Shown in pieces: positions 1-64,000 of a stretch of DNA of 64,000 nucleotides (position 1 is the first letter of the stretch; every line of letters begins with the position of its first letter). The notes under the pieces are model-generated. The model did not search any database and was not told where the DNA came from. It saw nothing but the letters and a program-made list of their open reading frames with translations. Location of the stretch: positions 96,001-160,000 of the forward strand of contig JACQIB010000005.1 in the NCBI GenBank assembly GCA_016198755.1, written 5' to 3'. The DNA is from Candidatus Aenigmatarchaeota archaeon (GTDB taxonomy: Archaea; Aenigmatarchaeota; Aenigmatarchaeia; Aenigmatarchaeales; JACQIB01). A program made the position numbers and the translations under genes.

Positions 1-1
1 G

Positions 2-1720
2 CATCACATTTATTGCTCTTTCAGCATCCTGAACTTCAACTGTTGGAGATAGCCTTATTTTAGCTGAAGCTTCTGAAAGCCTGATTAATGCTTCGTTCTG
101 CCTGAGTGTTATTGCTACTGTGTTTGAGCCTGAGTATAGACTTCTCATTGTCAGATAAAACTGCTTTAACCTCTCAGCTGCTTCGCGTGTCATTATTGGA
201 TGGGCATTTTTCCTGCAATAAGCTATGTATTTTCTCAAAAACTCTGGCTTGATTAGAGGTTCTACTTTTTCTGGTGCAAGCCTTGTTTCCAGAATATGCG
301 CAGCTAACTTTTCATCCTTTACTGGATCTGGAATATCTCTCAGGGCAAACTTTAGGTCAAACCTGCTTAACAGAGTATCTGGTATTGTTAATTGTTCAGC
401 TATAGATTTGTATGGATCAAATCTGGAAAATTTTGGATTTGCACCAGCCAATACAGAAACCTGAGCTGGGAGCGTTGCAACTATAGAGGCTTTTGCTATG
501 CTCACAGTCTGCTGTTCTAAAGCCTCGTGCATAGCAACCTGATCCTCAACTGAAATTTTGTCAAACTCATCTATTGCCATTATTCCCTTATTTGCCAGAA
601 CCATTGCGCCTGCTTCCAGCACCCAGCCTCCCATTAACTCCTCATCTTTGACTACAGTCGCGGTCAGACCAGCGCCAGTTGCACCCCTTCCTGAAACATA
701 CTTGCCGCGCGGGATTATTGAGGAAGTGAGCTTTAGCAATTGGGATTTTGCCACTCCCGGATCTCCTAAAAGCAAAACGTGAATATCGCCCCTGATTTTT
801 GTACCATCAGGGAACTTATGCCTGACACCCCCGAAAAGTTGCAATATTATAGCATCCTTAATCTCACCCAGACCGTATATCGAGGGAGCAAGAGACTCGC
901 GCAGCTTTTTATAAATCTCCGGATCTGCTGCAAACTCCATTATCTTTTCCTCATCCTGAGCTGTTGTGTTTACCTCTTCCCACTCTACATCAGTTGATTC
1001 AATGGAATTTGTTTCTATGAACATCTCCATTTGAGTTTTCATTCTTCCCTTTATCATCCTATGCAGCTCTTTTACAATCCCTACAATCTTCAGCCTGTTG
1101 CCAGGGTCTGTTTTCCTCTGCATATCAGGAGTTGTCAGATCCTCTTTCATGGAAATATTTACTTCACCTGGCCTTTCCCCGCTTGCTGTTTCATAAGGCT
1201 CCTCCAAAGTTATAACACGGGAATCATACAGCTTCCTGTCCACCATATCAAACCTTGCTTTTATTCCGCATTCAGGACAGGCTACTGGGCCGTTTAACAT
1301 CCTTTCCTTCTGCTCAACACCAAATTTTGCAGTACATTCAGGGCACTGGAAAATAGCTATTGAAATTTCCGGCCTGACCTCAGAAGCTCTCCTTACTGTA
1401 CCTTCTACAGCAATAAATTTCCCTATATGTTCTGAACGTAAGCTGCGTATCCTTATTGTTGCTGATTCCGGCAAATTAATGAACCTGACTTTAAACCCTT
1501 CTGTTCCTTCAGGAACATCAAGCTCGCGCAGGGCAAAGTTTACAATGGGCAGGAGCCTTTCTGGTTCGTTTAAAAGCTTGTCAGCCAGTTCAGGATCAAA
1601 TTTATCCAGATTTGAAAAATCAACTGCAATAGATTTTTTTCCTTCCCTTGTAGCTGTCAGTAAATCCTGCTCATAAAACTGCCTTAAAAATTCCTCAAAT
1701 CTTTCCTGTTCATTATCCAT
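2..1720 (-). CDS. mcm: MCM replicative helicase (3' end runs off the window start)
   Basis: Not in the ORF track. Manual translation from ATG at 1720 gives MDNEQERFEEFL..., zinc finger FQCPEC, Walker A GDIHVLLLGDPGVAKSQLL, Walker B IDEFDK, arginine finger LLSRFDL, and ITLRQNEALIRLSEA. Confidence 0.95.
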   Translation of the reverse strand, partial: MDNEQERFEEFLRQFYEQDLLTATREGKKSIAVDFSNLDKFDPELADKLLNEPERLLPIVNFALRELDVPEGTEGFKVRFINLPESATIRIRSLRSEHIGKFIAVEGTVRRASEVRPEISIAIFQCPECTAKFGVEQKERMLNGPVACPECGIKARFDMVDRKLYDSRVITLEEPYETASGERPGEVNISMKEDLTTPDMQRKTDPGNRLKIVGIVKELHRMIKGRMKTQMEMFIETNSIESTDVEWEEVNTTAQDEEKIMEFAADPEIYKKLRESLAPSIYGLGEIKDAIILQLFGGVRHKFPDGTKIRGDIHVLLLGDPGVAKSQLLKLTSSIIPRGKYVSGRGATGAGLTATVVKDEELMGGWVLEAGAMVLANKGIMAIDEFDKISVEDQVAMHEALEQQTVSIAKASIVATLPAQVSVLAGANPKFSRFDPYKSIAEQLTIPDTLLSRFDLKFALRDIPDPVKDEKLAAHILETRLAPEKVEPLIKPEFLRKYIAYCRKNAHPIMTREAAERLKQFYLTMRSLYSGSNTVAITLRQNEALIRLSEASAKIRLSPTVEVQDAERAINVM

Positions 1721-1917
1721 TTTCCCACCCAAAAAGAGTTGGAGAGAATAGAATTTCCAAAGGTTAAATAGCTGAATGGAACTGAGAAAAAGTGAATCCA
1801 TGGGAAATTTTTTCTTTAACCTAAGCTTCCAGTGGGCAGGTAAACTGCTCAACAGAAAAGTTCTTAAACCTACCTACGGGAAAGAAAGTATTAATTCTAG
1901 ATTTGAGAATTTATTCC

Positions 1918-2325
1918 ATGGCTGTGGGGGCTGCAGAAGGGGTAAGAGAGGTGGTGGATGTTGATTTTTTAGCTGTTGCTATAGAACAACCAGTACTATT
2001 GGCTCTTATGCTAGATCTTAATGGCCGGAGACCGATGGATAGGGGTGCTTATGGAACTGCTTTCACATCAAGATACAACAAAGAGCATCAACCCCCTACT
2101 ACACAACAATACGTGGATGGTGTAATAGGAATTCTGGTTGAGAGAGGTATTGTTGGAACAACTCCAACAATTGATGGAGAAGATGTTTATGTCAATAAAG
2201 GACAACAGGCTCTGTTCGCTGTGCTTGGAAAATACAAAGTTGAAAGTGGTTGTGTTATTACAAAACCCAATGGACATTCAACACCGAGAAGCCAGCTACC
2301 TATTTTTGAACAAAAACAAACTTAG
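1918..2325 (+). CDS. hypothetical protein (ORFan)
   Basis: Open ORF from ATG 1918 (MAVGAAEG...); no recognisable motif; stop codon lies inside the repeat at 2315-2378. Confidence 0.6.
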   Translation: MAVGAAEGVREVVDVDFLAVAIEQPVLLALMLDLNGRRPMDRGAYGTAFTSRYNKEHQPPTTQQYVDGVIGILVERGIVGTTPTIDGEDVYVNKGQQALFAVLGKYKVESGCVITKPNGHSTPRSQLPIFEQKQT

Positions 2326-2378
2326 CTCTGTATTATTTTTTTATTAAGATTCTTCAGCCTCTTATCTACCTTTACAAC
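2315..2378. repeat. direct repeat copy 1 of the tbp 3' end and downstream sequence
   Basis: AACAAACTTAGCTCTGTATTATTTTTTTATTAAGATTCTTCAGCCTCTTATCTACCTTTACAAC matches 2989-3051 with one substitution and one extra T. Confidence 0.95.
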
Positions 2379-2394
2379 GACCCGTCTTATATGC

Positions 2395-2661
2395 TTAATT
2401 CCTTCTGAGCTTTTTGTATACTACGCTCCTATGATCTACTAACCTAACAAATATTTCCCTTTTTGATTCCTCTATATCCAATATAACCCTATAGTCACCA
2501 ACCCTTAGCTTATACCCGTTGTCTCCGGCTAAACGGGAAACGAAGATATGTGGGCTTTCTTTTAGAGACTCTATTTTAAGAAATATTCTTCTCGCAAGAA
2601 TATGCTCCAATTTTCTCATTTGTTCCAGAGATTTCGGATCCCACAATATTTTATATGCCAC
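2395..2661 (-). CDS. relE: RelE/ParE-family type II toxin
   Basis: 88 aa with YKLRVGDYRVILDI...VDHRSVVYK RelE signature. Confidence 0.9.
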   Translation of the reverse strand: MAYKILWDPKSLEQMRKLEHILARRIFLKIESLKESPHIFVSRLAGDNGYKLRVGDYRVILDIEESKREIFVRLVDHRSVVYKKLRRN

Positions 2662-2683
2662 AAGAATATTGCTGTCCGCTCCC

Positions 2684-2881
2684 TTATAAGAATTCCCTTC
2701 TGACAGCTTCGTGTTCTGTAAATTCGCTCTTCTCTCTCCTTCTGGACTCCGCTAATAGCCTTTTGGCGTGGCCTGACAACTCTATTTCATCTTCTATTAC
2801 CATTCTAAGCTCCTCAACATTCTCCTTTAACGACAGTATATCCTTGTGCATGTGCTCTAAAGATAGCTGTTGGGTTTTCAT
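2684..2881 (-). CDS. putative antitoxin of the RelE module
   Basis: 65 aa acidic/helical protein (MKTQQLSLEH...EFTEHEAVRREFL) directly upstream of relE on the same strand. Confidence 0.7.
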   Translation of the reverse strand: MKTQQLSLEHMHKDILSLKENVEELRMVIEDEIELSGHAKRLLAESRRREKSEFTEHEAVRREFL

Positions 2882-2925
2882 AATAAAGAGTTGTTTTTTA
2901 TAACTTATAAGGCTTTGCCTGTTCA

Positions 2926-2968
2926 AAGGTTCTTCGGCCTTTTATCTACCTTTACAACAGCGCGCTCA
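2926..2968. repeat. direct repeat copy 2 (partial) of the tbp 3' coding end
   Basis: AAGGTTCTTCGGCCTTTTATCTACCTTTACAACAGCGCGCTCA matches 3019-3061 with 3 mismatches. Confidence 0.9.
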
Positions 2969-2988
2969 GATACCCGCATTTTAACAAG

Positions 2989-3061
2989 AACAAACTTAGC
3001 TCTGTATTATTTTTTATTAAGGTTCTTCAGCCTCTTATCTACCTTTACAACAGCGCGTTCA
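2989..3061. repeat. direct repeat copy 3 (the native tbp 3' end)
   Basis: Template for copies 1 and 2; contains the tbp stop codon at 3007-3009. Confidence 0.9.
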
Positions 3062-3549
3062 ACATCGGCTATGCTTCTGCCTCCAGTGCAAATAACTTTT
3101 CCTGAACCAAACAACAAAAAGGTCACTTTAGGATCGTCCATTCTGTAAACCAATCCTGGGAATTGTTCAGGCTCGTATTCTGTGTTTTCTAAAGTGAAAG
3201 CAATATCATCTAAATTTAATTCCCCTTCAATTTTTGCAGAAGCAACAATATTTTCCAGCCTTACAGTATAGTTGGAAGGTATCCTTATGCCAAGTTTTCT
3301 CATTTTTCCAACTATTTTAGCTATGACTTCCTTTGATTCCTTTGGACTTTTTGCACCTGTACATACAATCTTTCCTGAAGAAAAAATCAAAGCTGCTGCT
3401 TTCGGCTCTTTCATTCTCAAAACCACTCCAGGAAACTGTTCAGGCTCGTACTCTATCCCTTCCAGTCCAGCCACAACCTTTTCAAGCTTTACTTCAGTAT
3501 TCAAGTTAGCAGAAGCCACAACGTTCTCAATTTTTATTCTATAGGCCAT
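3007..3549 (-). CDS. tbp: TATA-box binding protein
   Basis: Two repeats of ENVVAS...YEPEQFPG...LIFSSGKIVCTG; start set at MAYRIKIE (3549). Confidence 0.97.
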   Translation of the reverse strand: MAYRIKIENVVASANLNTEVKLEKVVAGLEGIEYEPEQFPGVVLRMKEPKAAALIFSSGKIVCTGAKSPKESKEVIAKIVGKMRKLGIRIPSNYTVRLENIVASAKIEGELNLDDIAFTLENTEYEPEQFPGLVYRMDDPKVTFLLFGSGKVICTGGRSIADVERAVVKVDKRLKNLNKK

Positions 3550-3634
3550 TTTAGAACCCCTTTCAAGCTTAGGGTATTTATAAAGGAGGGGGTATTTAAA
3601 TACCTTTTTAAAGGCCTGCAGCGCAGGTTTTCGA

Positions 3635-4321
3635 ATGAAATGCGCAGCTTTGTTTTCGGGAGGAAAGGACAGCACACGGGCAATTTACTTGGCACAGAAA
3701 GCTGGGCACGATGTGGTTGTTTTGTTAACAGTTTTCAGTCAAAACGAGGAAAGCTATATGTTCCATACATGCAACATTGAGCTGAGCAAATTGCAAGCTC
3801 AGGCTATGAAACTGCCGCAGCTTGTTGCAGAAACTGAGGGAAAAAAGGAGGAAGAACTGGAGGATTTGGAAAAACTAATTGCAGAAGCCAAAAATAAGTT
3901 TGGTATAGAGGGTGTAGTTTGCGGGGGTTTGGCTTCTGTTTACCAAGGGAGCAGGATTGAAAAGATTTGCAAGGGATTGAAACTGGAAATGTTAGCTCCT
4001 TTGTGGTGTATCCCTGCTGAGGAACACTTGAAAGGATTATTGAGAGAAGGGTTTAAGGTTATTTTTACTGGAGTTTTTGCTGATGGGTTGGGAAAAGAGT
4101 GGTTAGGAAGGGAACTGGATGAGAAAGCTGTGCAGGAGCTTTTGGAACTGGAAAAAAAGAAGGGAGTTAGCCCAGTTGGGGAGGGGGGAGAATTTGAGTC
4201 TGCTGTTCTGGATTGCCCTCTTTTTAAAGGGAAAATAAAAATTGTTGAATCTGAACCCAAATGGGAAGGTTTATCTGGAAAATTACTGATTAAGAAAACA
4301 TATCTTATTTCTAAGCCTTAA
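3635..4321 (+). CDS. diphthine--ammonia ligase (Dph6-like PP-loop ATPase)
   Basis: FSGGKDS PP-loop, SYMFH, GEGGEFES motifs. Confidence 0.85.
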   Translation: MKCAALFSGGKDSTRAIYLAQKAGHDVVVLLTVFSQNEESYMFHTCNIELSKLQAQAMKLPQLVAETEGKKEEELEDLEKLIAEAKNKFGIEGVVCGGLASVYQGSRIEKICKGLKLEMLAPLWCIPAEEHLKGLLREGFKVIFTGVFADGLGKEWLGRELDEKAVQELLELEKKKGVSPVGEGGEFESAVLDCPLFKGKIKIVESEPKWEGLSGKLLIKKTYLISKP

Positions 4322-5345
4322 GACTTCCGTTTGCATAGTAAGGATAGAGTTTAGGGTCCCATCTAACGCTCCCCGGATAACATACATCAGCTGTCTCAAC
4401 CGTGGCCATTATTGTTTGTACATGGATTATTGAACGGTGGTTTTCAGAAATCTTTCCGGCTTCATTCTCCCTTCTCAGCTCCTCATCCTCAAGCTCCCTT
4501 ATTTCAGCTGATTGTCTACCTCTTGCTGCAGCCAGAGTTTCGAAGTATCTGTTATTAGCCTGCCTGTTCCTCCTTCCATACCACCAGATTTTCACTGGAC
4601 CTGATAGGACAAATGTGGCTGCTGAAGAAAGGAATGGAACCAATACTTTAACCACTTCTGCATCTGGCATTCCAGCAAACAAGCCAATACCCAATGCCCC
4701 TGCTGTTGCAAGATTCTTTACTTGTCCCTTTAGCTCTCCAACCTCTATTTTAGTTTTCTGTATATTATCTATTTCAATCTTCCATCTATTTTCCATTGCT
4801 GTAATATCATCTTCATAATCCCTTTCAACTCTTCTTACTCTCTCTGTATATGTGGTTTCTATATCTGCAAGCTCAGCCCTGAGCCTGCCCCTCGCAGAAG
4901 CCAGCCTTGCCCCAGCATTTCTTGCATGGGTTACATATGTGGTCATATACCTGACATTCAACAAATCTATATCATCCACTGTATCATCTGTAACTTTTCC
5001 AGCAAGCTTTTCCAGCCAATCAACTTCATTTTTAGCTTGCTCTATTCTGGCAGGTCTGGTTTTCCCGTCAGCTTTTTCATCCAAAAGCGTTGCATAATGG
5101 TTTGAATAATCTACAACCTCAAATGGTCCGGGAACAGGATCTCTTGGAAAATACTTCAAATCAACCTGTATTCCAAACCTTTCCGCAAACAAATGTTGCC
5201 AGCTTGCATACCTGTTAAGATTCAGGTCTTCAAGCCTGTATAGGTCTGTTGGAGAAACGCTTAGTGGAGCCACATGCCTTGGCCTAACACTGTTATCTGT
5301 TACCCTCCTTCCAGCTGTACCGCCAGCTAACATTGTTCCTATCAT
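4311..5345 (-). CDS. hypothetical protein with coiled coils flanking a hydrophobic hairpin
   Basis: 344 aa ORF; charged helical segments either side of ATAGALGIGLFAG...VLVPFLSSAATFVLSG; no N-terminal signal peptide. Confidence 0.7.
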   Translation of the reverse strand: MIGTMLAGGTAGRRVTDNSVRPRHVAPLSVSPTDLYRLEDLNLNRYASWQHLFAERFGIQVDLKYFPRDPVPGPFEVVDYSNHYATLLDEKADGKTRPARIEQAKNEVDWLEKLAGKVTDDTVDDIDLLNVRYMTTYVTHARNAGARLASARGRLRAELADIETTYTERVRRVERDYEDDITAMENRWKIEIDNIQKTKIEVGELKGQVKNLATAGALGIGLFAGMPDAEVVKVLVPFLSSAATFVLSGPVKIWWYGRRNRQANNRYFETLAAARGRQSAEIRELEDEELRRENEAGKISENHRSIIHVQTIMATVETADVCYPGSVRWDPKLYPYYANGSLKA

Positions 5346-5378
5346 AATAGGGCTTGGATAGAAATCTTTTTATACCCA

Positions 5379-6161
5379 TTATAAGAGGGCATCCTTTAGT
5401 GCCGTACTGCACTCACAGGAACGCTCAGCAGGCAGGGCTTCTATTGCTGAAAACAGGAGTTTGCGTGCATTTTCAACATTTGCAGACATTGTTTTTAAAA
5501 TCTCCTGTATGCTTACATGAGAATCCTTCCAGCAGTCATAATCTGTTACAAGAGAAATGTTTGAATAGCATATTTCTGCTTCTCTTGCTAAAACAGCCTC
5601 AGGAACCAGAGTCATGCCAACCACATCAACCCCCCATTTCCTGAACAAATTGCTCTCAGCTTTAGTTGAAAAGCGGGGACCCTGAATGCAGATGTAGGTT
5701 CCTGCTGGCTTTATTGGCAGATTTAATTTTTGGCCGGCAGCTATAATAAGGGAGCGAAGCTGGGGACAAAAAGGCTCTGCAACAGAGATATGGCAGGTTT
5801 TGCTGCCTTCATAAAAGCTGGAAGAGCGGCCCGCGGTGCGGTCAATAAACTGGTCCAGCAAAACAATGTCTCCGGGCTTTAGCTCTTCCTTTAAGCTTCC
5901 GCAGGAACTGGCTGCAAGTATCCTTTTTATTCCCAACTCTTTTAAGGCCCAGATATTTGCCCTGTAATTAACTAAGTGCGCAGGATACTGGTGTCCTCTC
6001 CCATGCCTTGATAAGAAAGCAATTTTCATACCATTAAAAGTTCCTATAATAATATTGTCTGAAGGCTTCCCATATGGGGTGTGTACTTTTACCTCCTCTA
6101 TATTCTTCAGCTCTTCCGCGCTGTAAAGTCCCGAACCCCCGATAATTGCTATCTCAGGCAT
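5379..6161 (-). CDS. mtnP: S-methyl-5'-thioadenosine phosphorylase
   Basis: IAIIGGSG, TPYGKPS, LSRHG, GPRFSTKAES, GMTLVPE, VTDYDCW; start set at MPEIAII. Confidence 0.92.
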   Translation of the reverse strand: MPEIAIIGGSGLYSAEELKNIEEVKVHTPYGKPSDNIIIGTFNGMKIAFLSRHGRGHQYPAHLVNYRANIWALKELGIKRILAASSCGSLKEELKPGDIVLLDQFIDRTAGRSSSFYEGSKTCHISVAEPFCPQLRSLIIAAGQKLNLPIKPAGTYICIQGPRFSTKAESNLFRKWGVDVVGMTLVPEAVLAREAEICYSNISLVTDYDCWKDSHVSIQEILKTMSANVENARKLLFSAIEALPAERSCECSTALKDALL

Positions 6162-6204
6162 AGGGTATTTATGTGAATAGACAAAAATATAAACCTGTGA
6201 TAAA

Positions 6205-6660
6205 ATGACAATAGACAAGCCTTTATACGAGCTCAAGCCCAGCAGGATATCTTTTGTTACAAATTACTTTCTTTCTGCTGTTCTTGTTAGTATTGTTGGA
6301 GCTGTAAAAGCCCTTGGATTGTACATAAATGAAGTTGGAATTGCTGCTGCGGGGGGATTGGTTTTAATTCTTTTGGTTATTCCTGAAATTGCAAGGGTTA
6401 GGCATCTGTATAAAATTACACCTTCGCAGGTTGTTCAGGAAGTGGGAATTTTAAAAAAGCAGAGGGATAGCATTTTTCTCAATAATATTGCAGATTTGAA
6501 TTCTGACCAGAACTTTTCCCAGAGGTTGCTTATGTTTGGGGATATAAAGATTGGATCTTCCTCTGGGGCTGAGAAGATTGTTTTAAAGGGCATTAGAAAC
6601 CCAAGGGAAATTGTTATAGAGCTTGAAAGGCTAATGCACGAATACGGGAAAGATAAGTAG
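6205..6660 (+). CDS. membrane protein with bacterial PH (YdbS-like) domain
   Basis: Two N-terminal TM helices followed by YKIT...GIL...QRLLMFGDIKI pattern. Confidence 0.7.
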   Translation: MTIDKPLYELKPSRISFVTNYFLSAVLVSIVGAVKALGLYINEVGIAAAGGLVLILLVIPEIARVRHLYKITPSQVVQEVGILKKQRDSIFLNNIADLNSDQNFSQRLLMFGDIKIGSSSGAEKIVLKGIRNPREIVIELERLMHEYGKDK

Positions 6661-6661
6661 T

Positions 6662-7657
6662 TTATTCTTCAAGTCTTGGGAGTGAAGATAACTCTTTTTT
6701 CAAAGATTCAATTGTTTCAGAGCTGTTTGGGTTTATTCCCAAATCCAGAGCAAGATAAACGCTTATCAGGTCTGCCATGTACAATAATGAAAAGATTTTA
6801 CAGAGAAGGCTTTCCCCAAGAGCCCAAAGCTCTGTATTGGTTTTAAATGCCAGCCTTTTTGTTAATTCAATTCTCTGCCCAACCCTGTCATCCTCCTGAG
6901 GGTCGCGCAGCAAAACAGCTATTGTTTCCTTCGCTCTCGGATCAACAGGCCATGCCATTATCTCGTTGTGATTCATTTCTGGAAACTCTGACCAATAAGA
7001 AAGTGTTCTGCAATCTTCTTGTAACCTGTTGGAAAACCTGCGGGCTATTGATGTATATGGACCTGCACCGAAAATAATCGGAAACTTCCCTCTCAATAGA
7101 ACTGCAACGCCTTTTGCACCGTTATCCACCGAAACATAACCCAGCTCAGGTTTCATGCTGTTTAACAAATTAACTGTCTCAATTACGTTATTCTCCATAT
7201 CTAAAAACCCTGAAACATGGAGTGTTTTCAGCATTGGGAAAAATAGGGTTGCAACTGCAGCACGCGGCTGGGGTGCTTTTGGAATCTTAATAAAAACTGC
7301 TCCTGAGCTTGCACAGAGTTCTTCCAGCTTTCCTCCAGTCCCAATACCCACAACAATTGCACCGCGCTCGAGTGCTTTTTTAGTTGCTGTTAAAGTTTCT
7401 TCTGTATTTCCTGAATGGGAAACTGAAAAGAAAAGGGTCTCGCTGGAAACAAAGGCTGGTATTGAATAGGAACGGTTTACAAAAACCGGTATCGGGAGAG
7501 TTTCCAGCAATAAGGATTGTAAGATATCCCCGCCTATTGAGCTGGCACCCATGCCGGCAACAACAATATTTTTTGGCTTCTGCACAGTAGGTACAGGCAA
7601 AGACCAGGCTGCATAAATCTGGTTTGGCATCGACAATGTATAGTTTAGGAAATCCAT
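6662..7657 (-). CDS. bifunctional phosphoglucose/phosphomannose isomerase (SIS)
   Basis: AGMGAS, SHSGNTEET, QPRAA, EFPEMNHNEI motifs; start set at MDFLNY, just after the upstream stop. Confidence 0.88.
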   Translation of the reverse strand: MDFLNYTLSMPNQIYAAWSLPVPTVQKPKNIVVAGMGASSIGGDILQSLLLETLPIPVFVNRSYSIPAFVSSETLFFSVSHSGNTEETLTATKKALERGAIVVGIGTGGKLEELCASSGAVFIKIPKAPQPRAAVATLFFPMLKTLHVSGFLDMENNVIETVNLLNSMKPELGYVSVDNGAKGVAVLLRGKFPIIFGAGPYTSIARRFSNRLQEDCRTLSYWSEFPEMNHNEIMAWPVDPRAKETIAVLLRDPQEDDRVGQRIELTKRLAFKTNTELWALGESLLCKIFSLLYMADLISVYLALDLGINPNSSETIESLKKELSSLPRLEE

Positions 7658-7661
7658 ACCT

Positions 7662-8411
7662 TCATTTCCCAAGATTCTTCCCTCTTTCTCCCGTATATTC
7701 ATACTCAGAACTCTCTAATCTTTTTGCAAAGGGCTTCTCTTCTGTCAGCTCCTCAATAACATGAGCTGAAATCCCTGCTGTGCGGGGGATAACAAAAAAG
7801 GCTTTTGCTACCCTCCAATGGAACCCCATTTCAGAAATTATTGCTGCTATTGCTCCGTCTACATTCAAACACAACTTTTTTCCCTGGGATTTTTCAAGTT
7901 CTTTCTCTAGTTCAAGAGCAAAGTTGCAGTAGCTCCCGAAAATCCCAAGTTCTTTTGCAAGCTTGAAAAGTTTATGAGTTCTTGGATCTGTTGTATAAAC
8001 TTTATGTCCATAGCCTGGAAGCCTTTCTTTCTTGGCTGAAAAGGCAGAAACAACATCCCCAGCTGTTTTACCAAGGTTCTCCTGCAGTACCTTGGCACAG
8101 CCTTCACCAGCACCCCCGTGATGTTCTCCTATTGCAAGTATTCCGGCTGCCAAGCCCTGCACAAAACTTCCGGAACCGGAAGCTGCTGTCCTTGCAGACA
8201 TTATTGAAGGAGTTCCTATACTATGTTCAGCAACAGAAACCAAAATTGAATCAACCATTTTCCCTTCCTCAGCTGTTGGAAGCTTTCCCCTCAGCAGTAA
8301 ATAAACCATTTCAGCATAACTTATTTTTCCTACAAGCTCTTCCAGAGAGTAGCCACGAACAGATGTTCCCTCGTCCGTAGAGTCTGAAATTTTCGTTTTC
8401 CACTTTACCAT
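7662..8411 (-). CDS. citryl-CoA lyase (stand-alone citrate-synthase-like module)
   Basis: 249 aa, WKTKIS...VRGY, GEHHGGAGE, LPGYGHK, LNVDGAIAA, PRTAGISAH. Confidence 0.85.
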   Translation of the reverse strand: MVKWKTKISDSTDEGTSVRGYSLEELVGKISYAEMVYLLLRGKLPTAEEGKMVDSILVSVAEHSIGTPSIMSARTAASGSGSFVQGLAAGILAIGEHHGGAGEGCAKVLQENLGKTAGDVVSAFSAKKERLPGYGHKVYTTDPRTHKLFKLAKELGIFGSYCNFALELEKELEKSQGKKLCLNVDGAIAAIISEMGFHWRVAKAFFVIPRTAGISAHVIEELTEEKPFAKRLESSEYEYTGERGKNLGK

Positions 8412-9311
8412 TTAAATCGCCCCCTTTATCAGTTCCCCTAACTTATCATGGGTTTCAGCTATTAAAACACCTGCTTCTCTCAGAGCTTTTATTTTCTCTG
8501 TTGGGCTCCCTCTCCCATTTTCTATCAATGCACCGGCATGCCCAAACTGAGTTCCATGCGGGAGTTTTTCAGCAAAAACACCTGCAATAAAGGCTGCTAT
8601 AGGTTTTGTAAACTCTTTCTTTTTTATTGCTTCAGCAATCTTATCCTCGTAAGTTCCCCCAGGCTCACCGAAAATTACAACGCCCTTTGTTTCAGGATCC
8701 TTCTCAAACATTCTTAACAGATCCACAAAATCTGTTCCCAAAATTACATCCCCGCCTATTCCAATTACTGTGCTCTGTCCTAAGCCAGCAGAGCGCACAA
8801 CCCAGGCTGTTTCATTTGTCATTCCACCACTCTTTGATATTACTCCAATAGGGCCCGGTGTGTAAATTTTATCAGTATCGTCCTTTATCCCTCCCAGAAC
8901 TCCAATCTTGCACTGCTTTGGACTAACTATTCCAATAGAAGAGGGTCCAATAATCCTTGCACCATATATATTCGCATACCTTATCATCTGCACAGTATCC
9001 TGTATTGCAACCCCTTCTGTTATCAGATTTACAAGCTTAATCCCGTTGGAAACAGCTTCTATAACAGCTTCCTTCGCAGCTGCAGGCGGAACATAAACAG
9101 CTGTGCAGTTTATTTCAGGGTGGTTTTTCAAAGCTTCATGTACAGAATTATAAACAGGAACTCCTTCTGTGGTCTGTCCTCCCTTTCCAGGTGTTACCCC
9201 AGCAACAACTTTAGTTCCATATTCGAGCATTGTGCGGAGGGCTACCTGCCCAGTCCTTCCAGTAATGCCTTGTATCAAAACCCTTGTATCTTTGTTTACC
9301 AGAATGCTCAT
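8412..9311 (-). CDS. SucD-like CoA-binding/phosphohistidine subunit (citryl-CoA synthetase / ACL-type)
   Basis: [38 protein letters not shown] (phospho-His). Confidence 0.85.
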
Positions 9312-10477
9312 TTTAACCTCTCCATTATTGTTTTTGCTGTCGAAGTCATTGAAACTTCAGAACCATGCACTTCCAAATCCAGCCCTAATTCCTTTCCAAC
9401 ATCTCTTAAAAGCTGTAGTCCTTCCCTCTCATAAGGTCCAGAGCGGCGCACAACAATTGGATATTTTGGCTTCACTTCTCTCAGCGCTTCAACAACGCCC
9501 TGCATTGTCTGGTCCACTCTTGTAAAATTTGCAATCGCCCCTACAATCCATAATCCTTTCAAACAAGGCTGGCCCAGAATAGCTTTTGTTAGAGCATATA
9601 CTTTTTCTTTCGGCGGATCTCCTGAAAACTCAGCATAATTCGCCGGATTCCCACCAGCCAGAATCAAAGCATCCATAGCAGCCATGCTTCCTCCGCCTCC
9701 GGCAGCAAGAAAACCAATATCCCCCCCAAGTTCAATAAACTTTACAGAACCTCTATAGTCTGCTTCATCAACCTGCTTAACAGAAAGCTCCCTGTCTGTT
9801 AGTTCCCTTCCAACACCTATCATTCTGGGTGGGTAAACCCTGTCTTTGTGTTTGTAGCCAGCATCATTATCCAGTTCAATTAAGGCTCCAACAGCCACCA
9901 GCTCCCCCTCTTCAGTCAGGGACAATGGATTTATTTCAAGCAGCCTGCAATCCTCCTCCAGAAAGACAGAATAAAGACGCAATGCAAACTCCGATATTTT
10001 AGGTATTAATTCTGAAGGAAACCCTGCATCCACAGCAGCATCCCTTGCCTGCCACTCTTTTAACCCTAACAACTGATCTATTGGCTTCTTTACCAAATTT
10101 CCTTTTGCAAGCTCGACAACATCCACTCCCCCGCGCGTGCTTAATAGGAGAACAGGCAGCTGGGAATCTGTATCATATAGGAAACTAATGTAAAATTCTT
10201 CCTTGGTTTTTGTTTTTCTTTCAAGCAAAACAGATTTTACTTTTTCTTTCAGCACAAGAGAACCCAGCAAACTGTTTGTAAAGTTAACTGCCTCAGCAGA
10301 GTTGGAAAAGGCCTTGATAGCCCCAGCCTTCCCGCGCCCGCCTGAAAGAACCTGAGCTTTAACAACAACATCATCAAATGGCATTTCTGAAACTGCTGAA
10401 GTAGAGAGAATACCTATGGGAACTTTAATCCCGTGCTTTCTCAGCAGCTGTTTACTTTCAAACTCGTATAGTCTCAT
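9308..10477 (-). CDS. ATP-grasp subunit with ATP-citrate-lyase-type citrate-binding domain
   Basis: [27 protein letters not shown]; C-terminal [29 protein letters not shown] resemble AclB rather than SucC (GAGLAM/NFLDVGG). Confidence 0.82.
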
Positions 10478-12423
10478 TCAACCACCACTAACGCAGGCAG
10501 TTCATTCAAGCTGCGTATCCAGAAGTCAGGGCTTCCCTCTTTGTTTTTACCTATCAAAGCTGTTTTTGCACCAAAAGCATGCGCATCTTTCAAATCCCTT
10601 TCCCAGCTGTTTCCAACCACAAGAACGCGCTCTGGGTTTGTTTTCATCTGAGAAAGGATAATTTTAATATACTCTGGGGAAGGTTTCATTGTGCCCGTTT
10701 TCTCCGGAGTTATTATTGTTTCAAACATATGGAAAACCCTGCTGTTGAAAGCAGAGTTAATCTTCTTCTTTAATTCAGGTAAAAACTCATCGCTTGCTAT
10801 ACAGATATCGCATGAATCTGAGAGTATATCCAAAACATTTTCCACACCCTTCTCAACCTCCAAATCAGCACCAACCTGCTTCCAGAACTGCTCCAACCCC
10901 TTTTCTATAGTTCCTCCATTGACTTTTGTTCCCAGCTTTTCTAATGTAAGGTTAATTGCATGCTCCCTTCTCCTTTTCTCTGGTTCTTTAGAGTCTTTTA
11001 GGCTGGAAACAACTGTTTTCCATGTTCCTTCTATCAAAGCTTCTGGCAAACCTGTGCTTTTGGAAAGTATAATAAACAAATTCTCGTAAGCCTTGTCAGC
11101 ATGTATTTTATATAATGTTCCGTCAGCATCAAAAACAACTGTATCAAACTTTTTTGCAGGTATTTCCCTTTTCTTTTTAATTCCGTTAAACTCTGAGTAA
11201 TAAGTTGTATAGGATTCTATATTTTCCTTAACGAGAGTCATTGGACCTATAACAGTATTACAGCCCACTAAAACCCCTGGCATTATGTTAACTCCGGTCC
11301 CAACTTTAACATTATGCGCAAGCACACAGCCAAAATAACTCAGGCCAGTCCCAACTCTTTTCTCTCTTACTGTAGACTTTATTTCTCCCCTGTCTATCCT
11401 CCTGTTTGCTGTTGTAAAGCCTGTTCCTATCTTGCAATTTCTTCCGAAGACAGAATTGCCAAAATAACCATTGTGTACATGACAACCTTCCTGAAAAATG
11501 CTTCCTGTAACTTCGGCATGAGCACCAACCATTGTATTGTTTTCCAGATTAGAATATCCTCTTACCAGTGTTCCGTTTCCAACAACACAATTCTCTCCTA
11601 TATAACATGGACCCTTTATAATAGCGTTCTCATAAATTATAGCACCCTCGCCAATCCAGACATCTCCTATAATTTTTGCCCCTTCCTCTATTTTTGCTGT
11701 TTCCGCAATCTTCTGCCCACTCAATCTATAATTCATCAAAAGCCTGCAACAAGTCAGCATATCCCACGAATACTTTAGGGAAGGGAGTTGCTGCTCTGTT
11801 ATTATAACACTGCAATCTTTTTCCTTTCCCATTAGGTTTAGAGCTTCTTCAAATGAATATTCCTGTGCGGGAACTTTTTTGTGGAAAGAAAAGAAGTTTT
11901 TTGGCAAAAGGTAAATGCCGCATACCATTACATCTGAAGGAGCTTTGCCGTCTTCAGGTTTTTCTATTGTTTCAATAAACTTGTCTCCATTTAACTTGAA
12001 AAACCCTCCTCTTGATAAGTCCACAGAATGCTTACCAACGAAAACTGCAGCTGCGCCTGTTTCCTTCTTCTTTTCAACCATTTGCTTTACCAAAGAACCG
12101 CAGGTAAAGTGGTTTGCATTAAGTACAAAGAAGTCCCCGTCTATCAGGGATTCAGCCTGCATTAGGGCATCTCCCATTCCCTTTGGTTCTTTTTGCACAA
12201 CAAACTGCAAATCAAAAGAGAATTTCTTTCCTGCAAATTCTTTCTCAGCCCCCCTCTCAGGACCCTGAACAACAACAACTTTATTTAACCCAGCTTCTTC
12301 CAGTTCTATCAATGTCCATTCCAAAAGGCTGCGGCCCATTATTTTGAATAAAGCTTTCTTATGCTTCTCAGAAAGCGGCCAGAATCTTTTTGATTCACCT
12401 GCGGATAAAACAACTGCCTGCAT
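10474..12423 (-). CDS. GlmU-like sugar-1-phosphate nucleotidyltransferase/acetyltransferase fused to a C-terminal HAD hydrolase
   Basis: LSAGESKRFWPL and QKEPKGMGDA; hexapeptide repeats (IIGDVWIGEGAII...); then VVFDADGTL...MKPSPE...VVGNSWERD. Confidence 0.85.
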   Translation of the reverse strand: MQAVVLSAGESKRFWPLSEKHKKALFKIMGRSLLEWTLIELEEAGLNKVVVVQGPERGAEKEFAGKKFSFDLQFVVQKEPKGMGDALMQAESLIDGDFFVLNANHFTCGSLVKQMVEKKKETGAAAVFVGKHSVDLSRGGFFKLNGDKFIETIEKPEDGKAPSDVMVCGIYLLPKNFFSFHKKVPAQEYSFEEALNLMGKEKDCSVIITEQQLPSLKYSWDMLTCCRLLMNYRLSGQKIAETAKIEEGAKIIGDVWIGEGAIIYENAIIKGPCYIGENCVVGNGTLVRGYSNLENNTMVGAHAEVTGSIFQEGCHVHNGYFGNSVFGRNCKIGTGFTTANRRIDRGEIKSTVREKRVGTGLSYFGCVLAHNVKVGTGVNIMPGVLVGCNTVIGPMTLVKENIESYTTYYSEFNGIKKKREIPAKKFDTVVFDADGTLYKIHADKAYENLFIILSKSTGLPEALIEGTWKTVVSSLKDSKEPEKRRREHAINLTLEKLGTKVNGGTIEKGLEQFWKQVGADLEVEKGVENVLDILSDSCDICIASDEFLPELKKKINSAFNSRVFHMFETIITPEKTGTMKPSPEYIKIILSQMKTNPERVLVVGNSWERDLKDAHAFGAKTALIGKNKEGSPDFWIRSLNELPALVVVE

Positions 12424-12424
12424 T

Positions 12425-13393
12425 CTAATCACCAATTACCTCCAGTAAGGCTGCTGCTGTTTCCGCAGGTTTGTGTTTTATTATATGCGGCCAGTCTTTC
12501 ATTCCGCCCCCCCTAACCCTGTCTTTCTTTTGGGCCTCGCCCAGTGGAGTTTTGTCCACCAAATCCTTAACGATAATTTTTATTCCATCTACATTATCTA
12601 TAGTAACTAGGTCCATTCCAGAATTTTTGTAAAATTCCAGCACATCATCTGAAGGAGTGCCATTGTTTGCAATAACAACATCGGGTTTTCTGCCTGCATA
12701 CTTCTCAATCTCAGCACAGTGCATAGATAATGTAAAACCGGATCTGGAGGTAATGTTTGCTACGTATATGATCTTTTTGCCTTTCAGAGATTCTTTTACT
12801 CCTTCAGACAGAAGTATGGGTATTGTGCTTGTGGAAAGGCCGCCAGGAGCCAGCACAACAAAATCAGCATTTTTTATACTTTCTATCACAGCTTCTGTTG
12901 CCTTTGCAGAAGGATCTAAAAAAAGCCTGTCTACTCTGCTGCTATTATCCCTTGTTCCAATCTCCTGCTCCCCTTTCAGTATTTTCCCATCACCAAGCTC
13001 AGCAACAATATCTGTTTTTTCCTCTGAAACGGGCAAAACCTGACCACGTGCGCCAGAGAGCTTGCCCAGTTTTTCCAGTGCAGCTGTAAGGGAGCCCTCT
13101 GTTTTTATTTTTGAAACAAGCATAAGGTTACCTAAAGAAACACCTTTCATCTCACTCTCTGTAAACCTGTAGGATAAAAGCTTTGTAACAGGATTTTCAG
13201 GATCTGCTAAAGCAGCCAAACAGCTGCGTGCATCACCTATTCCTATAATTCCAAACTGCTCCCTTAAAATTCCTGAATGTCCACCGTTGTCTGTTACAGT
13301 AACAACAGCTGTTAAATTATGGGGAGTGTTGCGCAGCCCGCGTAAGAGATGAGCAAGACCGGAGCCGCCACCGAAGAGAACGATTTTCTTCAT
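12425..13393 (-). CDS. YvcK/GlmR (UPF0052, CofD-like) family protein
   Basis: LFGGGSGL, VTVTDNGGHSGILR, GDARSCL, SLGNL, ADFVVLAPGGLSTS. Confidence 0.88.
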   Translation of the reverse strand: MKKIVLFGGGSGLAHLLRGLRNTPHNLTAVVTVTDNGGHSGILREQFGIIGIGDARSCLAALADPENPVTKLLSYRFTESEMKGVSLGNLMLVSKIKTEGSLTAALEKLGKLSGARGQVLPVSEEKTDIVAELGDGKILKGEQEIGTRDNSSRVDRLFLDPSAKATEAVIESIKNADFVVLAPGGLSTSTIPILLSEGVKESLKGKKIIYVANITSRSGFTLSMHCAEIEKYAGRKPDVVIANNGTPSDDVLEFYKNSGMDLVTIDNVDGIKIIVKDLVDKTPLGEAQKKDRVRGGGMKDWPHIIKHKPAETAAALLEVIGD

Positions 13394-13398
13394 TATAA

Positions 13399-14100
13399 TC
13401 ACTCCTCCATTAGCTTTCCAGCCAGCTTCACATCAGCATCCAAAAACTCTTCAATGCTATCAAAGTCCATCCAACCGCTGGAAACCTTAAAGGTTTTTAC
13501 ATACTGCTTTGCAGCAAGCTTGTTAACAGCTTCCACTAAAGACAATTCACCTCCATCTATTGGAACAATGCTTTCTATCTCTTCAAAAATATTTGATTCA
13601 AACCTGTAGAGGGCTGTGTTTATCAGGTTTGTTGGGGGGTTTGCAGGCTTTTCTATTATTGCTTTCAGTTTATCCCCCTCCGTTATAACAACTCCATATT
13701 CATGTGGATTTGAAACCTCTGTAACACCAACAGCTGTCCCAGTTTCTGCAAGAGCTCTCCCTACATCAGCTGTTGAATAAAGGGAATCACCCATAAGGAC
13801 AATGAACGGCTCGCGCCCGACAAACTTTTCAGCTGCTGCAACAGCATGCGCTGTTCCTCTTAGCTCACCCTGTTCTATCAGTGTTATGCCAGAAAAGTTT
13901 TCTTTCTTCAAAAATTCCATTATCTTTTCCTTCTTATACCCAACAACAATGCCAATCTCATCATTCCCTGATTTTTTCAAAGCAGTGACAAGATACCAAA
14001 GAAGCGGCTTCTGGCCTATATTTATCAAAACCTTTGGTATGCTTTCTGTCAGCGGGGCTGCCCTTCTGCCCATCCCTGCTGCCAAAATAACTGCTTTCAT
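13399..14100 (-). CDS. sugar-phosphate nucleotidyltransferase
   Basis: ILAAGMGRR.APLTESIPKVL, GTAHA, MGD, YGVV, IEKP. Confidence 0.88.
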   Translation of the reverse strand: MKAVILAAGMGRRAAPLTESIPKVLINIGQKPLLWYLVTALKKSGNDEIGIVVGYKKEKIMEFLKKENFSGITLIEQGELRGTAHAVAAAEKFVGREPFIVLMGDSLYSTADVGRALAETGTAVGVTEVSNPHEYGVVITEGDKLKAIIEKPANPPTNLINTALYRFESNIFEEIESIVPIDGGELSLVEAVNKLAAKQYVKTFKVSSGWMDFDSIEEFLDADVKLAGKLMEE

Positions 14101-14741
14101 TTCATACCCTCCAATGCTTTTCCTTTATTCAGAAACTCTGTTAGCGATACGAAGACTTCATCAGCTGCAGATAAACCAGAAACATAAGACTTGTTTGGTA
14201 TCGCAACACAATACAAACCTGCGTTCTTCGCATCTCTCACTCCCTTTGCAGAGTCTTCAAGTACAAAGCAGTCTTCAGGCTTTAATTTCATTTTAATTAC
14301 AGCATTTCTATACGCCGCAGTCTTTGTGCCAAAATCTTCTGAGGAATTTATTATAGGGAAGTATACATCCAGACCTGTGCCCTTTAGTATTTTTGCTATT
14401 ATGCCCTTTGAACTATTGGAAACCAAAGCCAATTTTAATCCATTCTTCTGGAGTATCAATAACAACTGTTTATACGCTTTTTTAGTCTTTATTTTTGCAG
14501 GTATGGCATCCAGAACAAGTCTATTATATCGAGATACTATAGCCTCGTCTGAAAGCATTATTTTGTAATCGTTCCTGTATACTTCTATATTTTCAGTAGC
14601 GCTATTCCCTATAAACTTTTTATAATCATCCAACGTTAAATTAAATCCAAGGGTTTTTAAAAATGCCTTCTTGCCTAGCCAGTGGAATTCCTCTGTATCT
14701 GCAATAACTCCATCCATATCGGAAATAAATCCTTTGAACAT
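14097..14741 (-). CDS. HAD-family phosphatase/mutase (beta-PGM/CbbY-like)
   Basis: DMDGVIADTE, VSNS, VLEDSAKGVRDAKNAG. Confidence 0.85.
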   Translation of the reverse strand: MFKGFISDMDGVIADTEEFHWLGKKAFLKTLGFNLTLDDYKKFIGNSATENIEVYRNDYKIMLSDEAIVSRYNRLVLDAIPAKIKTKKAYKQLLLILQKNGLKLALVSNSSKGIIAKILKGTGLDVYFPIINSSEDFGTKTAAYRNAVIKMKLKPEDCFVLEDSAKGVRDAKNAGLYCVAIPNKSYVSGLSAADEVFVSLTEFLNKGKALEGMK

Positions 14742-14742
14742 T

Positions 14743-17700
14743 TTATTTCACCGTCACCGATTTGGCTAAATTTCTTGGAAAGTCAGGATTGCATCCTCTC
14801 ATTATGGCAAGGTGGTAGGCGAGAACCTGCATTGGTATTATCTGGCAGATGGAATTGAAAACTCCCGCATCCCATACTCTTATCCAGTGGTCAAACACCT
14901 CGTTGTTCTTGGGTCCGACTCCGATTATAATTGCTCCACGGGCTTTCAGCTCTGTTGCATTGCTTATAATATCTTTTTCTGTGTCCTCTGAAACAAAAAC
15001 AATACATGGAGTTCCTTTGTCTATCAATGCTATTGTTCCATGTTTCAGCTCCCCCCCAGGATAGGCTTCTGCATGTATATAGGATATCTCTTTTATTTTC
15101 AGCGCTGCTTCCATTGCTGTTGTATACTGCAAACCTCTCCCAATCAGATAGATATGCTCTTTGTCCTTTAGCAGCTCTGCAACCTTTTTTGTATGCTCCC
15201 TTGCAGCTCCTGAGGTTAAGTGGTATAAAATGTAGATAAGGTTCTGAAGTTTTTCTTTCCCGTCATCATATTTGCCTGCAACAGCATATGCCAAAAGGGT
15301 TAGCAGAGCAACCTGTGCAGTAAAGGCTTTGGTGGAAACAACTGAGATTTCTGGACCAGCGTTTGTCATAAGGTAATGGTCTGCCTCCCTCATTATAGTA
15401 GATCCCATAACATTTACAATGGCTACAGTTTCTGCTCCCCTCTCCTTTGCAGCCTTTATTGGAAGGAGGGTATCCATTGTTTCCCCTGACTGGGAAACTG
15501 CTATAACAAGAGTTTTCTCATTTATGAAGTCGGCATAGTTCATGAACTCTGAGCCTGTTATTGTTACTGTATTCATCTTTGCAACTTTTGCGAAAATATA
15601 GTTAGCATGCCTGCATGCATAGGAAGCTGTGCCGCATGCCACAAAAACAACATTCTCAGCTTTTCTTATCAGCTTTGCAATATTCTCAACTTTTTGCCTG
15701 TTTTGAAGTAAAGAACGCTTAACTGTATCCACTTGTTCTAGAATTTCCTTTATTGTAAAGTGATCGAAATTGCCTTTTTTTGCCTGTTCGGGAGACCAGT
15801 CTATTATATCCGGCTTCCTATCTACAACTTCTGCTGTCAGAAGATTTTCCAGCTTAACTCCGCTCTTGTCTATTATTGCCAGTTCATTATCCCTGAAAAA
15901 TAAAACCTTCTTTGTATGGTCTAAAAAAGCAGGTATATCAGAAGCTATAAAATATTCCTTCTCCCCTACACCTATAACAAGCGGGGAGTCCCTGCGCGCA
16001 GCCAGAAGCATTGGATAATCCTTATGGACAGCCAAAATAGCATAGGCTCCGTCTATTGTTTTTACTGTTTCCTTGAAAGCTTTTAGGAAATCCATTCCCA
16101 TATCCATAAAGTACTGGACTGCGAGGGGGATGGTTTCCGTGTCTGTCTGGCTGGCAAATTTGTATCCTTTTGACTGGAGAAAATTGCGCAGCTCCTGGTA
16201 ATTCTCAACTATCCCGTTATGTATAACAGCAATTTTTCCGTCATTTGAAAGGTGTGGGTGGGCATTTTCTTTCGTTACGCCTCCATGAGTTGCCCACCTA
16301 GAGTTGTGACTTATTAAACCATCTGCAACAAAATTTTCTGTCCCTGGAACTTGTAAGTCATAGACATAAGGAACATCGCTGACAAATTTTCTTATTTCAG
16401 TTATTTTTTGAAAAACAACATCGCTATTCAAATATCTACCAAGATCTGACGAGACTTCTATATTTCCTTTTGCCTGCATCAAGCTTAATAATTGAAGAGC
16501 TGATGTTTTTGTTATAAAGGCTTTTCCGTAAAGCGCTTTGCCCTTTATAGCATATTTCTGGTACATTTCTGCTTTTGTAAGCGGGATGGATTTGTAAGAA
16601 TGTGAGTGTCCCTTGATCATTTTAGAAAGTATACGCTCAGCTTTTTGTAGCTTTTCCGTGCTTGTAAAGCCAATGTTTTTTAAGAATCCCTCTACATCAT
16701 CCGCTGTGTTTATGTTTAGTCCATATACTGGACCCCATACTCTTTCATATTTACTGAAGGAAGACAATATTCCGAATCTTAACAAAAGGAGCTTTAGAGC
16801 CTTTATTAAATTTTCATTATTCATTCTAATCATAATTTGCCTGGATTTTGTGTTGCAGGCTGACTCTGCGTCAAACAATCCGCGTATAAAACCTCTTAAC
16901 TCTTCATCTGGTGTTCTGCCAATGAGTGGGGGCAGAGCCTTGCCTCTTCCAGTCTTGCATATTTCAGGAAAGTTGTACCTTATCCAATCGCATAAAAATT
17001 TGCTATTAATTTCTAATAGGAATGCCTCAGCTTCTTTTAACTTAACTATTCTGCTATTTACATTAAACAGTTTTTTTGCAATTTGTGCATATTTTTTCAA
17101 AACATCTTTTCTGGAGTCTTTAAACCTGATACACCTCTCGTGCACATGTCCGTCTCCAACTAAATAACCTAAGAACTGCAAAAGATCTTCACTGGTGGTT
17201 TCAGGCAATATAATATCTTTTCCGTGTATAGAGTAAACTACTAAAAACCTTTCAGGCTGTATGGAACATATTTGAGATAATTTTATCATAAAACTCTCTT
17301 CAAAATTTCTATCCATGCTACAGAAGTGATCTAAAACAGACCTGCTTAAGCCTGCAATAGTTGCAAATTTATCTATTGTAAGATTATTTTGCCTTAAATA
17401 AGACTTGAAGAGCTCTACAACATCTTTATCATATTTGTAATATCTCTTTAGTGGAACCGTACTTAGATGTTGCGTTTTCCCCTCTATAGTTATTCTAGAT
17501 GGGCATATTAAAATATCTCCGGTGGATAACTCACTTACATGCTTTACAGAAATTTTGCCACTATTTGCAACAAACATCCTGTGCTCTCCAGTACAGACTA
17601 AAGTATTTGCTGGGGTTTTTATCTCAAAAAGCTCATGAGGACTTTCGTGTCTCATTGCATAACAGCTTCTGGTTTTAAGCTTTAGAGTGTCAAAATCTAA

Positions 17701-18000
17701 TGTCATAACTTCTTTATAATCCATTATATCTTCTATTTTGCAGACTGTACCGTCGGCCAGCTGTATATAACTGTTAGGATGTAAGCAGTGGGCAAATGCA
17801 ATCTTTCCCTCAAACTTCTGGGCATCAAAGCCTGAAAAAACCTGATTTACCTTCCCAACATCCTTGTGAACAAGAACTCCGGAACCGTTTACAATAGCTA
17901 CCCCAGCAGAGTCATACCCCCTGTATTCCAGCTTTTTTATTCCATCCAAAACTATTTCCGTCCCGTTTCTCTCCCCAAAATATCCTATTATTCCGCACAT
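14743..18000 (-). CDS. glmS: glutamine--fructose-6-phosphate aminotransferase, intein-containing
   Basis: MCGIIG, LEYRGYDSAG, RWATHG, SQSGET, ELKHG, PRNLAKSVTVK. Confidence 0.97.
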   Translation of the reverse strand: MCGIIGYFGERNGTEIVLDGIKKLEYRGYDSAGVAIVNGSGVLVHKDVGKVNQVFSGFDAQKFEGKIAFAHCLHPNSYIQLADGTVCKIEDIMDYKEVMTLDFDTLKLKTRSCYAMRHESPHELFEIKTPANTLVCTGEHRMFVANSGKISVKHVSELSTGDILICPSRITIEGKTQHLSTVPLKRYYKYDKDVVELFKSYLRQNNLTIDKFATIAGLSRSVLDHFCSMDRNFEESFMIKLSQICSIQPERFLVVYSIHGKDIILPETTSEDLLQFLGYLVGDGHVHERCIRFKDSRKDVLKKYAQIAKKLFNVNSRIVKLKEAEAFLLEINSKFLCDWIRYNFPEICKTGRGKALPPLIGRTPDEELRGFIRGLFDAESACNTKSRQIMIRMNNENLIKALKLLLLRFGILSSFSKYERVWGPVYGLNINTADDVEGFLKNIGFTSTEKLQKAERILSKMIKGHSHSYKSIPLTKAEMYQKYAIKGKALYGKAFITKTSALQLLSLMQAKGNIEVSSDLGRYLNSDVVFQKITEIRKFVSDVPYVYDLQVPGTENFVADGLISHNSRWATHGGVTKENAHPHLSNDGKIAVIHNGIVENYQELRNFLQSKGYKFASQTDTETIPLAVQYFMDMGMDFLKAFKETVKTIDGAYAILAVHKDYPMLLAARRDSPLVIGVGEKEYFIASDIPAFLDHTKKVLFFRDNELAIIDKSGVKLENLLTAEVVDRKPDIIDWSPEQAKKGNFDHFTIKEILEQVDTVKRSLLQNRQKVENIAKLIRKAENVVFVACGTASYACRHANYIFAKVAKMNTVTITGSEFMNYADFINEKTLVIAVSQSGETMDTLLPIKAAKERGAETVAIVNVMGSTIMREADHYLMTNAGPEISVVSTKAFTAQVALLTLLAYAVAGKYDDGKEKLQNLIYILYHLTSGAAREHTKKVAELLKDKEHIYLIGRGLQYTTAMEAALKIKEISYIHAEAYPGGELKHGTIALIDKGTPCIVFVSEDTEKDIISNATELKARGAIIIGVGPKNNEVFDHWIRVWDAGVFNSICQIIPMQVLAYHLAIMRGCNPDFPRNLAKSVTVK
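16303..17787 (-). mobile_element. intein (495 aa) with LAGLIDADG homing endonuclease in glmS
   Basis: Junctions FAH|CLHPNS and VYDLQV..NFVADGLISHN|SRW; LAGLIDADG motifs FLGYLVGDG and FIRGLFDAES. Confidence 0.95.
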
Positions 18001-18060
18001 GCTTCTCCCTTAATCCCCTTTATTTAAACCCTTACTGAATCATAGGTACAAAAGAGACTT

Positions 18061-18124
18061 TATCTTTTAGATAAGTAAGCTATTTAAAGCCCTATTAAAA
18101 ATATTATAATAGCACTAAAAGATA
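18061..18124. promoter_or_regulatory. 10-bp inverted repeat pair in the divergent glmS/regulator promoter
   Basis: TATCTTTTAG (18061-18070) and CTAAAAGATA (18115-18124) flank TATA-like sequences. Confidence 0.45.
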
Positions 18125-18139
18125 GTTTGTAGTGGTTGT

Positions 18140-19051
18140 ATGGCAAGGATTTTTGAGACAGTGAAGGGTGAAACGCTTGGTCAGAGCGCTAAGTTACTGC
18201 AGCCCAGCCAAATAAAGCCTGCTTTATCCCAGCTTTCTTGGAAAATTTTGAAAAGCTTGGCTGAAAGGAGTTCATATCCAAAAGCTGTTGCAAGATCTCT
18301 GGGGGAGAATGAACAGAAAGTATATTACCATATACGCAGGCTGGAAAAAGCTGGCTTAATCAGGATTGAAAGCAGGATAGAGAGGGGTGGTGGTGTAGCA
18401 AAAATATACTCTATAACAGCGCCTGCGTTTGCTTTGATTCTAAAACCGCTTGAACCTGTCTCAGCCGGAATAAAGGAAACTCCTGAAGTCTTGGAGCCTT
18501 TTGTGCAGAATGAAAAACTAAACTGCAAAATTATTGTAGCCAGCCCTGAGCCTCATGGGTATACTGGAGGGAGGGGGAAGGACGCGCCTGTTTCAACAGA
18601 GCTTGGATTATTCTTGGGGCAGTTTGTCAATAGCTTTCCACCGCGCTCTGTTTTATTTGATGCTGAAGCGCATGAAAATATTTTAAAACAAAATATTATT
18701 GTTATTGCAGGGCCTGGAGTTAACTCTGTTACTTTTAAGGCAAACAAAAAGCTTCCAATAAGGTTTGAGGGAAAGGGGGAATTTTTCACATCCCTGTTTT
18801 CAACTGCAACAGGGAAAAAGTACGCAGATGAAAGCTGCGGAGTTGTTTTGAAAATAAAAAATCCTTTCAATCCTGCAGCAGAGCTTATTCTTTTAGCTGG
18901 ACGCAGAGCAGCTGGAACGCGCGCTGCGATTGTTGCCTTTACTCAGAAGCTGGAGTATATTTCTGGTGGAAAAAAGCACTGGGCACATGTTGTTAAAGGA
19001 TTTGATACAAACAGGGATGGTTTTGTGGATGATGTGAAAGTGCTGGAGTAA
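18140..19051 (+). CDS. ArsR-like winged-helix regulator with C-terminal alpha/beta domain
   Basis: WKILKSL..SYPKAVARSLGENEQKVYYHIRRLEKAGLI HTH; C-terminal NIIVIAGPGVN...LLAG domain; divergent from the glmS operon. Confidence 0.8.
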   Translation: MARIFETVKGETLGQSAKLLQPSQIKPALSQLSWKILKSLAERSSYPKAVARSLGENEQKVYYHIRRLEKAGLIRIESRIERGGGVAKIYSITAPAFALILKPLEPVSAGIKETPEVLEPFVQNEKLNCKIIVASPEPHGYTGGRGKDAPVSTELGLFLGQFVNSFPPRSVLFDAEAHENILKQNIIVIAGPGVNSVTFKANKKLPIRFEGKGEFFTSLFSTATGKKYADESCGVVLKIKNPFNPAAELILLAGRRAAGTRAAIVAFTQKLEYISGGKKHWAHVVKGFDTNRDGFVDDVKVLE

Positions 19052-19058
19052 AACTGCT

Positions 19059-19199
19059 TTATGTTGAAAAATTTGCAGCGTAAGCTCCCGAATAAGGATC
19101 AAAATACTCCGCATAGCCGGCTTTCCTCATAAAATATCTCTGCATGTCTTTCCTTGTTTCCTCTATCTCTTTTTCTGTTTTTACTCTGTCATCTTCCAT
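19059..19199 (-). CDS. 46-aa small protein
   Basis: Not in the ORF track. MEDDRVKTEKEIEETRKDMQRYFMRKAGYAEYFDPYSGAYAANFST with a GGTGA RBS; overlaps the end of the upstream wHTH gene. Confidence 0.55.
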   Translation of the reverse strand: MEDDRVKTEKEIEETRKDMQRYFMRKAGYAEYFDPYSGAYAANFST

Positions 19200-19464
19200 T
19201 TTTCTCACCCCCATTTTTCAAAACCCTTCCAAACTCTGTTACTCTCAGAAAAACTGAGCCGTTCCCATACTCCAGAAAACCAAGCCTCCTGAACTTCCTC
19301 ATGCTGTGCCAGACTGAAGTCTCTGAGAAACCATGCTTTTCAGACACTGTCCTTACAAAACTGGAAGCTGTAACAGACCTGTCAAAAACAAAAGCCTCCT
19401 GCAAAACCAGCAGTTGCCTCCTGCTTAAAGCAGCCCTAGCTAATGCGGAAACCTGCTCTTTCAC
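19189..19464 (-). CDS. small winged-helix protein
   Basis: SEKHGFSETSVWHSMRKFRRLGFLEY...RVTEFG wHTH pattern; GTG start overlaps the stop of a 10-codon uORF. Confidence 0.65.
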   Translation of the reverse strand: MKEQVSALARAALSRRQLLVLQEAFVFDRSVTASSFVRTVSEKHGFSETSVWHSMRKFRRLGFLEYGNGSVFLRVTEFGRVLKNGGEKNGR

Positions 19465-19646
19465 CCTGTTAGTTGGTAGATACCAATCCCCATGAGAATC
19501 ACCATTTTAGAAAGCTTATGGGAGACTTTACAGTATAAGAATCAGGATTTTGCCTGAGTTTAAAGTCTCTGCTTTCATTTTCAAAACCTTTTAATCATTG
19601 GAAGGTAGAAATATTTAAAGCATATCTACTAAAGTTTTAGGGCATA

Positions 19647-19982
19647 TTACTCTATTAATTTATAGATAATATGTCTTATTTTATTAAAAGTTTCTATTTT
19701 AATTTCTCCAATTTTTAACTTAATAAGAGATTTGCTTATGCTGAAAATTCTGTCAACCTTAACTTTGCTATCTGTGATTAGCCTGCCAGTTTCTAGGTCT
19801 TTATTTGTTATTAAAAGTGTGTGTTCCCTTATTTGTATATTTGTTGTCATGGGGACTACTATTATATCATCAAATTTTGAATTGTAATTGTTATTCGAGA
19901 GTACTATAACAGGCCTTACCTTAGAGGTTTTCATATCAGAAAATGGAAAAGATAATAATACTATATCCCTTTGCGAGACCAC
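19647..19982 (-). CDS. mazF: MazF/PemK-family toxin
   Basis: QRDIVLLSFPFSD..SKVRPVIVLSN..IVVPMTT. Confidence 0.9.
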   Translation of the reverse strand: MVSQRDIVLLSFPFSDMKTSKVRPVIVLSNNNYNSKFDDIIVVPMTTNIQIREHTLLITNKDLETGRLITDSKVKVDRIFSISKSLIKLKIGEIKIETFNKIRHIIYKLIE

Positions 19983-20257
19983 TTCTTACCACCTTTTAAG
20001 TAGAGATTCCATATTTCATCCTCTTTGTTGTTCCACAACGCCTTGACAGATAGTTCGGCAGCCTTTTGTATATCCTCAAAAGTATCTATTTTCCTAATTG
20101 CTATTTCTGGTTTTTCTAATATAATATTTTTATCTTTACTTATCAATAAAAGCTCATCGCCTTTTTTAATTCCAAACTCTCTCTGTATTATTTTAGGTAG
20201 AGTTATCTGGCCTTTAGATGATACTTTAATCGAACTTATTGTAGGCAACCTTTTCAT
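19961..20257 (-). CDS. AbrB/MazE-family antitoxin
   Basis: KVSSKGQITLPK..FGIKKGDEL; overlaps mazF. Confidence 0.88.
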   Translation of the reverse strand: MKRLPTISSIKVSSKGQITLPKIIQREFGIKKGDELLLISKDKNIILEKPEIAIRKIDTFEDIQKAAELSVKALWNNKEDEIWNLYLKGGKKWSRKGI

Positions 20258-20312
20258 AATTAGAGTAAGAATTTTCTTACATATAAAGCTTTAGTACATG
20301 ATAATAGTAGTA

Positions 20313-21752
20313 TTACTTATTTAACTCCTCTTCCAGCACAGTCTTCACAACAGCACCATCTATTTTTCCTCTTGCCTCTTTCATTACCTCGCCCATCAGC
20401 GCGGGGAACTTCTTTTCTCCAACTAAAGCAGGCCATTTTTGGAAAACTTTCTTTACTAATTTTCTTAAATCCTCTTCTGAGAACTGCTGCATTGGGAGAG
20501 TGGAAAGCGGCATTTCAGGGTTGCGGGAAAGCTTTTCCAGAAGCTGCGGAACAGCTTCCTTTGCAATTTTCTTTAACTCAAGAGCAGAAAGCAGCTCGCG
20601 TAGCTGGGAATCCTGTATACTTTCAACAGGTATTCCTTTCCTTCTCAAGTCTTTTATGGTATTTGTTAGAACGCTTGCTATAAGCACATGCTCTGGGCTG
20701 CGCTCAAAGCTCTCGAAAATATCCAAATAGTCAGACTTCAGAACCTGTTCTGCTAAATCTTTGGGAAGGATTGACTGAAAACGGGCAAGTTTCCTTTCAA
20801 AAGTTTCCGGTGTTTGTATTGAAGCCAAAAAGTTTGGAAGCAGTGATATCGGGGGCACATCTGTTTCAGGATACATTCTTTCCCCACCTGGAAGAGGTCT
20901 TGAAAAAACTGTTGTGCCATCAGGCTGTGCAACTCTTGTTTCCTCCTCACTCTTCCCTATTTTCATAAGCTCAACCTGCCTTAGAACTTCTTTCTCTATA
21001 AGAGTTTCCATTAGATCCAGCTCTTGCACTCCTTTAACTTCAACCCTCTTTCCTCCCTTTACTGAAAGATTAATATCCTGCCTTGTAACACCAATTCCCC
21101 GCTGGCTTTTCCCTGTACTTCTAACAATCATTCCAAGCTTTTCAGAAACCTCCCTCGCGTGCGCAGCGCTTTTTACTTCTGGGAAAGTGCTAATCTCTAT
21201 TAGTGGTATTCCTAACCTGTCAAGCCTGTAAACAACTCTATCTTCCTTTTGTTCCACAATTCCTGCAGACTCCTCTTCAATGGAAATTGCCTGTATCCTC
21301 ACTGGTCCAAGGGAAGTGGATATTATTCCTCCTGTAGCAATCAGGGCTGTCCTTTGGAAAGAAGTTGTATTAGAACCGTCAATAATCGTTTTTCTCATTA
21401 CATGAACTTCATCCACAATTCTGCTTCCCAAAAGCTTGCAAACCTGTATTGCAACAGTTAAAGCTTCCATATTTAATGGATGCGGAGGCTCCTCGTCCCT
21501 TTCCACTTCGCATGTTATATTTGGAAAACACTGGTAATGGAAAGTGCGATCCCTTAAAAACTCATAGGAAGCTGCAACATCCACCCTTCCCATTTCCCCT
21601 GCAACAGGTCTCAGCCTTCTTGTTATTGTAAAGTTTGGCTTTTCTGCCGAGAGCTTTGGAATACAAGAACAGAATAGTTTCTCGTGGGTAGAAAGCCTGT
21701 TGTGGATTTCTATCCCGCATTTGAACCCAACAGCTTCGTAATCAACCACCAT
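20313..21752 (-). CDS. gatE: Glu-tRNA(Gln) amidotransferase subunit E (short form)
   Basis: GFKCGIEIH, KLFC, DEEPPH, DGSNTTSFQRT, LDRLGIPLIEI, RQDINLS, MYPETD. Confidence 0.95.
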   Translation of the reverse strand: MVVDYEAVGFKCGIEIHNRLSTHEKLFCSCIPKLSAEKPNFTITRRLRPVAGEMGRVDVAASYEFLRDRTFHYQCFPNITCEVERDEEPPHPLNMEALTVAIQVCKLLGSRIVDEVHVMRKTIIDGSNTTSFQRTALIATGGIISTSLGPVRIQAISIEEESAGIVEQKEDRVVYRLDRLGIPLIEISTFPEVKSAAHAREVSEKLGMIVRSTGKSQRGIGVTRQDINLSVKGGKRVEVKGVQELDLMETLIEKEVLRQVELMKIGKSEEETRVAQPDGTTVFSRPLPGGERMYPETDVPPISLLPNFLASIQTPETFERKLARFQSILPKDLAEQVLKSDYLDIFESFERSPEHVLIASVLTNTIKDLRRKGIPVESIQDSQLRELLSALELKKIAKEAVPQLLEKLSRNPEMPLSTLPMQQFSEEDLRKLVKKVFQKWPALVGEKKFPALMGEVMKEARGKIDGAVVKTVLEEELNK

Positions 21753-22203
21753 ACAGCTCCCTCCATGCTTCCTTTATCAGCGCCACATTCTTTTTTGTTT
21801 CTTCTGTTCCAACAACCCGCAGGCTGGGATCCTCTATTTTTTCATACCATTCCCCGCTCTCGTCCTTGGTTCTGGGTATTATATGCCAGTGTAAGTGGGG
21901 GATAGATTGTCCTGCAATTTCTCCTTCCTGCAGAGCTATGTTAAAACCCTCTGCATTGTATGTGTGTACGACTGCTTTTGTTGCCATGTGAAGTATTCTG
22001 GACATCTCTTCCACCTCATTCTCACCCATCTCTAGGAAGCTTGGGATATGTTTTTTGGGGGATAAAAGGATGTGGCCCATAAAAACAGGTTTTAGGTTGT
22101 AAAACAAAATAAACTTTTCATTTTCAAAAATTATTTGGGCTCTGGCAACAAACCCTTTCCCTACTATATCCTTCTCCTCTATGGTACAAAATGGGCAGCT
22201 CAT
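21742..22203 (-). CDS. HIT-family hydrolase
   Basis: CPFC, GHILL, AGQSIPHLHWHIIPR. Confidence 0.92.
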   Translation of the reverse strand: MSCPFCTIEEKDIVGKGFVARAQIIFENEKFILFYNLKPVFMGHILLSPKKHIPSFLEMGENEVEEMSRILHMATKAVVHTYNAEGFNIALQEGEIAGQSIPHLHWHIIPRTKDESGEWYEKIEDPSLRVVGTEETKKNVALIKEAWRELYGG

Positions 22204-23567
22204 ACAAAAAACACCTCTGTTCTGTCAGAGAGCTCGCCGCGCAGGTTTTTGCCAAACAACTCTTTTGCTTCCTTTGGATAGTTGCTGAGTAACCAAGAAA
22301 GCTTTATGTAAGATGTATCTGTTGTCATGTCTGAAAAGTTGCCTAAAATACCTATGCTTTGCAAAGCCCGCTGGTTTTCATAAACGTTAAGATTAAGCCT
22401 GCCGTAGATTGCCAGTGGGCTGAGAGCCACAACAGTTCCGCCCTTAACAAGCTCTTCTAGGGATTTTAAAATTTTCGTATGTTCTTTTGTAAATTCATCT
22501 ATCTCTGAAGTTGGAAGGTTTCCTAAACCTGATGTTTCAACTATTAACCCGTCATAGTCCTTGTAAAACAAAAATTCTGAAGCAAACATGTTTACCCTGA
22601 ATCTCAAGATACCCACTTTTATTTTTTCATTGAATAGCTTGAGCCTGAAGGGGCCTGGGGTTTTGGTGGGTTTTGAAACCCAGTCTATTTTCCTTGTTCT
22701 GTAGTCTACAAAAGCATATGGATAGGAATTTACAGGGCGAAAAGCATCCCTGCGAGAAGAATGGAGTTTTCTGCACTTGCAGGCTGGCAAAATCCAGCAA
22801 CGATCATCGGAGCTGGAGGAATGCATACAAACACCGACGGCTGGAAAGTCTGCTGTGGCTGCGAAAAACACAGCGTTTATCAGGTTCATTGCAGCATCCG
22901 AACTCCCCCTGTCAGAACTTCTTTGAGAGCCAGCTAAAATAACTGGAACAGAAAGATTTTCAAGAGCAAATGAAAGAGCTGCTGAAGTTATGTGCAAAGT
23001 ATCTGTGCCATGAGTTATAACAATGCCGCGCGCGCCTGCGCGGATTTCCTTTTCTATTTCCTTAGCAAGTATATTGTAGTGGGGAAAACGCATGTCCTGC
23101 GACCACATATTCCTTACTAATCTTGATTTAATGTTTGCAAACTCTGCTATCTCAGGGAACATTCCTATAATGTCCTCGGGGGTAAAGGAGGAGGCTACAC
23201 CACCGGTTTTGTAGTCTACCTTGCTTGCTACAGTACCGCCTGTGTGCAGGATTGCTATCGTAGGCTTAGAAGAATCTGTTTTAAACTTGGGTTTTTCATG
23301 CACTCCGGACTCAGAAACTGGAACCTTCGGGACTGCAGGCTCTTTTGTATGGGAAAGCTCTATGGAAACTCCCTTCACAAACTTTATACCTATATTGTAG
23401 CCGGAATCCATTTTTAGTACAATGCAGTCTGGAGAGCCCTGCGATATTCTGGGCATTAGTATTCCTTCATAAACAGCTGTACCCTTGGAAACCTGTACTC
23501 TGTTCCCTAACTTAGCCTTTGCAATCTTTATTGCAGCCTGCACAGCTGCAGAGTAGTTCTCTAGCAT
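22200..23567 (-). CDS. gatD: Glu-tRNA(Gln) amidotransferase subunit D
   Basis: LKMDSGYNIG, HTGGTVASKVDYKTG, HGTDT, GSQRSSDRGSSD; start set at MLENYS. Confidence 0.95.
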   Translation of the reverse strand: MLENYSAAVQAAIKIAKAKLGNRVQVSKGTAVYEGILMPRISQGSPDCIVLKMDSGYNIGIKFVKGVSIELSHTKEPAVPKVPVSESGVHEKPKFKTDSSKPTIAILHTGGTVASKVDYKTGGVASSFTPEDIIGMFPEIAEFANIKSRLVRNMWSQDMRFPHYNILAKEIEKEIRAGARGIVITHGTDTLHITSAALSFALENLSVPVILAGSQRSSDRGSSDAAMNLINAVFFAATADFPAVGVCMHSSSSDDRCWILPACKCRKLHSSRRDAFRPVNSYPYAFVDYRTRKIDWVSKPTKTPGPFRLKLFNEKIKVGILRFRVNMFASEFLFYKDYDGLIVETSGLGNLPTSEIDEFTKEHTKILKSLEELVKGGTVVALSPLAIYGRLNLNVYENQRALQSIGILGNFSDMTTDTSYIKLSWLLSNYPKEAKELFGKNLRGELSDRTEVFFV

Positions 23568-23592
23568 AGAAAGAATTCTGCCGCGCCCGTAT

Positions 23593-24441
23593 TTAAGTTT
23601 CTGCTGACGCAACTTTTCTGGCAAAGATGTGGCTATATTGGCTGGTTGCCCTTATATCCTCTTCAACAACTAAGCCAATAGCTGGAGAGCCTTCAATTTT
23701 CTCTCTTACAAAAGTATCCCATGTAAGCTCTGCTGCCTTTTCCTCGGATAGGAAGGGGGGAACATAGAACGCATAATCATTTATGTTGTCATCTACTACA
23801 ACAATGCCCCTGCTGGTTGTGTTTTTCGCCATGTTACTAAGGGCAGCTACAACATTTCCATCAGCTAACTCTTTATCGTGATTAAAGAAGTGGGTCAAAA
23901 CGTTCAGGCAGATACACAAGTCAAATTGCCCGTATTTTGAAAGTCCCTTGGTAGCGATATTGCCCCGAACCAGTTTTACTTCACCTTCTCTAAGCTTCCT
24001 CCTGAAGGATTCTGGTATTTTGGCTTTTGTGGAAGCTGGTTTCTTTTGTTGGCCTGTATCATCCAAATACTGGTTCCATATACCAATAGATTCCTGTGTT
24101 GGATGTGTGTTAGTTACAGAGTGCTTTCGTTCCAATGCCCTAAGATTGTGCGGGTTTATGTCAAGAACAACCATCCTATAGTCTTTTGAAAGCCCTTCAA
24201 GAGCACCAGCAACTTCAAATGGCTCTGATATGCTATACCCTGCATCTCTGCTGTCTGCACCAACACCAACCAGTAGAACATTTGGATCCTGTGGAAGGGC
24301 TGCAATATACCTTCTCAGCGGTGCATACAAAAGAGGATACCTGCCGAAGTATGTTTTGTTTATAGGACTGGAAGAAGGTACACGGGTTTTGAGACCTGTA
24401 GACAGAGACATTAATCTGGCTGAAACCGCGGATTCTGGCAC
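23593..24441 (-). CDS. divergent class I SAM-dependent methyltransferase-like protein
   Basis: LLVGVG, VVLDIN, VRGNI, FDLCICLNVL Rossmann-type strands; GTG start. Confidence 0.55.
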   Translation of the reverse strand: MPESAVSARLMSLSTGLKTRVPSSSPINKTYFGRYPLLYAPLRRYIAALPQDPNVLLVGVGADSRDAGYSISEPFEVAGALEGLSKDYRMVVLDINPHNLRALERKHSVTNTHPTQESIGIWNQYLDDTGQQKKPASTKAKIPESFRRKLREGEVKLVRGNIATKGLSKYGQFDLCICLNVLTHFFNHDKELADGNVVAALSNMAKNTTSRGIVVVDDNINDYAFYVPPFLSEEKAAELTWDTFVREKIEGSPAIGLVVEEDIRATSQYSHIFARKVASAET

Positions 24442-24481
24442 AATATAATATACACAAAAAACAATTTAAAGATATTAAATC

Positions 24482-24685
24482 CTAAAATTTTGTGAGCGGC
24501 TTGGAGCTTTCTAGCAGGGGGGTTACTTTTGGTTTTCCCCTTTCTTTTTCTATAAGCTTTGCGTATTTGCATTTTGGGCAGGTTAGCCAGCTTGTAAGTG
24601 TTCCTGGGATTGTTAAAAGGTCTGCGCTGCAGCGGGGGCACTGGGTGCTTGCTTCAGTTATCTTAAGTTGCTTCACTACCACCAC
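24482..24685 (-). CDS. small zinc-ribbon protein
   Basis: CPRC...CPKC; overlaps the end of the upstream gene. Confidence 0.65.
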   Translation of the reverse strand: MVVVKQLKITEASTQCPRCSADLLTIPGTLTSWLTCPKCKYAKLIEKERGKPKVTPLLESSKPLTKF

Positions 24686-25053
24686 TCTCCTCTTCCCTGC
24701 TTTATCTGCACTTCATGGAAAATTCTGGAGTGTTTATCCTGCAATTCTTCCGGTGAAAGTATGCTTTCAGCTTTGTTTACAAATATCATTTCAAGATCAC
24801 CCATCTTGTTCTCAAAATTTCCTGTAAGGCTGAAGCGCACTCCTTTCTTCAGCATCAGTTTACAGAAGGGTTGTTTTGACTGGAAAAGCCTGTCCACACC
24901 AACATCTTCCAGAAAGCCTACAATAATATAGTTTGTCTGCTCTACAGCAACAAGTTTTTTCAGCAGCTTTCTGGCCTTTTCCTTTGATTTTTCTATAGAG
25001 CTGAAATATCCGCGGGGTATCAGCTCTGCCTCTTCCCTTGTTCTTGCTAACAT
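24676..25053 (-). CDS. hypothetical protein
   Basis: 125 aa ORF with Lys-rich housekeeping-like composition, coupled to the zinc-ribbon gene. Confidence 0.6.
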   Translation of the reverse strand: MLARTREEAELIPRGYFSSIEKSKEKARKLLKKLVAVEQTNYIIVGFLEDVGVDRLFQSKQPFCKLMLKKGVRFSLTGNFENKMGDLEMIFVNKAESILSPEELQDKHSRIFHEVQIKQGRGEWW

Positions 25054-25167
25054 TTTATCACTGCCTATAATTTAGGCAAAAACCTATTTAAGGGAGTATG
25101 TGCTCACAGGCAAGTGATTGATTTTCAGCAAAAATAGTTATTTAAAGGTTGTTTATGTATAATTGCC

Positions 25168-25470
25168 ATGCGAGAAAGGGATGGAGCTGCATTGGACAAT
25201 TGGAGACCTGATGCTTTGGGATTTGTTTTAGTTAGTGCTGCAATACGTGAAGAGAGGAATGTATACAGAAGCTTATGCGATCTAAAGGAAAGGGCAGGAA
25301 TACATGCTAGGCCAGTTTATGTTGAATCATTGTTACCTGGTGTTTGTGATGCTATAGTGAAAATAGAGGGGGAAGATTATCAGGCGATGGGAGACTATGT
25401 ATCTAATGTTATTCGGGTTTTACCTGGTGTTGTAGATATAAAAACTCTTACAGTAACTAAACCCGAATAA
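25168..25470 (+). CDS. Lrp/AsnC ligand-binding (RAM) domain protein
   Basis: GFVLV...GVCDAIVKIEGED...VIRVLPGVVDIKTL. Confidence 0.7.
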   Translation: MRERDGAALDNWRPDALGFVLVSAAIREERNVYRSLCDLKERAGIHARPVYVESLLPGVCDAIVKIEGEDYQAMGDYVSNVIRVLPGVVDIKTLTVTKPE

Positions 25471-26289
25471 TCAGGCATGGATTTCCAGTATATCTTTATC
25501 AGCCAGCTTATGCTCTAATCCAACTTTTTCCCCTACATGTTTTACAGATTTGCCCCAAACTTTTGCAAATTTGAAAAAGCGCAGGAAGTCTTTATGCACA
25601 TGGGAAGCAGCATCCTTTACATTAGAGCCCCGTTTAAGTACCAGAGCCCTTTTTTCAGGCTGTTTTCCGGGTTCTTTTGTGTAAATATGGATTAGTTTCA
25701 CGGAAGACCAGACTTTCTCGAAAATACCAGTTGGGTTCCTTGAATCTATGTAAACAAAGGGTGTACGAATCCTGAAACGCTCAATCAATCCTATCAAAGA
25801 TTCCTTCTGCTCTTCTATGCTTCTTGTAGAGTCTATTACCAGAACAATACAGTCTGAACTTGCTGCAATACTCATCCACTGGGGAATAAAGGTTGATGGA
25901 ATTTCCACAAACTGCATTTTAACACCCTCCCATTCTGCAACACCCATTTCAGGCTTTACTGTTGTATAGGAACGGTTGGAAATCTCTACCTTTGAGCCTG
26001 TCAAAGCTTTGAGAAGAGTTGACTTACCTGTTTGTGTTAATCCAAGCAGACAAACCTGTAAATCCCCCTCCTTCTGTATCTTGAAAGAGCTGCGCGTCCC
26101 TTTCTTTTCTGTTTGAGAGAGGAGTTTGCTTAATTTTGCCTTTAAATCAGCCTGCACATGGCTGGTTCCTTTGTGTTTTGGTATAGTAGAAATCATTTCC
26201 CTGAGCGCAGCTATTTTTTCATCCTTTGTTCTGGCATTTATGTACTTCTCATGCGCCTGTGCATACTCTACTGTAACATTTGTTGGCAT
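25471..26289 (-). CDS. short DRG/Obg-like GTPase with TGS domain (degenerate motifs)
   Basis: MPTN N-terminus, IPKHKGT, P-loop GLTQTGKS, YTTVKP, TGS AKVWGKS..GEKVGLEHKLADKDILEI. Confidence 0.85.
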   Translation of the reverse strand: MPTNVTVEYAQAHEKYINARTKDEKIAALREMISTIPKHKGTSHVQADLKAKLSKLLSQTEKKGTRSSFKIQKEGDLQVCLLGLTQTGKSTLLKALTGSKVEISNRSYTTVKPEMGVAEWEGVKMQFVEIPSTFIPQWMSIAASSDCIVLVIDSTRSIEEQKESLIGLIERFRIRTPFVYIDSRNPTGIFEKVWSSVKLIHIYTKEPGKQPEKRALVLKRGSNVKDAASHVHKDFLRFFKFAKVWGKSVKHVGEKVGLEHKLADKDILEIHA

Positions 26290-26298
26290 TGAACCACG

Positions 26299-28605
26299 TT
26301 AGTAATACTCGCTTCTGTAAGTGTCTTCTTTTTCGGGTAAAAAGACTGTTTCCTCGCTTTTCTTTTCCTCTTTCTTCTCTGCAGGTTTGTGTTTCCTGAA
26401 CTTAAGGAAGTAAACAAGGGCAGCTATAACAGCCAAGACAATAACTAAAATAAAGAGTTCTGTGTACGGGAAAGAAGGTTGGGGGGGAGGTTTTTGCAGC
26501 TCTGATTTTAGCTGTTCTAACTGAGATTCCGCGGTTTCTAAGTTTGAAAGGGCTGCTTCTATATCCCCTTCAGCCAGCTTTGATTCTGCTGAAGATATTG
26601 TATTGTTTACATTTTCATAGAGATTTGTTAAGCCTTTTGAGGAGGCTGTAAGCCTAAGTGTTTCGAGCTCTGATAAGAGAGATGTTATGTTCTCTGAAAG
26701 GTCCTGCACCTCGAAAACAGCAGATAATATGGCCGTGCCAATATTAGAACTGATTTCTATATCCCCTCTATATACTCCGGATTTCAGCTTTGTACCATCA
26801 ACTGAAAGTTTTATAATGGAAGAGTTCTTGCCTAAAATATAGTTTGGAACCTGAACCACAGAAACAATTCCCTCCAAATCCCCTTTGGATTTAACTGAAA
26901 TTTCCCCCAAAATCAAAGGAGCTCTATTTTTTAACACAAATGTTTTTGTAAGCGGCTCTTTTGTGGATATTGGGCTTTTCCATTCCTTGGGCTCTATATC
27001 AATCCATGTGCCTGTTATATTCCACAAGCTTAGAGTAACTGGAATTGTTCTGGAAAACTGGTCTGCTGTAAACCCTAAATCAGCATAATAATCCCCTTCT
27101 TCAAGTTTTGTGCTGTTTAAAGTTACTGTAAATGAACCGGTTTCCTTGGGAAGGATTTCGCGCGGAGGCAGGCTAAAGCTTATCCTGCTTGATAGGAAAC
27201 CGGAAACAGTCAAATTAAGGTTTGTTATTGATTTGTTTCCTGTGTTTTTGACTGTAAAAGTCTGGGTTGAAACTGTGCCAGACCTGAGCGGTATTATCCA
27301 TTCTGTAGGTCCTATGGAGTAATCCTTATCTGTGAGTGGGGAAATCATTGTTATTTTCTTATAATCCCCGCCTGTTTCTGTATTGTTCAGGGCTGTTACT
27401 TCGAGATAAACATCCCCATATTGTTTAAGCTCATATTCACTCCTGTAAAGGCTGTTATAATAGGCAAGCCTTCCGCTCCCTACCTGAGTCAGGTTCTCTA
27501 ATAAAATTCTATAGGAAAGCTCTGCTGGTAACGAGCTGTTTGCAGAAATTGATATTGAACCTGCTTTATAGGAGTTTGTTAAAATATCGACTTTAATATT
27601 TCCAACAGTAACATTGTAAAGATAGTTTGTGTCGCCTGCTGTTATGTTCAGGGTTTCGTTCTTTGAAAGCTTTACACCCTTTAACACCCAGCCGCCTATT
27701 ATATTATCATAACTTAGCAGAGTTTCTGTTCCGCCTAATGGAAGGGAGAATTTTCCAGCTTTCACATCTTTTCCAAACCTGTCTTTTACATTTAACAGCA
27801 GCCAAAACTCTTTCCCTGCTGTTGGATGGGAAGGGAATGTTGAAGTTTCGATCTTCAAAAGATGGTCATTCATTGTATAAACTACAGCCCTGTCAAAAAT
27901 CCCCCATGTTGAATTTGTATACAAACTTGTTTCATCAAGCCCCCAAAAAAGAAGCTTTCCTTTGGCTGTGATTTTGCTTGAAACAATATCATAAAAGGAT
28001 ACTGGTATATCTGCGGAGGAGCATTCTGCTGTAAGCCAGGAAATATCCGGCTGGGCCGTGGACAAAGCTATTCTTACCCGCCCCTCCTTTGTGTATACAT
28101 CAGTAACCTTTCCTAAATCTTTTGTAACATATCCATCTGTCTCTACTTTTACAGACTTTTTAAGGCAGCTGTTGGATTTGTGCGGATAAGAGGAATAGTC
28201 AATAAAACATCCTTCTATTCCAGCTGTTCTGTTAACAGTAGCTGAGCCCATTGTAAGGAAAGCTGGCTTTTTCTGGGAGGTTATATTGTTGCAGAAAAAG
28301 TTTCTTTGTGCTTTTGAGGAGTTTGAGAGGTCTATCGAGGTTGTGCCTACAAAAACCATATCTGCTGCAGAGATGTAGCTATTTGCAGTACTTGTACCCG
28401 CAACAACCTGCTGCTCATTCAGGACTGTAACCGTATAATTAAGGCCTGATAACCTGCTGCAAAAATCCTTGTCAACGCCCTTTAAAGCAGAACAGGGGCT
28501 TTCGGTGTCTGCAGCTGTTATATAGACTATCATTTTTCCTTCTGCAGCTACAGGAATATACAGCAATGCCAGTATAAACAAAGCTGCAAGAATGGGTTTG
28601 TGCAT
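26299..28605 (-). CDS. large secreted, membrane-anchored surface protein with Ig-like repeats
   Basis: Signal peptide, many N-x-S/T sequons, FTVKNTG/FVLKNR beta-sandwich repeats, coiled coil, Pro linker, C-terminal TM and charged tail. Confidence 0.8.
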   Translation of the reverse strand: MHKPILAALFILALLYIPVAAEGKMIVYITAADTESPCSALKGVDKDFCSRLSGLNYTVTVLNEQQVVAGTSTANSYISAADMVFVGTTSIDLSNSSKAQRNFFCNNITSQKKPAFLTMGSATVNRTAGIEGCFIDYSSYPHKSNSCLKKSVKVETDGYVTKDLGKVTDVYTKEGRVRIALSTAQPDISWLTAECSSADIPVSFYDIVSSKITAKGKLLFWGLDETSLYTNSTWGIFDRAVVYTMNDHLLKIETSTFPSHPTAGKEFWLLLNVKDRFGKDVKAGKFSLPLGGTETLLSYDNIIGGWVLKGVKLSKNETLNITAGDTNYLYNVTVGNIKVDILTNSYKAGSISISANSSLPAELSYRILLENLTQVGSGRLAYYNSLYRSEYELKQYGDVYLEVTALNNTETGGDYKKITMISPLTDKDYSIGPTEWIIPLRSGTVSTQTFTVKNTGNKSITNLNLTVSGFLSSRISFSLPPREILPKETGSFTVTLNSTKLEEGDYYADLGFTADQFSRTIPVTLSLWNITGTWIDIEPKEWKSPISTKEPLTKTFVLKNRAPLILGEISVKSKGDLEGIVSVVQVPNYILGKNSSIIKLSVDGTKLKSGVYRGDIEISSNIGTAILSAVFEVQDLSENITSLLSELETLRLTASSKGLTNLYENVNNTISSAESKLAEGDIEAALSNLETAESQLEQLKSELQKPPPQPSFPYTELFILVIVLAVIAALVYFLKFRKHKPAEKKEEKKSEETVFLPEKEDTYRSEYY

Positions 28606-28636
28606 GTAAATAACTTTCCCTCTGCAAATAAAAACC

Positions 28637-29203
28637 CTATTGGCTGGCTTCCAGAAGGAGTATTTTCTCGAAAAACAGGCTTTCCTCAGCTACACTCTTG
28701 GTTTTGAACCCCTCCTGCCTGAAAGCCTGTAAAACCTTTTCCAAACCTGTAAGGCTGCTGATTAAAAGCAAAACTCTTCCATTTGGAAACAAATGGATTT
28801 TGCAGTTTTCAATGAATTTCAAAATCAATTCTGAGCCTTCGCCAGCGCTCCATTCTTTCTCTTCATCAACAGGCAAATATGGGGAATTAAAAAGAATAAT
28901 GTCAAATTTGCCCTGAACAAAGGAAAAAAGGTCTGATTGGAAAGCTTTTATTTTGCACCCGTTCTTTTCAGCGTTTTGTAGAGTGCATTCTACAGCTTTT
29001 TCATTTATGTCTACAGCTGTAACTTCAGCCTTCCCTTTGCTGCAGAGTATTGAAAGCAATCCTGAACCACAGCCTATCTCCAAAATCTTCTTTCCCTTTA
29101 AATCAAGATTCTCAAGAAAGTGTGCAAACAGGAAAGAATCCTCGCGGGGCTCATAAACCTCCTCTGTTTCCAGTACAATGCTGCGGAAAAACACCTTTCC
29201 CAT
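28637..29203 (-). CDS. HemK2/PrmC-like methyltransferase
   Basis: VYEPREDS, LEIGCGSG, VDIN, FNSPY. Confidence 0.88.
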   Translation of the reverse strand: MGKVFFRSIVLETEEVYEPREDSFLFAHFLENLDLKGKKILEIGCGSGLLSILCSKGKAEVTAVDINEKAVECTLQNAEKNGCKIKAFQSDLFSFVQGKFDIILFNSPYLPVDEEKEWSAGEGSELILKFIENCKIHLFPNGRVLLLISSLTGLEKVLQAFRQEGFKTKSVAEESLFFEKILLLEASQ

Positions 29204-29251
29204 TTTTATCACAGGTGTTGTTTTAAATATAAAGCTGCAAAAACTCTAGGA

Positions 29252-29833
29252 ATGGCATTTGGTTTGGGATGGATAGATAAAGCAGTTGGATGGGATAGAA
29301 CACTGCTTCAATCTATAAACAACTTATCCGGAAATCCACTACTGGATTTATTATTTATATTTATAACTAATGTTGGTTTTTATGCTGTATGGGCTCTACT
29401 GGCTGCTATTCTGCTCTGGAAAAGAGAGAAAAAAGCCGGCCTGACTTTGCTTTTTGGGCTTGCAGTGGATATTGTTACTATAGTTGTACTGAAAACTGCA
29501 TTCCACCGCCCGCGTCCCTTTGAGGTTTTCGAGCTCCGCCTGCCAGCGGGGGGAGAAATTGGCTCCTCTTTTCCTTCGGGTCATACACAAACTGCTTTTA
29601 TGGCTGCAACCATTTTGGGCAGCTTTTATAGGAAAGCGCGCTGGCCCCTGTTTGCTCTGTCTATTTTAATCGGCTTCAGCAGGCTTTACTTGGGTGTTCA
29701 TTATCCGCTGGATGTGCTGGCAGGAGCCCTGACAGGAGCTTCTATTGGATTGTTTATGCTGAATATTTTTCCAATTCAAAAATTGCAGGATAAGCTGCAG
29801 GGTTTTTGGAATAGAATGAAAGGTGACAAATAA
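29252..29833 (+). CDS. PAP2-family membrane phosphatase
   Basis: K..F.RPRP, SFPSGH, SRLYLGVHYPLDV. Confidence 0.92.
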   Translation: MAFGLGWIDKAVGWDRTLLQSINNLSGNPLLDLLFIFITNVGFYAVWALLAAILLWKREKKAGLTLLFGLAVDIVTIVVLKTAFHRPRPFEVFELRLPAGGEIGSSFPSGHTQTAFMAATILGSFYRKARWPLFALSILIGFSRLYLGVHYPLDVLAGALTGASIGLFMLNIFPIQKLQDKLQGFWNRMKGDK

Positions 29834-29888
29834 TAGATTAAATAGACATATGGATCTGTTTTATATAATTTATGTACGAATTTGTTAT

Positions 29889-30488
29889 ATGGCAGGAAAA
29901 GGTACTGGAAATGAAATATTGATAATGCCTGTTCGGTTTTCTACTTTTACGCATGAGTATTCTTTTCCACCTCCGTTAAGTTTTCTTGTTCCGTTAGAAT
30001 ACGCAGAAATTACAAGAGCCCCGCAGAAACATGTTAGAATCGTCGGTGCTCATAGCGAAACTCCACGTGTTGTTGCCAATTATAAAACAGCTGGTACACC
30101 ATCAGATAGATTAAAGGATTATATGAAGGAAACAAGCGGAGCAGACAGATATACTTCTAAAGATAATTCTGTAACATTATGGTTTCCAAGAAATCTGCAG
30201 GATGTTGTCATTTTTGGACACGATACTGTACCTGAGACTGCAACAATTTCATCGGCTTTTGTTTGCTTTTCAAATGAAATAAAAGAAGATAATTTTAAAG
30301 ATAATTCAGTTAGAGTTTTGTATAATACGAGAAAACCGCCTGGACATGTGTCAGGCATGGATTATTCAGTTGATTACAGCAGGGTAAAAGAACCTGTTAG
30401 GAGCATTGTGGAAGCTGTGCTGGAATCAAGGGGTATTATAAAACATGATATTCATGTTAATAGAACCGAAGCTGTTGCAGCAGCTTAA
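29889..30488 (+). CDS. hypothetical protein (ORFan)
   Basis: ORF from MAGKGTG with a TATA-like box upstream; ends EAVAAA. Confidence 0.65.
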   Translation: MAGKGTGNEILIMPVRFSTFTHEYSFPPPLSFLVPLEYAEITRAPQKHVRIVGAHSETPRVVANYKTAGTPSDRLKDYMKETSGADRYTSKDNSVTLWFPRNLQDVVIFGHDTVPETATISSAFVCFSNEIKEDNFKDNSVRVLYNTRKPPGHVSGMDYSVDYSRVKEPVRSIVEAVLESRGIIKHDIHVNRTEAVAAA

Positions 30489-30607
30489 AATTCAAACCCG
30501 CAGTTAATGCAAGTATAATTCTTTCTTGGGTTTTCTGTATCCAGAGAAGGAAGTGAACGGTCAGACTGAACTGTGGGTGAGTTGCAGCGTCTGCACAGGA
30601 TTGTCAT
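30485..30607 (-). CDS. 40-aa zinc-finger mini-protein
   Basis: Not in the ORF track. MTILCRRCNSPTVQSDRSLPSLDTENPRKNYTCINCGFEF, with TTTAAATA about 25-30 nt upstream. Confidence 0.6.
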   Translation of the reverse strand: MTILCRRCNSPTVQSDRSLPSLDTENPRKNYTCINCGFEF

Positions 30608-30747
30608 GTAAAAGTTTACGTATCATAACTATTTAAAAACTGTGTTAGGCAAATTTAACTCGCAGTACCGAGTAAATTTATTTGAGCTTTTTGTTTTCCA
30701 GCTGATTTAAAAGCTGCGCAGGCAAATTAGGTTGGAATGTGAGAAGA

Positions 30748-31740
30748 ATGTTGGCAATAGAAATGAAGGGTGTTGGAAAGCAATATGAACAGAATATTGT
30801 AGAGCCTGGCATAGCTGGGGCTGTAAAGTGGTATTTGCATAGAAAAATAAAAACTGTACAGGCTCTGAAAGGGTTTTCCCTGTCTGTGAAAGAAGGTGAG
30901 ATGATGGGGGTTATTGGACCAAATGGAGCAGGAAAAAGCACTGCAATAAAAATAATGACGGGTATATTGAGGTCTGATTCCGGAAGCGTCAGGGTTTTAG
31001 GGAAGGATCCGTTTGAACAGAGGCAGGATCTTGCAAAGGATATTGGAGTTGTTTTTGGGCAAAGAACTCAGTTGTGGTGGGATTTACCCCCAAGGGATAC
31101 TTTTGATTTGCTGCATGCAATCTATAATATTCCTGATAAAACTTTCAGTAAAAACCTTGAGATGTTTACAGAAATTTTGGATCTGGGGCCTTTGTTAGGA
31201 AAGCCTGTTAGGAAACTCTCGCTAGGAGAGAGGATGAGATGTGAGATAGCAGCTGCCCTTTTGCATAATCCGAAATTAGTTTTTTTGGATGAGCCAACTA
31301 TAGGGTTAGACTTGATAGCAAAGGAAAACGTAAGGGATTTTTTAATAAAAATAAACAGGGAAAATAAAACAACCATAATACTTACAACACATGATATGGG
31401 AGATATAGAAGAACTGTGCGATAGGGTTGCGATTGTAGATATTGGAAAAAAGGTTTATGATGGGAAGCTGGAAAAGATAAGAAAATTGTTTGGAAAGGAA
31501 AAGGAAGTTTCAGTTGAGTTCCATTCACAGCCCTCTGCACAGGAATTAAGAAAGCTTGGGATGAAGATTGTAAAGAGAGAAGGGGAAAGGTATTGGTTTT
31601 CTGTTCATGGGAATATTTCTTCTGCTGTTAAAAAGCTTGTGAACAGGTTTAACCTCCATGATATTGAAATAGAAGAACCTGAGATAGAAGAGATTATAAA
31701 GAAAGTTTATAGGGAAGGTGTGAGGAATGCCAAATACTAG
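30748..31740 (+). CDS. ABC transporter ATP-binding protein
   Basis: GPNGAGKS, VFGQRTQLWWDLP, LSLGERMR, FLDEPTIGLD. Confidence 0.93.
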   Translation: MLAIEMKGVGKQYEQNIVEPGIAGAVKWYLHRKIKTVQALKGFSLSVKEGEMMGVIGPNGAGKSTAIKIMTGILRSDSGSVRVLGKDPFEQRQDLAKDIGVVFGQRTQLWWDLPPRDTFDLLHAIYNIPDKTFSKNLEMFTEILDLGPLLGKPVRKLSLGERMRCEIAAALLHNPKLVFLDEPTIGLDLIAKENVRDFLIKINRENKTTIILTTHDMGDIEELCDRVAIVDIGKKVYDGKLEKIRKLFGKEKEVSVEFHSQPSAQELRKLGMKIVKREGERYWFSVHGNISSAVKKLVNRFNLHDIEIEEPEIEEIIKKVYREGVRNAKY

Positions 31741-32533
31741 GGGATTGTTAGCTCTATCTAAAACTGCGTTTAAAAATTACACGGCTTACAGGGCCGAACT
31801 GCTTGTAGGTTCTGTTACAGTTTTTGTTTCTGTCACAATATCAGTGCTTTTCTGGGCTGCTGTATACGGATGGGATTACCAAAGAATAATTGCAGGGTTT
31901 ACACTGGCACAGATTGTAACATATTCTGCACTTTCCCTTTTCATAGCAAGGATAGCTGATACTGGGATAGAGTATGAGATGGAGGAGCTGGTTAAAACAG
32001 GAAATTTGCTTACATGGTTAGTAAAGCCTTTCACATACCTGCAGCAGATATTTTTCGGGGGCATTGGATACAGTATATTCTCAACCCTTACAAGGGTTGT
32101 GCCTGCTTTTATTCTATCTGTTGTATTATACAAAATATTTTTCCCATCCTTCTATACTTTTCTATTTTTTATAGTGTCTCTGGCTTTTTCCTACCTTACA
32201 GTATTTTTACTCTCTTTCATGTTCGGACTCTATGCTTTTTGGAGCAGGGGAAGTATCTTTGCAATAAGAAGGGTCAGGCAGACCGCTACTAACCTGCTTT
32301 CAGGCTCTGTTATCCCTCTCGCCTTCTTTCCAGCATGGTTTGTTTCAGCAATCTCCTTCCTTCCCTTCCTTTCAGTTTATCACATACCACTCTCAGTTTA
32401 CCTTGAAAAAATATCAGGACCAGAGATTTTCTTTGCTTTTGGACAGCAGATTATTTGGATAATTATCCTTTTGGGGCTTTCGAAATTCCTCTGGAAACGC
32501 GCAACAAAAAAGTTTGAGGCTTTGGGTGGGTAA
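31727..32533 (+). CDS. ABC-2 type permease
   Basis: About 6 TM helices, LSGSVIPLAFFP; coupled to the ATPase. Confidence 0.85.
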   Translation: MPNTRGLLALSKTAFKNYTAYRAELLVGSVTVFVSVTISVLFWAAVYGWDYQRIIAGFTLAQIVTYSALSLFIARIADTGIEYEMEELVKTGNLLTWLVKPFTYLQQIFFGGIGYSIFSTLTRVVPAFILSVVLYKIFFPSFYTFLFFIVSLAFSYLTVFLLSFMFGLYAFWSRGSIFAIRRVRQTATNLLSGSVIPLAFFPAWFVSAISFLPFLSVYHIPLSVYLEKISGPEIFFAFGQQIIWIIILLGLSKFLWKRATKKFEALGG

Positions 32534-33319
32534 ATGAGAGCAATAGAATTAACAAAAGCCTATTTGCGCATAAATGTTTTGGAGTGGATGGAATACAAAT
32601 GGGATTTCCTTATTGGGGTTCTTTCCATGCTATTTATGGAAATAACTCCTGCTATTTTTATCTGGGCGCTTTTCAGCAGGATTCAGGCAGTTAATGGCTG
32701 GAGCTTTGGGCAGATACTGTTTATTATTGGACTGGCTGGAATGGCTACTGCTATATGGAGGGTTTTCTTTACTGGATTCTGGAACTTTGACAGGTTTATC
32801 AGAATGGGTGGGCTGGACAGGACACTTCTTTACCCTATCAATCCTTTGCTGCACATAAATGCTGTAAGTGTCTGGGCTGATGGGTTGGGAAATGTTATCG
32901 CATCTGCAATTATTCTTTCCTATGCTTCTGCCGCTGCAGGCATACACTGGACAGCTCTAAGCCTGCTCCTCTTTTTCATTGTTTCTGTATCAGCTTCGCT
33001 TATACTAATGGCTCTAACAGTTATTCCTGCACTAGCAGCCTTCTGGACAATGCGTTCTGCTGTTTTTGCTGAGATTATCTGGCATTTTAAGAAGTTTTTG
33101 GATTATCCACTGGACATTTACGGCACAGCAATAACATTTTTCATGACATTTATACTTCCACTCGGTTTCGTAAACTTCTATCCAGCCCAAATATTTTTAG
33201 GCACAGGAAAGTATATGGAACTTGCCTTTCTTTCCCCGCTTGTAGCCCTTATTCTTATCGGCCTCACTATTTTGGTCTGGAAACAGGGATTGAAAGTTTA
33301 CGCAAGCACTGGAAGTTAG
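32534..33319 (+). CDS. ABC-2 type permease
   Basis: About 6 TM helices, G.LD..L.P, YPLDIY, Y.STGS C-terminus. Confidence 0.85.
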   Translation: MRAIELTKAYLRINVLEWMEYKWDFLIGVLSMLFMEITPAIFIWALFSRIQAVNGWSFGQILFIIGLAGMATAIWRVFFTGFWNFDRFIRMGGLDRTLLYPINPLLHINAVSVWADGLGNVIASAIILSYASAAAGIHWTALSLLLFFIVSVSASLILMALTVIPALAAFWTMRSAVFAEIIWHFKKFLDYPLDIYGTAITFFMTFILPLGFVNFYPAQIFLGTGKYMELAFLSPLVALILIGLTILVWKQGLKVYASTGS

Positions 33320-35058
33320 AGAAAGTATTTCCCTGAAGAACGCTGATCCTGGTCTAATTGGGAACCTGGTTTGTTTGCCCTCGGTCTTCCAGTCTGGGGG
33401 TCTTTTCTGAAAGTTACTCCAACTTGCTGTAAAAATTTATTCATCCCCTCACCTAGCTTGCAGGGCTCTGCTTTCCCCTCCTTTCCTTGGGAACCTGTGA
33501 ACAAAATCCCCGAATCAGCTAAATAGGATAAAAAAAGCAGATCATGATCTATTACCATTGCAGAAGCTTCGCGCACTTCGCAGACTTTCCTTATTGCTTT
33601 TGCAACAGCAATCCTTTGCTCTGAGTCTAAAAAAGCAGAAGGCTCGTCCAGCAAAAACAGCTTAACTGGCCTGCTTAAACAGAGAGCTATTGCAACTCTC
33701 TGCAACTCCCCTCCGGAAAGGGTTTTAACTTCTCTTTGCATTAGCCACTCTAATCCCAACGGGCCTATTAACTGGGAACGAAATTCCTCCCCGTAAGGAT
33801 TTGTTACTGTTGACAAAAGCTCTTCCACAGTCCCTGCTGTTGCTGACAAATATTGAGGTTTGTATGAAATTTTCTCTTTTGCACTTATTGTTCCTTCTGC
33901 TTCAAGTTCCCCCGCCAGAATGCGCGCGAAAGTTGTTTTTCCCAGCCCATTTGCACCGAAAATACCAACAACTTCACCCTTTAGCAATTTCCCATCTCCT
34001 ACCTGCAAAGAGAATGAACCCTGTTTTATCTTTAGGTCTGCCCATTCCAAAATCGGGGTTTGTTTAAAGCTGGGAGCGCTTTTTTGTAGAGAAAAGTTCA
34101 ACGCCTCAGTACGGAAACGCATGTTTTCATCTTTCAAATAACCATCTAAGAAAGCGTTTATTCCGACCCTTACGGAGTAGGGAGCAGAAACAATGCCATA
34201 TACAGCTGGAACCCCATAGAAAATATGGATTCTGTCAGCAACCATATCCAGAGTTGCTAAATCATGTTCCACAACAAGGACAGCTGCTGTTTTTGCAAGC
34301 TCCCTTAACAATTTAGCCATCCGCAGCCTTTGATAAACGTCCAGATAGGAAGAAGGCTCATCAAAATAGTAAACATCAGCCTTTCTTTCAGCTGCAACAG
34401 CAATTGCCAATCTTTGTAGTTCGCCTCCGGAAAGTTGTTTTGGAATCCTGTTTAAAAGTTCTTTCAGTCCAAGCATTTCTTCAACAGTCTTGCGCATGTT
34501 TGTTTCATTATACTTTTCCAAAATCTCATCAACAGTTCCTTTAATCTCAGATAAAAATTCAATATTCTGCGGCTTTGTTACTGTTTTAACTGTTCCTTTT
34601 TCAAGATTTTCCAGATAAGATTGCAGCTCTGTGCCGCGGAACATTTTTATTAATTCCCTCTTATCAACTTCCTTCTCTGTCCCAAAGTTTGGCTTTATTT
34701 CCCCTGTCAAAATCCTGAGAGCAGTTGTCTTACCCATGCCGTTTGGGCCTAACAACCCTACAACTTCTCCCTTCATTGGATATGGTAATCTGAAAAGAGC
34801 AAAGCTGTTAACACCGAAACGCTGCATTGGCTTTTCTTTTAGCTGTTCGGGAGTTCTGACAATTTCTATTGCATGGAAGGGACAAGCTTTTATACATAAT
34901 CCGCAATCAATGCACAAATCCTCAGAAATATTAGACTTACCATTCTCCCCTATCCAAATACACTTATCACCTGCTCTGTTTATAGGGCAGACTGATATAC
35001 ATTCCAAGTGGCACTTCTTCGGCTGGCATGTTTCCCTTTGTACAACTGCTACTCGCAT
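33316..35058 (-). CDS. ribosome recycling ATPase ABCE1/RLI
   Basis: N-terminal 2x[4Fe-4S] Cys pattern, two NBDs with LSGGELQR, GRPRANKPGSQLD. Confidence 0.95.
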   Translation of the reverse strand: MRVAVVQRETCQPKKCHLECISVCPINRAGDKCIWIGENGKSNISEDLCIDCGLCIKACPFHAIEIVRTPEQLKEKPMQRFGVNSFALFRLPYPMKGEVVGLLGPNGMGKTTALRILTGEIKPNFGTEKEVDKRELIKMFRGTELQSYLENLEKGTVKTVTKPQNIEFLSEIKGTVDEILEKYNETNMRKTVEEMLGLKELLNRIPKQLSGGELQRLAIAVAAERKADVYYFDEPSSYLDVYQRLRMAKLLRELAKTAAVLVVEHDLATLDMVADRIHIFYGVPAVYGIVSAPYSVRVGINAFLDGYLKDENMRFRTEALNFSLQKSAPSFKQTPILEWADLKIKQGSFSLQVGDGKLLKGEVVGIFGANGLGKTTFARILAGELEAEGTISAKEKISYKPQYLSATAGTVEELLSTVTNPYGEEFRSQLIGPLGLEWLMQREVKTLSGGELQRVAIALCLSRPVKLFLLDEPSAFLDSEQRIAVAKAIRKVCEVREASAMVIDHDLLFLSYLADSGILFTGSQGKEGKAEPCKLGEGMNKFLQQVGVTFRKDPQTGRPRANKPGSQLDQDQRSSGKYFL

Positions 35059-35067
35059 TCAAGTTTG

Positions 35068-35583
35068 TTATGCTGGGGCTTTTAAATCCTTTCCTTCTGG
35101 CCCGGAATCCTTTTCTTTTGGTCTGGTTAAAAGGTCCAAAGCTGCAAGATGTGCAGCTACTTGCATAGAAAGCCTGCTGGCAGCATACGTATGTCTTGCC
35201 CATGTAACAAAATAATCTGGAACCTGTACCTTTTCTGGGCCGTAAACAATCTCTCGCGGTCCAGCTGGCTTGAGAGATTTTCTGAATTCTGAATAAGCTT
35301 TATCTGCTTTAGGCCAAACAGCTAGTTCAGATGTTAGAGACTCTGGAGAAGCTTGAAGTATTAACACTCTGCTAAGGTCGTTAATTGGCTTAGGAGATCT
35401 TAGGAACAGCCTCCTTTCAACATACAGAACTACACCCTCAATTTGGACGCCTATATCTGCAACATAAAGTACTTTGCTTTTGCCTGAACCATGTGTTTCA
35501 GCACCATGGACAACTCCGCTTTGCCTATACCTTAGAAACTGCGCATCCAGCATACCAGGAACTTCAGCTCTGCCTTTAACCAT
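35068..35583 (-). CDS. hypothetical protein, tandem family member 3
   Basis: Own TATA-like box; shares the ADKAYSEF...VQVPD pattern with the two upstream genes. Confidence 0.65.
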   Translation of the reverse strand: MVKGRAEVPGMLDAQFLRYRQSGVVHGAETHGSGKSKVLYVADIGVQIEGVVLYVERRLFLRSPKPINDLSRVLILQASPESLTSELAVWPKADKAYSEFRKSLKPAGPREIVYGPEKVQVPDYFVTWARHTYAASRLSMQVAAHLAALDLLTRPKEKDSGPEGKDLKAPA

Positions 35584-35627
35584 TCAATGTTCTTTGGAGG
35601 AAAGGGATTTAAACTCCACGTAGAACT

Positions 35628-36152
35628 CTAAGCAACTCGTGCAACTTCAACTCCTCTTTCAAAGGGACGTGTACTTGTTTCTATACGTGGCAGGGAATCC
35701 ACGAGACTTGAAATATAGGGTGGAAACTGATCTTTGAGCAACCTTCCAGGTCTGGAAAGTGCGGCTATAACATCTGCAGGCACTTGAACATTCTCGCTGG
35801 ATGGCTTGGTTTTAAACCTCCTTAAAAATTCAGTATATTCAATGTCTGCACCATCCCTAGCACCCAGAACATTAAGTGCAACCTCATGCCTGGGCACTTG
35901 AACATATTCTTTTCTTCCAAGACTTCCTTTTGCAAGAGCTAGGCCAACAGACACTGCTGTGCTAGTGTCTGTTTGAGCAAAAGTCCCATGCGGAGCATAC
36001 AGAGCAATTTCTTGCCATCTATAATTCCTATCAGGCCCGAATCCACTGCCAAGCATCAATCCTTCAAGATTGTATCTAACAATAAATCCATCAAAAGTAT
36101 CTTCCGCAGGAGTTCTGGTACCCCGTTTTCCGCTCTTTCCTTCGCTGTGCAT
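35628..36152 (-). CDS. hypothetical protein, tandem family member 2
   Basis: Own TATA-like box; ADIEYTEF...VQVPADV. Confidence 0.65.
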   Translation of the reverse strand: MHSEGKSGKRGTRTPAEDTFDGFIVRYNLEGLMLGSGFGPDRNYRWQEIALYAPHGTFAQTDTSTAVSVGLALAKGSLGRKEYVQVPRHEVALNVLGARDGADIEYTEFLRRFKTKPSSENVQVPADVIAALSRPGRLLKDQFPPYISSLVDSLPRIETSTRPFERGVEVARVA

Positions 36153-36188
36153 AATTAAATAGATTGCACGAAAGGATTTAAATGCAAT

Positions 36189-36620
36189 TCAGCCTGTTTT
36201 TATTAGTCTTGGAATAGCTTTTTTCAGACGGGCTTCTGCAATCGCAGGAGAAGCCACATGATACATATCATTTACAACATCTATGGGTAGGTGCAATTCT
36301 CTCCTTGTTATTTTACGTGGGGGTTTGTAGTCTCTTGGCTCTAGTAAGAATGTTTTATAAACGGCTTCTGCATCAGATCCGGCAAAACAACTCATGGACG
36401 GCTTGCCAGGCCTGACAAGGTTGTTGGCATCTGTATTTATGGCAGAACATCTAAGGGCAAGAGACTCTCCTGTCGGTCCTTTTGGAACATAAATTAATGT
36501 TTGAATATTATCTACGGGAACCATTCCTTGTCCATGATAAATTGCTACGCTAGTATACTCTATAATCTCTGCTCTAACACTATCTGTATGTGGAGAACTG
36601 GATTGTTTGCCTCGGGGCAT
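36189..36620 (-). CDS. hypothetical protein, tandem family member 1
   Basis: Own TATAAATA box; AEAVYKTF...LHLPIDV. Confidence 0.65.
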   Translation of the reverse strand: MPRGKQSSSPHTDSVRAEIIEYTSVAIYHGQGMVPVDNIQTLIYVPKGPTGESLALRCSAINTDANNLVRPGKPSMSCFAGSDAEAVYKTFLLEPRDYKPPRKITRRELHLPIDVVNDMYHVASPAIAEARLKKAIPRLIKTG

Positions 36621-36657
36621 GATACAAATAGAACAGCAAAAGTATTTATAGCTTAAC

Positions 36658-37155
36658 TTAAGGTTCTGTGAGAAGCTCTGCGCGCTTCCCGAAAAGGGTT
36701 TGTGCTACATTGGAAAATGTTTCAGAAGATAACGGGGGCTTTCCTTTTGTGGTTTTTATTCTAACTCTTAAAATTTCGCCTGTAGGTGTATAAAGTTTAT
36801 TTATTCCAACAACAGCAGCAGGTGTTAACAAACTCTGAAGAAAAGAATTAAAATCCCCCTCTTCTAAAACCCTTATTGGTTTTCCAAACTGCTTTGCAAG
36901 AGCTTTTACAACAGCTCCTCCTTTTCCAACTAATTTCGAGCCATGTCCTTTCCCTGCTACCAAAAGCAAAATGTCAGAATCAACAGCCCTCTTCAATTGG
37001 GCATCAGAAAGGTTAGTATGCTTTTCAGCTAAATTATGTAAAAATCTGGAAATTTCAACTTCTTTCTGTGTTAAAGCGCCTGTGGAAAGCTTGTTGTTGC
37101 AGCCTGCACACAGCATATCTGAGCTTAAACATACTGAACATAACGGGAAATCCAT
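36658..37155 (-). CDS. archaeal NusA-like KH-domain protein with N-terminal zinc site
   Basis: PLCSVC..MLCAGC, KH motif LVGKGG, IRVLEE, GINKLY. Confidence 0.78.
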   Translation of the reverse strand: MDFPLCSVCLSSDMLCAGCNNKLSTGALTQKEVEISRFLHNLAEKHTNLSDAQLKRAVDSDILLLVAGKGHGSKLVGKGGAVVKALAKQFGKPIRVLEEGDFNSFLQSLLTPAAVVGINKLYTPTGEILRVRIKTTKGKPPLSSETFSNVAQTLFGKRAELLTEP

Positions 37156-37250
37156 GGGATTTATTGTAAACGCTAATTTATATAAACATTGCTAAGCTGT
37201 GAAAGGGACGGCAGCAAACCAATTTAAGCACATGCAGACAACTGCTTCGC

Positions 37251-38447
37251 ATGCTAATTGGTCTGGTTGGGGCTCCGAGCAAGGGGAAAAGTAGCTTTTT
37301 CAAAGCAGCTACCATGGCTGATGTTGCTATCGCTTCCTACCCGTTTACAACAATTTCACCGAACCATGGAGTTGGTTTTGTAAGGGTTGAATGTGTTGAG
37401 AGAGAACTGAAAGTAAAGTGTAACCCCAGAGTTGGGGTTTGCAGGGGAGGAATAAGGTTTGTTCCTGTGGATTTGATAGATGTGGCTGGATTGGTTCCGG
37501 GTGCGCATGAGGGGAAGGGGCTGGGAAACCAATTCCTTTCAGATTTGAATCAGGCTGATGTTCTTATACAGATTATAGACTGTTCCGGAACAACTGACGA
37601 AAAGGGTGAATCCGCAACAGGGTATGATCCTGCAAAGGAAATTAAGTTTTTGGAGGAGGAGATTGAGCTGTGGTTTGCAGGTATTTTGAGGAAGGGATGG
37701 GAGAAATTTGCGCGTGTGGTACAGGGAAAGGGAGAGGAAATAGAAGTTGCATTAGCTAAACAATTGTCTGCGTTAAAAGTTACTGAAAATCTTGTAGCAG
37801 AGGGTATAAGAGAACTTAAGTTGGATAGGGAAAGGCCTGAGGGTTGGACTGGGGAGCAGTTAATAGAATTAGCAAGGATTTTCAGGAAGGCAACAAAACC
37901 TATTGTTATTGCCTGCAACAAAATAGACCTTCCGGGAGCTGCTGATAATTTTAAGCTGTTAAAAGAACAGTTTCCTGGTAGGATTCTTGTAGCATGCTCA
38001 GCGCAGGCGGAAATAGCGCTGAAAGAAGCTGATAAAAAAGGGTTAATAGATTATAGGGCTGGGGACAAAAGCTTTGAGGTAAAGCAGCCTGAAAAGATTA
38101 GCAGGATACAAATGCAGGGACTGGACTTTATACGCAGGAATGTGTTGGAAGTTTTCGGCTCAACTGGAATACAGGAGTGCTTAGATAAGGCCGTGTTTGA
38201 ACTGTTAAAATATTCTGCGGTTTTTCCCGGAGGTATTTCTAAACTGGCTGATTCTCAGGGAAGAGTTCTGCCGGATTGCTTTCTTTTTTCTCCGGGTTCC
38301 AATGCTCTGGATTTTGCAAATAAAATACACGGGGATCTGGCAAAACACTTTTTGTATGCTATGAATGTTAAAATAAGGCAGAGAGTTGGAAAGGACTATA
38401 TTCTCAGGAACAGGGATGTTATAGAGATTGTTTCAGCTGCAAAATAA
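37251..38447 (+). CDS. ychF: YchF/Obg-family translation-associated NTPase with TGS domain
   Basis: GAPSKGKS, YPFTTI, DVAGLVPGAHEGKGLGNQFL, NKID. Confidence 0.9.
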   Translation: MLIGLVGAPSKGKSSFFKAATMADVAIASYPFTTISPNHGVGFVRVECVERELKVKCNPRVGVCRGGIRFVPVDLIDVAGLVPGAHEGKGLGNQFLSDLNQADVLIQIIDCSGTTDEKGESATGYDPAKEIKFLEEEIELWFAGILRKGWEKFARVVQGKGEEIEVALAKQLSALKVTENLVAEGIRELKLDRERPEGWTGEQLIELARIFRKATKPIVIACNKIDLPGAADNFKLLKEQFPGRILVACSAQAEIALKEADKKGLIDYRAGDKSFEVKQPEKISRIQMQGLDFIRRNVLEVFGSTGIQECLDKAVFELLKYSAVFPGGISKLADSQGRVLPDCFLFSPGSNALDFANKIHGDLAKHFLYAMNVKIRQRVGKDYILRNRDVIEIVSAAK

Positions 38448-38455
38448 TTCCAGGG

Positions 38456-39859
38456 CTAGGTTTTTCTTAATATAACTTCCCTGACAAATTTTTTGTTCCA
38501 GCAGTTCAGGCAGTGACCTGCATACTGGACTTCCCTATAAACACCGCGGGCAGGGTAGACTGCAACTGCTTTCAGGAACAGGTCTGAAACATGATTTTCC
38601 TGCCTTGTTCTCAGCTCCTTAAGGGAATGTATGAAAAGTGCAGAGAAAGAACCGCGCAGGATAAAGGAAATTAAAAGCATGATTTGAAAGCCTGTAAAAA
38701 TAAGGAAAATTTGGGAGGAAAAGAAGTCTAACAGAAAACCGCCGGCTACAGGACCAATAAAAAGAGATAGGGAAGTAAAAAACCTGAAGTTGGAAATGTA
38801 AACGGGTCTTTTTGCCTGAGGCGTGGAATCTAGAAGATAATTAAAGGTTGAGAGGTCAAAGCCTGCCCAGCCAAAGCCGGAAAGTATTCCTGCAATTATC
38901 ATTTGTATTATAACCACAGCTAAAGAACCGCCTATAAACATCCATATAAAGGGGACGAGAGTTATCAGGATAGAAGTTATTCCCAATGTTGTCCTGTCTC
39001 CGAATCTGTCAGAAAATTTACCCCAGTATTTAAGGGAAAGGACGCTTGAAAGCACTTCAACAGCAGTCACAACTGCATACCATTCATACCCAATTTTCAG
39101 TGTCTGGAGCATGTAAACTGCGAAAAAAGGAGATACAAAGAAAACAGCAAACTGCAGGAGTGTAAGATAGCTCACAAATTTTGAAAAGTTCCTGTTCTTT
39201 TTGAACTCTTCCCTGAACTCTGAGAGAAGGAAATGTGTTCTTTCATGTTTCACATGGACAGGCTGGGGATATTTGGGTTCTGGTATCTTAGATAGGAAAT
39301 ATCTGCCTAAGAGTCCGCTTACAATTGCTATCAAGAACACTATAGCAAATCCCAATCCGGTTTTGTAAGCGCCTAAAAACCAGCCCACAATAAGAGTTGA
39401 GAAGAAAGTAACCAACCCTATATAAAAATTCCTTGTGCCAAAGAAAATGCCGCGCAGTTTTGATGGAACTAAATCACCAAACCAGCTTATCCAGGCTGTG
39501 CTTACAATGCTGTAGGAAACCTGAGAGACTGAAAGCAAAATTATTAAAGGTATAAGGAAGTTTCCTGAAAAGAGAAAGGGGAGCATCAAAATACCCAGCC
39601 AGGGAAAGGTTTTCAGAAAAATATGATCTTTGCAGACCTTTTTCCTTGAACCTGATTTTTCTATTAAATGGCCTGCAAAAGGCTGCAGAAAGCTCTGCGC
39701 AAGCCTTGGTATACCTGTTATTAACCCTATAGAGGAGTTGGAAGCCCCGAGAAATATGGCAAAGGGTACAAGGTAAGTTGAAGTTATGCTGTCGAAAATA
39801 GATGCAAACGAGCCATCAATTATAGAGCGTTTCTCTATACTCTTCGAGAATTTCTGCAT
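38456..39859 (-). CDS. MFS transporter
   Basis: About 12 TM helices, WISWFGDLVP..RG.FFG, WGKFSDRFG. Confidence 0.88.
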   Translation of the reverse strand: MQKFSKSIEKRSIIDGSFASIFDSITSTYLVPFAIFLGASNSSIGLITGIPRLAQSFLQPFAGHLIEKSGSRKKVCKDHIFLKTFPWLGILMLPFLFSGNFLIPLIILLSVSQVSYSIVSTAWISWFGDLVPSKLRGIFFGTRNFYIGLVTFFSTLIVGWFLGAYKTGLGFAIVFLIAIVSGLLGRYFLSKIPEPKYPQPVHVKHERTHFLLSEFREEFKKNRNFSKFVSYLTLLQFAVFFVSPFFAVYMLQTLKIGYEWYAVVTAVEVLSSVLSLKYWGKFSDRFGDRTTLGITSILITLVPFIWMFIGGSLAVVIIQMIIAGILSGFGWAGFDLSTFNYLLDSTPQAKRPVYISNFRFFTSLSLFIGPVAGGFLLDFFSSQIFLIFTGFQIMLLISFILRGSFSALFIHSLKELRTRQENHVSDLFLKAVAVYPARGVYREVQYAGHCLNCWNKKFVREVILRKT

Positions 39860-39900
39860 TCATAGAATTTCATATAGTCTACTTAAAAGTCTTCCTATTA

Positions 39901-40131
39901 TTACTTCCTTCCGCCTTTCAATTCCTCAGATTCTATCCAAATCAGCAAAAGCCCTAAAAGAACTAATCCAAGCGGAACTATACCTTTGATTATTGTCCAT
40001 AAATCCCTCCAGAGAGCAAACTTTGGGCCTGGCAAAAAAGCAAGCCAACTTGCTGGAAGGATAAGCCAAAGGCCAGCTAGAATAATAATAATTCCAACTA
40101 TCATTTTTACAAGGGCTGATGCTGAACTCAT
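39901..40131 (-). CDS. small two-TM membrane protein
   Basis: Two hydrophobic helices and a WIESEELK tail. Confidence 0.65.
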   Translation of the reverse strand: MSSASALVKMIVGIIIILAGLWLILPASWLAFLPGPKFALWRDLWTIIKGIVPLGLVLLGLLLIWIESEELKGGRK

Positions 40132-40282
40132 ACTTAATCTATCTGCATAGTTGATTTAAATATGTTACTGAATATGACACCTTAAAGGAAAAAATAGCTG
40201 ACGTGTAAATATTTTTTCTACGGCAGAAAGCATATTCTGGGCAACATAAATGAATATATGCTTGCGCCTGTCTATTTTCCGC

Positions 40283-40852
40283 ATGCGAGATTACTCCCAT
40301 TATATGGAAGTTATATCAGGTCCTATGTTTTCCGGAAAAACAACAGAACTTTTAAGGCAGTATGAAATATTCAAGAAGTGTATTTTCCCAATACAGGTTT
40401 TCAGGTGGGTTGAAGATGGAAGGTATGGAGATGGTGTTAAAACACATGCTGGCCACAGCTTTAACAAGGATGATATTTTTCTTGCAAAAACATCTGAGGA
40501 TATAAGGACATTGCTAAAGCCAGATACAAAGGTTGTAATGGTTGATGAGGGGCAATTTTTTGATTCTGGTTTGCCTTCCCTTCTAGAGGAGCTTTCTAAC
40601 AGGGGTGTTATAGTTATCGCAACAGTTCTCCCAACAGACTATAGGGGGGAACCTTTTGGTATTTCACCCCAGCTTCTTGCTCGGGCAGATCATGTGGTTT
40701 CCCTGAACGCGCGCTGTATGTACCCAGAGAATGGGAAGCTTTGTTTAAGGCCTGCAACAAAATCCTCAAGGATAGTAAATATTCCGGGGCAAGTTCTGGT
40801 TGGTGGTTCTGAGTATTATGAGCCGCGCTGCAGGCAGCACCACACAAAATAA
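40283..40852 (+). CDS. tdk: thymidine kinase
   Basis: GPMFSGKTTELL, VDEGQFF, DYRGEPF, VGGSEYYEPRCRQH. Confidence 0.92.
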   Translation: MRDYSHYMEVISGPMFSGKTTELLRQYEIFKKCIFPIQVFRWVEDGRYGDGVKTHAGHSFNKDDIFLAKTSEDIRTLLKPDTKVVMVDEGQFFDSGLPSLLEELSNRGVIVIATVLPTDYRGEPFGISPQLLARADHVVSLNARCMYPENGKLCLRPATKSSRIVNIPGQVLVGGSEYYEPRCRQHHTK

Positions 40853-41587
40853 TCAGGCTTCTTCCCCGTTTGTTTCAGTTCCCTCGAAAGCGCTCACAAC
40901 CATTTTCCCTGAGTCTGTAACTTCAGCAAATATTTTTCCGGATTTGAATGTGGTTTTCAGAAAACCCATGTCAGCAAGCTTTTTCAGGTAATAATTAACT
41001 TTTGATCTGTTAGTGCTTTTTAGAAAAGGTTTTGTTCTGTCCACCAGCTCTGTTATTGATATTGAATTGACAGCTGCTATTATTTTCAATAGTTTCAGCT
41101 CAACCTTTAGCAAATAGGATATAGGCAGCAACGGAACATCCACAACTTCCCTTCCGCCATAGGAAATAAAACGGTCTTCCTTTTTGAAAATTTCATCGTA
41201 CTTTTCCGGTATAACATAGTAGGCTTTTGCTCTGGTTAAAGAGGCTGCGAAAATTGCTGCTGAAGTTACAATATGGGAGCCTGAAGAAATGTTTAGGTAA
41301 ATAGAATTTCCTTTTGCCTGTTCCTCTTTTATTGTTTTCAATATTCCTCTGAAACAGTCAAAATAATCCTCGTATACAACCTCTATTTTTTTGAAATCAA
41401 AATATTTTGAGAACTCCTTTATTATTTTTTCCCCCACAGATTTTGTTTTAATGTTCCACCAGTCCTCTATTGAACCTGCTTTGGCTTTTCCTGGAACAAC
41501 AAGATAAACTTTGTCTGCCCCAAGCTTCATGCAGCCGTATATGCTTCTTTCAGAATCCCAGCCTAAAGTTAGAATGTGTACCTTCAT
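40853..41587 (-). CDS. CARF-like (DUF6293/Csa3-type) + winged-helix transcriptional regulator
   Basis: VHILTLG, ADKVYLV, YLNISSGSH, YYVIPE.Y, then wHTH KVNYYLKKLADMGFL...VTDSG. Confidence 0.78.
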   Translation of the reverse strand: MKVHILTLGWDSERSIYGCMKLGADKVYLVVPGKAKAGSIEDWWNIKTKSVGEKIIKEFSKYFDFKKIEVVYEDYFDCFRGILKTIKEEQAKGNSIYLNISSGSHIVTSAAIFAASLTRAKAYYVIPEKYDEIFKKEDRFISYGGREVVDVPLLPISYLLKVELKLLKIIAAVNSISITELVDRTKPFLKSTNRSKVNYYLKKLADMGFLKTTFKSGKIFAEVTDSGKMVVSAFEGTETNGEEA

Positions 41588-41650
41588 TTTCCCACAGACT
41601 AGTTTGTGGTTCAGGGTTTTAAATAGAAGTTGGCTGCATTGGAAAATTTA

Positions 41651-41662
41651 TTTACATGTAAA
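41651..41662. promoter_or_regulatory. perfect 12-bp palindrome in the divergent regulator/thyA promoter
   Basis: TTTACATGTAAA; a second imperfect palindrome CCACAGACTAGTTTGTGG lies at about 41592-41609. Confidence 0.45.
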
Positions 41663-41715
41663 ATTTTTATTGTTTTTAATTTAAGCTTTTAAGACTGTGC
41701 TGTGAGTTGTTTTTA

Positions 41716-43146
41716 ATGCAGTGGCCTATTTTCTATGGAGATGAATTGAAACTGGGAAACCCTGAAAGCCCTGTCGGGGTCTGCACATTATGGACAAAGC
41801 GAGATGTTATATATAAAAATCTTCCTGAGGGAAAGTTTGCTGTATGTGGAAACCTGTATACTGTGCAGGGCATAAACCCTATGCTAAAGAATGTTTTGGC
41901 TAACCCGAAAATAAGGTATATTGTTATTTGTGGTGCAGATTTAATGAAAAGCGGAGAGGCGCTGATTAACTTCCTGAAAAATGGGATTGGGGATGATAGG
42001 AAAATAATTGGATCTTCGGGCTATATTGATTCAAATGTGGATACTGAGCTTGTTAATAAATTTAGGGAAAATGTGAAGATAATTGATTTGAGGGGGAGGG
42101 AAGCTGATGTGCCAGCTGTTTTAGAGTCTATAAAGGAAGAGGCAAAGCCCTTTATGGAGCCTGTCTGGATAACAGAGCTGGATAAGTCATCTGCCCCACT
42201 GAAAACAGAAGATGTGGTTTTCAAAGTCCGCGGGCCCTCAATACCATGGGTCTGGCTGAGGGCTCTAAATAATGTGATGAAGTTTGGGGAAGAGAAGGAT
42301 ACAGATTATAAAATCAGGCAGAAGGAGATACTGGATTTGGTCTCTGTTATAGATGGGGATGAACCAGCACTCCCGGCATGGCTGCCAATAACAGAAAGGG
42401 ATTTGGAAAACTACTATGAAACATTCTTTTCAAAGGAAAGGCCTCTAGGAGTTGAGTATACATATGGAGAGAGGCTTTTCAACTACCAGCTCTCACATGT
42501 GCCTGATAAATTTTTAGAGGAATTTGGAGAAGCGCAGGATCAGATAGGAGCTGTTGTAAGAATCTTAAAGGAGAGACCGCACACGCGCAGGGCTGTTGCT
42601 TTTACACTGAAAGAGGGAGATTCAGGTTCTAAAAACCCACCTTGCTTAACCCAAATAGTATGGAGTATTAGAGCAGGAAAGCTGGTACAGACTGCAAATT
42701 TCAGATCCCATGATATTTTTGGGGCTTGGTTGTTGAACGCATTTGCTCTCAGAAGGCTGCAGAGGCAGATAGCTGAACGGGTTGGAATTGGGCTGGGAAA
42801 GCTTGTTATTTTATCAAATTCAGCGCATGTTTATGAAAACAACTGGAAGGAAGCTGAGAAAATACTGGAAAAGAGCTTTGCAGGCAGGGTTCTCCCGCTG
42901 GTTGAGGATGAACATGGCTATTTTATTGTAAAAGTAGAACAGGGGATTTTTGTTGAACACTATACAAAGGAAGGACTGCCTTCAGGATTTGTTTTCCATG
43001 GGAAGGATGCCCAAATACTGTATAGGAAAATACTGCACGAGGGGTTGGTCTCCCTTATGGATCATGCAGCCTATCTTGGCCATCAGTTGGCAAAGGCTGA
43101 ATACTGCCTGAAAACAGGGGAAAAATTTGTGCAGGATAAAGCATAG
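41716..43146 (+). CDS. thyA: thymidylate synthase fused to an N-terminal MtrA-like domain and a C-terminal DUF4346-like domain
   Basis: N-term VGVCTLWT..GNLYT..NVLANPKIRYIVICG..SGEAL; TS core YTYGERL, RRA, PPCL, FRSHD..N, SAHVYE; C-term GYFIV..DHAAYLGHQLAKAE..FVQD. Confidence 0.85.
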   Translation: MQWPIFYGDELKLGNPESPVGVCTLWTKRDVIYKNLPEGKFAVCGNLYTVQGINPMLKNVLANPKIRYIVICGADLMKSGEALINFLKNGIGDDRKIIGSSGYIDSNVDTELVNKFRENVKIIDLRGREADVPAVLESIKEEAKPFMEPVWITELDKSSAPLKTEDVVFKVRGPSIPWVWLRALNNVMKFGEEKDTDYKIRQKEILDLVSVIDGDEPALPAWLPITERDLENYYETFFSKERPLGVEYTYGERLFNYQLSHVPDKFLEEFGEAQDQIGAVVRILKERPHTRRAVAFTLKEGDSGSKNPPCLTQIVWSIRAGKLVQTANFRSHDIFGAWLLNAFALRRLQRQIAERVGIGLGKLVILSNSAHVYENNWKEAEKILEKSFAGRVLPLVEDEHGYFIVKVEQGIFVEHYTKEGLPSGFVFHGKDAQILYRKILHEGLVSLMDHAAYLGHQLAKAEYCLKTGEKFVQDKA

Positions 43147-43214
43147 GTTCTTAAACTTTTTCCTTTCCTCTCTGGTAGAGATGTGCTTAAATAATTTACA
43201 CACAGAATTGTAGA

Positions 43215-44183
43215 ATGCGTGTGGGGGTTGAAAGAACGGGTAGCAGCAGGCCTCAGAAACCTGTTTTGAAAGTTTTGGGGGACTTTGATTTAACACTTGG
43301 TCCATATTGTCAGGGATCTATTTTTAGGCATTTTAAAGTGAATGAAGCTGATTTCTGGAGAGAAAAGGAAGAACTTCTTCAAACATGGAGACAGGAACAG
43401 GGATATGAAGGACCAGGAGAGCTTGCATACCTTGCACTCATGATAAACTATGCAAGACCGGGGGGAAAGATGGCTGGACTAAATAACAGACTTATACATG
43501 ACCTTGGAAAAGAATTGGAATTTTATCCTGGAGTTCCGGATTTTATACCTGCTGTAAAAGCTGCTGTTGAGGAAGATCCAAGATGTAAAGATCATGGATT
43601 GAAGGTTGATTTTCATGTTGTTACAACAGGTCTGGATGAGATAATACGCGGAAGTCCATTAGCTCAGCACATAGTAAGTGTACATGGAAGTGGGTTTATA
43701 GAACAGGATGGTGTTATAGCAGTGCCGCGTTTGCTTTCCCCATATGGAAAGGGAGAGTATCTGTTTACGCTAACAAAAGGGCGCCAGGATTTGCTGAATG
43801 TGGAAATGTCTGATGAAGCAAGAGTTGCTCTTAAGAGCGATGTATTTGCCTTGGGAGATGGACCATCTGACATAGCAATGTTCAGGCTCGTAAAGAAAAA
43901 TGGAGGCATAGCTATGGGAGTATACGACCCCAAAAGTAATAAGTCGAGATCACAGAATATGACTATGCTTAGGGAAGGAAGGATAGACCTATCTGGCCCC
44001 ACAGATTATAGTGAAGGGAGTCATACACGCATACAGATAGAAGAAGGGCTTTTGCACATGGCTTATAGGGTTATAGATGATATTGAAGCCAGGAGCCGTG
44101 GGGGTGTGGGCGCTGATGTTGGACACTTGAATGCCCCAAGGGTTGTTGCTGGACCTGCACACAGACCGGAAAGAAAAACCTAA
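43215..44183 (+). CDS. HAD-superfamily hydrolase (paralog A)
   Basis: GDFDLTL, FYPGVPDF, VTTGL, LGDGPSDI. Confidence 0.8.
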   Translation: MRVGVERTGSSRPQKPVLKVLGDFDLTLGPYCQGSIFRHFKVNEADFWREKEELLQTWRQEQGYEGPGELAYLALMINYARPGGKMAGLNNRLIHDLGKELEFYPGVPDFIPAVKAAVEEDPRCKDHGLKVDFHVVTTGLDEIIRGSPLAQHIVSVHGSGFIEQDGVIAVPRLLSPYGKGEYLFTLTKGRQDLLNVEMSDEARVALKSDVFALGDGPSDIAMFRLVKKNGGIAMGVYDPKSNKSRSQNMTMLREGRIDLSGPTDYSEGSHTRIQIEEGLLHMAYRVIDDIEARSRGGVGADVGHLNAPRVVAGPAHRPERKT

Positions 44184-44256
44184 AGTTTATTTTGAAATAC
44201 TTTTATATTTTTTTCATTATACATGTCTTTAAATGTTTTTCTGACACAATTAAAAT

Positions 44257-45264
44257 ATGCCTGATAAAAGGAAGTGGGAAGAGCCTGCTACACCAGCTAT
44301 ACCGGGAAAACCTGTATATTTAGAAGTTTTTATGGATTTTGATAAAACTCTAGGAGAGTATTGTGAGCATCCTTTATTTAGGCGTTGTGGAGTAGATCCT
44401 GTAAAATTCTGGGTTAGAAACAACGAGTGGACAGAACAGCTTAAAGCTGGTGGATATAATGTTGGCACTGGGGAAATAGGATATATGACACTTATGATTA
44501 GATGTGCCAGAGGACTAGAACCTGAATTCAGAGGTATGAAGGGACTGAACAATAGAATGCTGCGAGAATCAGGTGAAGAACTTGAAACTTATCCTGGTGT
44601 TCCAACTTTTATAGACAATTTAAAAAGTTGTTTGGAAGGCAGAGAAGAATGGAGAAATTATAATATAAGATTAGGTTTCCATGTTGCATCAACAGGCTTG
44701 ACAGAAGTTATATTGGGAAATGAATTGGCTAAACACCTTTCGACTGTAACTGGCCATGAAAACCGGCAAATTCAAAGTGTACATGGATCTCAGTTTATTG
44801 AAGAGGATGGTGTAATAGCGCATCCTATATTGCTGGATCCATATTCAAAAGGTAGAGTAATATATCAAATAGCAAAGGGTGGTCTAGACCTTTTGAATGT
44901 TGATGTTCCAATAGAAAAAAGGAGATCTTTGAAGCGTAATTTTCTTGTTTTGGGCGATGGTCCATCTGATAAGGCTGCTTTCTCTGTGGCTCATCGTTAC
45001 GGGGGAAGGGGAATAGGTGTATTTGATCCTGCTAATAAAAATTCTATAATGCAAGTTCATAGACTCCATGAAGAAGGTGTGATTAACCATATGTGTCCAG
45101 CAGATTTTACTCCAGGAGGTGCTACATTACTGACAATGGAAGCAACGCTTATGGGAATGGCAGAAAGAGTAATTGAAGAATTATCCCAACAGTCAGTTTA
45201 TGCAATGCACTCTGCACCAACTTATCTTGAAGCCCCAGTTCCTAAGAAAGTAGGAAAAGCATAA
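44257..45264 (+). CDS. HAD-superfamily hydrolase (paralog B)
   Basis: MDFDKTL, TYPGVPTF, ASTGL, LGDGPSD; collinear with paralog A (e.g. SVHGS.FIE.DGVIA.P.LL.PY.KG). Confidence 0.8.
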   Translation: MPDKRKWEEPATPAIPGKPVYLEVFMDFDKTLGEYCEHPLFRRCGVDPVKFWVRNNEWTEQLKAGGYNVGTGEIGYMTLMIRCARGLEPEFRGMKGLNNRMLRESGEELETYPGVPTFIDNLKSCLEGREEWRNYNIRLGFHVASTGLTEVILGNELAKHLSTVTGHENRQIQSVHGSQFIEEDGVIAHPILLDPYSKGRVIYQIAKGGLDLLNVDVPIEKRRSLKRNFLVLGDGPSDKAAFSVAHRYGGRGIGVFDPANKNSIMQVHRLHEEGVINHMCPADFTPGGATLLTMEATLMGMAERVIEELSQQSVYAMHSAPTYLEAPVPKKVGKA

Positions 45265-45342
45265 CAAAATAAATTTTACGCGTCAAACTCAGCAAAGGAG
45301 CCTATTTATTCTTTCTCTGGCATTAGTTTTTGGTTGGATTTT

Positions 45343-45954
45343 ATGGGCGGAAGAGAAATGAAGGTGAATTTTGTGCGGGTATCAGATCCAATGTTTCTTA
45401 CTACAGATCATGGATACCATGTCTGGGTGGATTCACTTAAGCCCTTTGTGAAATTAACTGGAGTAGTCGAGGGTAAAACAGTATATCCAAGGGAAGTGCG
45501 GGGAGGGTATGCTACAGATCCAAAGCTGGGAAGGTCTGCCTCTGGATTGGATAGGGTAGATAGAAGAGCAATGGATATTTTTAAGGAAATATTGCTAGCC
45601 GAAAGGGTTAGATATGTTGAGGATGATATGGAGCCTCATGTAGAGGGTATAGACATTAAAAGTTTGGCTGGAAAGTTTAATTTTTCTCATGGGGGAACAG
45701 AATACAAAGCTGTGCCCAGATGGTTTTTGCTTGGGTATTCTCCGGATCATGCTCTTTCTTTAACTCTGGCTCCGGGTACTCCTGATAGATTACGTCTAAC
45801 AACTGTCTACCAATATAGCAACAAGGGTGTTGAAGACAGAAGTCAGTTTAATAGAGCTGTTAGAAAAGTTGTTCCTGCTGATGTACATTTCGGTGTTGTA
45901 CCATTTCCAAAGGGCAAAGCCACTGTTGTTCCGCCTCCATTTATTATTCACTAA
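45343..45954 (+). CDS. hypothetical protein (ORFan)
   Basis: About 203 aa open frame, no recognisable motif. Confidence 0.6.
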   Translation: MGGREMKVNFVRVSDPMFLTTDHGYHVWVDSLKPFVKLTGVVEGKTVYPREVRGGYATDPKLGRSASGLDRVDRRAMDIFKEILLAERVRYVEDDMEPHVEGIDIKSLAGKFNFSHGGTEYKAVPRWFLLGYSPDHALSLTLAPGTPDRLRLTTVYQYSNKGVEDRSQFNRAVRKVVPADVHFGVVPFPKGKATVVPPPFIIH

Positions 45955-46035
45955 ACCGGAAGCTGCAGGAAAGGTTTATAAACGTTCTCTGATATTAGAG
46001 TGCAGCTTGAAAGCCATTGGGCTGATGTGAGAAAT

Positions 46036-46539
46036 ATGGGGTTTACAAAGTATTTGAGGCAGAATTGGGGCTCTGAAGAGCAGAAAGAGCTAATGAGAGG
46101 GAGGCTTATTTCTTGGAGAAAGGAAGGGACTGTTAAGAGGATTGAAAGGCCAACAAGGCTGGACAGGGCTCATTCTTTGGGATGGAAAGCTAAGCAGGGA
46201 TTTTTTATTGTAAGGGTTAAGATTGGAAAGGGAACTAGCAAGAGAGAGAAACCAGCTGGTGGAAGGAAGCCTTCGAAAGCTGGAATGACTTCCATGAACC
46301 CTAAAAGAAGTTTGCAGGCTATTGCTGAAGGGAGAGCCAGCAGAAAGTTTCCGAATGCTGAAGTTTTGAACAGCTATTATATGGCTGAGGATGGAAAGCA
46401 AAAATGGTTTGAAGTTATTCTTGTAGACAGATCTCATCCAGCTATTATTTCAGACAGAACAGTAGGATGGATTGCTAATGTAAGGGGAAGGAGTGAGAGA
46501 GGATTGACTTCTGCAGGTAAAAAAAGCAGGGATTTGTAA
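46036..46539 (+). CDS. rpl15e: 50S ribosomal protein L15e
   Basis: RIERPTRLDRAHSLGWKAKQG, EVLNSY, WFEVILVD, RGLTSAGKKSR. Confidence 0.95.
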   Translation: MGFTKYLRQNWGSEEQKELMRGRLISWRKEGTVKRIERPTRLDRAHSLGWKAKQGFFIVRVKIGKGTSKREKPAGGRKPSKAGMTSMNPKRSLQAIAEGRASRKFPNAEVLNSYYMAEDGKQKWFEVILVDRSHPAIISDRTVGWIANVRGRSERGLTSAGKKSRDL

Positions 46540-46591
46540 ATATTTTGAAGCATACAAATTATTATAAATAAGTTTGCAGCTATATTTGAGG

Positions 46592-47056
46592 ATGGTTAAT
46601 GGTATTCTAAGGGAAGGTATAAAACCGTTAGCGATTGCTGGATGGATGAATGTTGGTGTAAGAGAAGTAGACAGAAGAGTGGGTGTTGGGGTATACGAGA
46701 GGGTGGAGCTTGAACATGGACCGCCCGCTGTTCCTACTGCACGGTGCAGTGTTTCACCAGCTCCACTAACTTCTCTTGGAAGTATGAGCCCATATTTGGT
46801 TTTTCTTGCCGAACATCATGCCAGGGATAGTGAATTGAGAATAGGATTGTATGTTCCGCCTGCAAAATATACAAGCTTGGCTGGGTTTACAGTAGACACG
46901 CCTCTGCAAATATTGTTTGATGGGAATAGGTTAAGGGTGGAACATTCTGAAAGGGGGTTCGAGCATGTGGGAGAAGGTGTCATAAAGAGGTCCTGTATAC
47001 CAGAGAGTATCATTGGAGTGGAAACTGAAGCAGCAGAACCTGTTGCAGGTGCCTAG
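46592..47056 (+). CDS. hypothetical protein (ORFan) between rpl15e and rnp3
   Basis: TATAAATA upstream; Arg/Val-rich; ends EAAEPVAGA. Confidence 0.6.
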   Translation: MVNGILREGIKPLAIAGWMNVGVREVDRRVGVGVYERVELEHGPPAVPTARCSVSPAPLTSLGSMSPYLVFLAEHHARDSELRIGLYVPPAKYTSLAGFTVDTPLQILFDGNRLRVEHSERGFEHVGEGVIKRSCIPESIIGVETEAAEPVAGA

Positions 47057-47096
47057 TTTCAGGTGGGTTTTTATTCTTGCCTGAGAAAGCTTTTGT

Positions 47097-47825
47097 ATGG
47101 CACAGTTTTATGACTTGTGTGTTAGAAGCCCGTTTTCAGGCGGGCAGAGCTCGCTGGCTGAGATAGTAAAGGCTGGGGAGAAGTTTGGGTTTTCAGGGAT
47201 TTGTATAGTGGATAATTTTAGGGATTTGGCTGGGTTAGGGGAACTGAAAGCTGCAGTTGAAAAAGCAAGAGCTGGAACAAAGCTGGATATTGCTATAGGC
47301 GCTGAGATAAGGGTTGATTCTGTGCAGGAGCTAAAGAAAGTTGTGGAACAGGTAAGGGAAAGAGTGGAAGTTCTTATTGTTAGTGGGGGGGATTACAATA
47401 TTAATCGCGCGGCGTGCGAGGATTCGAGAGTGGATATTCTTTTACATCCGGAAGCCGGAAGGATTGACTCTGGGTTGGATGAGACTTGTGCAGAAGCTGC
47501 ACAAAAAAACAGCGTTGCAATGGGATTTAGTTTTAAAGAACTTTTGAACAGCTTCAGAAAACAACGGGCTAAAATACTGGAAAGTATTGGAACAAATGCG
47601 CAGCTTTTGGAAAAAACAAAGGGGTTGGGGGTTGCTGTTTCCTCTGCTTCTTCTGTCTGGGAAATGAGGGAACCGCGCCAGCTGGCTTCTGTACTGACTG
47701 CACTGGGATTTGAGCTTTCCGCGGCTCTTAGAATGGTGTCTGAAAATCCTGTATGGATACTTGAAAAGAACAGGAAGGTTTTGGCTGGGAAAAGAATAAC
47801 AGAGGGGGTTGAGATAGTTGGCTGA
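47097..47825 (+). CDS. rnp3: RNase P protein component 3 (Rpp30)
   Basis: GGDYNINRAACEDSRVDILLHPE, EMREPRQL; conserved superoperon position. Confidence 0.9.
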   Translation: MAQFYDLCVRSPFSGGQSSLAEIVKAGEKFGFSGICIVDNFRDLAGLGELKAAVEKARAGTKLDIAIGAEIRVDSVQELKKVVEQVRERVEVLIVSGGDYNINRAACEDSRVDILLHPEAGRIDSGLDETCAEAAQKNSVAMGFSFKELLNSFRKQRAKILESIGTNAQLLEKTKGLGVAVSSASSVWEMREPRQLASVLTALGFELSAALRMVSENPVWILEKNRKVLAGKRITEGVEIVG

Positions 47826-48288
47826 TTTTCCTGAAAAAACAGAACCGAGACCAAACAGGCTTTCCCCAACTCTTAGGGATAAGAAAAGGTATCTTGCATT
47901 TTATGTGGAAAGGGGCGGGGATGTACAGTTTATGGATTTGCTGAATGCTATCTGGCAGGGTATACTTGGATTTTTAGGGGAGCTGGGAACTGCAAAGGCT
48001 GGGATTTGGATTTTAAAAACTACATGGGATGAACAGAGAAGAATGGGACTGATAAAGTGTAATAACACTTCTGTGGAAGAGGTAAGGGCTGCGCTTTCTG
48101 TTGTAAACAGGGTTGGGGATGTTCCTGTTACTGTAACTGTTGTTGGGGTTTCAGGAACTATTAAGGGTGCGAAGAAGAAGTTTTTCGGTGAGAGAGATTT
48201 AATGAGCTTTGCTGGAACTGCTCCTGTGCAGACTGCAGAGATAGAAGAAGAGGAGGGGGGAGAAGAGGAGGAAGGAGAACTTTTCTGA
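47818..48288 (+). CDS. rnp2: RNase P protein component 2 (Pop5) with acidic tail
   Basis: PTLRDKKRYLAF, FLGELG, GVSGTIKGAKKK. Confidence 0.92.
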   Translation: MADFPEKTEPRPNRLSPTLRDKKRYLAFYVERGGDVQFMDLLNAIWQGILGFLGELGTAKAGIWILKTTWDEQRRMGLIKCNNTSVEEVRAALSVVNRVGDVPVTVTVVGVSGTIKGAKKKFFGERDLMSFAGTAPVQTAEIEEEEGGEEEEGELF

Positions 48289-48297
48289 GGTGGAAAA

Positions 48298-48906
48298 ATG
48301 GAACCTGATATTATTGCTGTTGTTGTTCACAGGGGATTTGTTTATGCTGATACTTTCATGAGCATTTGGGACATGAAAAAGCCTGGAAAATTCAGGTTAG
48401 CTTCTGTTAAAGGGGGCATGCTGGATACTGCTAGGAACAGGGCAGTGCAGGAATTTTTAAGGGATACAAAAGCTACACATCTGTTTTTTGTGGATTCTGA
48501 TATGGTTTTGCCAGCTGATGGGCTGGTAAAGCTTTTAGCACATGGAAAGAGTATTGTTTCTGGTATTTATTTCAAAAAAGAAAATCCATATTACCCTGTT
48601 ATTTGCAGGGAAGCTGGGAAAGGGTATGAGCCTGTTGAGGACTATACTGAAGGGTTGATAGAAATAGATGGGTGTGGGGCTGGCTGTTTGTTGATTTCAA
48701 GGGAAGCTGCTGAAACTATATTGAAAATTGTGGGGGAGGAAAATGGCTTTCCAGCGTTCTTTAGTTTTGCGCATGGGATTAGCGAGGATTTTTGGTTTTG
48801 TGAGAAAGCAAAGGAAGCTGGTTTAAAGATTTTCTGTGATACAACCGTTAAGTGCGGGCATTTAACAGAAAATGCTGTTACTGAAAGGGACTGGAAGGGA
48901 AAATAA
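48298..48906 (+). CDS. GT-A fold glycosyltransferase-like protein
   Basis: ARN, THLFFVDSDM, GAGCLLISR, SEDFWFC, CGH; GAGGTGG RBS. Confidence 0.75.
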   Translation: MEPDIIAVVVHRGFVYADTFMSIWDMKKPGKFRLASVKGGMLDTARNRAVQEFLRDTKATHLFFVDSDMVLPADGLVKLLAHGKSIVSGIYFKKENPYYPVICREAGKGYEPVEDYTEGLIEIDGCGAGCLLISREAAETILKIVGEENGFPAFFSFAHGISEDFWFCEKAKEAGLKIFCDTTVKCGHLTENAVTERDWKGK

Positions 48907-48959
48907 GACATTGTATAAAGCTTTATAAACTTCCTGCTATATAGGAATTCAAGGTTCTT

Positions 48960-49673
48960 ATGGAAGCAATGCCAGAATTCATGGGATATGATAGAGCTAT
49001 AGTAACCTTTTCCCCTGATGGGAGGCTCTTTCAGGTAGAGTATGCAAGAGAGGCTGTTAAGAGGGGAACAACTTCTTTGGGTCTTATTTACAGGGATGGA
49101 GTTGTTTTTGCTGCTATGAGGCCTTTAGAGGAACTTGCTATACCAAATACTGGTTCTGATAAGATACACCAGATAGATGATAATTTAGGAACTGCTATAT
49201 CGGGATTTTTGGCAGATGGCAGGGTTTTGGTGGATGCTGCAAGGGTAAAGGCACAGGTTTATCGTTTAACTTATGATGAAGTTTTGAATGTTACAGGAGT
49301 TGTAAAAGATATTTCTGACAGGATGCAGTTGTTTACACAATATGGAGGAGTAAGGCCTTTTGGAGTGGCTTTGTTGGTGGGAGGTGTGGATGAGAAGGGA
49401 CCGCAGTTGTTTGAAGTTGATCCTTCCTCAGCATTCTACAGCTGGAAAGCACAGGCTATTGGAAAGGGATTTGCAGAGGCTATAAAAATTCTGAAAAAGG
49501 AATGGAAGGAAGGGTTGGGAGAGGAGGAGGCAATAAAGATTGCTCTCACTGCCCTAAAGGCTGGGGAGAAGGGAATAAAACCAATGGAAATTGAGCTTTC
49601 TGTTATAGATGGAAAAGGATTTAGAAAGTATGCTGGAGAAGAAGGAGTAAAGTTTATCAAGAAATATATGTAA
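48960..49673 (+). CDS. psmA: proteasome alpha subunit
   Basis: GYDRAIVTFSPDGRLFQVEYAREAV. Confidence 0.97.
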   Translation: MEAMPEFMGYDRAIVTFSPDGRLFQVEYAREAVKRGTTSLGLIYRDGVVFAAMRPLEELAIPNTGSDKIHQIDDNLGTAISGFLADGRVLVDAARVKAQVYRLTYDEVLNVTGVVKDISDRMQLFTQYGGVRPFGVALLVGGVDEKGPQLFEVDPSSAFYSWKAQAIGKGFAEAIKILKKEWKEGLGEEEAIKIALTALKAGEKGIKPMEIELSVIDGKGFRKYAGEEGVKFIKKYM

Positions 49674-49714
49674 TTTTTCTGGGCTATAAATAGTTTTTCT
49701 AAGAAAGGTTTTGA

Positions 49715-50323
49715 ATGCTACCTAAGCTTGCACTTGATTTGGATGGAACTTTAGCTGATTTGCATTCTGTTATTTTGCCGGAAGTTTCAGCTGAAACAGG
49801 GAAGGTTATTACAGCCAATATGATAACCAGCTGGAAAGCGCTGGCTAGGTACACTGGTAAGTCTTCAGAGGGTTGGAGATATGAGCAGGTATGGGACAAG
49901 TATAAGGATAGAGTAGAAGTTATACAGCCGTATGAACGCGGGCTGGATAGATTAACAGAAAGATTAGGAAAAGTTGCGGAAGTGGATATTGTAACAGCTC
50001 ATGAGGAAGGTTCGAGGGAGCCTATCAGTGAATGGCTGGGACTGTATGGAGTAAAATATAGGGAACTTGTTATAGTTCCTTTAAAATCTAATAAAGAGGA
50101 GTTGTGTAGACATGGGATTTTTGTGGATGATAGTGACAGCCTTGCAAGAAGGATTCAGGAAAAGCAGAGAGTAAGAAGAGTTACGGGAGATCAGGAAAGG
50201 CTGTTGGAATGTTTTCTGTATGATCAGCCTTACAATAGGGGAATTGAAAATGGGAACGGGGTTTCAAGAGTTAGAAGCCTTTTGGAAGTTGTTGAGATTT
50301 TAGAAGGAAGGGCTGAGGCATAA
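49715..50323 (+). CDS. HAD 5'(3')-deoxyribonucleotidase-like protein
   Basis: ALDLDGTLAD, IVTA, IFVDDS, YDQPYNR. Confidence 0.75.
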   Translation: MLPKLALDLDGTLADLHSVILPEVSAETGKVITANMITSWKALARYTGKSSEGWRYEQVWDKYKDRVEVIQPYERGLDRLTERLGKVAEVDIVTAHEEGSREPISEWLGLYGVKYRELVIVPLKSNKEELCRHGIFVDDSDSLARRIQEKQRVRRVTGDQERLLECFLYDQPYNRGIENGNGVSRVRSLLEVVEILEGRAEA

Positions 50324-50356
50324 ACCTATTTTAACCTGTGCGCACAAATTGCCCGC

Positions 50357-51055
50357 ATGGTTTCAGTGGATAAGGCTGTTATTGCAAGGATAAACAAAGC
50401 TGGAAAAAAGTATGAGGTTCTTGTGGATCCTGAGCTGGCTTTAGCTTTCAGAGGAGGGAAAGCTGTTGAAGCTGGAAGTTTGCTTGCAGTGGAGGAGGTT
50501 TTTGAGGATGTTGGGAAGGGAACCAGAGCTGCTGCTGCTGATTTAACAAAAGCTTTTGGAACTGGAAATGCAAAGGATGTGTGCCTGAAAATTGTAAAGG
50601 AAGGGGAGGTTCAGTTAACAACTGAACAGAGAAGGAAAATGCAGGAAGAGAGGGAGAGGGCTGTTGCAGCTATTATTTCAAAGCAGGGAGTTAATCCGCA
50701 GACAGGAGCTCCGCACCCTATAGACAGGGTTCTGAGGGCAATGGAACAGGCAAAAGCCAGAGTTAGTATAGAGCGCTCAGCAGAAGAGCAGGTGGAAGCT
50801 GTGTTAAAAATTGTACAAACTGTTATACCAGTTAAAATAGAGAAAGTGCAGGTTGCGATAAAAATACCTGCTCAGTATTCTGGAAGAGGTGCAGGGATTG
50901 TAAGGGAGTTTGGATACCCTCAGAGGGAGGAATATTCTGGAGATGGATCCTATTTGTGTGTTTTAGAGCTTTCAGCTGGAATGCAGCAGGATCTTTTCAG
51001 CAAATTAAATTCTCTTACACACGGGGATGTTCAGATAAAGCCAATTAAAAAGTAA
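50357..51055 (+). CDS. ribosome maturation protein SBDS/Sdo1
   Basis: YEVLVDP, GEVQLTTEQRR, NPQTGAPHP. Confidence 0.93.
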   Translation: MVSVDKAVIARINKAGKKYEVLVDPELALAFRGGKAVEAGSLLAVEEVFEDVGKGTRAAAADLTKAFGTGNAKDVCLKIVKEGEVQLTTEQRRKMQEERERAVAAIISKQGVNPQTGAPHPIDRVLRAMEQAKARVSIERSAEEQVEAVLKIVQTVIPVKIEKVQVAIKIPAQYSGRGAGIVREFGYPQREEYSGDGSYLCVLELSAGMQQDLFSKLNSLTHGDVQIKPIKK

Positions 51056-51111
51056 GGCATTTGCCGATGTATAAATTTTGTTTATAAGCCTTATAGTTAG
51101 TAGTTTATTTT

Positions 51112-51483
51112 ATGGGTGGATTGGATCCGGAAACAAAAGCTGCTGCAGATAGATTAGTAGATAAGTTCTTTGGAACTCCTGGATTTGTTTATTTGGACTT
51201 AGCTGAAATTGGTAAAAGACTTGGTAACGATGGAGCTGCATATGCATGTGCTCGCATAGGAGATGGTATAAAAAAACAAGTTGTTGCTGGAAAAGCACGA
51301 GAAACACGCGGAAGTCCAGCTGATGATGGAAGCAGCATGCTGCCTGGTTCAACATTTATGTTAGCTTATGATAATACAAAAGAAACTGGAGATCCATGGT
51401 ATCATTGGGAACAGGATATGAGTGATCCATGGGCTGTTTCTAGAATGACGCGGATTGGAAGTGAACCAGTTACTTTACATTAG
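51112..51483 (+). CDS. hypothetical protein (ORFan)
   Basis: 123 aa with its own TTTATAA box, between sdo1 and rrp4. Confidence 0.6.
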   Translation: MGGLDPETKAAADRLVDKFFGTPGFVYLDLAEIGKRLGNDGAAYACARIGDGIKKQVVAGKARETRGSPADDGSSMLPGSTFMLAYDNTKETGDPWYHWEQDMSDPWAVSRMTRIGSEPVTLH

Positions 51484-51623
51484 ACTTGAATGTATTATAG
51501 TTCAATATTTTTTGGAGAGCGGTAGCTTTAAATAGTTCTCAGGGGAAGAAGTGAGCAGTAAATTGGTTGGGCTGAATGGTACAGTTTGTTCTTCGGTCCT
51601 GCCTTTTGAAGGAAGGGAAAAAC

Positions 51624-52394
51624 ATGGTTGAGCTAAAAACTGTGAAATCAGAATTGGTAGCAAAAGAGAGAGATATAGTTTCACCTGGGGATTTGCTTGC
51701 ACGCGGGTTAGATTTTCTGCCTGGTTCCGGAGCTTATAGAGCCGGACAGGAAATAAAGAGCAAATATTTGGGTTTGGTTAAGACAAAAGACAGGCTTGTT
51801 ATTGTTGTGCCTTTGTCCGGAGTTTATATTCCAAAGTCCGGAGATGGGGTAATAGCTTTTATAGAGGATATGCAGCCTACTTTCTGGATAACAAACATAA
51901 ACAGTCCATATGATGCAATTTTGCAGGTTGGAGAAGCTGTGAGTGAGTATGTGGAACAGGGAGCTGATATTTCTGTATATTATGATATTGGGGAAGTGAT
52001 ATACGCAAAAGTTCTGGATGTTACAAGAGGGAAGCAAGTTAGATTAACAATGAATGATTATAAGGCCAAAAAATTAGTTGGTGGTAGATTGTTAACAATA
52101 ACCCCATCAAAGGTTCCAAGGGTTATTGGAAAAGAGGGTTCTATGATTGAGGTTATTAGAAGCAAGACTGGAACTATGCTTACTGTTGGGCAGAATGGGC
52201 TTGTTTGGCTTAAGGGAGGATATGAGGGGCTGGCTACAAAAGCTGTTTTAATGATTGAAAAGGAAGCTCACACTGAAGGGTTGACTGACAGGGTAACGGA
52301 GTTCCTTGAGAATGAGCTGGCTGCTGCCGGATTAAAGCCGCCTGCAGCGGAAGTTAAAATGATAAAGAAAGTTAGAGGGGAAGAAAATGAGTAA
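51624..52394 (+). CDS. rrp4: exosome RNA-binding subunit Rrp4
   Basis: VSPGD, YIPKSGDGVI, PSKVPRVIGKEGSMI, VGQNG, EAHTEGLTD. Confidence 0.95.
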   Translation: MVELKTVKSELVAKERDIVSPGDLLARGLDFLPGSGAYRAGQEIKSKYLGLVKTKDRLVIVVPLSGVYIPKSGDGVIAFIEDMQPTFWITNINSPYDAILQVGEAVSEYVEQGADISVYYDIGEVIYAKVLDVTRGKQVRLTMNDYKAKKLVGGRLLTITPSKVPRVIGKEGSMIEVIRSKTGTMLTVGQNGLVWLKGGYEGLATKAVLMIEKEAHTEGLTDRVTEFLENELAAAGLKPPAAEVKMIKKVRGEENE

Positions 52395-53115
52395 GATTGG
52401 AGCTCCTGAAAAGCTTATTGTAAACGGGAAAAGGCTGGATGGAAGGGAATTGAAAGATTTCAGGCCTATAGTTTTGGAGTCTGGAAACCTGAAAAGAGCC
52501 CTTGGTTCAGGACTTTTCAATTTTGGATCAACGCATGCTATTGCTGCTGTTTATGGTCCGCGCAACCTCCATCCCAAATGGATGCAGGATCCTTCAAGGG
52601 CTGTATTGAGATGCACCTATACTATGGCACCATTTTCAACAACAGAAAGGAGCAGGCCTGGCCATTCAAGGAGGAGCACTGAAATTTCAAAAGTTGTTAA
52701 AGAGGCGCTCTCGCAGGTTATTTTCTTTGAGGAATTCCCGAAAGCTGTTATAGATATTTTCATAGAAATTGTACAGGCTAATGCAAGCACGCGCTGTGCA
52801 GGGTTGAATGCTGCTGCAATTGCTTTGGCTGATGCAGGAATACCAATGAGGGATTTGGTTAGCTGCTGTTCAGTAGGAAAGATAGATGGAAAGATTGCTC
52901 TGGATATGGCCGGACTGGAGGATAATTTTGGGGATGTGGATATTGCTGTTGCAACAGTTGGGGGAACTGATAAGGTTGTATTGCTTCAGCTGGATGGAAT
53001 TTTGAGCAAGGAAGAGTTTTTTGAAGCAATTGATTTGGCTGTGGATGGATGCGCAAAAATAAATGATATGCAGAAGAAAGTTTTAGTTGAAAAATACAGA
53101 GGGGAAGAAAAATGA
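52387..53115 (+). CDS. rrp41: exosome exonuclease Rrp41
   Basis: RLDGR, VYGPR, YTMAPFSTTER, RRSTEIS, ALADAGIPM. Confidence 0.95.
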   Translation: MSKIGAPEKLIVNGKRLDGRELKDFRPIVLESGNLKRALGSGLFNFGSTHAIAAVYGPRNLHPKWMQDPSRAVLRCTYTMAPFSTTERSRPGHSRRSTEISKVVKEALSQVIFFEEFPKAVIDIFIEIVQANASTRCAGLNAAAIALADAGIPMRDLVSCCSVGKIDGKIALDMAGLEDNFGDVDIAVATVGGTDKVVLLQLDGILSKEEFFEAIDLAVDGCAKINDMQKKVLVEKYRGEEK

Positions 53116-53882
53116 TAAACAAGAATGAAAGTTATGTGCGCAAGCTTATAGAAGATGGGACTAGGGAAGATGGAAGAGGATTGACTGATTTCAGGGAAAT
53201 TTCTGTTAAAACAGGTGTTATAGAGACTGCTGAAGGATCTGCTGAAGTAAAGATTGGAAACACAATGGTTTTGGTTGGAGTTAAAATGGAAGTTAAAGAA
53301 CCATATCCTGATTCTCCAAATGAGGGGGGATTTGTTGTGGATGCAGAGTTTGTTCCTTTGGCTTCACCTGATTTTGAAAATGGGCCTCCTGGGGAAGAAG
53401 CTGTTGAGCTGGCTAGAGTAGTTGATAGAGGGATAAGGGAGAGCCATGCTGTTGATATGGAAAAGCTTTGTATTAAGGAAAAGGAAGCTGCATGGACCGT
53501 GCATATAGATATACATGTGCTTGATCATGATGGGAATTTGATTGATGCTGCTTCTATTGGAGCAATGGCTGCATTGCTTGATACAAAAATGCCGAAATGG
53601 GATGCAGATAACAAGAAAATTATAAGGGAGCTTAAAGGGAAGCTTCCTGTTTCTGATAAGCCTGTGGAAATCACTGTTATAAAAATAGGAAACAAGCTTT
53701 TGGTTGACCCGACAGCAGAAGAGGAATCTGCATTGGATGCAAGGCTGACAGTTGCTACATTGGAAAACGGGGAGTTATGCGCAATGCAAAAGGGCGGGGA
53801 TGGATACTTTACTGTTCCTGAAATACAGCAGGCTGTTGAGCTTGCGATAGATAAGGGCAAGGAACTGAGAAAGCTGTTATAG
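53112..53882 (+). CDS. rrp42: exosome subunit Rrp42
   Basis: REDGRGLTDFR, AEGSA, ELARVVDRGIRES, DGNLIDA, VDPTAEEE. Confidence 0.95.
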   Translation: MINKNESYVRKLIEDGTREDGRGLTDFREISVKTGVIETAEGSAEVKIGNTMVLVGVKMEVKEPYPDSPNEGGFVVDAEFVPLASPDFENGPPGEEAVELARVVDRGIRESHAVDMEKLCIKEKEAAWTVHIDIHVLDHDGNLIDAASIGAMAALLDTKMPKWDADNKKIIRELKGKLPVSDKPVEITVIKIGNKLLVDPTAEEESALDARLTVATLENGELCAMQKGGDGYFTVPEIQQAVELAIDKGKELRKLL

Positions 53883-53890
53883 GGGATTTA

Positions 53891-54166
53891 ATGGCTACAA
53901 AAAAGGTTGGATCAACAGGAAGATTTGGGCCGAGATATGGAACAAGGACAAAAAAGATAGTTGCAATAATGGAAAGCACCCAGAAAAAACCGCAGCAGTG
54001 CCCATACTGCGAGCGCATGGCACTGAAAAGGGTTGCTGCAGGCATTTGGGAGTGCAATAAATGCGGGAAGAAATTTGCTGGAGGAGCTTATTTCCCTTCG
54101 AGCGCAGTTGGTTCAGAAATGCTTAAAAGGATGGAAGTTGAAAAGATGGAAGAGACAAGTGAATGA
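53891..54166 (+). CDS. rpl37ae: 50S ribosomal protein L37ae
   Basis: GRFGPRYG, CPYC, GIWECNKC, FAGGAY. Confidence 0.95.
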   Translation: MATKKVGSTGRFGPRYGTRTKKIVAIMESTQKKPQQCPYCERMALKRVAAGIWECNKCGKKFAGGAYFPSSAVGSEMLKRMEVEKMEETSE

Positions 54167-54167
54167 T

Positions 54168-54302
54168 ATGTACAAGTGCGTTAGTTGCATGAAAAGCATA
54201 GAATTTGATAATTTAAAGGAAAAGATACGCTGCCCTTACTGCGGGTACAGGATTATTGTAAAGGAAAGGCCGAAAACCGTAAGGAAAGTTCTTGCACGGT
54301 GA
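54168..54302 (+). CDS. rpoP: RNA polymerase subunit P (Rpo12)
   Basis: MYKCVSC...IRCPYCGYRIIVKER. Confidence 0.92.
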   Translation: MYKCVSCMKSIEFDNLKEKIRCPYCGYRIIVKERPKTVRKVLAR

Positions 54303-54306
54303 GCAA

Positions 54307-54528
54307 TTGAAAGCTGATATTGAAATAGACTGCAAGGATTCTGAGATTGTTTTGAAATCTATTGAACCTGATATGGAACAGACAAAAAAGTTTTCTGTTT
54401 CTTTGAAAGCCGGAAAGGGAAAAGTTCTGCTTTCTGTCAGCTCTGAAACAATAGCAGGATTAATGGCTGGGGTTTCCAATTACCTAAAGCTTATAAGGGC
54501 TGCTGCAGAAACAGTAGAGAGGATTTAA
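54307..54528 (+). CDS. pcc1: KEOPS complex subunit Pcc1
   Basis: TTG start after GGTGA; SIEPD, LMAGVSNYLKLI; conserved position between rpoP and pfdB. Confidence 0.78.
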   Translation: MKADIEIDCKDSEIVLKSIEPDMEQTKKFSVSLKAGKGKVLLSVSSETIAGLMAGVSNYLKLIRAAAETVERI

Positions 54529-54897
54529 ATGCCAGAAACAATATCGCTTCCGCCTGCAGCACAGCAACTTTTCATGCAGTTGCAGACTTTCCAGCAGCAG
54601 TATCAGGCTATTGTTTTGCAGAAGGAGACTATGGGAATGCAAAAAATAGAGACTGAGAAAGCTCTCGAAGAACTGGCAAAAGTTGGAGATAAGGAAGAGG
54701 TTTACAAGGCTGTTGGACCGATTTTGGTTAAAAGCACTAAATCAGTGTTGGTTTCTGAGCTAAAGGAAAAGAAAGAGACTGGAGATTTAAGGGCTAAGTC
54801 TCTGGAAACACAGGAAAAGAAACTCAAGGAAAAGCTGGAAGAGATTCAGGGAAAACTTCAGTCTCTTTTAGTTTCACAGCAGAAAAAAGCTGCTTAA
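54529..54897 (+). CDS. pfdB: prefoldin beta subunit
   Basis: QQQYQ, ALEEL, VYKAVGPILV, coiled coil. Confidence 0.93.
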   Translation: MPETISLPPAAQQLFMQLQTFQQQYQAIVLQKETMGMQKIETEKALEELAKVGDKEEVYKAVGPILVKSTKSVLVSELKEKKETGDLRAKSLETQEKKLKEKLEEIQGKLQSLLVSQQKKAA

Positions 54898-55307
54898 GGT
54901 TTGACTGCTTCTTTCAAAACCAAATCAACGCCCGGAGGCAATCCAGCTCTCCTTCTGTCAAACACACGACCACCGGTTGTAGGTAGGGGTTTTGCACCAT
55001 ATGCTGGAGTTGTTGCACCATAAGCATTTCCCTTACCCATTTGTGCAATATAATCTGCAACAGCCCTATTCGTATCATCTGCAACCTTTGCTAAAACAGC
55101 TGCACCGCCACCAACAATTCTGCCTTCTCCATTTGTTGGAAGCATAGCCACATATCCATTAATAGGATGCCTTATATCGAGATATTTATTAAATGCATCT
55201 GGATCTATAGCTGGATGTTCTTCTACCAATACCCTAACAGCTGCAACCCTTTTTTCATGTAAAATCTCTGAAGCAGTTCTCCCATCCAAAGTTACTGTAA
55301 CTACCAT
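54894..55307 (-). CDS. hypothetical protein (ORFan)
   Basis: 137 aa, antisense insertion within the superoperon with its own TATA-like box. Confidence 0.6.
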   Translation of the reverse strand: MVVTVTLDGRTASEILHEKRVAAVRVLVEEHPAIDPDAFNKYLDIRHPINGYVAMLPTNGEGRIVGGGAAVLAKVADDTNRAVADYIAQMGKGNAYGATTPAYGAKPLPTTGGRVFDRRRAGLPPGVDLVLKEAVKP

Positions 55308-55419
55308 AGTTTCACTACTGTTAAATATATATTTAAACCTGCTGTTTTTACCCGCGGAAGCGAGTTATAATTCTGCAATCAGCGATGTTGGGAAGCTTTT
55401 AAAAGTTAACTGTAGAAGA

Positions 55420-56391
55420 GTGGATATGGAAGAGCTTGTGAAAGCTGTTGGGAAGCTGAAAGGGAAGGGACTTTTGCTTACGCATCATAATGCTGATTTG
55501 GATGCTGTTAGCTCTGCACTTGGATTAAAATATGGGCTGGGAAAACTTGGGCTGGAGATGGATATAGGAGTTGCAGAGTCTGTTTCAAGGGCTGGGAAAA
55601 AGCTGCTGGGGAGTGAAGAGATTATAGTGGATCCTGACTGTAAAAACTATGAATGGGTTTTTTTGGTGGAAACTTCAGTTCCAGAACAATTAGCTTCAGT
55701 TAAAAATCTTAGGGTAGATTTGATTTTAGACCATCATCCAGCTGGTCCGCTGGTTAAGGGAGCTAAAGCTGTTTGGATAGATGAAAAGGAAAAAGCTGCT
55801 GCATTAATGGTTTTTAGGCTTTTGAAAGTTCTTGGAGTGGAAATAACAGCAGAAATTGCAAAGATTCTGCTTGCTGGTATTGTAGCTGATACAGCGCACT
55901 TAAGGCTGGCTGAGAGGGGGGAATTTTTGGTTGTTGCAGAGCTGCTGGGAACAGGGGTTAAGTTTTCTGATGTGCTGAACACAATTGAGGGGGAGGTTGA
56001 TTTTTCAGAAAGGGTTGCTGTTTTAAGAGCGCTGGGAAGGATAGAGGTTTACAGGCTGGGGGAGCTTTTGGTTTGCTTTACAGAGATTGGTAGTTTTGAA
56101 TCACAGACTGCAAGAGCTTTGGTAAAAGCTGGGGCTGATATTGCTGTTGTTTTTGACAGGAAAAAAGAAGAACTGAGAGTTTCTAGCAGAGCTAAAAAAA
56201 CTATAGAGGACAGGGGGATTGATTTGAGCATATTGTTTATAGAAGTGGGAAAAATAATCGGTGGGACCGGCGGAGGCCACCCTACAGCTGGATCTGCTAA
56301 CGGGAGGAAGGTTAAGGCTATTCCTGAGGTTATTGAATTTTTGCTTGGAGAACTTGAGAAAGTATATGGAAAGGCAGAAAGGCTGGAATGA
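55420..56391 (+). CDS. DHH-family phosphoesterase
   Basis: THHNADLD, LDHH, GIVADT, SSR, GGGH. Confidence 0.88.
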   Translation: MDMEELVKAVGKLKGKGLLLTHHNADLDAVSSALGLKYGLGKLGLEMDIGVAESVSRAGKKLLGSEEIIVDPDCKNYEWVFLVETSVPEQLASVKNLRVDLILDHHPAGPLVKGAKAVWIDEKEKAAALMVFRLLKVLGVEITAEIAKILLAGIVADTAHLRLAERGEFLVVAELLGTGVKFSDVLNTIEGEVDFSERVAVLRALGRIEVYRLGELLVCFTEIGSFESQTARALVKAGADIAVVFDRKKEELRVSSRAKKTIEDRGIDLSILFIEVGKIIGGTGGGHPTAGSANGRKVKAIPEVIEFLLGELEKVYGKAERLE

Positions 56392-56402
56392 ACTTTAAGT
56401 TG

Positions 56403-56837
56403 TTACAAACCATGACCTGGAGCCACGCGCCTGGCCACTTGAACAGGTCTTTCTGGGGCCATACTCCTTACAAAATAATCATAATCTCTTGTGGATAGAC
56501 TATAACGTGCTAAGGCTTCATCAATATGCCCTGCACCCATAACTATCATGTCACCAAGACAGACAGATCTTTTCATTTGCTGTTCAAAACCATGGAAACC
56601 ATTTGGTCCATCATTACCTTTGATTAAGACTCCATTCATGAGTTCTACGTTAGCGTGGTTTACTTCACACCCGCTTCCAGTGTAAACTCTTTCTAACTTT
56701 CCCATATACGCATTTGAACTCCAAACTCTATCACGGACTCTATCACGGGGCCGGATAAGAACATAACCATGCTCTCCTTGGAGGGGACTGAGCATTTCTT
56801 TCCAAGTTTGTATGTCATTTATTATAATAACTGCCAT
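56403..56837 (-). CDS. hypothetical protein (ORFan)
   Basis: 144 aa, Arg-rich and Lys-poor. Confidence 0.6.
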   Translation of the reverse strand: MAVIIINDIQTWKEMLSPLQGEHGYVLIRPRDRVRDRVWSSNAYMGKLERVYTGSGCEVNHANVELMNGVLIKGNDGPNGFHGFEQQMKRSVCLGDMIVMGAGHIDEALARYSLSTRDYDYFVRSMAPERPVQVARRVAPGHGL

Positions 56838-56918
56838 TGAAAAAATAGAGCTGCAAAGGCTTAAATAGCTCGCTTTACAGTAAGCTCTTAGAGGGTTGAA
56901 TAATGGGGGTTGTGATTC

Positions 56919-57170
56919 ATGTTCGAGCAGATAATTCCTTTACTACAGCAGATAGCAGAAGACAGAACAGTTCCGAGGAACATAAGAACAAAGTGTGAGG
57001 ACTGTATAAAGAACCTGAATTCTGGGACTGAGGAAATGAGCATAAGGGTTAATACTGTTATTTCATGCTTGGATGAGGTTGCAAATGACCCTAATTTACC
57101 TATGTATACTAGGACACAGGTATGGAATATTGTAACCGCTTTGGAAGCTGAAGCTAAGGGGGAGAAATAG
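56919..57170 (+). CDS. UPF0147 family protein
   Basis: DRTVPRNIR, DPNLPMYTRTQVWNIV. Confidence 0.9.
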   Translation: MFEQIIPLLQQIAEDRTVPRNIRTKCEDCIKNLNSGTEEMSIRVNTVISCLDEVANDPNLPMYTRTQVWNIVTALEAEAKGEK

Positions 57171-57235
57171 GGAAAAAGGGAGATATTTATATATGCTAAT
57201 CGACTATAATTAACATAAAATATGGAGGCGATAAA

Positions 57236-57571
57236 ATGGTTCTAGAAAAGCTGTTTGGAAAGAGTGTTGGTGGAGAAGAGAGTTATATTGAGTTAGATAC
57301 TAGCGCAGCTGGAGCTGAGGGAGGAAAAGTTCCTATATTTGTTGATAAACTGGTGGATTTTGCTGATTCTGACAGAATACAAAAGTCCCTGAGAAATGGC
57401 TCTATTGTTTTGGTTAAAATAAAGCCATTGAAAGAAAAGGATATGAGCGAGCTAAAAAGGGCAATAGAAAAGCTCAGAAAGACATGTGTTGCACTGAACG
57501 GAGATATTGCAGGTATAGATGAGGATTGGATTATACTCTGCCCCTCGTTTGCGCGTATTGCAAGAGACTAG
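57236..57571 (+). CDS. sepF: cell division protein SepF
   Basis: GSIVLVKI, ELKRAIEKLRK..GDIAG..WIILCP. Confidence 0.85.
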   Translation: MVLEKLFGKSVGGEESYIELDTSAAGAEGGKVPIFVDKLVDFADSDRIQKSLRNGSIVLVKIKPLKEKDMSELKRAIEKLRKTCVALNGDIAGIDEDWIILCPSFARIARD

Positions 57572-59500
57572 TTAACCTACCCGTTCTCCGGGTTTTACCT
57601 TTTTCTCTGGTACAACTAAAGCCAGCTTTCCCTCATTTGTTCCAACAGCTAAAAGCATTGCCTCGCTTGTTAGCCCGAACTTTTTGTATTCGCGTGGAGC
57701 AAGGTTTTTCAGCAAAATTACCTGCTTTCCTATTAGTTCTTCTGGACTGTAAGATTGAGCTATGCCTGCAACAATTGTTTTCTTTTCTCCTGAATTAACT
57801 GTAAGTTTCAGCAGCTTGTCTGCTCCTTCTATCTTTTCTGCTGACAAAATTTCAGCTGAAACAATCTCCAGCTTTTCAAAGTCAGACCAGCTTGCCTGTA
57901 TACCTGTTTCCACCGTTTTCTGCTGTGCAGGAGGTTCATACTTTTTGAACAATATCTCCTTCTTTCCAAGCTTTCCTGCTTTTAGAACACCGAATTTATC
58001 TATCTGCTTTCTGTTAAATTCTGGAAGCAGACCAAGCTGTGAGTAGATTTTTTCAGCTGTAGCTGGCAGGAAAGGGGATAAAAGAGCAGCGGAGAATCTT
58101 ATGCCTTCTAAAAGAGTATAAATTATTTCTGCAAGCTTGTTTTTGTCTTGGACTTTCCAGGGCTCGGTTTCGTTAATATAGTTATTTAGAGTAGAAGTAA
58201 AAGAGAAGATTTCCCCCAGTGCTAAATGCAGCTTAAAGTTTTCAATATTTTTCTCCACCTTTTCTCTCGTTTCCAGAGCTATGAGAGCTATTTTCTCATT
58301 GGACTTTGCTTTTGGAATGCCTGAAAAATACTTTTCAGCTAAAGTTAGAGATCTGTTTAATAAGTTTCCTAAATTATCTGCTAAATCCTTGTTATACCGC
58401 TCTATGAAAATTGTGCGGGAAAAGTTCCCGTCCTCGTCAGAGGGGATTTCCCTGAGCAAATAGTGCCTTAACGCTTCTGCCCCGAATTCTTTTATGTAGT
58501 CTACAGGGTCTATAACATTTCCTATTGTTTTGCTCATTTTTTGTCCTTCAATTGTAACAAAGCCATGTGTCAAAATCTTCTTTAAAGTAGGAAGACCGGC
58601 AGAAAGGAGCATTGCTTCCCACAAAATAGCATGGAAACGGAGGATATCCTTTCCTAAAATCTGCAAATCCTGAGGCCAGCACTGCGCAAACAGTTTTTTG
58701 TCTGAGCTAAAGCCTATTCCTGAAAGGTAGTTTGTAAGGGCATCGCACCATACATACATTACTTGTCCTTTATCCCCGGGTACTGGCACACCCCACGTTA
58801 AAGTTTTTGTGGAGCGGGAAAAGCTAACATCTTCCAGTCCCTCTTTCAAAAAAGAGAGCATTTCACTCTTTTTGCCCTCTGGCAGGATTTCCAGCTCTCC
58901 GGATTCTATCAACCTTATTATTTTGCCTGTATATTTGGATAAAAAGAAAAACCAGTTTTCCTCTTCTATCTCATCTGGCTTTTTGTTATGAAGTGGACAG
59001 ATACCATCTACCAAGTCGCGGAGATTCTTGAAGGATTCGCAGCCTGTACAGTAAAGCCCGCTATATTTTTTCTTGTACAAATCCTTGCTTTTTTTCAGCC
59101 TTTTCCAGATTTCCTGAGCTGTTGGATAGTGTCTTTCTTTGTCAGTAGTGCGGATAAAATCATTATTGGAAAGGTTTAGTTCCTTTGCAAGTAACGCAAC
59201 TTTTGAAACGTTTTCATCCACAAATTGTTCCACAGGCTTTCCGGCCTTTTCTGCAGCCTGCTGGTTTTTCAGCCCATGCTCGTCAGTTCCAATAAGAAAA
59301 AACACCTTCTTTCCCAGCAATCTATTCCAGCGGGCATAAACATCGCCTTCTGTAAACTCAAGTGCATGCCCAATATGTGGCTTTGCGTTTGTATAGGGAA
59401 TTGAAGTTGCAATATAGAAGAATTTTTTAGACGATTTAGTTGTAGAAAAACGTTTACTTTTGCCCTTAACCTTTGGTTTGCGTGTGCGTAGTTTTCTCAC
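57572..59500 (-). CDS. metG: methionyl-tRNA synthetase with C-terminal tRNA-binding domain
   Basis: PHIGH, GTDEHG, YVWCDAL, GKDILRFH, KMSKT, ADKLLKL. Confidence 0.95.
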   Translation of the reverse strand: MRKLRTRKPKVKGKSKRFSTTKSSKKFFYIATSIPYTNAKPHIGHALEFTEGDVYARWNRLLGKKVFFLIGTDEHGLKNQQAAEKAGKPVEQFVDENVSKVALLAKELNLSNNDFIRTTDKERHYPTAQEIWKRLKKSKDLYKKKYSGLYCTGCESFKNLRDLVDGICPLHNKKPDEIEEENWFFFLSKYTGKIIRLIESGELEILPEGKKSEMLSFLKEGLEDVSFSRSTKTLTWGVPVPGDKGQVMYVWCDALTNYLSGIGFSSDKKLFAQCWPQDLQILGKDILRFHAILWEAMLLSAGLPTLKKILTHGFVTIEGQKMSKTIGNVIDPVDYIKEFGAEALRHYLLREIPSDEDGNFSRTIFIERYNKDLADNLGNLLNRSLTLAEKYFSGIPKAKSNEKIALIALETREKVEKNIENFKLHLALGEIFSFTSTLNNYINETEPWKVQDKNKLAEIIYTLLEGIRFSAALLSPFLPATAEKIYSQLGLLPEFNRKQIDKFGVLKAGKLGKKEILFKKYEPPAQQKTVETGIQASWSDFEKLEIVSAEILSAEKIEGADKLLKLTVNSGEKKTIVAGIAQSYSPEELIGKQVILLKNLAPREYKKFGLTSEAMLLAVGTNEGKLALVVPEKKVKPGERVG

Positions 59501-59601
59501 CTTTTCCTATATGTATAATTTGTTATTAAACCTATTTAATTAAATGTTTTAACCATTTCTATGTACTATAGATAAATAAGTTTAAATACTACAAATACAA
59601 C

Positions 59602-59841
59602 ATGTTTAACATGGGAACGCAGATTACAATAAGAGATGTGGATACGAAAACATTTAGGGAGTTTAAGGCTGCATCTGTGTCTAGGGGATTGAAATTGGGA
59701 ACTGCAGTAACTTTGGCCATGGAAAAATTCAAGTCAGAAATAGAGGGAAAGGAAAAATTTGCAGCGCTAAAACCCATTAAATGGGGGAAAGGAACGGAAC
59801 GAGTAAGCGAAGATGTTGACAAAATACTTTATGGCGAGTGA
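59602..59841 (+). CDS. VapB-type antitoxin (ribbon-helix-helix)
   Basis: ITIRDVD...SEDVDKILYGE; GTGA overlap with the PIN gene. Confidence 0.8.
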   Translation: MFNMGTQITIRDVDTKTFREFKAASVSRGLKLGTAVTLAMEKFKSEIEGKEKFAALKPIKWGKGTERVSEDVDKILYGE

Positions 59842-60236
59842 AAATGATCTTTATAGATGCCAGTTTTTTTCTGGCTTATGATAACGAAAATGATGTGCAC
59901 CACAGCAGAGCTTTGGCTATTTTGGATGATATAGAAAAATATGGTCCTGTATTTACATCTGATTATATTCTAAATGAAGTTGTAGGAGTTGGCCTTAGAA
60001 AACTGGGAAAGGAGAGAGCCGTTACTTTGGGACAGCACATACTAAAAACAACTTTCATTATTAATGTAGATGAACATATTTTTTCTGAGAGTTGGGGAGC
60101 ATTTTCAAAGACCGATCTTAATTTAAGTCTTGTTGACTGCACGACATTGGTTATTATGAAGCTTGCGAATGCTGGCAAAATTGCAACCTTTGATAAAGAA
60201 TTCAGAAAAATAAATTATTTGGATGTTTTGGAGTAA
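59838..60236 (+). CDS. vapC: VapC PIN-domain toxin
   Basis: FIDASF, YILNEV, SLVDC, TFDKEF. Confidence 0.9.
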   Translation: MKMIFIDASFFLAYDNENDVHHSRALAILDDIEKYGPVFTSDYILNEVVGVGLRKLGKERAVTLGQHILKTTFIINVDEHIFSESWGAFSKTDLNLSLVDCTTLVIMKLANAGKIATFDKEFRKINYLDVLE

Positions 60237-60330
60237 AGATATTTTAAGCTTCCTACTCGCTTAATGGAAAGCCTTTTAAAGCTGCCTTTCCCCTAGGAAG
60301 GTTTTTGTTTCAAAAAAGCAATAATTTGGT

Positions 60331-60816
60331 ATGGCGCCTCCGCATGTTTACATCGAAGAAAAGAATGTCAGGGATCATAATAGACGGGGGCGTTTAGTTG
60401 CACTTATTAGATCTGATCCTGGAGTTAATTTTTCTGGGTTAAGGGAGTATATGGGAGAAAGGGGAACAGATGGGAGTGTAAAGCCGCTGCCGCAGGGAAG
60501 CCTGACTTATCATTTGGATATATTGGAAGAATTTGGACTGGTAAAGAGCGTTTATAGAGGCAGGGAAAGGCTTCTCTATCCAACAGGTTTCAAAGTACCT
60601 AGAAACCATCTGAGAACTGAAGAGGATAATAGAATATTGGATATTTTGAGAGGAGTACCGGAAGTAACCCAGAGCAGGCTGGCAGAGCTTGCTGAAGTTG
60701 CGCAGAGCACAATGAGCTATAGGCTGAGAAGGCTTGCTGATTATATAAAAGTGGAAAGGGTTGGGAAAGAAAATAGGTTGTTTGCAAAGGATGTGGAAGA
60801 TGATAAGGTTATTTAA
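60331..60816 (+). CDS. double winged-helix DNA-binding protein
   Basis: PGVNFSGL..LTYHLDILEEFGLV and ILDILR..VTQSRLAELAEVAQSTMSYRLRRL. Confidence 0.78.
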   Translation: MAPPHVYIEEKNVRDHNRRGRLVALIRSDPGVNFSGLREYMGERGTDGSVKPLPQGSLTYHLDILEEFGLVKSVYRGRERLLYPTGFKVPRNHLRTEEDNRILDILRGVPEVTQSRLAELAEVAQSTMSYRLRRLADYIKVERVGKENRLFAKDVEDDKVI

Positions 60817-60846
60817 GTTTTGATTATCGAGTTTTAACTGGATAAT

Positions 60847-61626
60847 ATGGTAACAACAAACAGGGATATAATAGATAATTTAGCTCCTCTGCTGGATTCC
60901 CCTAAATACAATGAACAGGGGATTGGAGCTCCACTAAGGTTTGTGAATGGTTCTGTTGATGGGCAACTGGACTGGAAAAAGAAAGGTTACCTATCCAGAT
61001 TAACATGGTCTGAGGCAAGGAGAGTTGCTGGATTAAGGGGGGAGAAATTGTGCTCCCTTCCAGGAGCGATTGCAAACCTTAGCTTTATTCCTGATGGGTA
61101 TGGGGTTCATTTGGCTGGACCTGTTTTTTATAGACCCGAACCTGTTGGGACTGCAAAACCTGCTGCTGAAGGGATAAGGGTTGAGAGGGTTTATATGCTA
61201 AAGGAACCTGCGGTAACCCTTAGTGGAGAGCAGGTTGTGCTGGATGGAGTGAATGTAAAAAATGGTTCATTGGTATGCAAAGATTTTATAGATGCTGAGC
61301 TGGCATTTGAGGATTATAGATTGAGAGCTGTTGGAATGGATGATTTTATTGGGCTTGCTGAAAGAAATGGGCTGTTTAGGAGGGGTGAACTGGAGGCTGT
61401 TAGTATAAGGGATTTGGAGGAACAGCCGAAAGCTGAAGAAAGGGTTGTTCTTGACAAAAAAGTGCATTTCCAGTTTGGTGGGGGGAGATGGGCTCTTCCA
61501 AAATTAAGTTCTTTGGGTAATAGGGTTACAGAAGAGGGGAATAATGTTGCTTTGCTTTATGTTGAGTTTGTGCCAGCAACTGAAGCTGATGGATTTACTC
61601 TAGTAATGCCGGAAAGAAAGATTTAA
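60847..61626 (+). CDS. hypothetical protein (ORFan)
   Basis: 259 aa open frame, no recognisable motif. Confidence 0.6.
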   Translation: MVTTNRDIIDNLAPLLDSPKYNEQGIGAPLRFVNGSVDGQLDWKKKGYLSRLTWSEARRVAGLRGEKLCSLPGAIANLSFIPDGYGVHLAGPVFYRPEPVGTAKPAAEGIRVERVYMLKEPAVTLSGEQVVLDGVNVKNGSLVCKDFIDAELAFEDYRLRAVGMDDFIGLAERNGLFRRGELEAVSIRDLEEQPKAEERVVLDKKVHFQFGGGRWALPKLSSLGNRVTEEGNNVALLYVEFVPATEADGFTLVMPERKI

Positions 61627-61630
61627 AATG

Positions 61631-61812
61631 ACCGTCAGGTGCAAGGGGCCGAAGCCCCAAGCCTGCGGTTGCTCTTGCTCTTTGGGTTTGTGAAAACCTT
61701 TGGCACTCACCTCTCAAATTAAATTGCTGCCGGCGGGGTTTTCATCCGCAGCAGCTGAAAAGAGTTACCGGCCCTCACAGGAGGTATCTGTAAGAGCCCA
61801 CCGCGCTGACCA
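61631..61812 (-). ncRNA. candidate structured RNA / leader (unidentified)
   Basis: GC-rich intergenic block with three hairpins (61770-61798, 61726-61755, 61631-61669 including GGGGC-UUCG-GCCCC on the minus strand); TTTATATA box at 61827-61834. Confidence 0.55.
61635..61706 (-). CDS. candidate 23-aa peptide within the structured RNA
   Basis: GAGAGGTGA directly before GTG; MPKVFTNPKSKSNRRLGASAPCT-TGA. Confidence 0.35.
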   Translation of the reverse strand: MPKVFTNPKSKSNRRLGASAPCT

Positions 61813-61875
61813 GAACTATGGGGGAGTATATAAACTCCTTATGAAGAGGTAATAGGGACTTTAGGTTCAGCTTTT

Positions 61876-62655
61876 TCAGGGCTTTTGGAAAGCTAGGAAA
61901 ACCCCTTCTATATCGTCTCCATTAATTCCGGAAGAATGGACTCTCTCGTTTCCTGCTTTTGAAAACCCTTCAGAAAGCATAGCAGCCTGTGTCATATCTC
62001 TATACTCGTCAAAAATAGGTATACTCAGCCTGTCATAGATTATTACCATACCATGTGGCATAACCCAAGAAGATACTAAAGGAGCTACTCTCCTTCTTAA
62101 AAATGCTGCAGATTCTGGGTTGGAAAGTCTGGTATTATGGGCTTCAGTAATGGTAGCCACTATATTTGTTAAAACAACTGCATCGTATTTTTTGTCAGGT
62201 TTGTAAGTTAAAACGTCCTGCACAGAAAAGCTTGCATTGGCTGCAGAATATTTGGCTTTTCTCGTTTCTGCAACCTGTATTGATTCATCCACCATATCAA
62301 TTCCGTGCACTGTTGATTCTGGGTTTTGCAAAGCATACCAGACAGTTTTCAGTCCTGTAAAGCAGCCTGCATCAAGTATAGCTTTTCTTCCTTTTAGTTT
62401 CCTGTTTACCTTTTCTGTTATTGTTAGATTCTCTCCGTATTTAGCTGATTCAAAAAGATGGTCTACACCATTACTTGCCTGGAAGGCATAAGCTGAAAAA
62501 TCAGCACTGCTTGGACGCTGCGCGTTCCCAAGAAGACGAAACAGTTCTCTGGCCTTATCTATGCCGAGTATGGAAATCTCTTCTTCTACTAGCTGAGAGT
62601 CACTGATTCTTCTCACGCCTTCTGCTGCTAAATAGGCTGGCAGGCTAAGAACCAT
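61876..62655 (-). CDS. class I SAM-dependent methyltransferase
   Basis: ILDAGCFTG, VHGID, VQDV, YDAVV. Confidence 0.8.
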   Translation of the reverse strand: MVLSLPAYLAAEGVRRISDSQLVEEEISILGIDKARELFRLLGNAQRPSSADFSAYAFQASNGVDHLFESAKYGENLTITEKVNRKLKGRKAILDAGCFTGLKTVWYALQNPESTVHGIDMVDESIQVAETRKAKYSAANASFSVQDVLTYKPDKKYDAVVLTNIVATITEAHNTRLSNPESAAFLRRRVAPLVSSWVMPHGMVIIYDRLSIPIFDEYRDMTQAAMLSEGFSKAGNERVHSSGINGDDIEGVFLAFQKP

Positions 62656-62714
62656 TAGAAACCCCCAGTGCAAAAAGCTTTTAAAGGTTTGGTGGGAAGG
62701 ATGAATTGGTAATA

Positions 62715-63353
62715 ATGGCTATAGAAGGGTTTTTACTCCCGGTCAGGTTTTACGGATATGACTCTGTAATCTACTTAGTTTCAGCGCTAATAGGGCTGGC
62801 AATAGCCTATAAGGCTTACAAGCTTTATTCAGTTTCAGAAAAAAACCAGCACTATAACCTGTTTGTAGGGTTTTCTATACTGGCTGTTGGATTATTAACA
62901 ATTTCCTTAACAAGTGCCTATTCCTATCTGAAGTTTTTTGAGCAGAAGGAACTGCTTTTGTTTAACGGGTATTTTGATGTGGCTGATGTAGGTTACTGGA
63001 TTTACTTTGGTGCAAGCTTTTTGGCATACTGGTTTTTGATAAACATGTATGCTCCTGATAAAAAGGGTGTTTTCCTTTTGAGCCTTCCAATGACATTTAA
63101 CTATTATTCCTATCTGAATGTTGGATTGTTCTTTTTTGCTCTTTATCTGGCTTTCAGGAGCGCTGTAAGCTATTTCTCGAACAAAAACCAGAATGGATTC
63201 TGGGTTATGGGAGCATTTGTGTTAATGGCTGTTTATCATGCGGTTTTGCTTTTTACGCCTTTCTTTAAAGGGTTCTATATTTTGGCGCATGTTTCTTTGA
63301 TTTTGAGCTTTGCTTTCCTGCTCTATATGCTCATAAGGGTGAATAGAGAGTGA
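62715..63353 (+). CDS. multi-pass membrane protein (about 7 TM)
   Basis: Hydrophobic helices throughout; GTGA overlap with the downstream wHTH gene. Confidence 0.75.
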   Translation: MAIEGFLLPVRFYGYDSVIYLVSALIGLAIAYKAYKLYSVSEKNQHYNLFVGFSILAVGLLTISLTSAYSYLKFFEQKELLLFNGYFDVADVGYWIYFGASFLAYWFLINMYAPDKKGVFLLSLPMTFNYYSYLNVGLFFFALYLAFRSAVSYFSNKNQNGFWVMGAFVLMAVYHAVLLFTPFFKGFYILAHVSLILSFAFLLYMLIRVNRE

Positions 63354-63664
63354 TACAGCAGGTTAAAAATAAATGGGAGGAAGAGGATGATAGCAGAAGG
63401 TCTAAAATAGGAATTTTAGTGGATATTTTAAGGCTTATACAAAAGAAAGGCGGGGTTGCAAAGCCAACACATATTCTTTATGGTGCTAATCTTAGTCATG
63501 TCAGATTAAACAAATATATGGATGTTTTAATGGATAAGCAGTTTGTAGAAACAGTAAATGCCGGGGGGAGGGGAGTTTACAGGATTACTGATAAGGGAAT
63601 GGAATTTGTAAGGGAGTTTAGGAAAGTGGAGCAGTTTTCTGAAGCTTTTGGAGTGCCAATCTAG
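63350..63664 (+). CDS. archaeal winged-helix regulator
   Basis: RRSK..I..DIL, KPTHILYGANLS, YRITDKG.EF. Confidence 0.85.
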   Translation: MIQQVKNKWEEEDDSRRSKIGILVDILRLIQKKGGVAKPTHILYGANLSHVRLNKYMDVLMDKQFVETVNAGGRGVYRITDKGMEFVREFRKVEQFSEAFGVPI

Positions 63665-63999
63665 GCTTTCTTGAAAAAGCAGTAATCAACAAGTTTTTCG
63701 GGACTTACAGTACCTGATATAAGTGCCTGTGCAGAAAAATCTTCTATTGTTTCTGAAGAGATTATTGGTTTGTTTTTTGCATAGCTGTAGGCTATTTCCA
63801 GTGCAACTGTTTTGCCTATATAGCCATCCTTTGAGTATATGTAAACAAAATCTATATTATCTATTTCTTTGAAAGCGCGCAACAATGCTGACTTTTCGCT
63901 TTCAAGAGTGTCCTGCTGGGAGCTGTCCCATTCTCCTGCGGTTTTTGCATTTATTCCTTTGGACTTTAACAGCTGGAGAAGTTTAACTATTTCCAGATA
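63661..63999 (-). CDS. nucleoside 2-deoxyribosyltransferase-like protein (5' end beyond the window)
   Basis: Frame open to the window end; IDNIDFVYI..DGYIGKTVALEIAYSY.KNKPI. Confidence 0.6.
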   Translation of the reverse strand, partial: YLEIVKLLQLLKSKGINAKTAGEWDSSQQDTLESEKSALLRAFKEIDNIDFVYIYSKDGYIGKTVALEIAYSYAKNKPIISSETIEDFSAQALISGTVSPEKLVDYCFFKKA

Positions 64000-64000
64000 A

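Follow-up and report, generated by a model that had tools for sequence, protein, structure and literature searches.

In Hydrogenobacter thermophilus, citrate is cleaved as an autotrophic rTCA step by the products of a three-gene split: a citryl-CoA synthetase (CCS, 6hxq), whose large subunit has ATP-grasp and citrate-binding domains and whose small subunit resembles SucD, and a separately encoded citryl-CoA lyase (CCL, 6hxp) with a short citrate-synthase fold. Chlorobium AclBA and eukaryotic ACLY share homologous domains and, presumably, the chemistry. The ATP-citrate lyase (ACL) reaction is near equilibrium, and in eukaryotes ACLY converts exported citrate to cytosolic acetyl-CoA for biosynthetic acetylations. 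Succinyl-CoA synthetase (SCS, SucCD) is related by homology: it is an NDP-forming ligase of two subunits, the alpha subunit of which bears a phosphohistidine motif. For the hexosamine pathway, Sulfolobus tokodaii ST0452 is an archaeal bifunctional GlmU, and Bacillus GlmR (YvcK) binds UDP-GlcNAc, with stimulation of GlmS as its proposed action (PMC7525490, PMC6171935).

The window analysed here is a 64,000-nucleotide stretch from the metagenome-assembled genome of a groundwater archaeon (0.89 Mb, 6 contigs, 89% complete). Nine closely packed genes occupy positions 6662-18000 of the minus strand; the open reading frames and identities given for them in the initial annotation were borne out by coordinates and by Pfam and NCBIfam matches. 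Successive junctions from glmS to the PGI/PMI gene measure +1, -4, -4, -11, -4, -4, 0 and -41 nt, a spacing that looks like a translationally coupled operon and suggests co-transcription. No RNA runs containing the stretch were found. In each of two public runs, which may be the source samples, positions 6000-19500 were found within one contig and without differences.

Citrate cleavage is assigned to three adjacent genes, predicted to encode a split, Hydrogenobacter-type CCS/CCL. They had been called ACL-like; the homology to citrate-cleavage enzymes stood and the fused ACL type did not. The CCS large (beta) subunit (9308-10477, minus strand) matched ATP-grasp_2 (PF08442, 7e-43) and Citrate_bind (PF16114, 1.2e-33), both over cut-off. 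Its best PDB match was the H. thermophilus CCS large subunit (6hxq_B, 1.1e-63), and Chlorobium AclB was also among the nearest. When the C-terminal domain was searched alone, ACL, CCS and human ACLY (1e-29 to 3e-19) ranked ahead of all SCS beta subunits (2e-16 or weaker). Residues aligned with human ACLY G309, N346, F347, T348 and R379, which we take to be involved in citrate binding, are retained. G286, N317, F318 and R345 are invariant across 26 DPANN and CPR sequences. An SCS beta identity was rejected (NF001913 243.5 bits against a cut-off of 370; TIGR01016 242 against 375.6), as was a malate-CoA ligase, for which the models fell far under cut-off. The subunit also differs from SucC in carrying a C-terminal domain of the ACL citrate-binding type.

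The small (alpha) subunit is SucD-like (8412-9311, minus strand; CoA_binding 2.8e-26, Ligase_CoA 3.7e-18) and contains a GHAGA motif, presumably the catalytic phosphohistidine site. SCS alpha models gave 310-312 bits, under their cut-offs of 336 and 353. The lyase (7662-8411, minus strand) has the short citrate-synthase fold and scored 317 bits with NF004869 (cut-off 212). Its best PDB match was H. thermophilus CCL (6hxp_A), over residues 4-245 at 2.8e-72, and it retains HGGA, GHKVY and NVD motifs, taken from the residue roles of citrate synthase to be the catalytic His/His/Asp. A fused AclA-type enzyme (SucD-like plus CCL module) was rejected, the alpha subunit and lyase being encoded by separate, abutting frames; in this they differ from Chlorobium AclBA and eukaryotic ACLY, while the citrate-contact positions are kept. 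A second, more SCS-like subunit pair is encoded elsewhere in the genome, within the mevalonate operon.

A substrate other than citrate for this ligase-lyase pair, such as another hydroxy-tricarboxylate or a dicarboxylate, is improbable; it would make the acetyl-CoA link wrong or only partly right. The DPANN and CPR members are known from sequence alone, public databases name such ligases as succinate- or acetate-CoA ligases, and the alpha subunit is closer to an SCS alpha (2yv2, 1.3e-87) than to the CCS small subunit (6hxq_A, 1.6e-72). Against these stand the conserved citrate-binding domain and contact positions, the low scores of the beta subunit with SCS and malate-CoA ligase models, and a lyase about as near to the characterised H. 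thermophilus enzyme as members of the family get.

Immediately upstream of the ligase gene is that of the predicted acetyltransferase, a putative archaeal GlmU with a C-terminal HAD fusion (10474-12435, minus strand; likely start the ATG at 12423), in which nucleotidyltransferase and LbH acetyltransferase domains span residues 5-406 and the HAD domain approximately residues 427-647. The protein scored 272.2 bits with the archaeal GlmU model TIGR03992, under the cut-off of 292.1, and ST0452 (5z09) aligned full-length with residues 5-406 at 4e-41. The HAD domain is an addition relative to ST0452, and among 5.8 billion proteins the fusion was found in just two others (89% and 81% identical). This domain matched YfnB (1.4e-8); a beta-PGM likeness was rejected for it in favour of resemblance to YfnB/YjjG-type hydrolases.

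Hexosamine synthesis is represented further by GlmS (14743-18000, minus strand; glutamine--fructose-6-P transaminase), which has a Met-Cys start, a glutaminase (GATase) and two SIS domains and scored 634.4 bits with TIGR01135, over the equivalog cut-off of 418. A bifunctional phosphoglucose/phosphomannose isomerase (PGI/PMI) is encoded at 6662-7702 on the minus strand (TIGR02128 229.4 bits against a cut-off of 213.9; bact-PGI_C 2.1e-36). The stand-alone sugar-1-phosphate nucleotidyltransferase (13399-14100, minus strand, 233 aa; NTP_transferase 2.8e-37) aligned with the N-terminal half of Arch_glmU at 200 bits. Next to it is a beta-PGM-like HAD-IA hydrolase (14097-14741, minus strand; HAD_2 1.9e-23), a member of an orthologous cluster in 17 loci. 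It fell under cut-off with each NCBIfam equivalog (bPGM 63.8 against 189, HxpB 65 against 191, PpaX 34 against 218) and may be a phosphatase, mutase or pyrophosphatase.

A YvcK/GlmR-family (CofD-related) protein is encoded at 12425-13402 on the minus strand (TIGR01826 231.6 bits, cut-off 196). The F420 CofD identity was rejected, TIGR01819 reaching just 44 bits. The nearest named homologs are YvcK proteins of Bacillota, at approximately 40% identity, in keeping with the earlier view that this is a YvcK of bacterial type in an archaeon. As in Bacillus subtilis, the gene shares an operon with glmS; it differs in its archaeal host and in an operon without yvcJ or whiA, and UDP-GlcNAc binding and GlmS stimulation are putative, by analogy.

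The initial annotation had suggested surveying the neighbourhoods of ACL-like genes with glmS, glmU and yvcK, and the linkage proved not to be unique to this genome. In the sister genus (G002) a regulator is divergent from glmS-HAD-NTP-GlmM-GlmU-ccsB-ccsA-ccl, with GlmM in the slot held by yvcK in the window. The linkage also recurs on a Woesearchaeota contig; further gene orders recorded are glmS-PGM/PMM-glmU-ccsBA-ccl (L011) and glmU-yvcK-ccsBA (L010). For a large CPR clade, genes upstream of the ligase were counted at the 34 loci where 4 kb or more of sequence precedes it: glmS was present upstream at 29/34, yvcK at 31/34 and a small GNAT acetyltransferase (Pfam 1.4e-17) at 27/34. CPR operon genomes have GlmU solely as an operon-encoded uridylyltransferase half (0/32 over cut-off). 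Both versions have an acetyltransferase gene immediately before that of the ligase, GlmU LbH in the archaeal and GNAT in the CPR operons. An AU test did not separate one origin of the linkage from two (p 0.665). Chance adjacency or a misassembly, a concern that a metagenome-assembled genome of 6 contigs might raise, is scarcely credible. The 4-nt overlaps at the junctions, the recovery of the whole stretch within one long contig in each of two runs and the recurrence of the order in another genus, on further contigs and in CPR genomes by the dozen effectively refute it.

These features favour the reading that UDP-GlcNAc synthesis and split ATP-dependent citrate cleavage are combined in one operon, the latter supplying the acetyl donor of GlmU; we consider this probable, with appreciable room for doubt. 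In the proposed scheme, PGI/PMI would yield Fru-6-P, GlmS would convert it to GlcN-6-P, and a mutase, for which no candidate was assigned in the genome, would form GlcN-1-P, to be acetylated and uridylylated by GlmU. CCS (beta and alpha) would activate imported citrate with ATP and CoA, and CCL would split citryl-CoA into acetyl-CoA and oxaloacetate, so that the GlmU acetyltransferase would draw its acetyl donor from citrate in an organism unable to oxidise pyruvate. By analogy with Bacillus, YvcK/GlmR would probably tune GlmS to the UDP-GlcNAc level. The product would feed N-glycosylation and nucleotide-sugar metabolism, for which the genome has a large set of genes outside the operon: an AglH-like GT4, STT3, a flippase, UDP-GlcNAc 2-epimerase, a DegT and GFO/IDH/MocA pair and several glycosyltransferases were found. 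The earlier claim that citrate cleavage is tied to hexosamine N-acetylation thus gains from the conserved linkage and the position of the acetyltransferase, and comparative genomics supports the earlier interpretation as a whole in part.

Searches of the 89%-complete genome found no POR_N, E1_dh, PFL, AMP-binding, PTA, thiolase or aconitase, hence no POR/OGOR, PDH or ACS, and no citrate synthase other than CCL; control genomes were positive in the POR_N, aconitase and citrate synthase searches. With POR, PDH, PFL, ACS, PTA, citrate synthase and aconitase not found, a reductive TCA role was therefore rejected, which agrees with the initial annotation. The locus differs here from that of H. thermophilus, since CCS/CCL stands in a hexosamine operon with no TCA cycle found, and citrate would have to come from outside. 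No specific citrate carrier and no DASS transporter were found in the genome; a TctA-family protein occurs in 37/41 relatives, with or without CCS. The genome does encode an ADP-forming acetyl-CoA synthetase (ACD; alpha subunit 438 aa, TIGR02717 392 bits, under cut-off; ATP-grasp_5 beta subunit nearby). The check for acetyl-CoA routes that had been suggested therefore came out empty for PDH/PFOR and rTCA genes and positive for this NDP-forming enzyme, which could provide a second possible route, from acetate.

One preprint discusses the homologs of DPANN and CPR in connection with how the rTCA cycle evolved (10.1101/2022.10.25.513756). A TCA remnant, reductive or oxidative, would fit that context, and operation in the synthetic direction (acetyl-CoA and oxaloacetate to citrate and ATP) would fit a near-equilibrium reaction. 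Both are very improbable, given that aconitase, POR/OGOR, citrate synthase and PDH were not found, that ACD is the sole upstream acetyl-CoA source found, and that citrate would have no onward route.

The operon had been described as self-contained, which did not hold. A search of the 89%-complete genome for PGM/PMM-family mutases (PGM_PMM_I), and hence for GlmM, gave no hit, and the UDP-GlcNAc pathway as encoded is therefore incomplete. GlmM is present in 34/35 other operon genomes, inside the operon in the sister genus, and a HAD mutase is therefore not required in general; the suggestion that a HAD domain covers this step lost ground accordingly, the fused HAD being YfnB/YjjG-like.

Acetyl-CoA has other uses in this organism. 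The genome encodes an HMG-CoA synthase and has a complete mevalonate operon, and since that synthase needs acetyl-CoA too, GlcNAc is not the sole recipient of the supply. CCS/CCL is probably also a general cellular source, and hexosamine acetylation is proposed as a sink co-regulated with it. A stronger version, in which CCS/CCL simply provides the whole cell with acetyl-CoA and oxaloacetate as a housekeeping function (for isoprenoid lipids, protein acetylation and aspartate/malate) and its adjacency reflects envelope co-regulation or operon hitch-hiking, is judged unlikely, though less so than the alternatives above. It draws on the mevalonate genes together with the thiolase not found in the genome, and on malic enzyme and glutamate dehydrogenase, both present, which could use the oxaloacetate-derived carbon. 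Most DPANN CCS/CCL loci, moreover, are without glmS (0/13 countable loci had it nearby). What weighs against it is the acetyl-CoA-using acetyltransferase (GlmU LbH or GNAT) immediately upstream of the ligase in archaeal and CPR operons alike, and several of the unlinked DPANN loci still adjoin nucleotide-sugar genes (GDP-mannose dehydratase, UDP-glucose dehydrogenase, flippase).

The distribution of POR was compared with that of CCS/CCL. In the archaeal order, POR was found in 33/41 genomes and in 0/3 of those with CCS/CCL. In a CPR class sample it was found in 1/11 CCS-positive and 80/140 CCS-negative genomes; among GNAT-positive genomes the counts were 0/5 (CCS-positive) and 5/7 (CCS-negative). 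POR did occur alongside the operon in 10/33 CPR genomes. CCS/CCL is negatively associated with POR in both lineages; Fisher tests gave p values of 0.003 and 0.005, both of which overstate the case because of relatedness among the genomes counted.

The presence of CCS/CCL genes inside a UDP-GlcNAc operon in an archaeon and in many ultra-small bacteria suggests that imported citrate supplies the acetyl group, in functional analogy to eukaryotic ACLY. A more general proposal, advanced tentatively and with less confidence than the reading of the operon itself, is that in ultra-small symbionts without pyruvate oxidation the split ATP-citrate-lyase system may be a dedicated module converting host citrate to acetyl-CoA for amino-sugar N-acetylation, hard-wired into the hexosamine operon beside an acetyltransferase, which is of GlmU type in one DPANN lineage and a mini-GNAT in CPR. 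If true, prokaryotes would have their own counterpart to the eukaryotic citrate-ACLY-hexosamine route, citrate would serve as a key currency in dealings of host with episymbiont, and there would be an explanation for the orphan 'rTCA' genes that have been reported from genomes of CPR and DPANN. No description of the combined module was found in the literature searched, as the initial annotation had supposed; it is a new combination of known parts.

The intergenic region upstream of glmS (18001-18139) contains a 10-nt perfect inverted repeat (arms 18061-18070 and 18115-18124, 44 nt between). The repeat noted earlier thus exists, and as such is not conserved in the sister genus. The divergent ArsR-like regulator was confirmed (18140-19051, plus strand): an ArsR-type wHTH (HTH_20 7.4e-7) is followed by a C-terminal S_layer_C-like domain, atlas neighbours carry HTH_20, HTH_5 and PF05124, and structure comparison gave a TM of 0.86. 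An ortholog, 43% identical, is divergent from glmS in the sister genus.

The glmS gene contains an intein with a LAGLIDADG endonuclease (16303-17787, minus strand; residues 72-566, 495 aa; Intein_splicing 4e-25, LAGLIDADG_3 9e-19), which had been overlooked. It is absent from the 590-aa glmS product of the sister genus. The precursor is 1085 aa long because of this 495-aa insertion, and the mature protein would be 590 aa. The intein begins with Cys and ends with His-Asn, the +1 residue being Ser, and GlmS activity needs its splicing.

Nine co-directional genes occupied the minus strand at 6662-18000, as the initial annotation had observed, and their identities were upheld by Pfam and NCBIfam. 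From the high-coordinate end these comprised GlmS (14743-18000; TIGR01135, 634 bits against a cut-off of 418), a HAD-IA hydrolase (14097-14741; HAD_2, 1.9e-23), a sugar-1-P nucleotidyltransferase (13399-14100; NTP_transferase, 2.8e-37), a YvcK/GlmR-family protein (12425-13402; TIGR01826, 231.6 against 196), an archaeal GlmU with a C-terminal HAD (10474-12435), a ligase beta subunit (9308-10477; ATP-grasp_2 and Citrate_bind), a SucD-like alpha subunit (8412-9311; CoA_binding and Ligase_CoA), a citryl-CoA lyase (7662-8411; NF004869, 317 against 212), and PGI/PMI (6662-7702; TIGR02128, 229 against 214), all on the minus strand. Successive junctions were +1, -4, -4, -11, -4, -4, 0 and -41 nt. In two public groundwater runs, possibly the source samples, individual long contigs spanned the stretch without a break. 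No RNA run containing it was found. GlmS was 1085 aa long because of a 495-aa LAGLIDADG intein (residues 72-566; window 16303-17787, minus strand), situated between ..AFAH and SRWATHG. Minus the intein, the protein would be 590 aa, the same length as the intein-free ortholog in G002, a sister-genus genome of the same order.

The ligase and lyase genes had been described as ACL-like (ATP-citrate lyase). By sequence they were of citrate-cleavage type, as proposed, but corresponded to the three-gene split form (citryl-CoA synthetase, CCS, encoded by ccsB and ccsA, plus citryl-CoA lyase, CCL, encoded by ccl) and not to fused ACL. The same split form is known from Hydrogenobacter thermophilus. The closest solved structure to the beta subunit was that of the CCS large subunit (6hxq_B, 1.1e-63), with Chlorobium AclB ranking next. 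The lyase matched H. thermophilus CCL (6hxp_A) at 2.8e-72 and retained the citrate-synthase-fold motifs HGGA, GHKVY and NVD; GHAGA was retained in the alpha subunit. When the beta C-terminal domain was searched alone, ACL beta, CCS, M. concilii ACLY-A and human ACLY were matched at 1e-29 to 3e-19, and every SCS beta ranked below them at 2e-16 or weaker. Models for SCS and malate-CoA ligase fell far under cut-off against the window beta subunit. Human ACLY residues G309, N346, F347, T348 and R379, which contact citrate in ACLY structures, aligned with beta-subunit G286, N317, F318, T319 and R345. Across 26 aligned DPANN and CPR homologs, G286, N317, F318 and R345 did not vary.

The linkage was not unique to the window's genome (G000), and recurred in G002, on a contig of G006 (another genome of the order) and in CPR operons. 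Among 41 genomes of the order, close ccsB homologs were found only in G000, G002 and G006. In G002 a divergent regulator faced an operon of glmS-HAD-NTP-PGM/PMM (446 aa)-GlmU (442 aa, without HAD)-ccsB-ccsA-ccl, and the G006 contig read glmU-yvcK-ccsB-ccsA. A wider scan of one genome per species yielded 311 relatives, from which the best 80 of 311 loci were retained; locus ORFs were compared by tblastn and clustering, and Pfam was run on cluster representatives. A stereotyped CPR operon was recovered, comprising a TrmB-like regulator, HAD, NTP-transferase, glmS, (HAD), yvcK, a 110-aa GNAT, ccsB, ccsA and ccl. Upstream neighbours were counted within the best 80 of 311 loci where at least 4 kb of upstream sequence was present. 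For the CPR clade this applied to 34 of 42 loci (8 dropped), with glmS in 29, yvcK in 31, both in 29 and the GNAT in 27. For other DPANN it applied to 13 of 22 loci, with glmS, yvcK, both and GNAT all at 0; the nine short DPANN loci dropped from these counts include L010 (glmU-yvcK-ccsBA) and L011 (glmS-PGM/PMM-glmU-ccsBA-ccl), both of which show the linkage. All four counts were also 0 for Micrarchaeota, Chloroflexota and Acidobacteriota (9 of 11 loci). Loci L033, L035, L061, L064 and L075 were absent from the tree and excluded from the counts; neither glmS nor yvcK was shown there by tblastn. Several unlinked DPANN loci adjoined genes for GDP-mannose dehydratase, UDP-glucose dehydrogenase, methyltransferases and a polysaccharide flippase. 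In one DPANN subclade (L020-L030), a GGDEF-domain protein, a C39-like peptidase and an Obg-like GTPase were conserved downstream of ccl. An Anaerolineae contig (L073) carried two ccsB-ccsA pairs in tandem, the second very divergent (tree branch length 4.85).

G000 comprised 0.89 Mb in 6 contigs (89% complete) and contained the archaeal markers MCM, TBP, TFIIB, topoisomerase VI and GatD/E. The initial annotation had pointed to rTCA, PDH, PFOR and acetyl-CoA synthetase genes as informative. In six-frame family searches of this 89%-complete genome, with control genomes positive every time, POR_N, E1_dh, aconitase, citrate synthase other than CCL and the AMP-binding/ACS family were not found, and neither were PFL, PTA, thiolase and DASS. 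A scan of 239 soluble ORFs (270-700 aa, E <= 1e-20; ORFs beyond this range were mostly left out) listed no enolase, GAPDH, PGK or pyruvate kinase families. Its matches included an iPGM-like protein, a PfkB kinase, malic enzyme, glutamate dehydrogenase and many nucleotide-sugar enzymes. An NDP-forming acetyl-CoA synthetase was encoded (alpha subunit 438 aa; TIGR02717, 392 bits, under the cut-off of 567), with an ATP-grasp_5 beta subunit approximately 1 kb upstream of the alpha gene. HMG-CoA synthase, in a mevalonate operon, constituted a second acetyl-CoA sink. Both predicted enzymes count as evidence against a strict claim that CCS/CCL would be the only source. TctA was rejected as a specific citrate carrier because it occurred in 37/41 relatives.

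A large glycosylation island on contig C6 (L139 7504-18687 and L140 1-17140) encoded an AglH-like GT4, STT3/AglB, a flippase, and PMT_2 and GT1 transferases, together with UDP-GlcNAc 2-epimerase, a pair formed by DegT aminotransferase and GFO/IDH/MocA oxidoreductase, radical SAM genes and several epimerases/dehydratases. Clear uses for UDP-GlcNAc and for further N-acetylations are therefore present.

Pyruvate:ferredoxin oxidoreductase (POR) was distributed inversely to CCS/CCL. POR_N was found in 33/41 genomes of the order and in 0/3 with CCS/CCL (Fisher p 0.005). Across 151 genomes sampled evenly from the CPR class around G046, an operon-bearing genome, Citrate_bind exceeded cut-off in 11 and POR was present in 81: 1/11 CCS-positive against 80/140 CCS-negative genomes (p 0.003; this and the other Fisher values are indicative only, because the genomes are related and the centre genome was picked for its operon). 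Among the operon-bearing genomes (32 CPR plus that of L011), POR was present in 10/33. Within the order, glmS exceeded cut-off in 20/41 genomes; hexosamine synthesis thus proceeds without CCS/CCL in most relatives.

An acetyltransferase gene lay directly upstream of ccsB in both operon versions. In the window it was GlmU, with its predicted acetyl-CoA-using LbH domain; in the CPR operon it was the GNAT. Full-length GlmU over cut-off was found in 0/32 CPR operon genomes. The best matches there covered only model positions 2 to ~240, in frames of ~250 aa, and represented the operon's own NTP-transferase (e.g. G046:C14:5846-6559). Full-length bifunctional GlmU was likewise found in 0/151 genomes of the class, the uridylyltransferase half being a stand-alone gene. 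Its loss was consequently rejected as a marker of CCS-positive genomes, because it is class-wide. The GNAT ortholog was present in 12/151 class genomes, 5/11 CCS-positive against 7/140 CCS-negative (indicative Fisher p 5e-4), and POR among these occurred in 0/5 with CCS against 5/7 without. In 2/5 CCS-negative loci examined, the GNAT still accompanied yvcK and/or glmS. A GNA1 identity was rejected: GNA1 chains matched at only 1e-4 to 2e-3, behind uncharacterised GNATs, and no NCBIfam model matched. By sequence the CPR protein is a generic GNAT. The 151 genomes sampled belong to peptidoglycan-making bacteria.

Gene context and distribution lend good support to the proposal that citrate cleavage here would serve hexosamine N-acetylation and not rTCA. 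The operon was assembled from already known parts. Its being self-contained was not supported: PGM_PMM_I was not found in the 89%-complete G000 (six-frame search, controls positive). The PGM/PMM family was present in 34/35 other operon genomes and takes the yvcK slot in the G002 operon; the absence from G000 may therefore be an assembly gap. The suggestion that a HAD supplies the missing mutase gained no support, given PGM/PMM in the other genomes and a standalone HAD far under the beta-PGM, HxpB and PpaX cut-offs. The HAD fused to GlmU was closest to YfnB/YjjG-type hydrolases. A search of 5.8 billion clusters recovered this fusion in just two further proteins, at 89% and 81% identity. Candidate HAD roles are mutase, phosphatase and pyrophosphatase.

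The window YvcK had close homologs at 84% and 63% identity, all others being at or below 45%. The contigs of these two measured 9405 and 14644 bases, the same lengths as contigs that carry close ccsB homologs. Named relatives were Bacillota YvcK (~40% identity), and CPR operon YvcKs were 27-38% identical to it. The GlmR of Bacillus binds UDP-GlcNAc, and stimulation of GlmS has been proposed for it (PMC7525490, PMC6171935).

The divergent gene at 18140-19051 contained an ArsR-type wHTH, in agreement with its ArsR-like description; its closest Atlas clusters combined HTH_20/HTH_5 with an S_layer_C-like domain. The 10-nt inverted repeat reported beside it exists in the window but was not kept in G002, and does not stand as a conserved operator. 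Homology between the archaeal regulator and the CPR TrmB-like regulator was rejected (BLASTP none, E 1.6). Just past the divergent regulator lay a MazE-like antitoxin and PemK/MazF-like toxin pair (window 19647-20257, minus strand).

When 78 beta subunits were placed in a quick ML tree, the window clade (window, G002, G006 and L011) fell among DPANN, separate from the CPR clade. A tree joining the two was not rejected by the AU test (p 0.665), and the constrained tree joining both linked groups had a likelihood higher by 14.7 lnL. The beta-subunit tree therefore does not decide between origins. The two predicted operons differ in acetyltransferase type, their regulators are not homologous, and the archaeal version has GlmM, all of which speaks for separate assembly; HAD/NTP/yvcK content common to both argues for transfer. 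Whether there was one origin or two, the linkage is maintained across two domains.

In the literature searched, with subscription journals outside coverage, no co-mention of citryl-CoA and glmS was found, and citrate lyase with YvcK returned nothing but unrelated Streptomyces work. Citryl-CoA with N-acetylglucosamine returned nothing on-topic, as judged from titles and the start of abstracts within the same coverage. Passages of 10.1101/2022.10.25.513756 state that DPANN and CPR have CCS/CCL homologs misannotated as SCS or CS, and those passages treat the homologs solely as a matter of rTCA evolution. An excerpt of PMC12577380 mentions aclAB enrichment in Saccharimonadia. Metagenomic CCS/CCL and ACL genes are habitually taken to signal carbon fixation by rTCA, but in the present case the CCS/CCL genes lie inside an envelope-sugar operon, in genomes without a TCA cycle. 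If true, the present reading would correct this way of annotating CPR and DPANN genomes, and would make citrate a concrete metabolite that symbionts must draw from hosts or surroundings. It would also provide an acetyl-CoA route for peptidoglycan or N-glycan precursors in cells without pyruvate oxidation, and a directly testable in-vitro pathway of approximately seven soluble enzymes. A putative GlmR-type regulator would then operate on both sides of the bacterial-archaeal boundary.

Further features were recorded in G000. The mevalonate operon (G000:C5, L009 3605-17199) comprised polyprenyl synthase, HMG-CoA synthase, MVD, two NUDIX, HAD, two HMG-CoA reductase-like genes and GHMP kinases. Inside it lay a second, more SCS-like SucCD-like pair (L009 8965-10901), which may supply HMG-CoA synthase with a CoA ester, perhaps acetoacetyl-CoA. 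Glycerol-phosphate dehydrogenase genes of two types were present (G000:C5, L131 10255-11199 and L137 7169-8218): a bacterial-type NAD-dependent glycerol-3-phosphate dehydrogenase (GpsA domains) adjoins the mevalonate operon and an Fe-ADH_2 (G1P-dehydrogenase-like) gene lies elsewhere, and both routes may be encoded in this one archaeon. Contig C2 encoded an LD-carboxypeptidase (Peptidase_S66; L112 1-912, minus strand), which may target peptidoglycan fragments of a bacterial partner or prey, and a 606-aa fusion protein in which an amino-acid permease is followed by a SAM methyltransferase domain at the C-terminus (L113 1-1821, plus strand). An unusual fusion was encoded in the window by a 479-aa ORF (41707-43146, plus strand), which combined MtrA-like, thymidylate-synthase and PterinBD-DUF4346 domains.

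Follow-up and report, generated by a model that had tools for sequence, protein, structure and literature searches.

Archaeal small RNAs that act on mRNAs through anti-RBS loops have been described in Methanosarcina mazei, where sRNA154 and sRNA41 are encoded between genes (PMC5867862). A different kind of comparison is offered by archaeal tRNA genes, for which split, tri-split, and permuted forms, as well as introns at position 59/60 that are cut by a broad-specificity endonuclease, have been described in accounts that include ARMAN-2 (PMC3239211). The locus compared here lies in a 64-kb window, the 64,000-nt stretch of DNA to which all positions below refer, from the 0.89-Mb genome of a tiny groundwater DPANN archaeon (assembly size 890,842 nt, 89% complete).

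The RNA gene at this locus resembles sRNA154 and sRNA41, as these are described (PMC5867862), in being archaeal and intergenic, in having its own promoter and stable stem-loops, and in carrying, in a loop that may be exposed, a sequence complementary to ribosome-binding sites; its host uses Shine-Dalgarno (SD) sites. An intergenic position and an own promoter, together with a non-coding sequence, mark anti-RBS sRNAs in general, and all three are found here. There is, however, no sequence or Rfam relation to the two Methanosarcina RNAs, and the present RNA is longer and far more structured, with a predicted four-way junction and two candidate pseudoknots; every linker in it is conserved, and its anti-SD-like loop has an internal partner. 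With the 59/60-intron pre-tRNAs described from ARMAN-2, other DPANN, and Thermoproteales (PMC3239211), it shares the sequence layout of its hairpin 2, which is that of a 3′ intron junction with a T-stem and acceptor 3′ strand after it, and its own genome is full of such introns. Unlike pre-tRNAs or split tRNA halves, it contains no D-arm, anticodon arm, T-loop, 5′ exon, partner, or CCA, it carries a conserved 95-nt 3′ extension, and its acceptor-like strand pairs with an adjacent mimic and not with a tRNA 5′ end. A GC-rich island in an AT-rich genome, a 5′–3′ closing helix, and an own promoter are also features of SRP RNA, RNase P RNA, and 5S rRNA, but these three candidates were rejected, as each was found elsewhere in the genome above the Rfam cut-offs (RF01857 at C3:212783-213055, 114 bits, with no similarity by eye; RF00373 at C5:70763-71068, 112 bits; and RF00001 at C5:138216-138331, 74 bits).

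The RNA gene, its promoter, and its conservation

The conserved RNA body covers about 177–183 nt on the minus strand (61630–61812), a block that is matched by contigs from other studies and by L020, a syntenic JGI metagenome contig of the same genus, and that is divergent past 61630. Logan contigs from three other studies match positions 61630–61812 (X5), 61630–61827 (X6), and 61630–61905 (X7) and are dissimilar to the window beyond these limits. A further set of 151-nt contigs (X8) contains small parts of the RNA only, and one of them is seemingly unrelated. The gene has a GC content of 56%, compared with 40% genome-wide. A TATA box, TTTATATA, is read at 61827–61834 (minus strand) after a purine-rich, BRE-like AAGGAG, and the corresponding sequence in L020 is AAGGGG-TTTATATA. 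The tRNA promoters of this genome have a TATA box that ends 22–27 nt before tRNA position 1, and the TTTATATA promoter is similar; by this analogy, transcription may start at about 61804–61807, in which case part of the GUCAG at the 5′ end may go untranscribed. The 5′ end of the RNA lies probably at 61804–61810, and because of this uncertainty the outermost helix (P1) may not form. The RNA evidently has its own TATA promoter. The initial annotation had listed a TTTATATA box followed by a structured minus-strand RNA of about 180 nt, all elements of which were found in the sequence, and the conserved block and the box together support its claim of a discrete minus-strand RNA with an archaeal promoter.

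The neighboring genes diverge or converge relative to the RNA in both genomes, which gives it a stand-alone position. The downstream neighbor is convergent here (60847–61626, plus strand) and in L020 (1591–2067, minus strand, with the RNA on the plus strand). A riboswitch or other cis-regulatory role, as had been proposed, finds no object in this arrangement, since a downstream gene on the same strand is absent in both genomes and the next gene converges. Synteny with L020 extends upstream to a 215-aa membrane protein and a 104-aa wHTH protein and downstream to a 158/161-aa wHTH protein and MetRS. The neighbors differ by insertions between the two genomes. The flanking methyltransferase and a 259-aa ORF, for which searches of 60 relatives gave 2 weak partial matches and 0 matches, respectively, are lineage-specific inserts.

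L020 retains the RNA nearly unchanged and, once the tip of hairpin 3 is set aside, has substitutions at 3 of 169 aligned nt, whereas 21–31% of third codon positions differ in the three flanking genes (identity 69–79%) and the 93 nt upstream of the RNA are 88% identical; the difference from neutral divergence is significant (binomial P ≤ 2e-7), and the single-stranded linkers are also near-invariant. Comparison of the two genomes demonstrates that strong purifying selection acts on nearly all positions of the RNA and that the few changes keep its helices. For example, in hairpin 1 (61770–61798, minus strand), which consists of an 11-bp stem and the 7-nt loop AUACCUC, a U-A pair has become U.G at 61775 and a U.G pair has become U-A at 61773 in the relative, and both pairs are kept. 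These substitutions preserve pairing on the minus strand only, in agreement with the strand call that had been made from G-U pairs. The third substitution, C to U at 61732 in hairpin 2, either gives a G.U pair or falls in a bulge. Hairpin 3 (61645–61658, minus strand), GGGGC-UUCG-GCCCC in this genome, is GGGGG-UUAUUG-CCCCC in L020, which amounts to a compensatory change from C-G to G-C and 2 extra nucleotides, so that the stem is kept and the loop is not. The cUUCGg loop, also put forward as a clue to the strand, exists here but is replaced by UUAUUG in L020. The three substitutions fall at codon positions 3, 2, and 1 of an opposite-strand ORF (61700–61852), which speaks for a non-coding locus. 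As only two haplotypes are known, the comparison yields four informative changes and no statistical covariation, and P1, P2, the long arm, and both candidate pseudoknots are invariant between them.

Predicted fold and loop-to-strand complementarities

Hairpin 2 (61726–61755, minus strand) is formed by GCUGCU-GCGG and CCGC-C-GGCAGC around the 9-nt loop AUGAAAACC. On its 3′ side, within 61634–61669 (minus strand), ACCGC (61665–61669) and CUGAC (61634–61638) each have two mutually exclusive partners, which are the 5′ end of the RNA (GCGGU at 61800–61804 and GUCAG at 61806–61810, giving the closing helices P2 and P1) or the long 3′ hairpin. RNAfold assigns −74.7 kcal/mol to the form closed from 5′ to 3′ and −69.3 kcal/mol to the form with a free 5′ end. 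The two exclusive pairings noted initially are present in the sequence, and the two folds exist as predictions. P1 and P2 are invariant in the relative and thus provide no covariation evidence for either alternative. In the modeled closed form, P1 and P2 would close a four-way junction, from which hairpin 1, a short hairpin, and a long arm with hairpin 2 at its end would extend. The fold has a z-score of −2.35 against 200 dinucleotide shuffles, 6 of which fold at least equally well, so that folding energy alone is only a modest signal; conservation argues strongly against chance and is the main evidence to do so.

Two loops have complementary strands downstream. The hexamer GAGGUG (61708–61713, minus strand), initially read as a ribosome-binding site, is complementary to UACCUC (61781–61786) in the loop of hairpin 1 over 6 bp including one G-U. 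The complementarity is real as a sequence feature, but it does not exceed chance when taken alone, as 10–16% of shuffles reach as much; the duplex has a calculated energy of −7.7 kcal/mol, compared with −5.4 kcal/mol for a rival local helix. The second strand, GGUUUUCA (61691–61698, minus strand), is a perfect complement of UGAAAACC in the loop of hairpin 2 and forms with it (61737–61744) a candidate pseudoknot of 8 Watson-Crick pairs, which is equaled in 0.1% of shuffles at the mononucleotide level and in 3.2% of those that keep the context. This duplex is calculated at −8.9 kcal/mol, compared with −2.8 kcal/mol for the local hairpin GGUUU-UCAC-AAACC, and GGUUUUCA is without change in L020. 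Accordingly, hairpins 1 and 2 may pair through their apical loops with the downstream GAGGUG and GGUUUUCA, and the two candidate pseudoknots would then cross each other in the model. These features suggest that both loop and strand pairs are internal pseudoknots rather than translation signals, and the apparent anti-SD and RBS would most likely be tertiary partners inside a compact pseudoknotted fold.

Known RNA families and competing explanations

The RNA falls outside every described RNA family. Rfam gave 0 matches at the gathering score in the whole 64-kb window, which upholds the earlier statement that no RNA family is matched, and at E ≤ 10 a 901-nt region (61300–62200) gave 5 sub-threshold matches, of which the top one scored 17.4 bits where 49 are required. 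A sub-threshold sR084-like match was set aside as irrelevant, sR084 being a Yersinia plasmid sRNA, and a Y RNA was discarded with 0 matches to Ro/TROVE (PF05731) in the genome (89% complete). Guide sRNAs have either RUGAUGA and CUGA boxes about 50–60 nt apart or a two-sided pseudouridylation pocket and an ACA box. By eye, GGAUGA and CUGA are about 110 nt apart in this RNA, and beneath hairpin 2 the internal loop has nucleotides on one side only (0/9 nt), with Rfam snoRNA matches at the level of noise; both box C/D and H/ACA assignments were rejected. Similarly, measured against the consensus features of these motifs, hairpin 2 is not a group II intron domain V, as the GNRA-capped 34-nt layout and an Rfam match are lacking, nor a K-turn or K-loop, as there are by eye no tandem G.A partners and there is no Rfam match. 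An integrase att-site remnant was rejected, since neither a second copy nor an intact tRNA with such an end is present in the assembly.

Homologue searches gave a similar picture. With BLAST, neither 60 relatives nor 370 other genomes of the class yielded a homologue; there were only 24–35-nt matches, located in a tRNA-Gly junction (G047), in coding DNA (G243 and G004), and in promoter-like DNA (G032). A covariance model (R1) found among 100 relatives only one match, in G067 at 17.8 bits, which lies in AT-rich coding-like DNA and was judged spurious, and it gave no match in 6 genomes of the same family, at 14 syntenic loci (where the top score was 7.9 bits), or at 4 pattern-hit loci. A viral contig scan gave 0 matches, and a protein scan of genome contigs with the 215-aa membrane protein confirmed no relative. 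From these searches, the RNA looks genus-restricted. BLAST of the RNA against its own genome returned 14–22-nt matches only and no extended target complementarity.

The initial annotation had proposed an mRNA-like switch, riboswitch-like, type-I-toxin-like, or dual-function, in which GAGGUG is the ribosome-binding site for a basic peptide of 23 aa and is hidden by the hairpin-1 loop. The 23-codon ORF exists (61635–61706, minus strand; GUG start at 61704–61706 and product (M/V)PKVFTNPKSKSNRRLGASAPCT), its UGA stop (61635–61637) lying inside the 3′ stem, and so does the complementary loop. The 3′ end of the 16S rRNA in this genome is GGAUCACCUCC, whose last six letters, ACCUCC, also occur at the hairpin-1 loop, and the SD-like GAGGUGA is complementary to this tail over 7 nt (−11.7 kcal/mol); the alternative folds are 5.4 kcal/mol apart and nearer still if the 5′ end is shorter. 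Nevertheless, the 2-nt indel in the hairpin tip of L020 shifts the frame, so that the product there has 48 aa instead of 23 and departs at its C-terminus from residue 18 onward, and codons 1–17 show zero synonymous changes between the two genomes; the ORF is judged non-coding and the embedded micropeptide fails. The type-I-toxin and dual-function readings fall with it, as a conserved translatable small ORF is lacking, and the predicted peptide is hydrophilic and basic, unlike known type I toxins. The unusually short spacing already remarked upon is confirmed, with 1 nt between the SD-like motif and GUG, compared with real genes, in which GGAGGUGA-type motifs peak 9–13 nt before ATG (583 long ORFs). 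A switch of this kind is hardly credible.

Hairpin 2 looks, from its sequence, like a tRNA acceptor/T-arm minihelix, and a tRNA origin is another alternative, although an improbable one. It holds that hairpin 2 is an acceptor/T-arm mimic derived from the 3′ end of a 59/60-intron tRNA gene, which RNase P, tRNase Z, or the CCA-adding enzyme would recognize, and that the transcript would be cut into 5′ and 3′ pieces held together by P1 and P2. In a scan of this genome, 22 of 37 tRNA genes have a 59/60 intron, with the junction UUCAAA/G ... GAAAA/U. Hairpin 2 can be read in the same layout, as ...GGA-UGAA-AAC-CCCGC-CGGCAGC-A, where a 3′ junction leads into the T-stem strand and then into 7 nt of acceptor strand and the discriminator; the 5′ strand GCUGCUG pairs with each of the 7 acceptor-like bases. 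The 12 nt at the end of hairpin 2 recur unchanged in a tRNA-Asp(GUC) of G112, where they make up the T-stem and acceptor 3′ strand, and a 35-nt stretch agrees at 31 positions with the 3′ junction in a tRNA-Gly gene of G047 that has a T-loop intron. The G047 match (E about 1e-4 per genome) is, however, no better than the spurious coding match in G243 among 371 genomes, a 15-nt pattern also occurs in coding DNA by chance (G130 and G214), and UGAAAACC is at least equally well explained by its perfect downstream complement. A UUCRA T-loop and a closing pair of the G53-C61 type are both missing, UUC[AG]A being absent from the RNA save for the non-conserved UUCG loop. After the acceptor-like strand comes A-AUUUAA, and the RNA ends in GGUC, so that CCA is not encoded, unlike in the 37 of 37 scanned tRNA genes that end in NCCA, an encoded CCA having been required by that scan. 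RF00005 is without a match at E ≤ 10 in 61300–62200, and ARAGORN found 0 tRNA genes in the window. A hidden multi-intron or permuted tRNA was rejected after threading by eye, with no D-arm, anticodon arm, or T-loop; an acceptor formed from P1 would offer only 5 bp and no CCA. A weak tRNA-model match inside the window, at C3:100620-100661 (16.2 bits), lies within a coding sequence. Still far less probable is a split tRNA 3′ half, in which the transcript would supply positions 60–73 and be joined in trans, at a T-loop bulge-helix-bulge, to a 5′ half encoded elsewhere. The same junction resemblance, an own promoter directly before an intron-like leader, and the split, tri-split, and permuted tRNAs known in Archaea and ARMAN-2 speak for it. 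Against it, the 8 G[CT]GGGTTC[AG]A sites in the genome are all complete tRNAs or coding DNA with no 5′ half, a leader-complementary trailer was found by regex only at the locus itself in the 890,842-nt, 89% complete assembly (looser scans for a partner gave 140, 1173, and 261 matches, which is noise), CCA is not encoded, and conservation is no lower over the 95 nt past the putative discriminator than elsewhere in the RNA, unlike what a tRNA trailer would show.

The explanation tentatively preferred is an independent, non-coding, highly structured RNA gene of about 180 nt, so far from one DPANN genus, with a pseudoknotted fold and a trans-acting product. It would act in trans as a stably folded molecule and probably together with a protein, which is the weakest step. 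The hairpin-1 loop, AUACCUC(C), carries the 16S-tail sequence in a host that uses SD motifs, and, if free, its ACCUCC could mask SD sites of mRNAs in the manner of sRNA154 and sRNA41. The loop also has the internal partner GAGGUG; buried in a pseudoknot, it would not be free to mask mRNAs, and the two halves of the mechanism therefore compete. Base pairing to mRNAs is also disfavored by the near-total conservation of the linkers, which is more typical of RNP- or ribozyme-like RNAs, and masking of SD sites by the lack of extended target complementarity in the own genome. An RNP scaffold or a ribozyme or ligand-binding RNA of a new class, with a compact tertiary fold independent of mRNA pairing, is rather unlikely. 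Nearly all of its nucleotides, linkers included, are invariant against 21–31% neutral divergence, the 8-bp loop complementarity is rare in shuffles, the two candidate pseudoknots cross, and no mRNA target with long complementarity is found. On the other side, homologues confined to one genus yield no covariation, the neighbors differ by insertions and include no conserved gene to name a protein partner, and no ribozyme or riboswitch model is matched.

Meaning for DPANN archaea

To our knowledge, almost nothing is known of non-coding RNAs beyond rRNA, tRNA, SRP RNA, and RNase P RNA in DPANN, whose genomes are very small. The narrow distribution of this RNA, one genus so far, limits the present weight of the finding. 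The locus also gives reason for caution in annotation, since what looks like an RBS, an anti-RBS, and a small ORF can arise as a by-product when an RNA folds. There is a small chance that a new class of compact RNAs with two pseudoknots has its first member here, with an essential lineage-specific job, whether as a ribozyme, a ligand or protein sensor, or an RNP core; such a job might be, for example, the handling of the unusual load of pre-tRNAs with T-loop introns, and hairpin 2 would then be an imitation of their 3′ junction and acceptor end. The RNA is a clean candidate for a new Rfam family, and, as a 0.89-Mb genome retains it while neutral sites diverge by a quarter, it likely matters to the cell.

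Locus, promoter and conservation of the RNA gene

The elements listed in the initial annotation are all present in the minus-strand sequence, where a canonical archaeal TATA box (TTTATATA, 61827–61834, with AAGGAG directly before it) precedes a stretch with a GC content of 56%, compared with 40.3% for the genome. This stretch contains hairpin 1 (61770–61798; loop AUACCUC), hairpin 2 (61726–61755; 9-nt loop AUGAAAACC), a Shine-Dalgarno (SD)-like GAGGUG followed by GUG, which had been read as a ribosome-binding site (RBS), a 23-codon ORF (61635–61706), and a GGGGC-UUCG-GCCCC hairpin (hairpin 3; 61645–61658), while ACCGC and CUGAC, close to the 3′ end, are possible pairing partners of its 5′ end (GUCAG-C-GCGGU). 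Since the TATA boxes of tRNA genes in the same genome end 22–27 nt before tRNA position 1, transcription of the RNA would by analogy start at ∼61804–61807, in which case part of GUCAG, and hence the 5′-3′ helix P1, may be absent from the RNA. The promoter-proximal motif CATAAGGAGTTTATATA (window 61813–61905) also occurs at C3:183467-183486 of the source genome (G000), before an ORF, where it can be read as an SD followed by a spacer, and beside the membrane-protein orthologue at locus L006 of the relative G032 (∼1500–1530), as a shared promoter module or by chance.

Contigs of three other studies cover precisely 61630–61812, 61630–61827, and 61630–61905 of the window, and a pattern scan of JGI metagenome contigs found a single locus, L020, from a relative in the same genus in which the gene order is kept. 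Both have genes for a membrane protein (215 aa) and a wHTH protein (104 aa) upstream; downstream lie MetRS and another wHTH protein, of 161 aa in the window and 158 aa in L020. The window carries three inserts relative to L020, and the three-study contigs therefore continue past their matching ends as sequence unlike the window. The inserts are a methyltransferase-like gene (61876–62673, minus; SAM-methyltransferase-like motif by eye), a 259-aa ORF without a relative in 60 genomes (60847–61626, plus), and a small two-gene pair (59602–60236, plus), which by eye resembles an RHH antitoxin and PIN toxin. The last ∼30 nt of the methyltransferase ORF are retained in L020, and the gene has therefore probably been lost there. 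The RNA gene occupies a syntenic chromosomal position and is not mobile; no copy was found by a scan of viral contigs.

The RNA was detected in metagenomes from both groundwater and soil, in several studies. BLAST detected no homologue in 370 other genomes of the class, and the covariance model made for the RNA (R1) gave only one spurious match in 100 relatives and none in six same-family genomes (80–92% complete) or at 14 loci syntenic for the membrane-protein orthologue; the RNA thus appears so far restricted to one genus. At L042 of genome G327 (∼1440–1600, minus), two TATA-like boxes flank an intergenic stretch, rich in GC and in hairpins, that has 17 nt in common with hairpin 2 of L020 and is not recognized by R1, perhaps a further hidden tRNA or a further structured RNA.

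Without the hairpin-3 tip, the RNA differs from L020 by 3 substitutions in 169 nt (binomial P ≤ 2e-7), compared with 88% identity in the 93 nt upstream and with 86–92% over the whole length of three flanking genes (69–79% at third codon positions). By this comparison, the gene is real and under strong constraint.

Fold, and the coding and leader readings

All three substitutions are compatible with the fold. Two lie in hairpin 1, where a U-A pair of the window is U·G in L020 and a U·G pair is U-A; read on the plus strand these changes give A-C mismatches, and the RNA therefore lies on the minus strand, as G-U pairs had already indicated. The third, in hairpin 2, replaces a G-C pair at the base of its upper part with G·U. 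The hairpin-3 tip, GGGGC-UUCG-GCCCC in the window and GGGGG-UUAUUG-CCCCC in L020, shows a compensatory C-G to G-C change and a longer, new loop, so that the cUUCGg loop singled out earlier is not a conserved feature. These changes support the structure without amounting to statistical covariation, as only two haplotypes are known, the three-study Logan contigs above (X5, X6, and X7) being of the L020 type.

The 2-nt length difference in the hairpin-3 tip also shifts the ORF frame, and the product, 23 aa in the window, is 48 aa long in L020 and differs from residue 18 on. The 17 shared codons show no synonymous change, and the proposed micropeptide is not supported. The RBS spacing, already noted as short, is 1 nt from GAGGUGA to GUG, whereas SD-like motifs in the genome peak 9–13 nt before start codons (583 ORFs). 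A riboswitch-like or leader role is out, because no same-strand gene lies downstream in either the window genome or L020.

RNAfold prefers a 5′-3′ closed form with a four-way junction (-74.7 kcal/mol), and holding the 5′ end free gives a long 3′ hairpin instead (-69.3 kcal/mol); the advantage over shuffled sequences is only moderate (z = -2.35; 6/200 equally stable). With a shortened 5′ end the two forms differ by 1–2 kcal/mol, and the two exclusive folds proposed earlier are therefore physically possible but unsupported. In the hairpin-2 loop, UGAAAACC is the perfect complement of GGUUUUCA (61691–61698), forming eight Watson-Crick pairs (equalled by 0.1% of mononucleotide and 3.2% of context-keeping shuffles) with a duplex energy of -8.9 kcal/mol vs. 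-2.8 for the weak local hairpin drawn there by RNAfold. The hairpin-1 loop and GAGGUG form 6 bp including one G-U (-7.7 kcal/mol; competing weak helix -5.4 kcal/mol) in the same geometry, a pairing equalled by 10–16% of shuffles and alone not significant. On account of these two candidate pairings, the "anti-SD" and "RBS" elements are probable internal partners in a compact, doubly pseudoknotted fold. Both pairings are identical in L020, which speaks neither for nor against them.

tRNA-like sequence and T-loop introns

ARAGORN found no tRNA in the window and only 18 in the genome, and the Infernal tRNA model gave 16 above cut-off, whereas our own scan recovered 37 tRNA genes, 22 of them with a T-loop intron at 59/60 (junction UUCAAA|G ... 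GAAAA|U), for example at C2:195917 (-), C1:55789 (+), C5:94398 (+), and C6:74268 (-). The introns range from ∼12 to 100 nt (mostly ∼50), and once they are excised ARAGORN recognizes 35 of 38 sequences (one a duplicate). The introns form four repeated sequence families common to different tRNAs, a pattern suggestive of intron spread; in ARMAN-2, introns at 59/60 are described as cut by a broad-specificity endonuclease (PMC3239211). In the 16S rRNA gene (C2 ∼202709, -), the conserved GUGCCA...GCCGCGGUAA of the 530-loop is seemingly split by an insert starting UGUUCAAAG|UCAG, which resembles these junctions and may be an rRNA intron; a similar UUCGAAA site occurs in the 23S gene (C5 ∼28576). ARAGORN also misses a tRNA-Gly (L005:1044-1231, G047; T-loop intron ∼100 nt) and a tRNA-Asp(GUC) (L039 ∼1501–1610, minus, G112; T-loop intron and extra stem), both without encoded CCA.

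Hairpin 2 could be a tRNA-derived module, as GGA-UGAA-AAC-CCCGC-CGGCAGC-A has the layout of the 3′ junction of such a T-loop intron followed by a T-stem strand, acceptor strand, and discriminator, is identical at 31 of 35 nt to the junction of the G047 tRNA-Gly, and ends in the same 12 nt as the G112 tRNA-Asp(GUC). This origin is unlikely, however, since the G047 match does not exceed in strength a plainly spurious match to coding sequence in G243 (371 genomes), a 15-nt pattern of hairpin 2 also matches coding DNA in G130 and G214, the RNA lacks a D-arm, an anticodon arm, a T-loop, and CCA, and the 95 nt past the would-be discriminator are conserved equally to the rest. A hidden intron-bearing tRNA was likewise considered at this locus and rejected. 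That the RNA is half of a split tRNA is highly improbable, with no 5′ half or complementary trailer in the assembly (890,842 nt, six contigs, 89% complete).

Family assignment and possible function

As the initial annotation had anticipated, the RNA belongs to no known family: Rfam gave no match at the gathering score in the whole 64-kb window and only five around the locus at E ≤ 10, all noise-level, among them one resembling sR084, a Yersinia plasmid sRNA. SRP RNA, RNase P RNA, and 5S rRNA have their own copies elsewhere in the genome, all above Rfam cut-offs, and no Ro/TROVE protein is encoded in the 89% complete assembly. Judged from sequence comparison, the ∼180-nt RNA is genuine, non-coding, and highly structured, with its own promoter and under strong purifying selection. 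An RNP or ribozyme-like RNA with a solely structural role is a doubtful though nearly as likely alternative to our best mechanistic guess, which is tentatively a folded RNA or RNP acting in trans. The hairpin-1 loop matches the 16S tail in sequence and, once exposed, could mask SD sites, a proposed action that can be likened to the SD masking described for sRNA154 and sRNA41 of Methanosarcina (PMC5867862).
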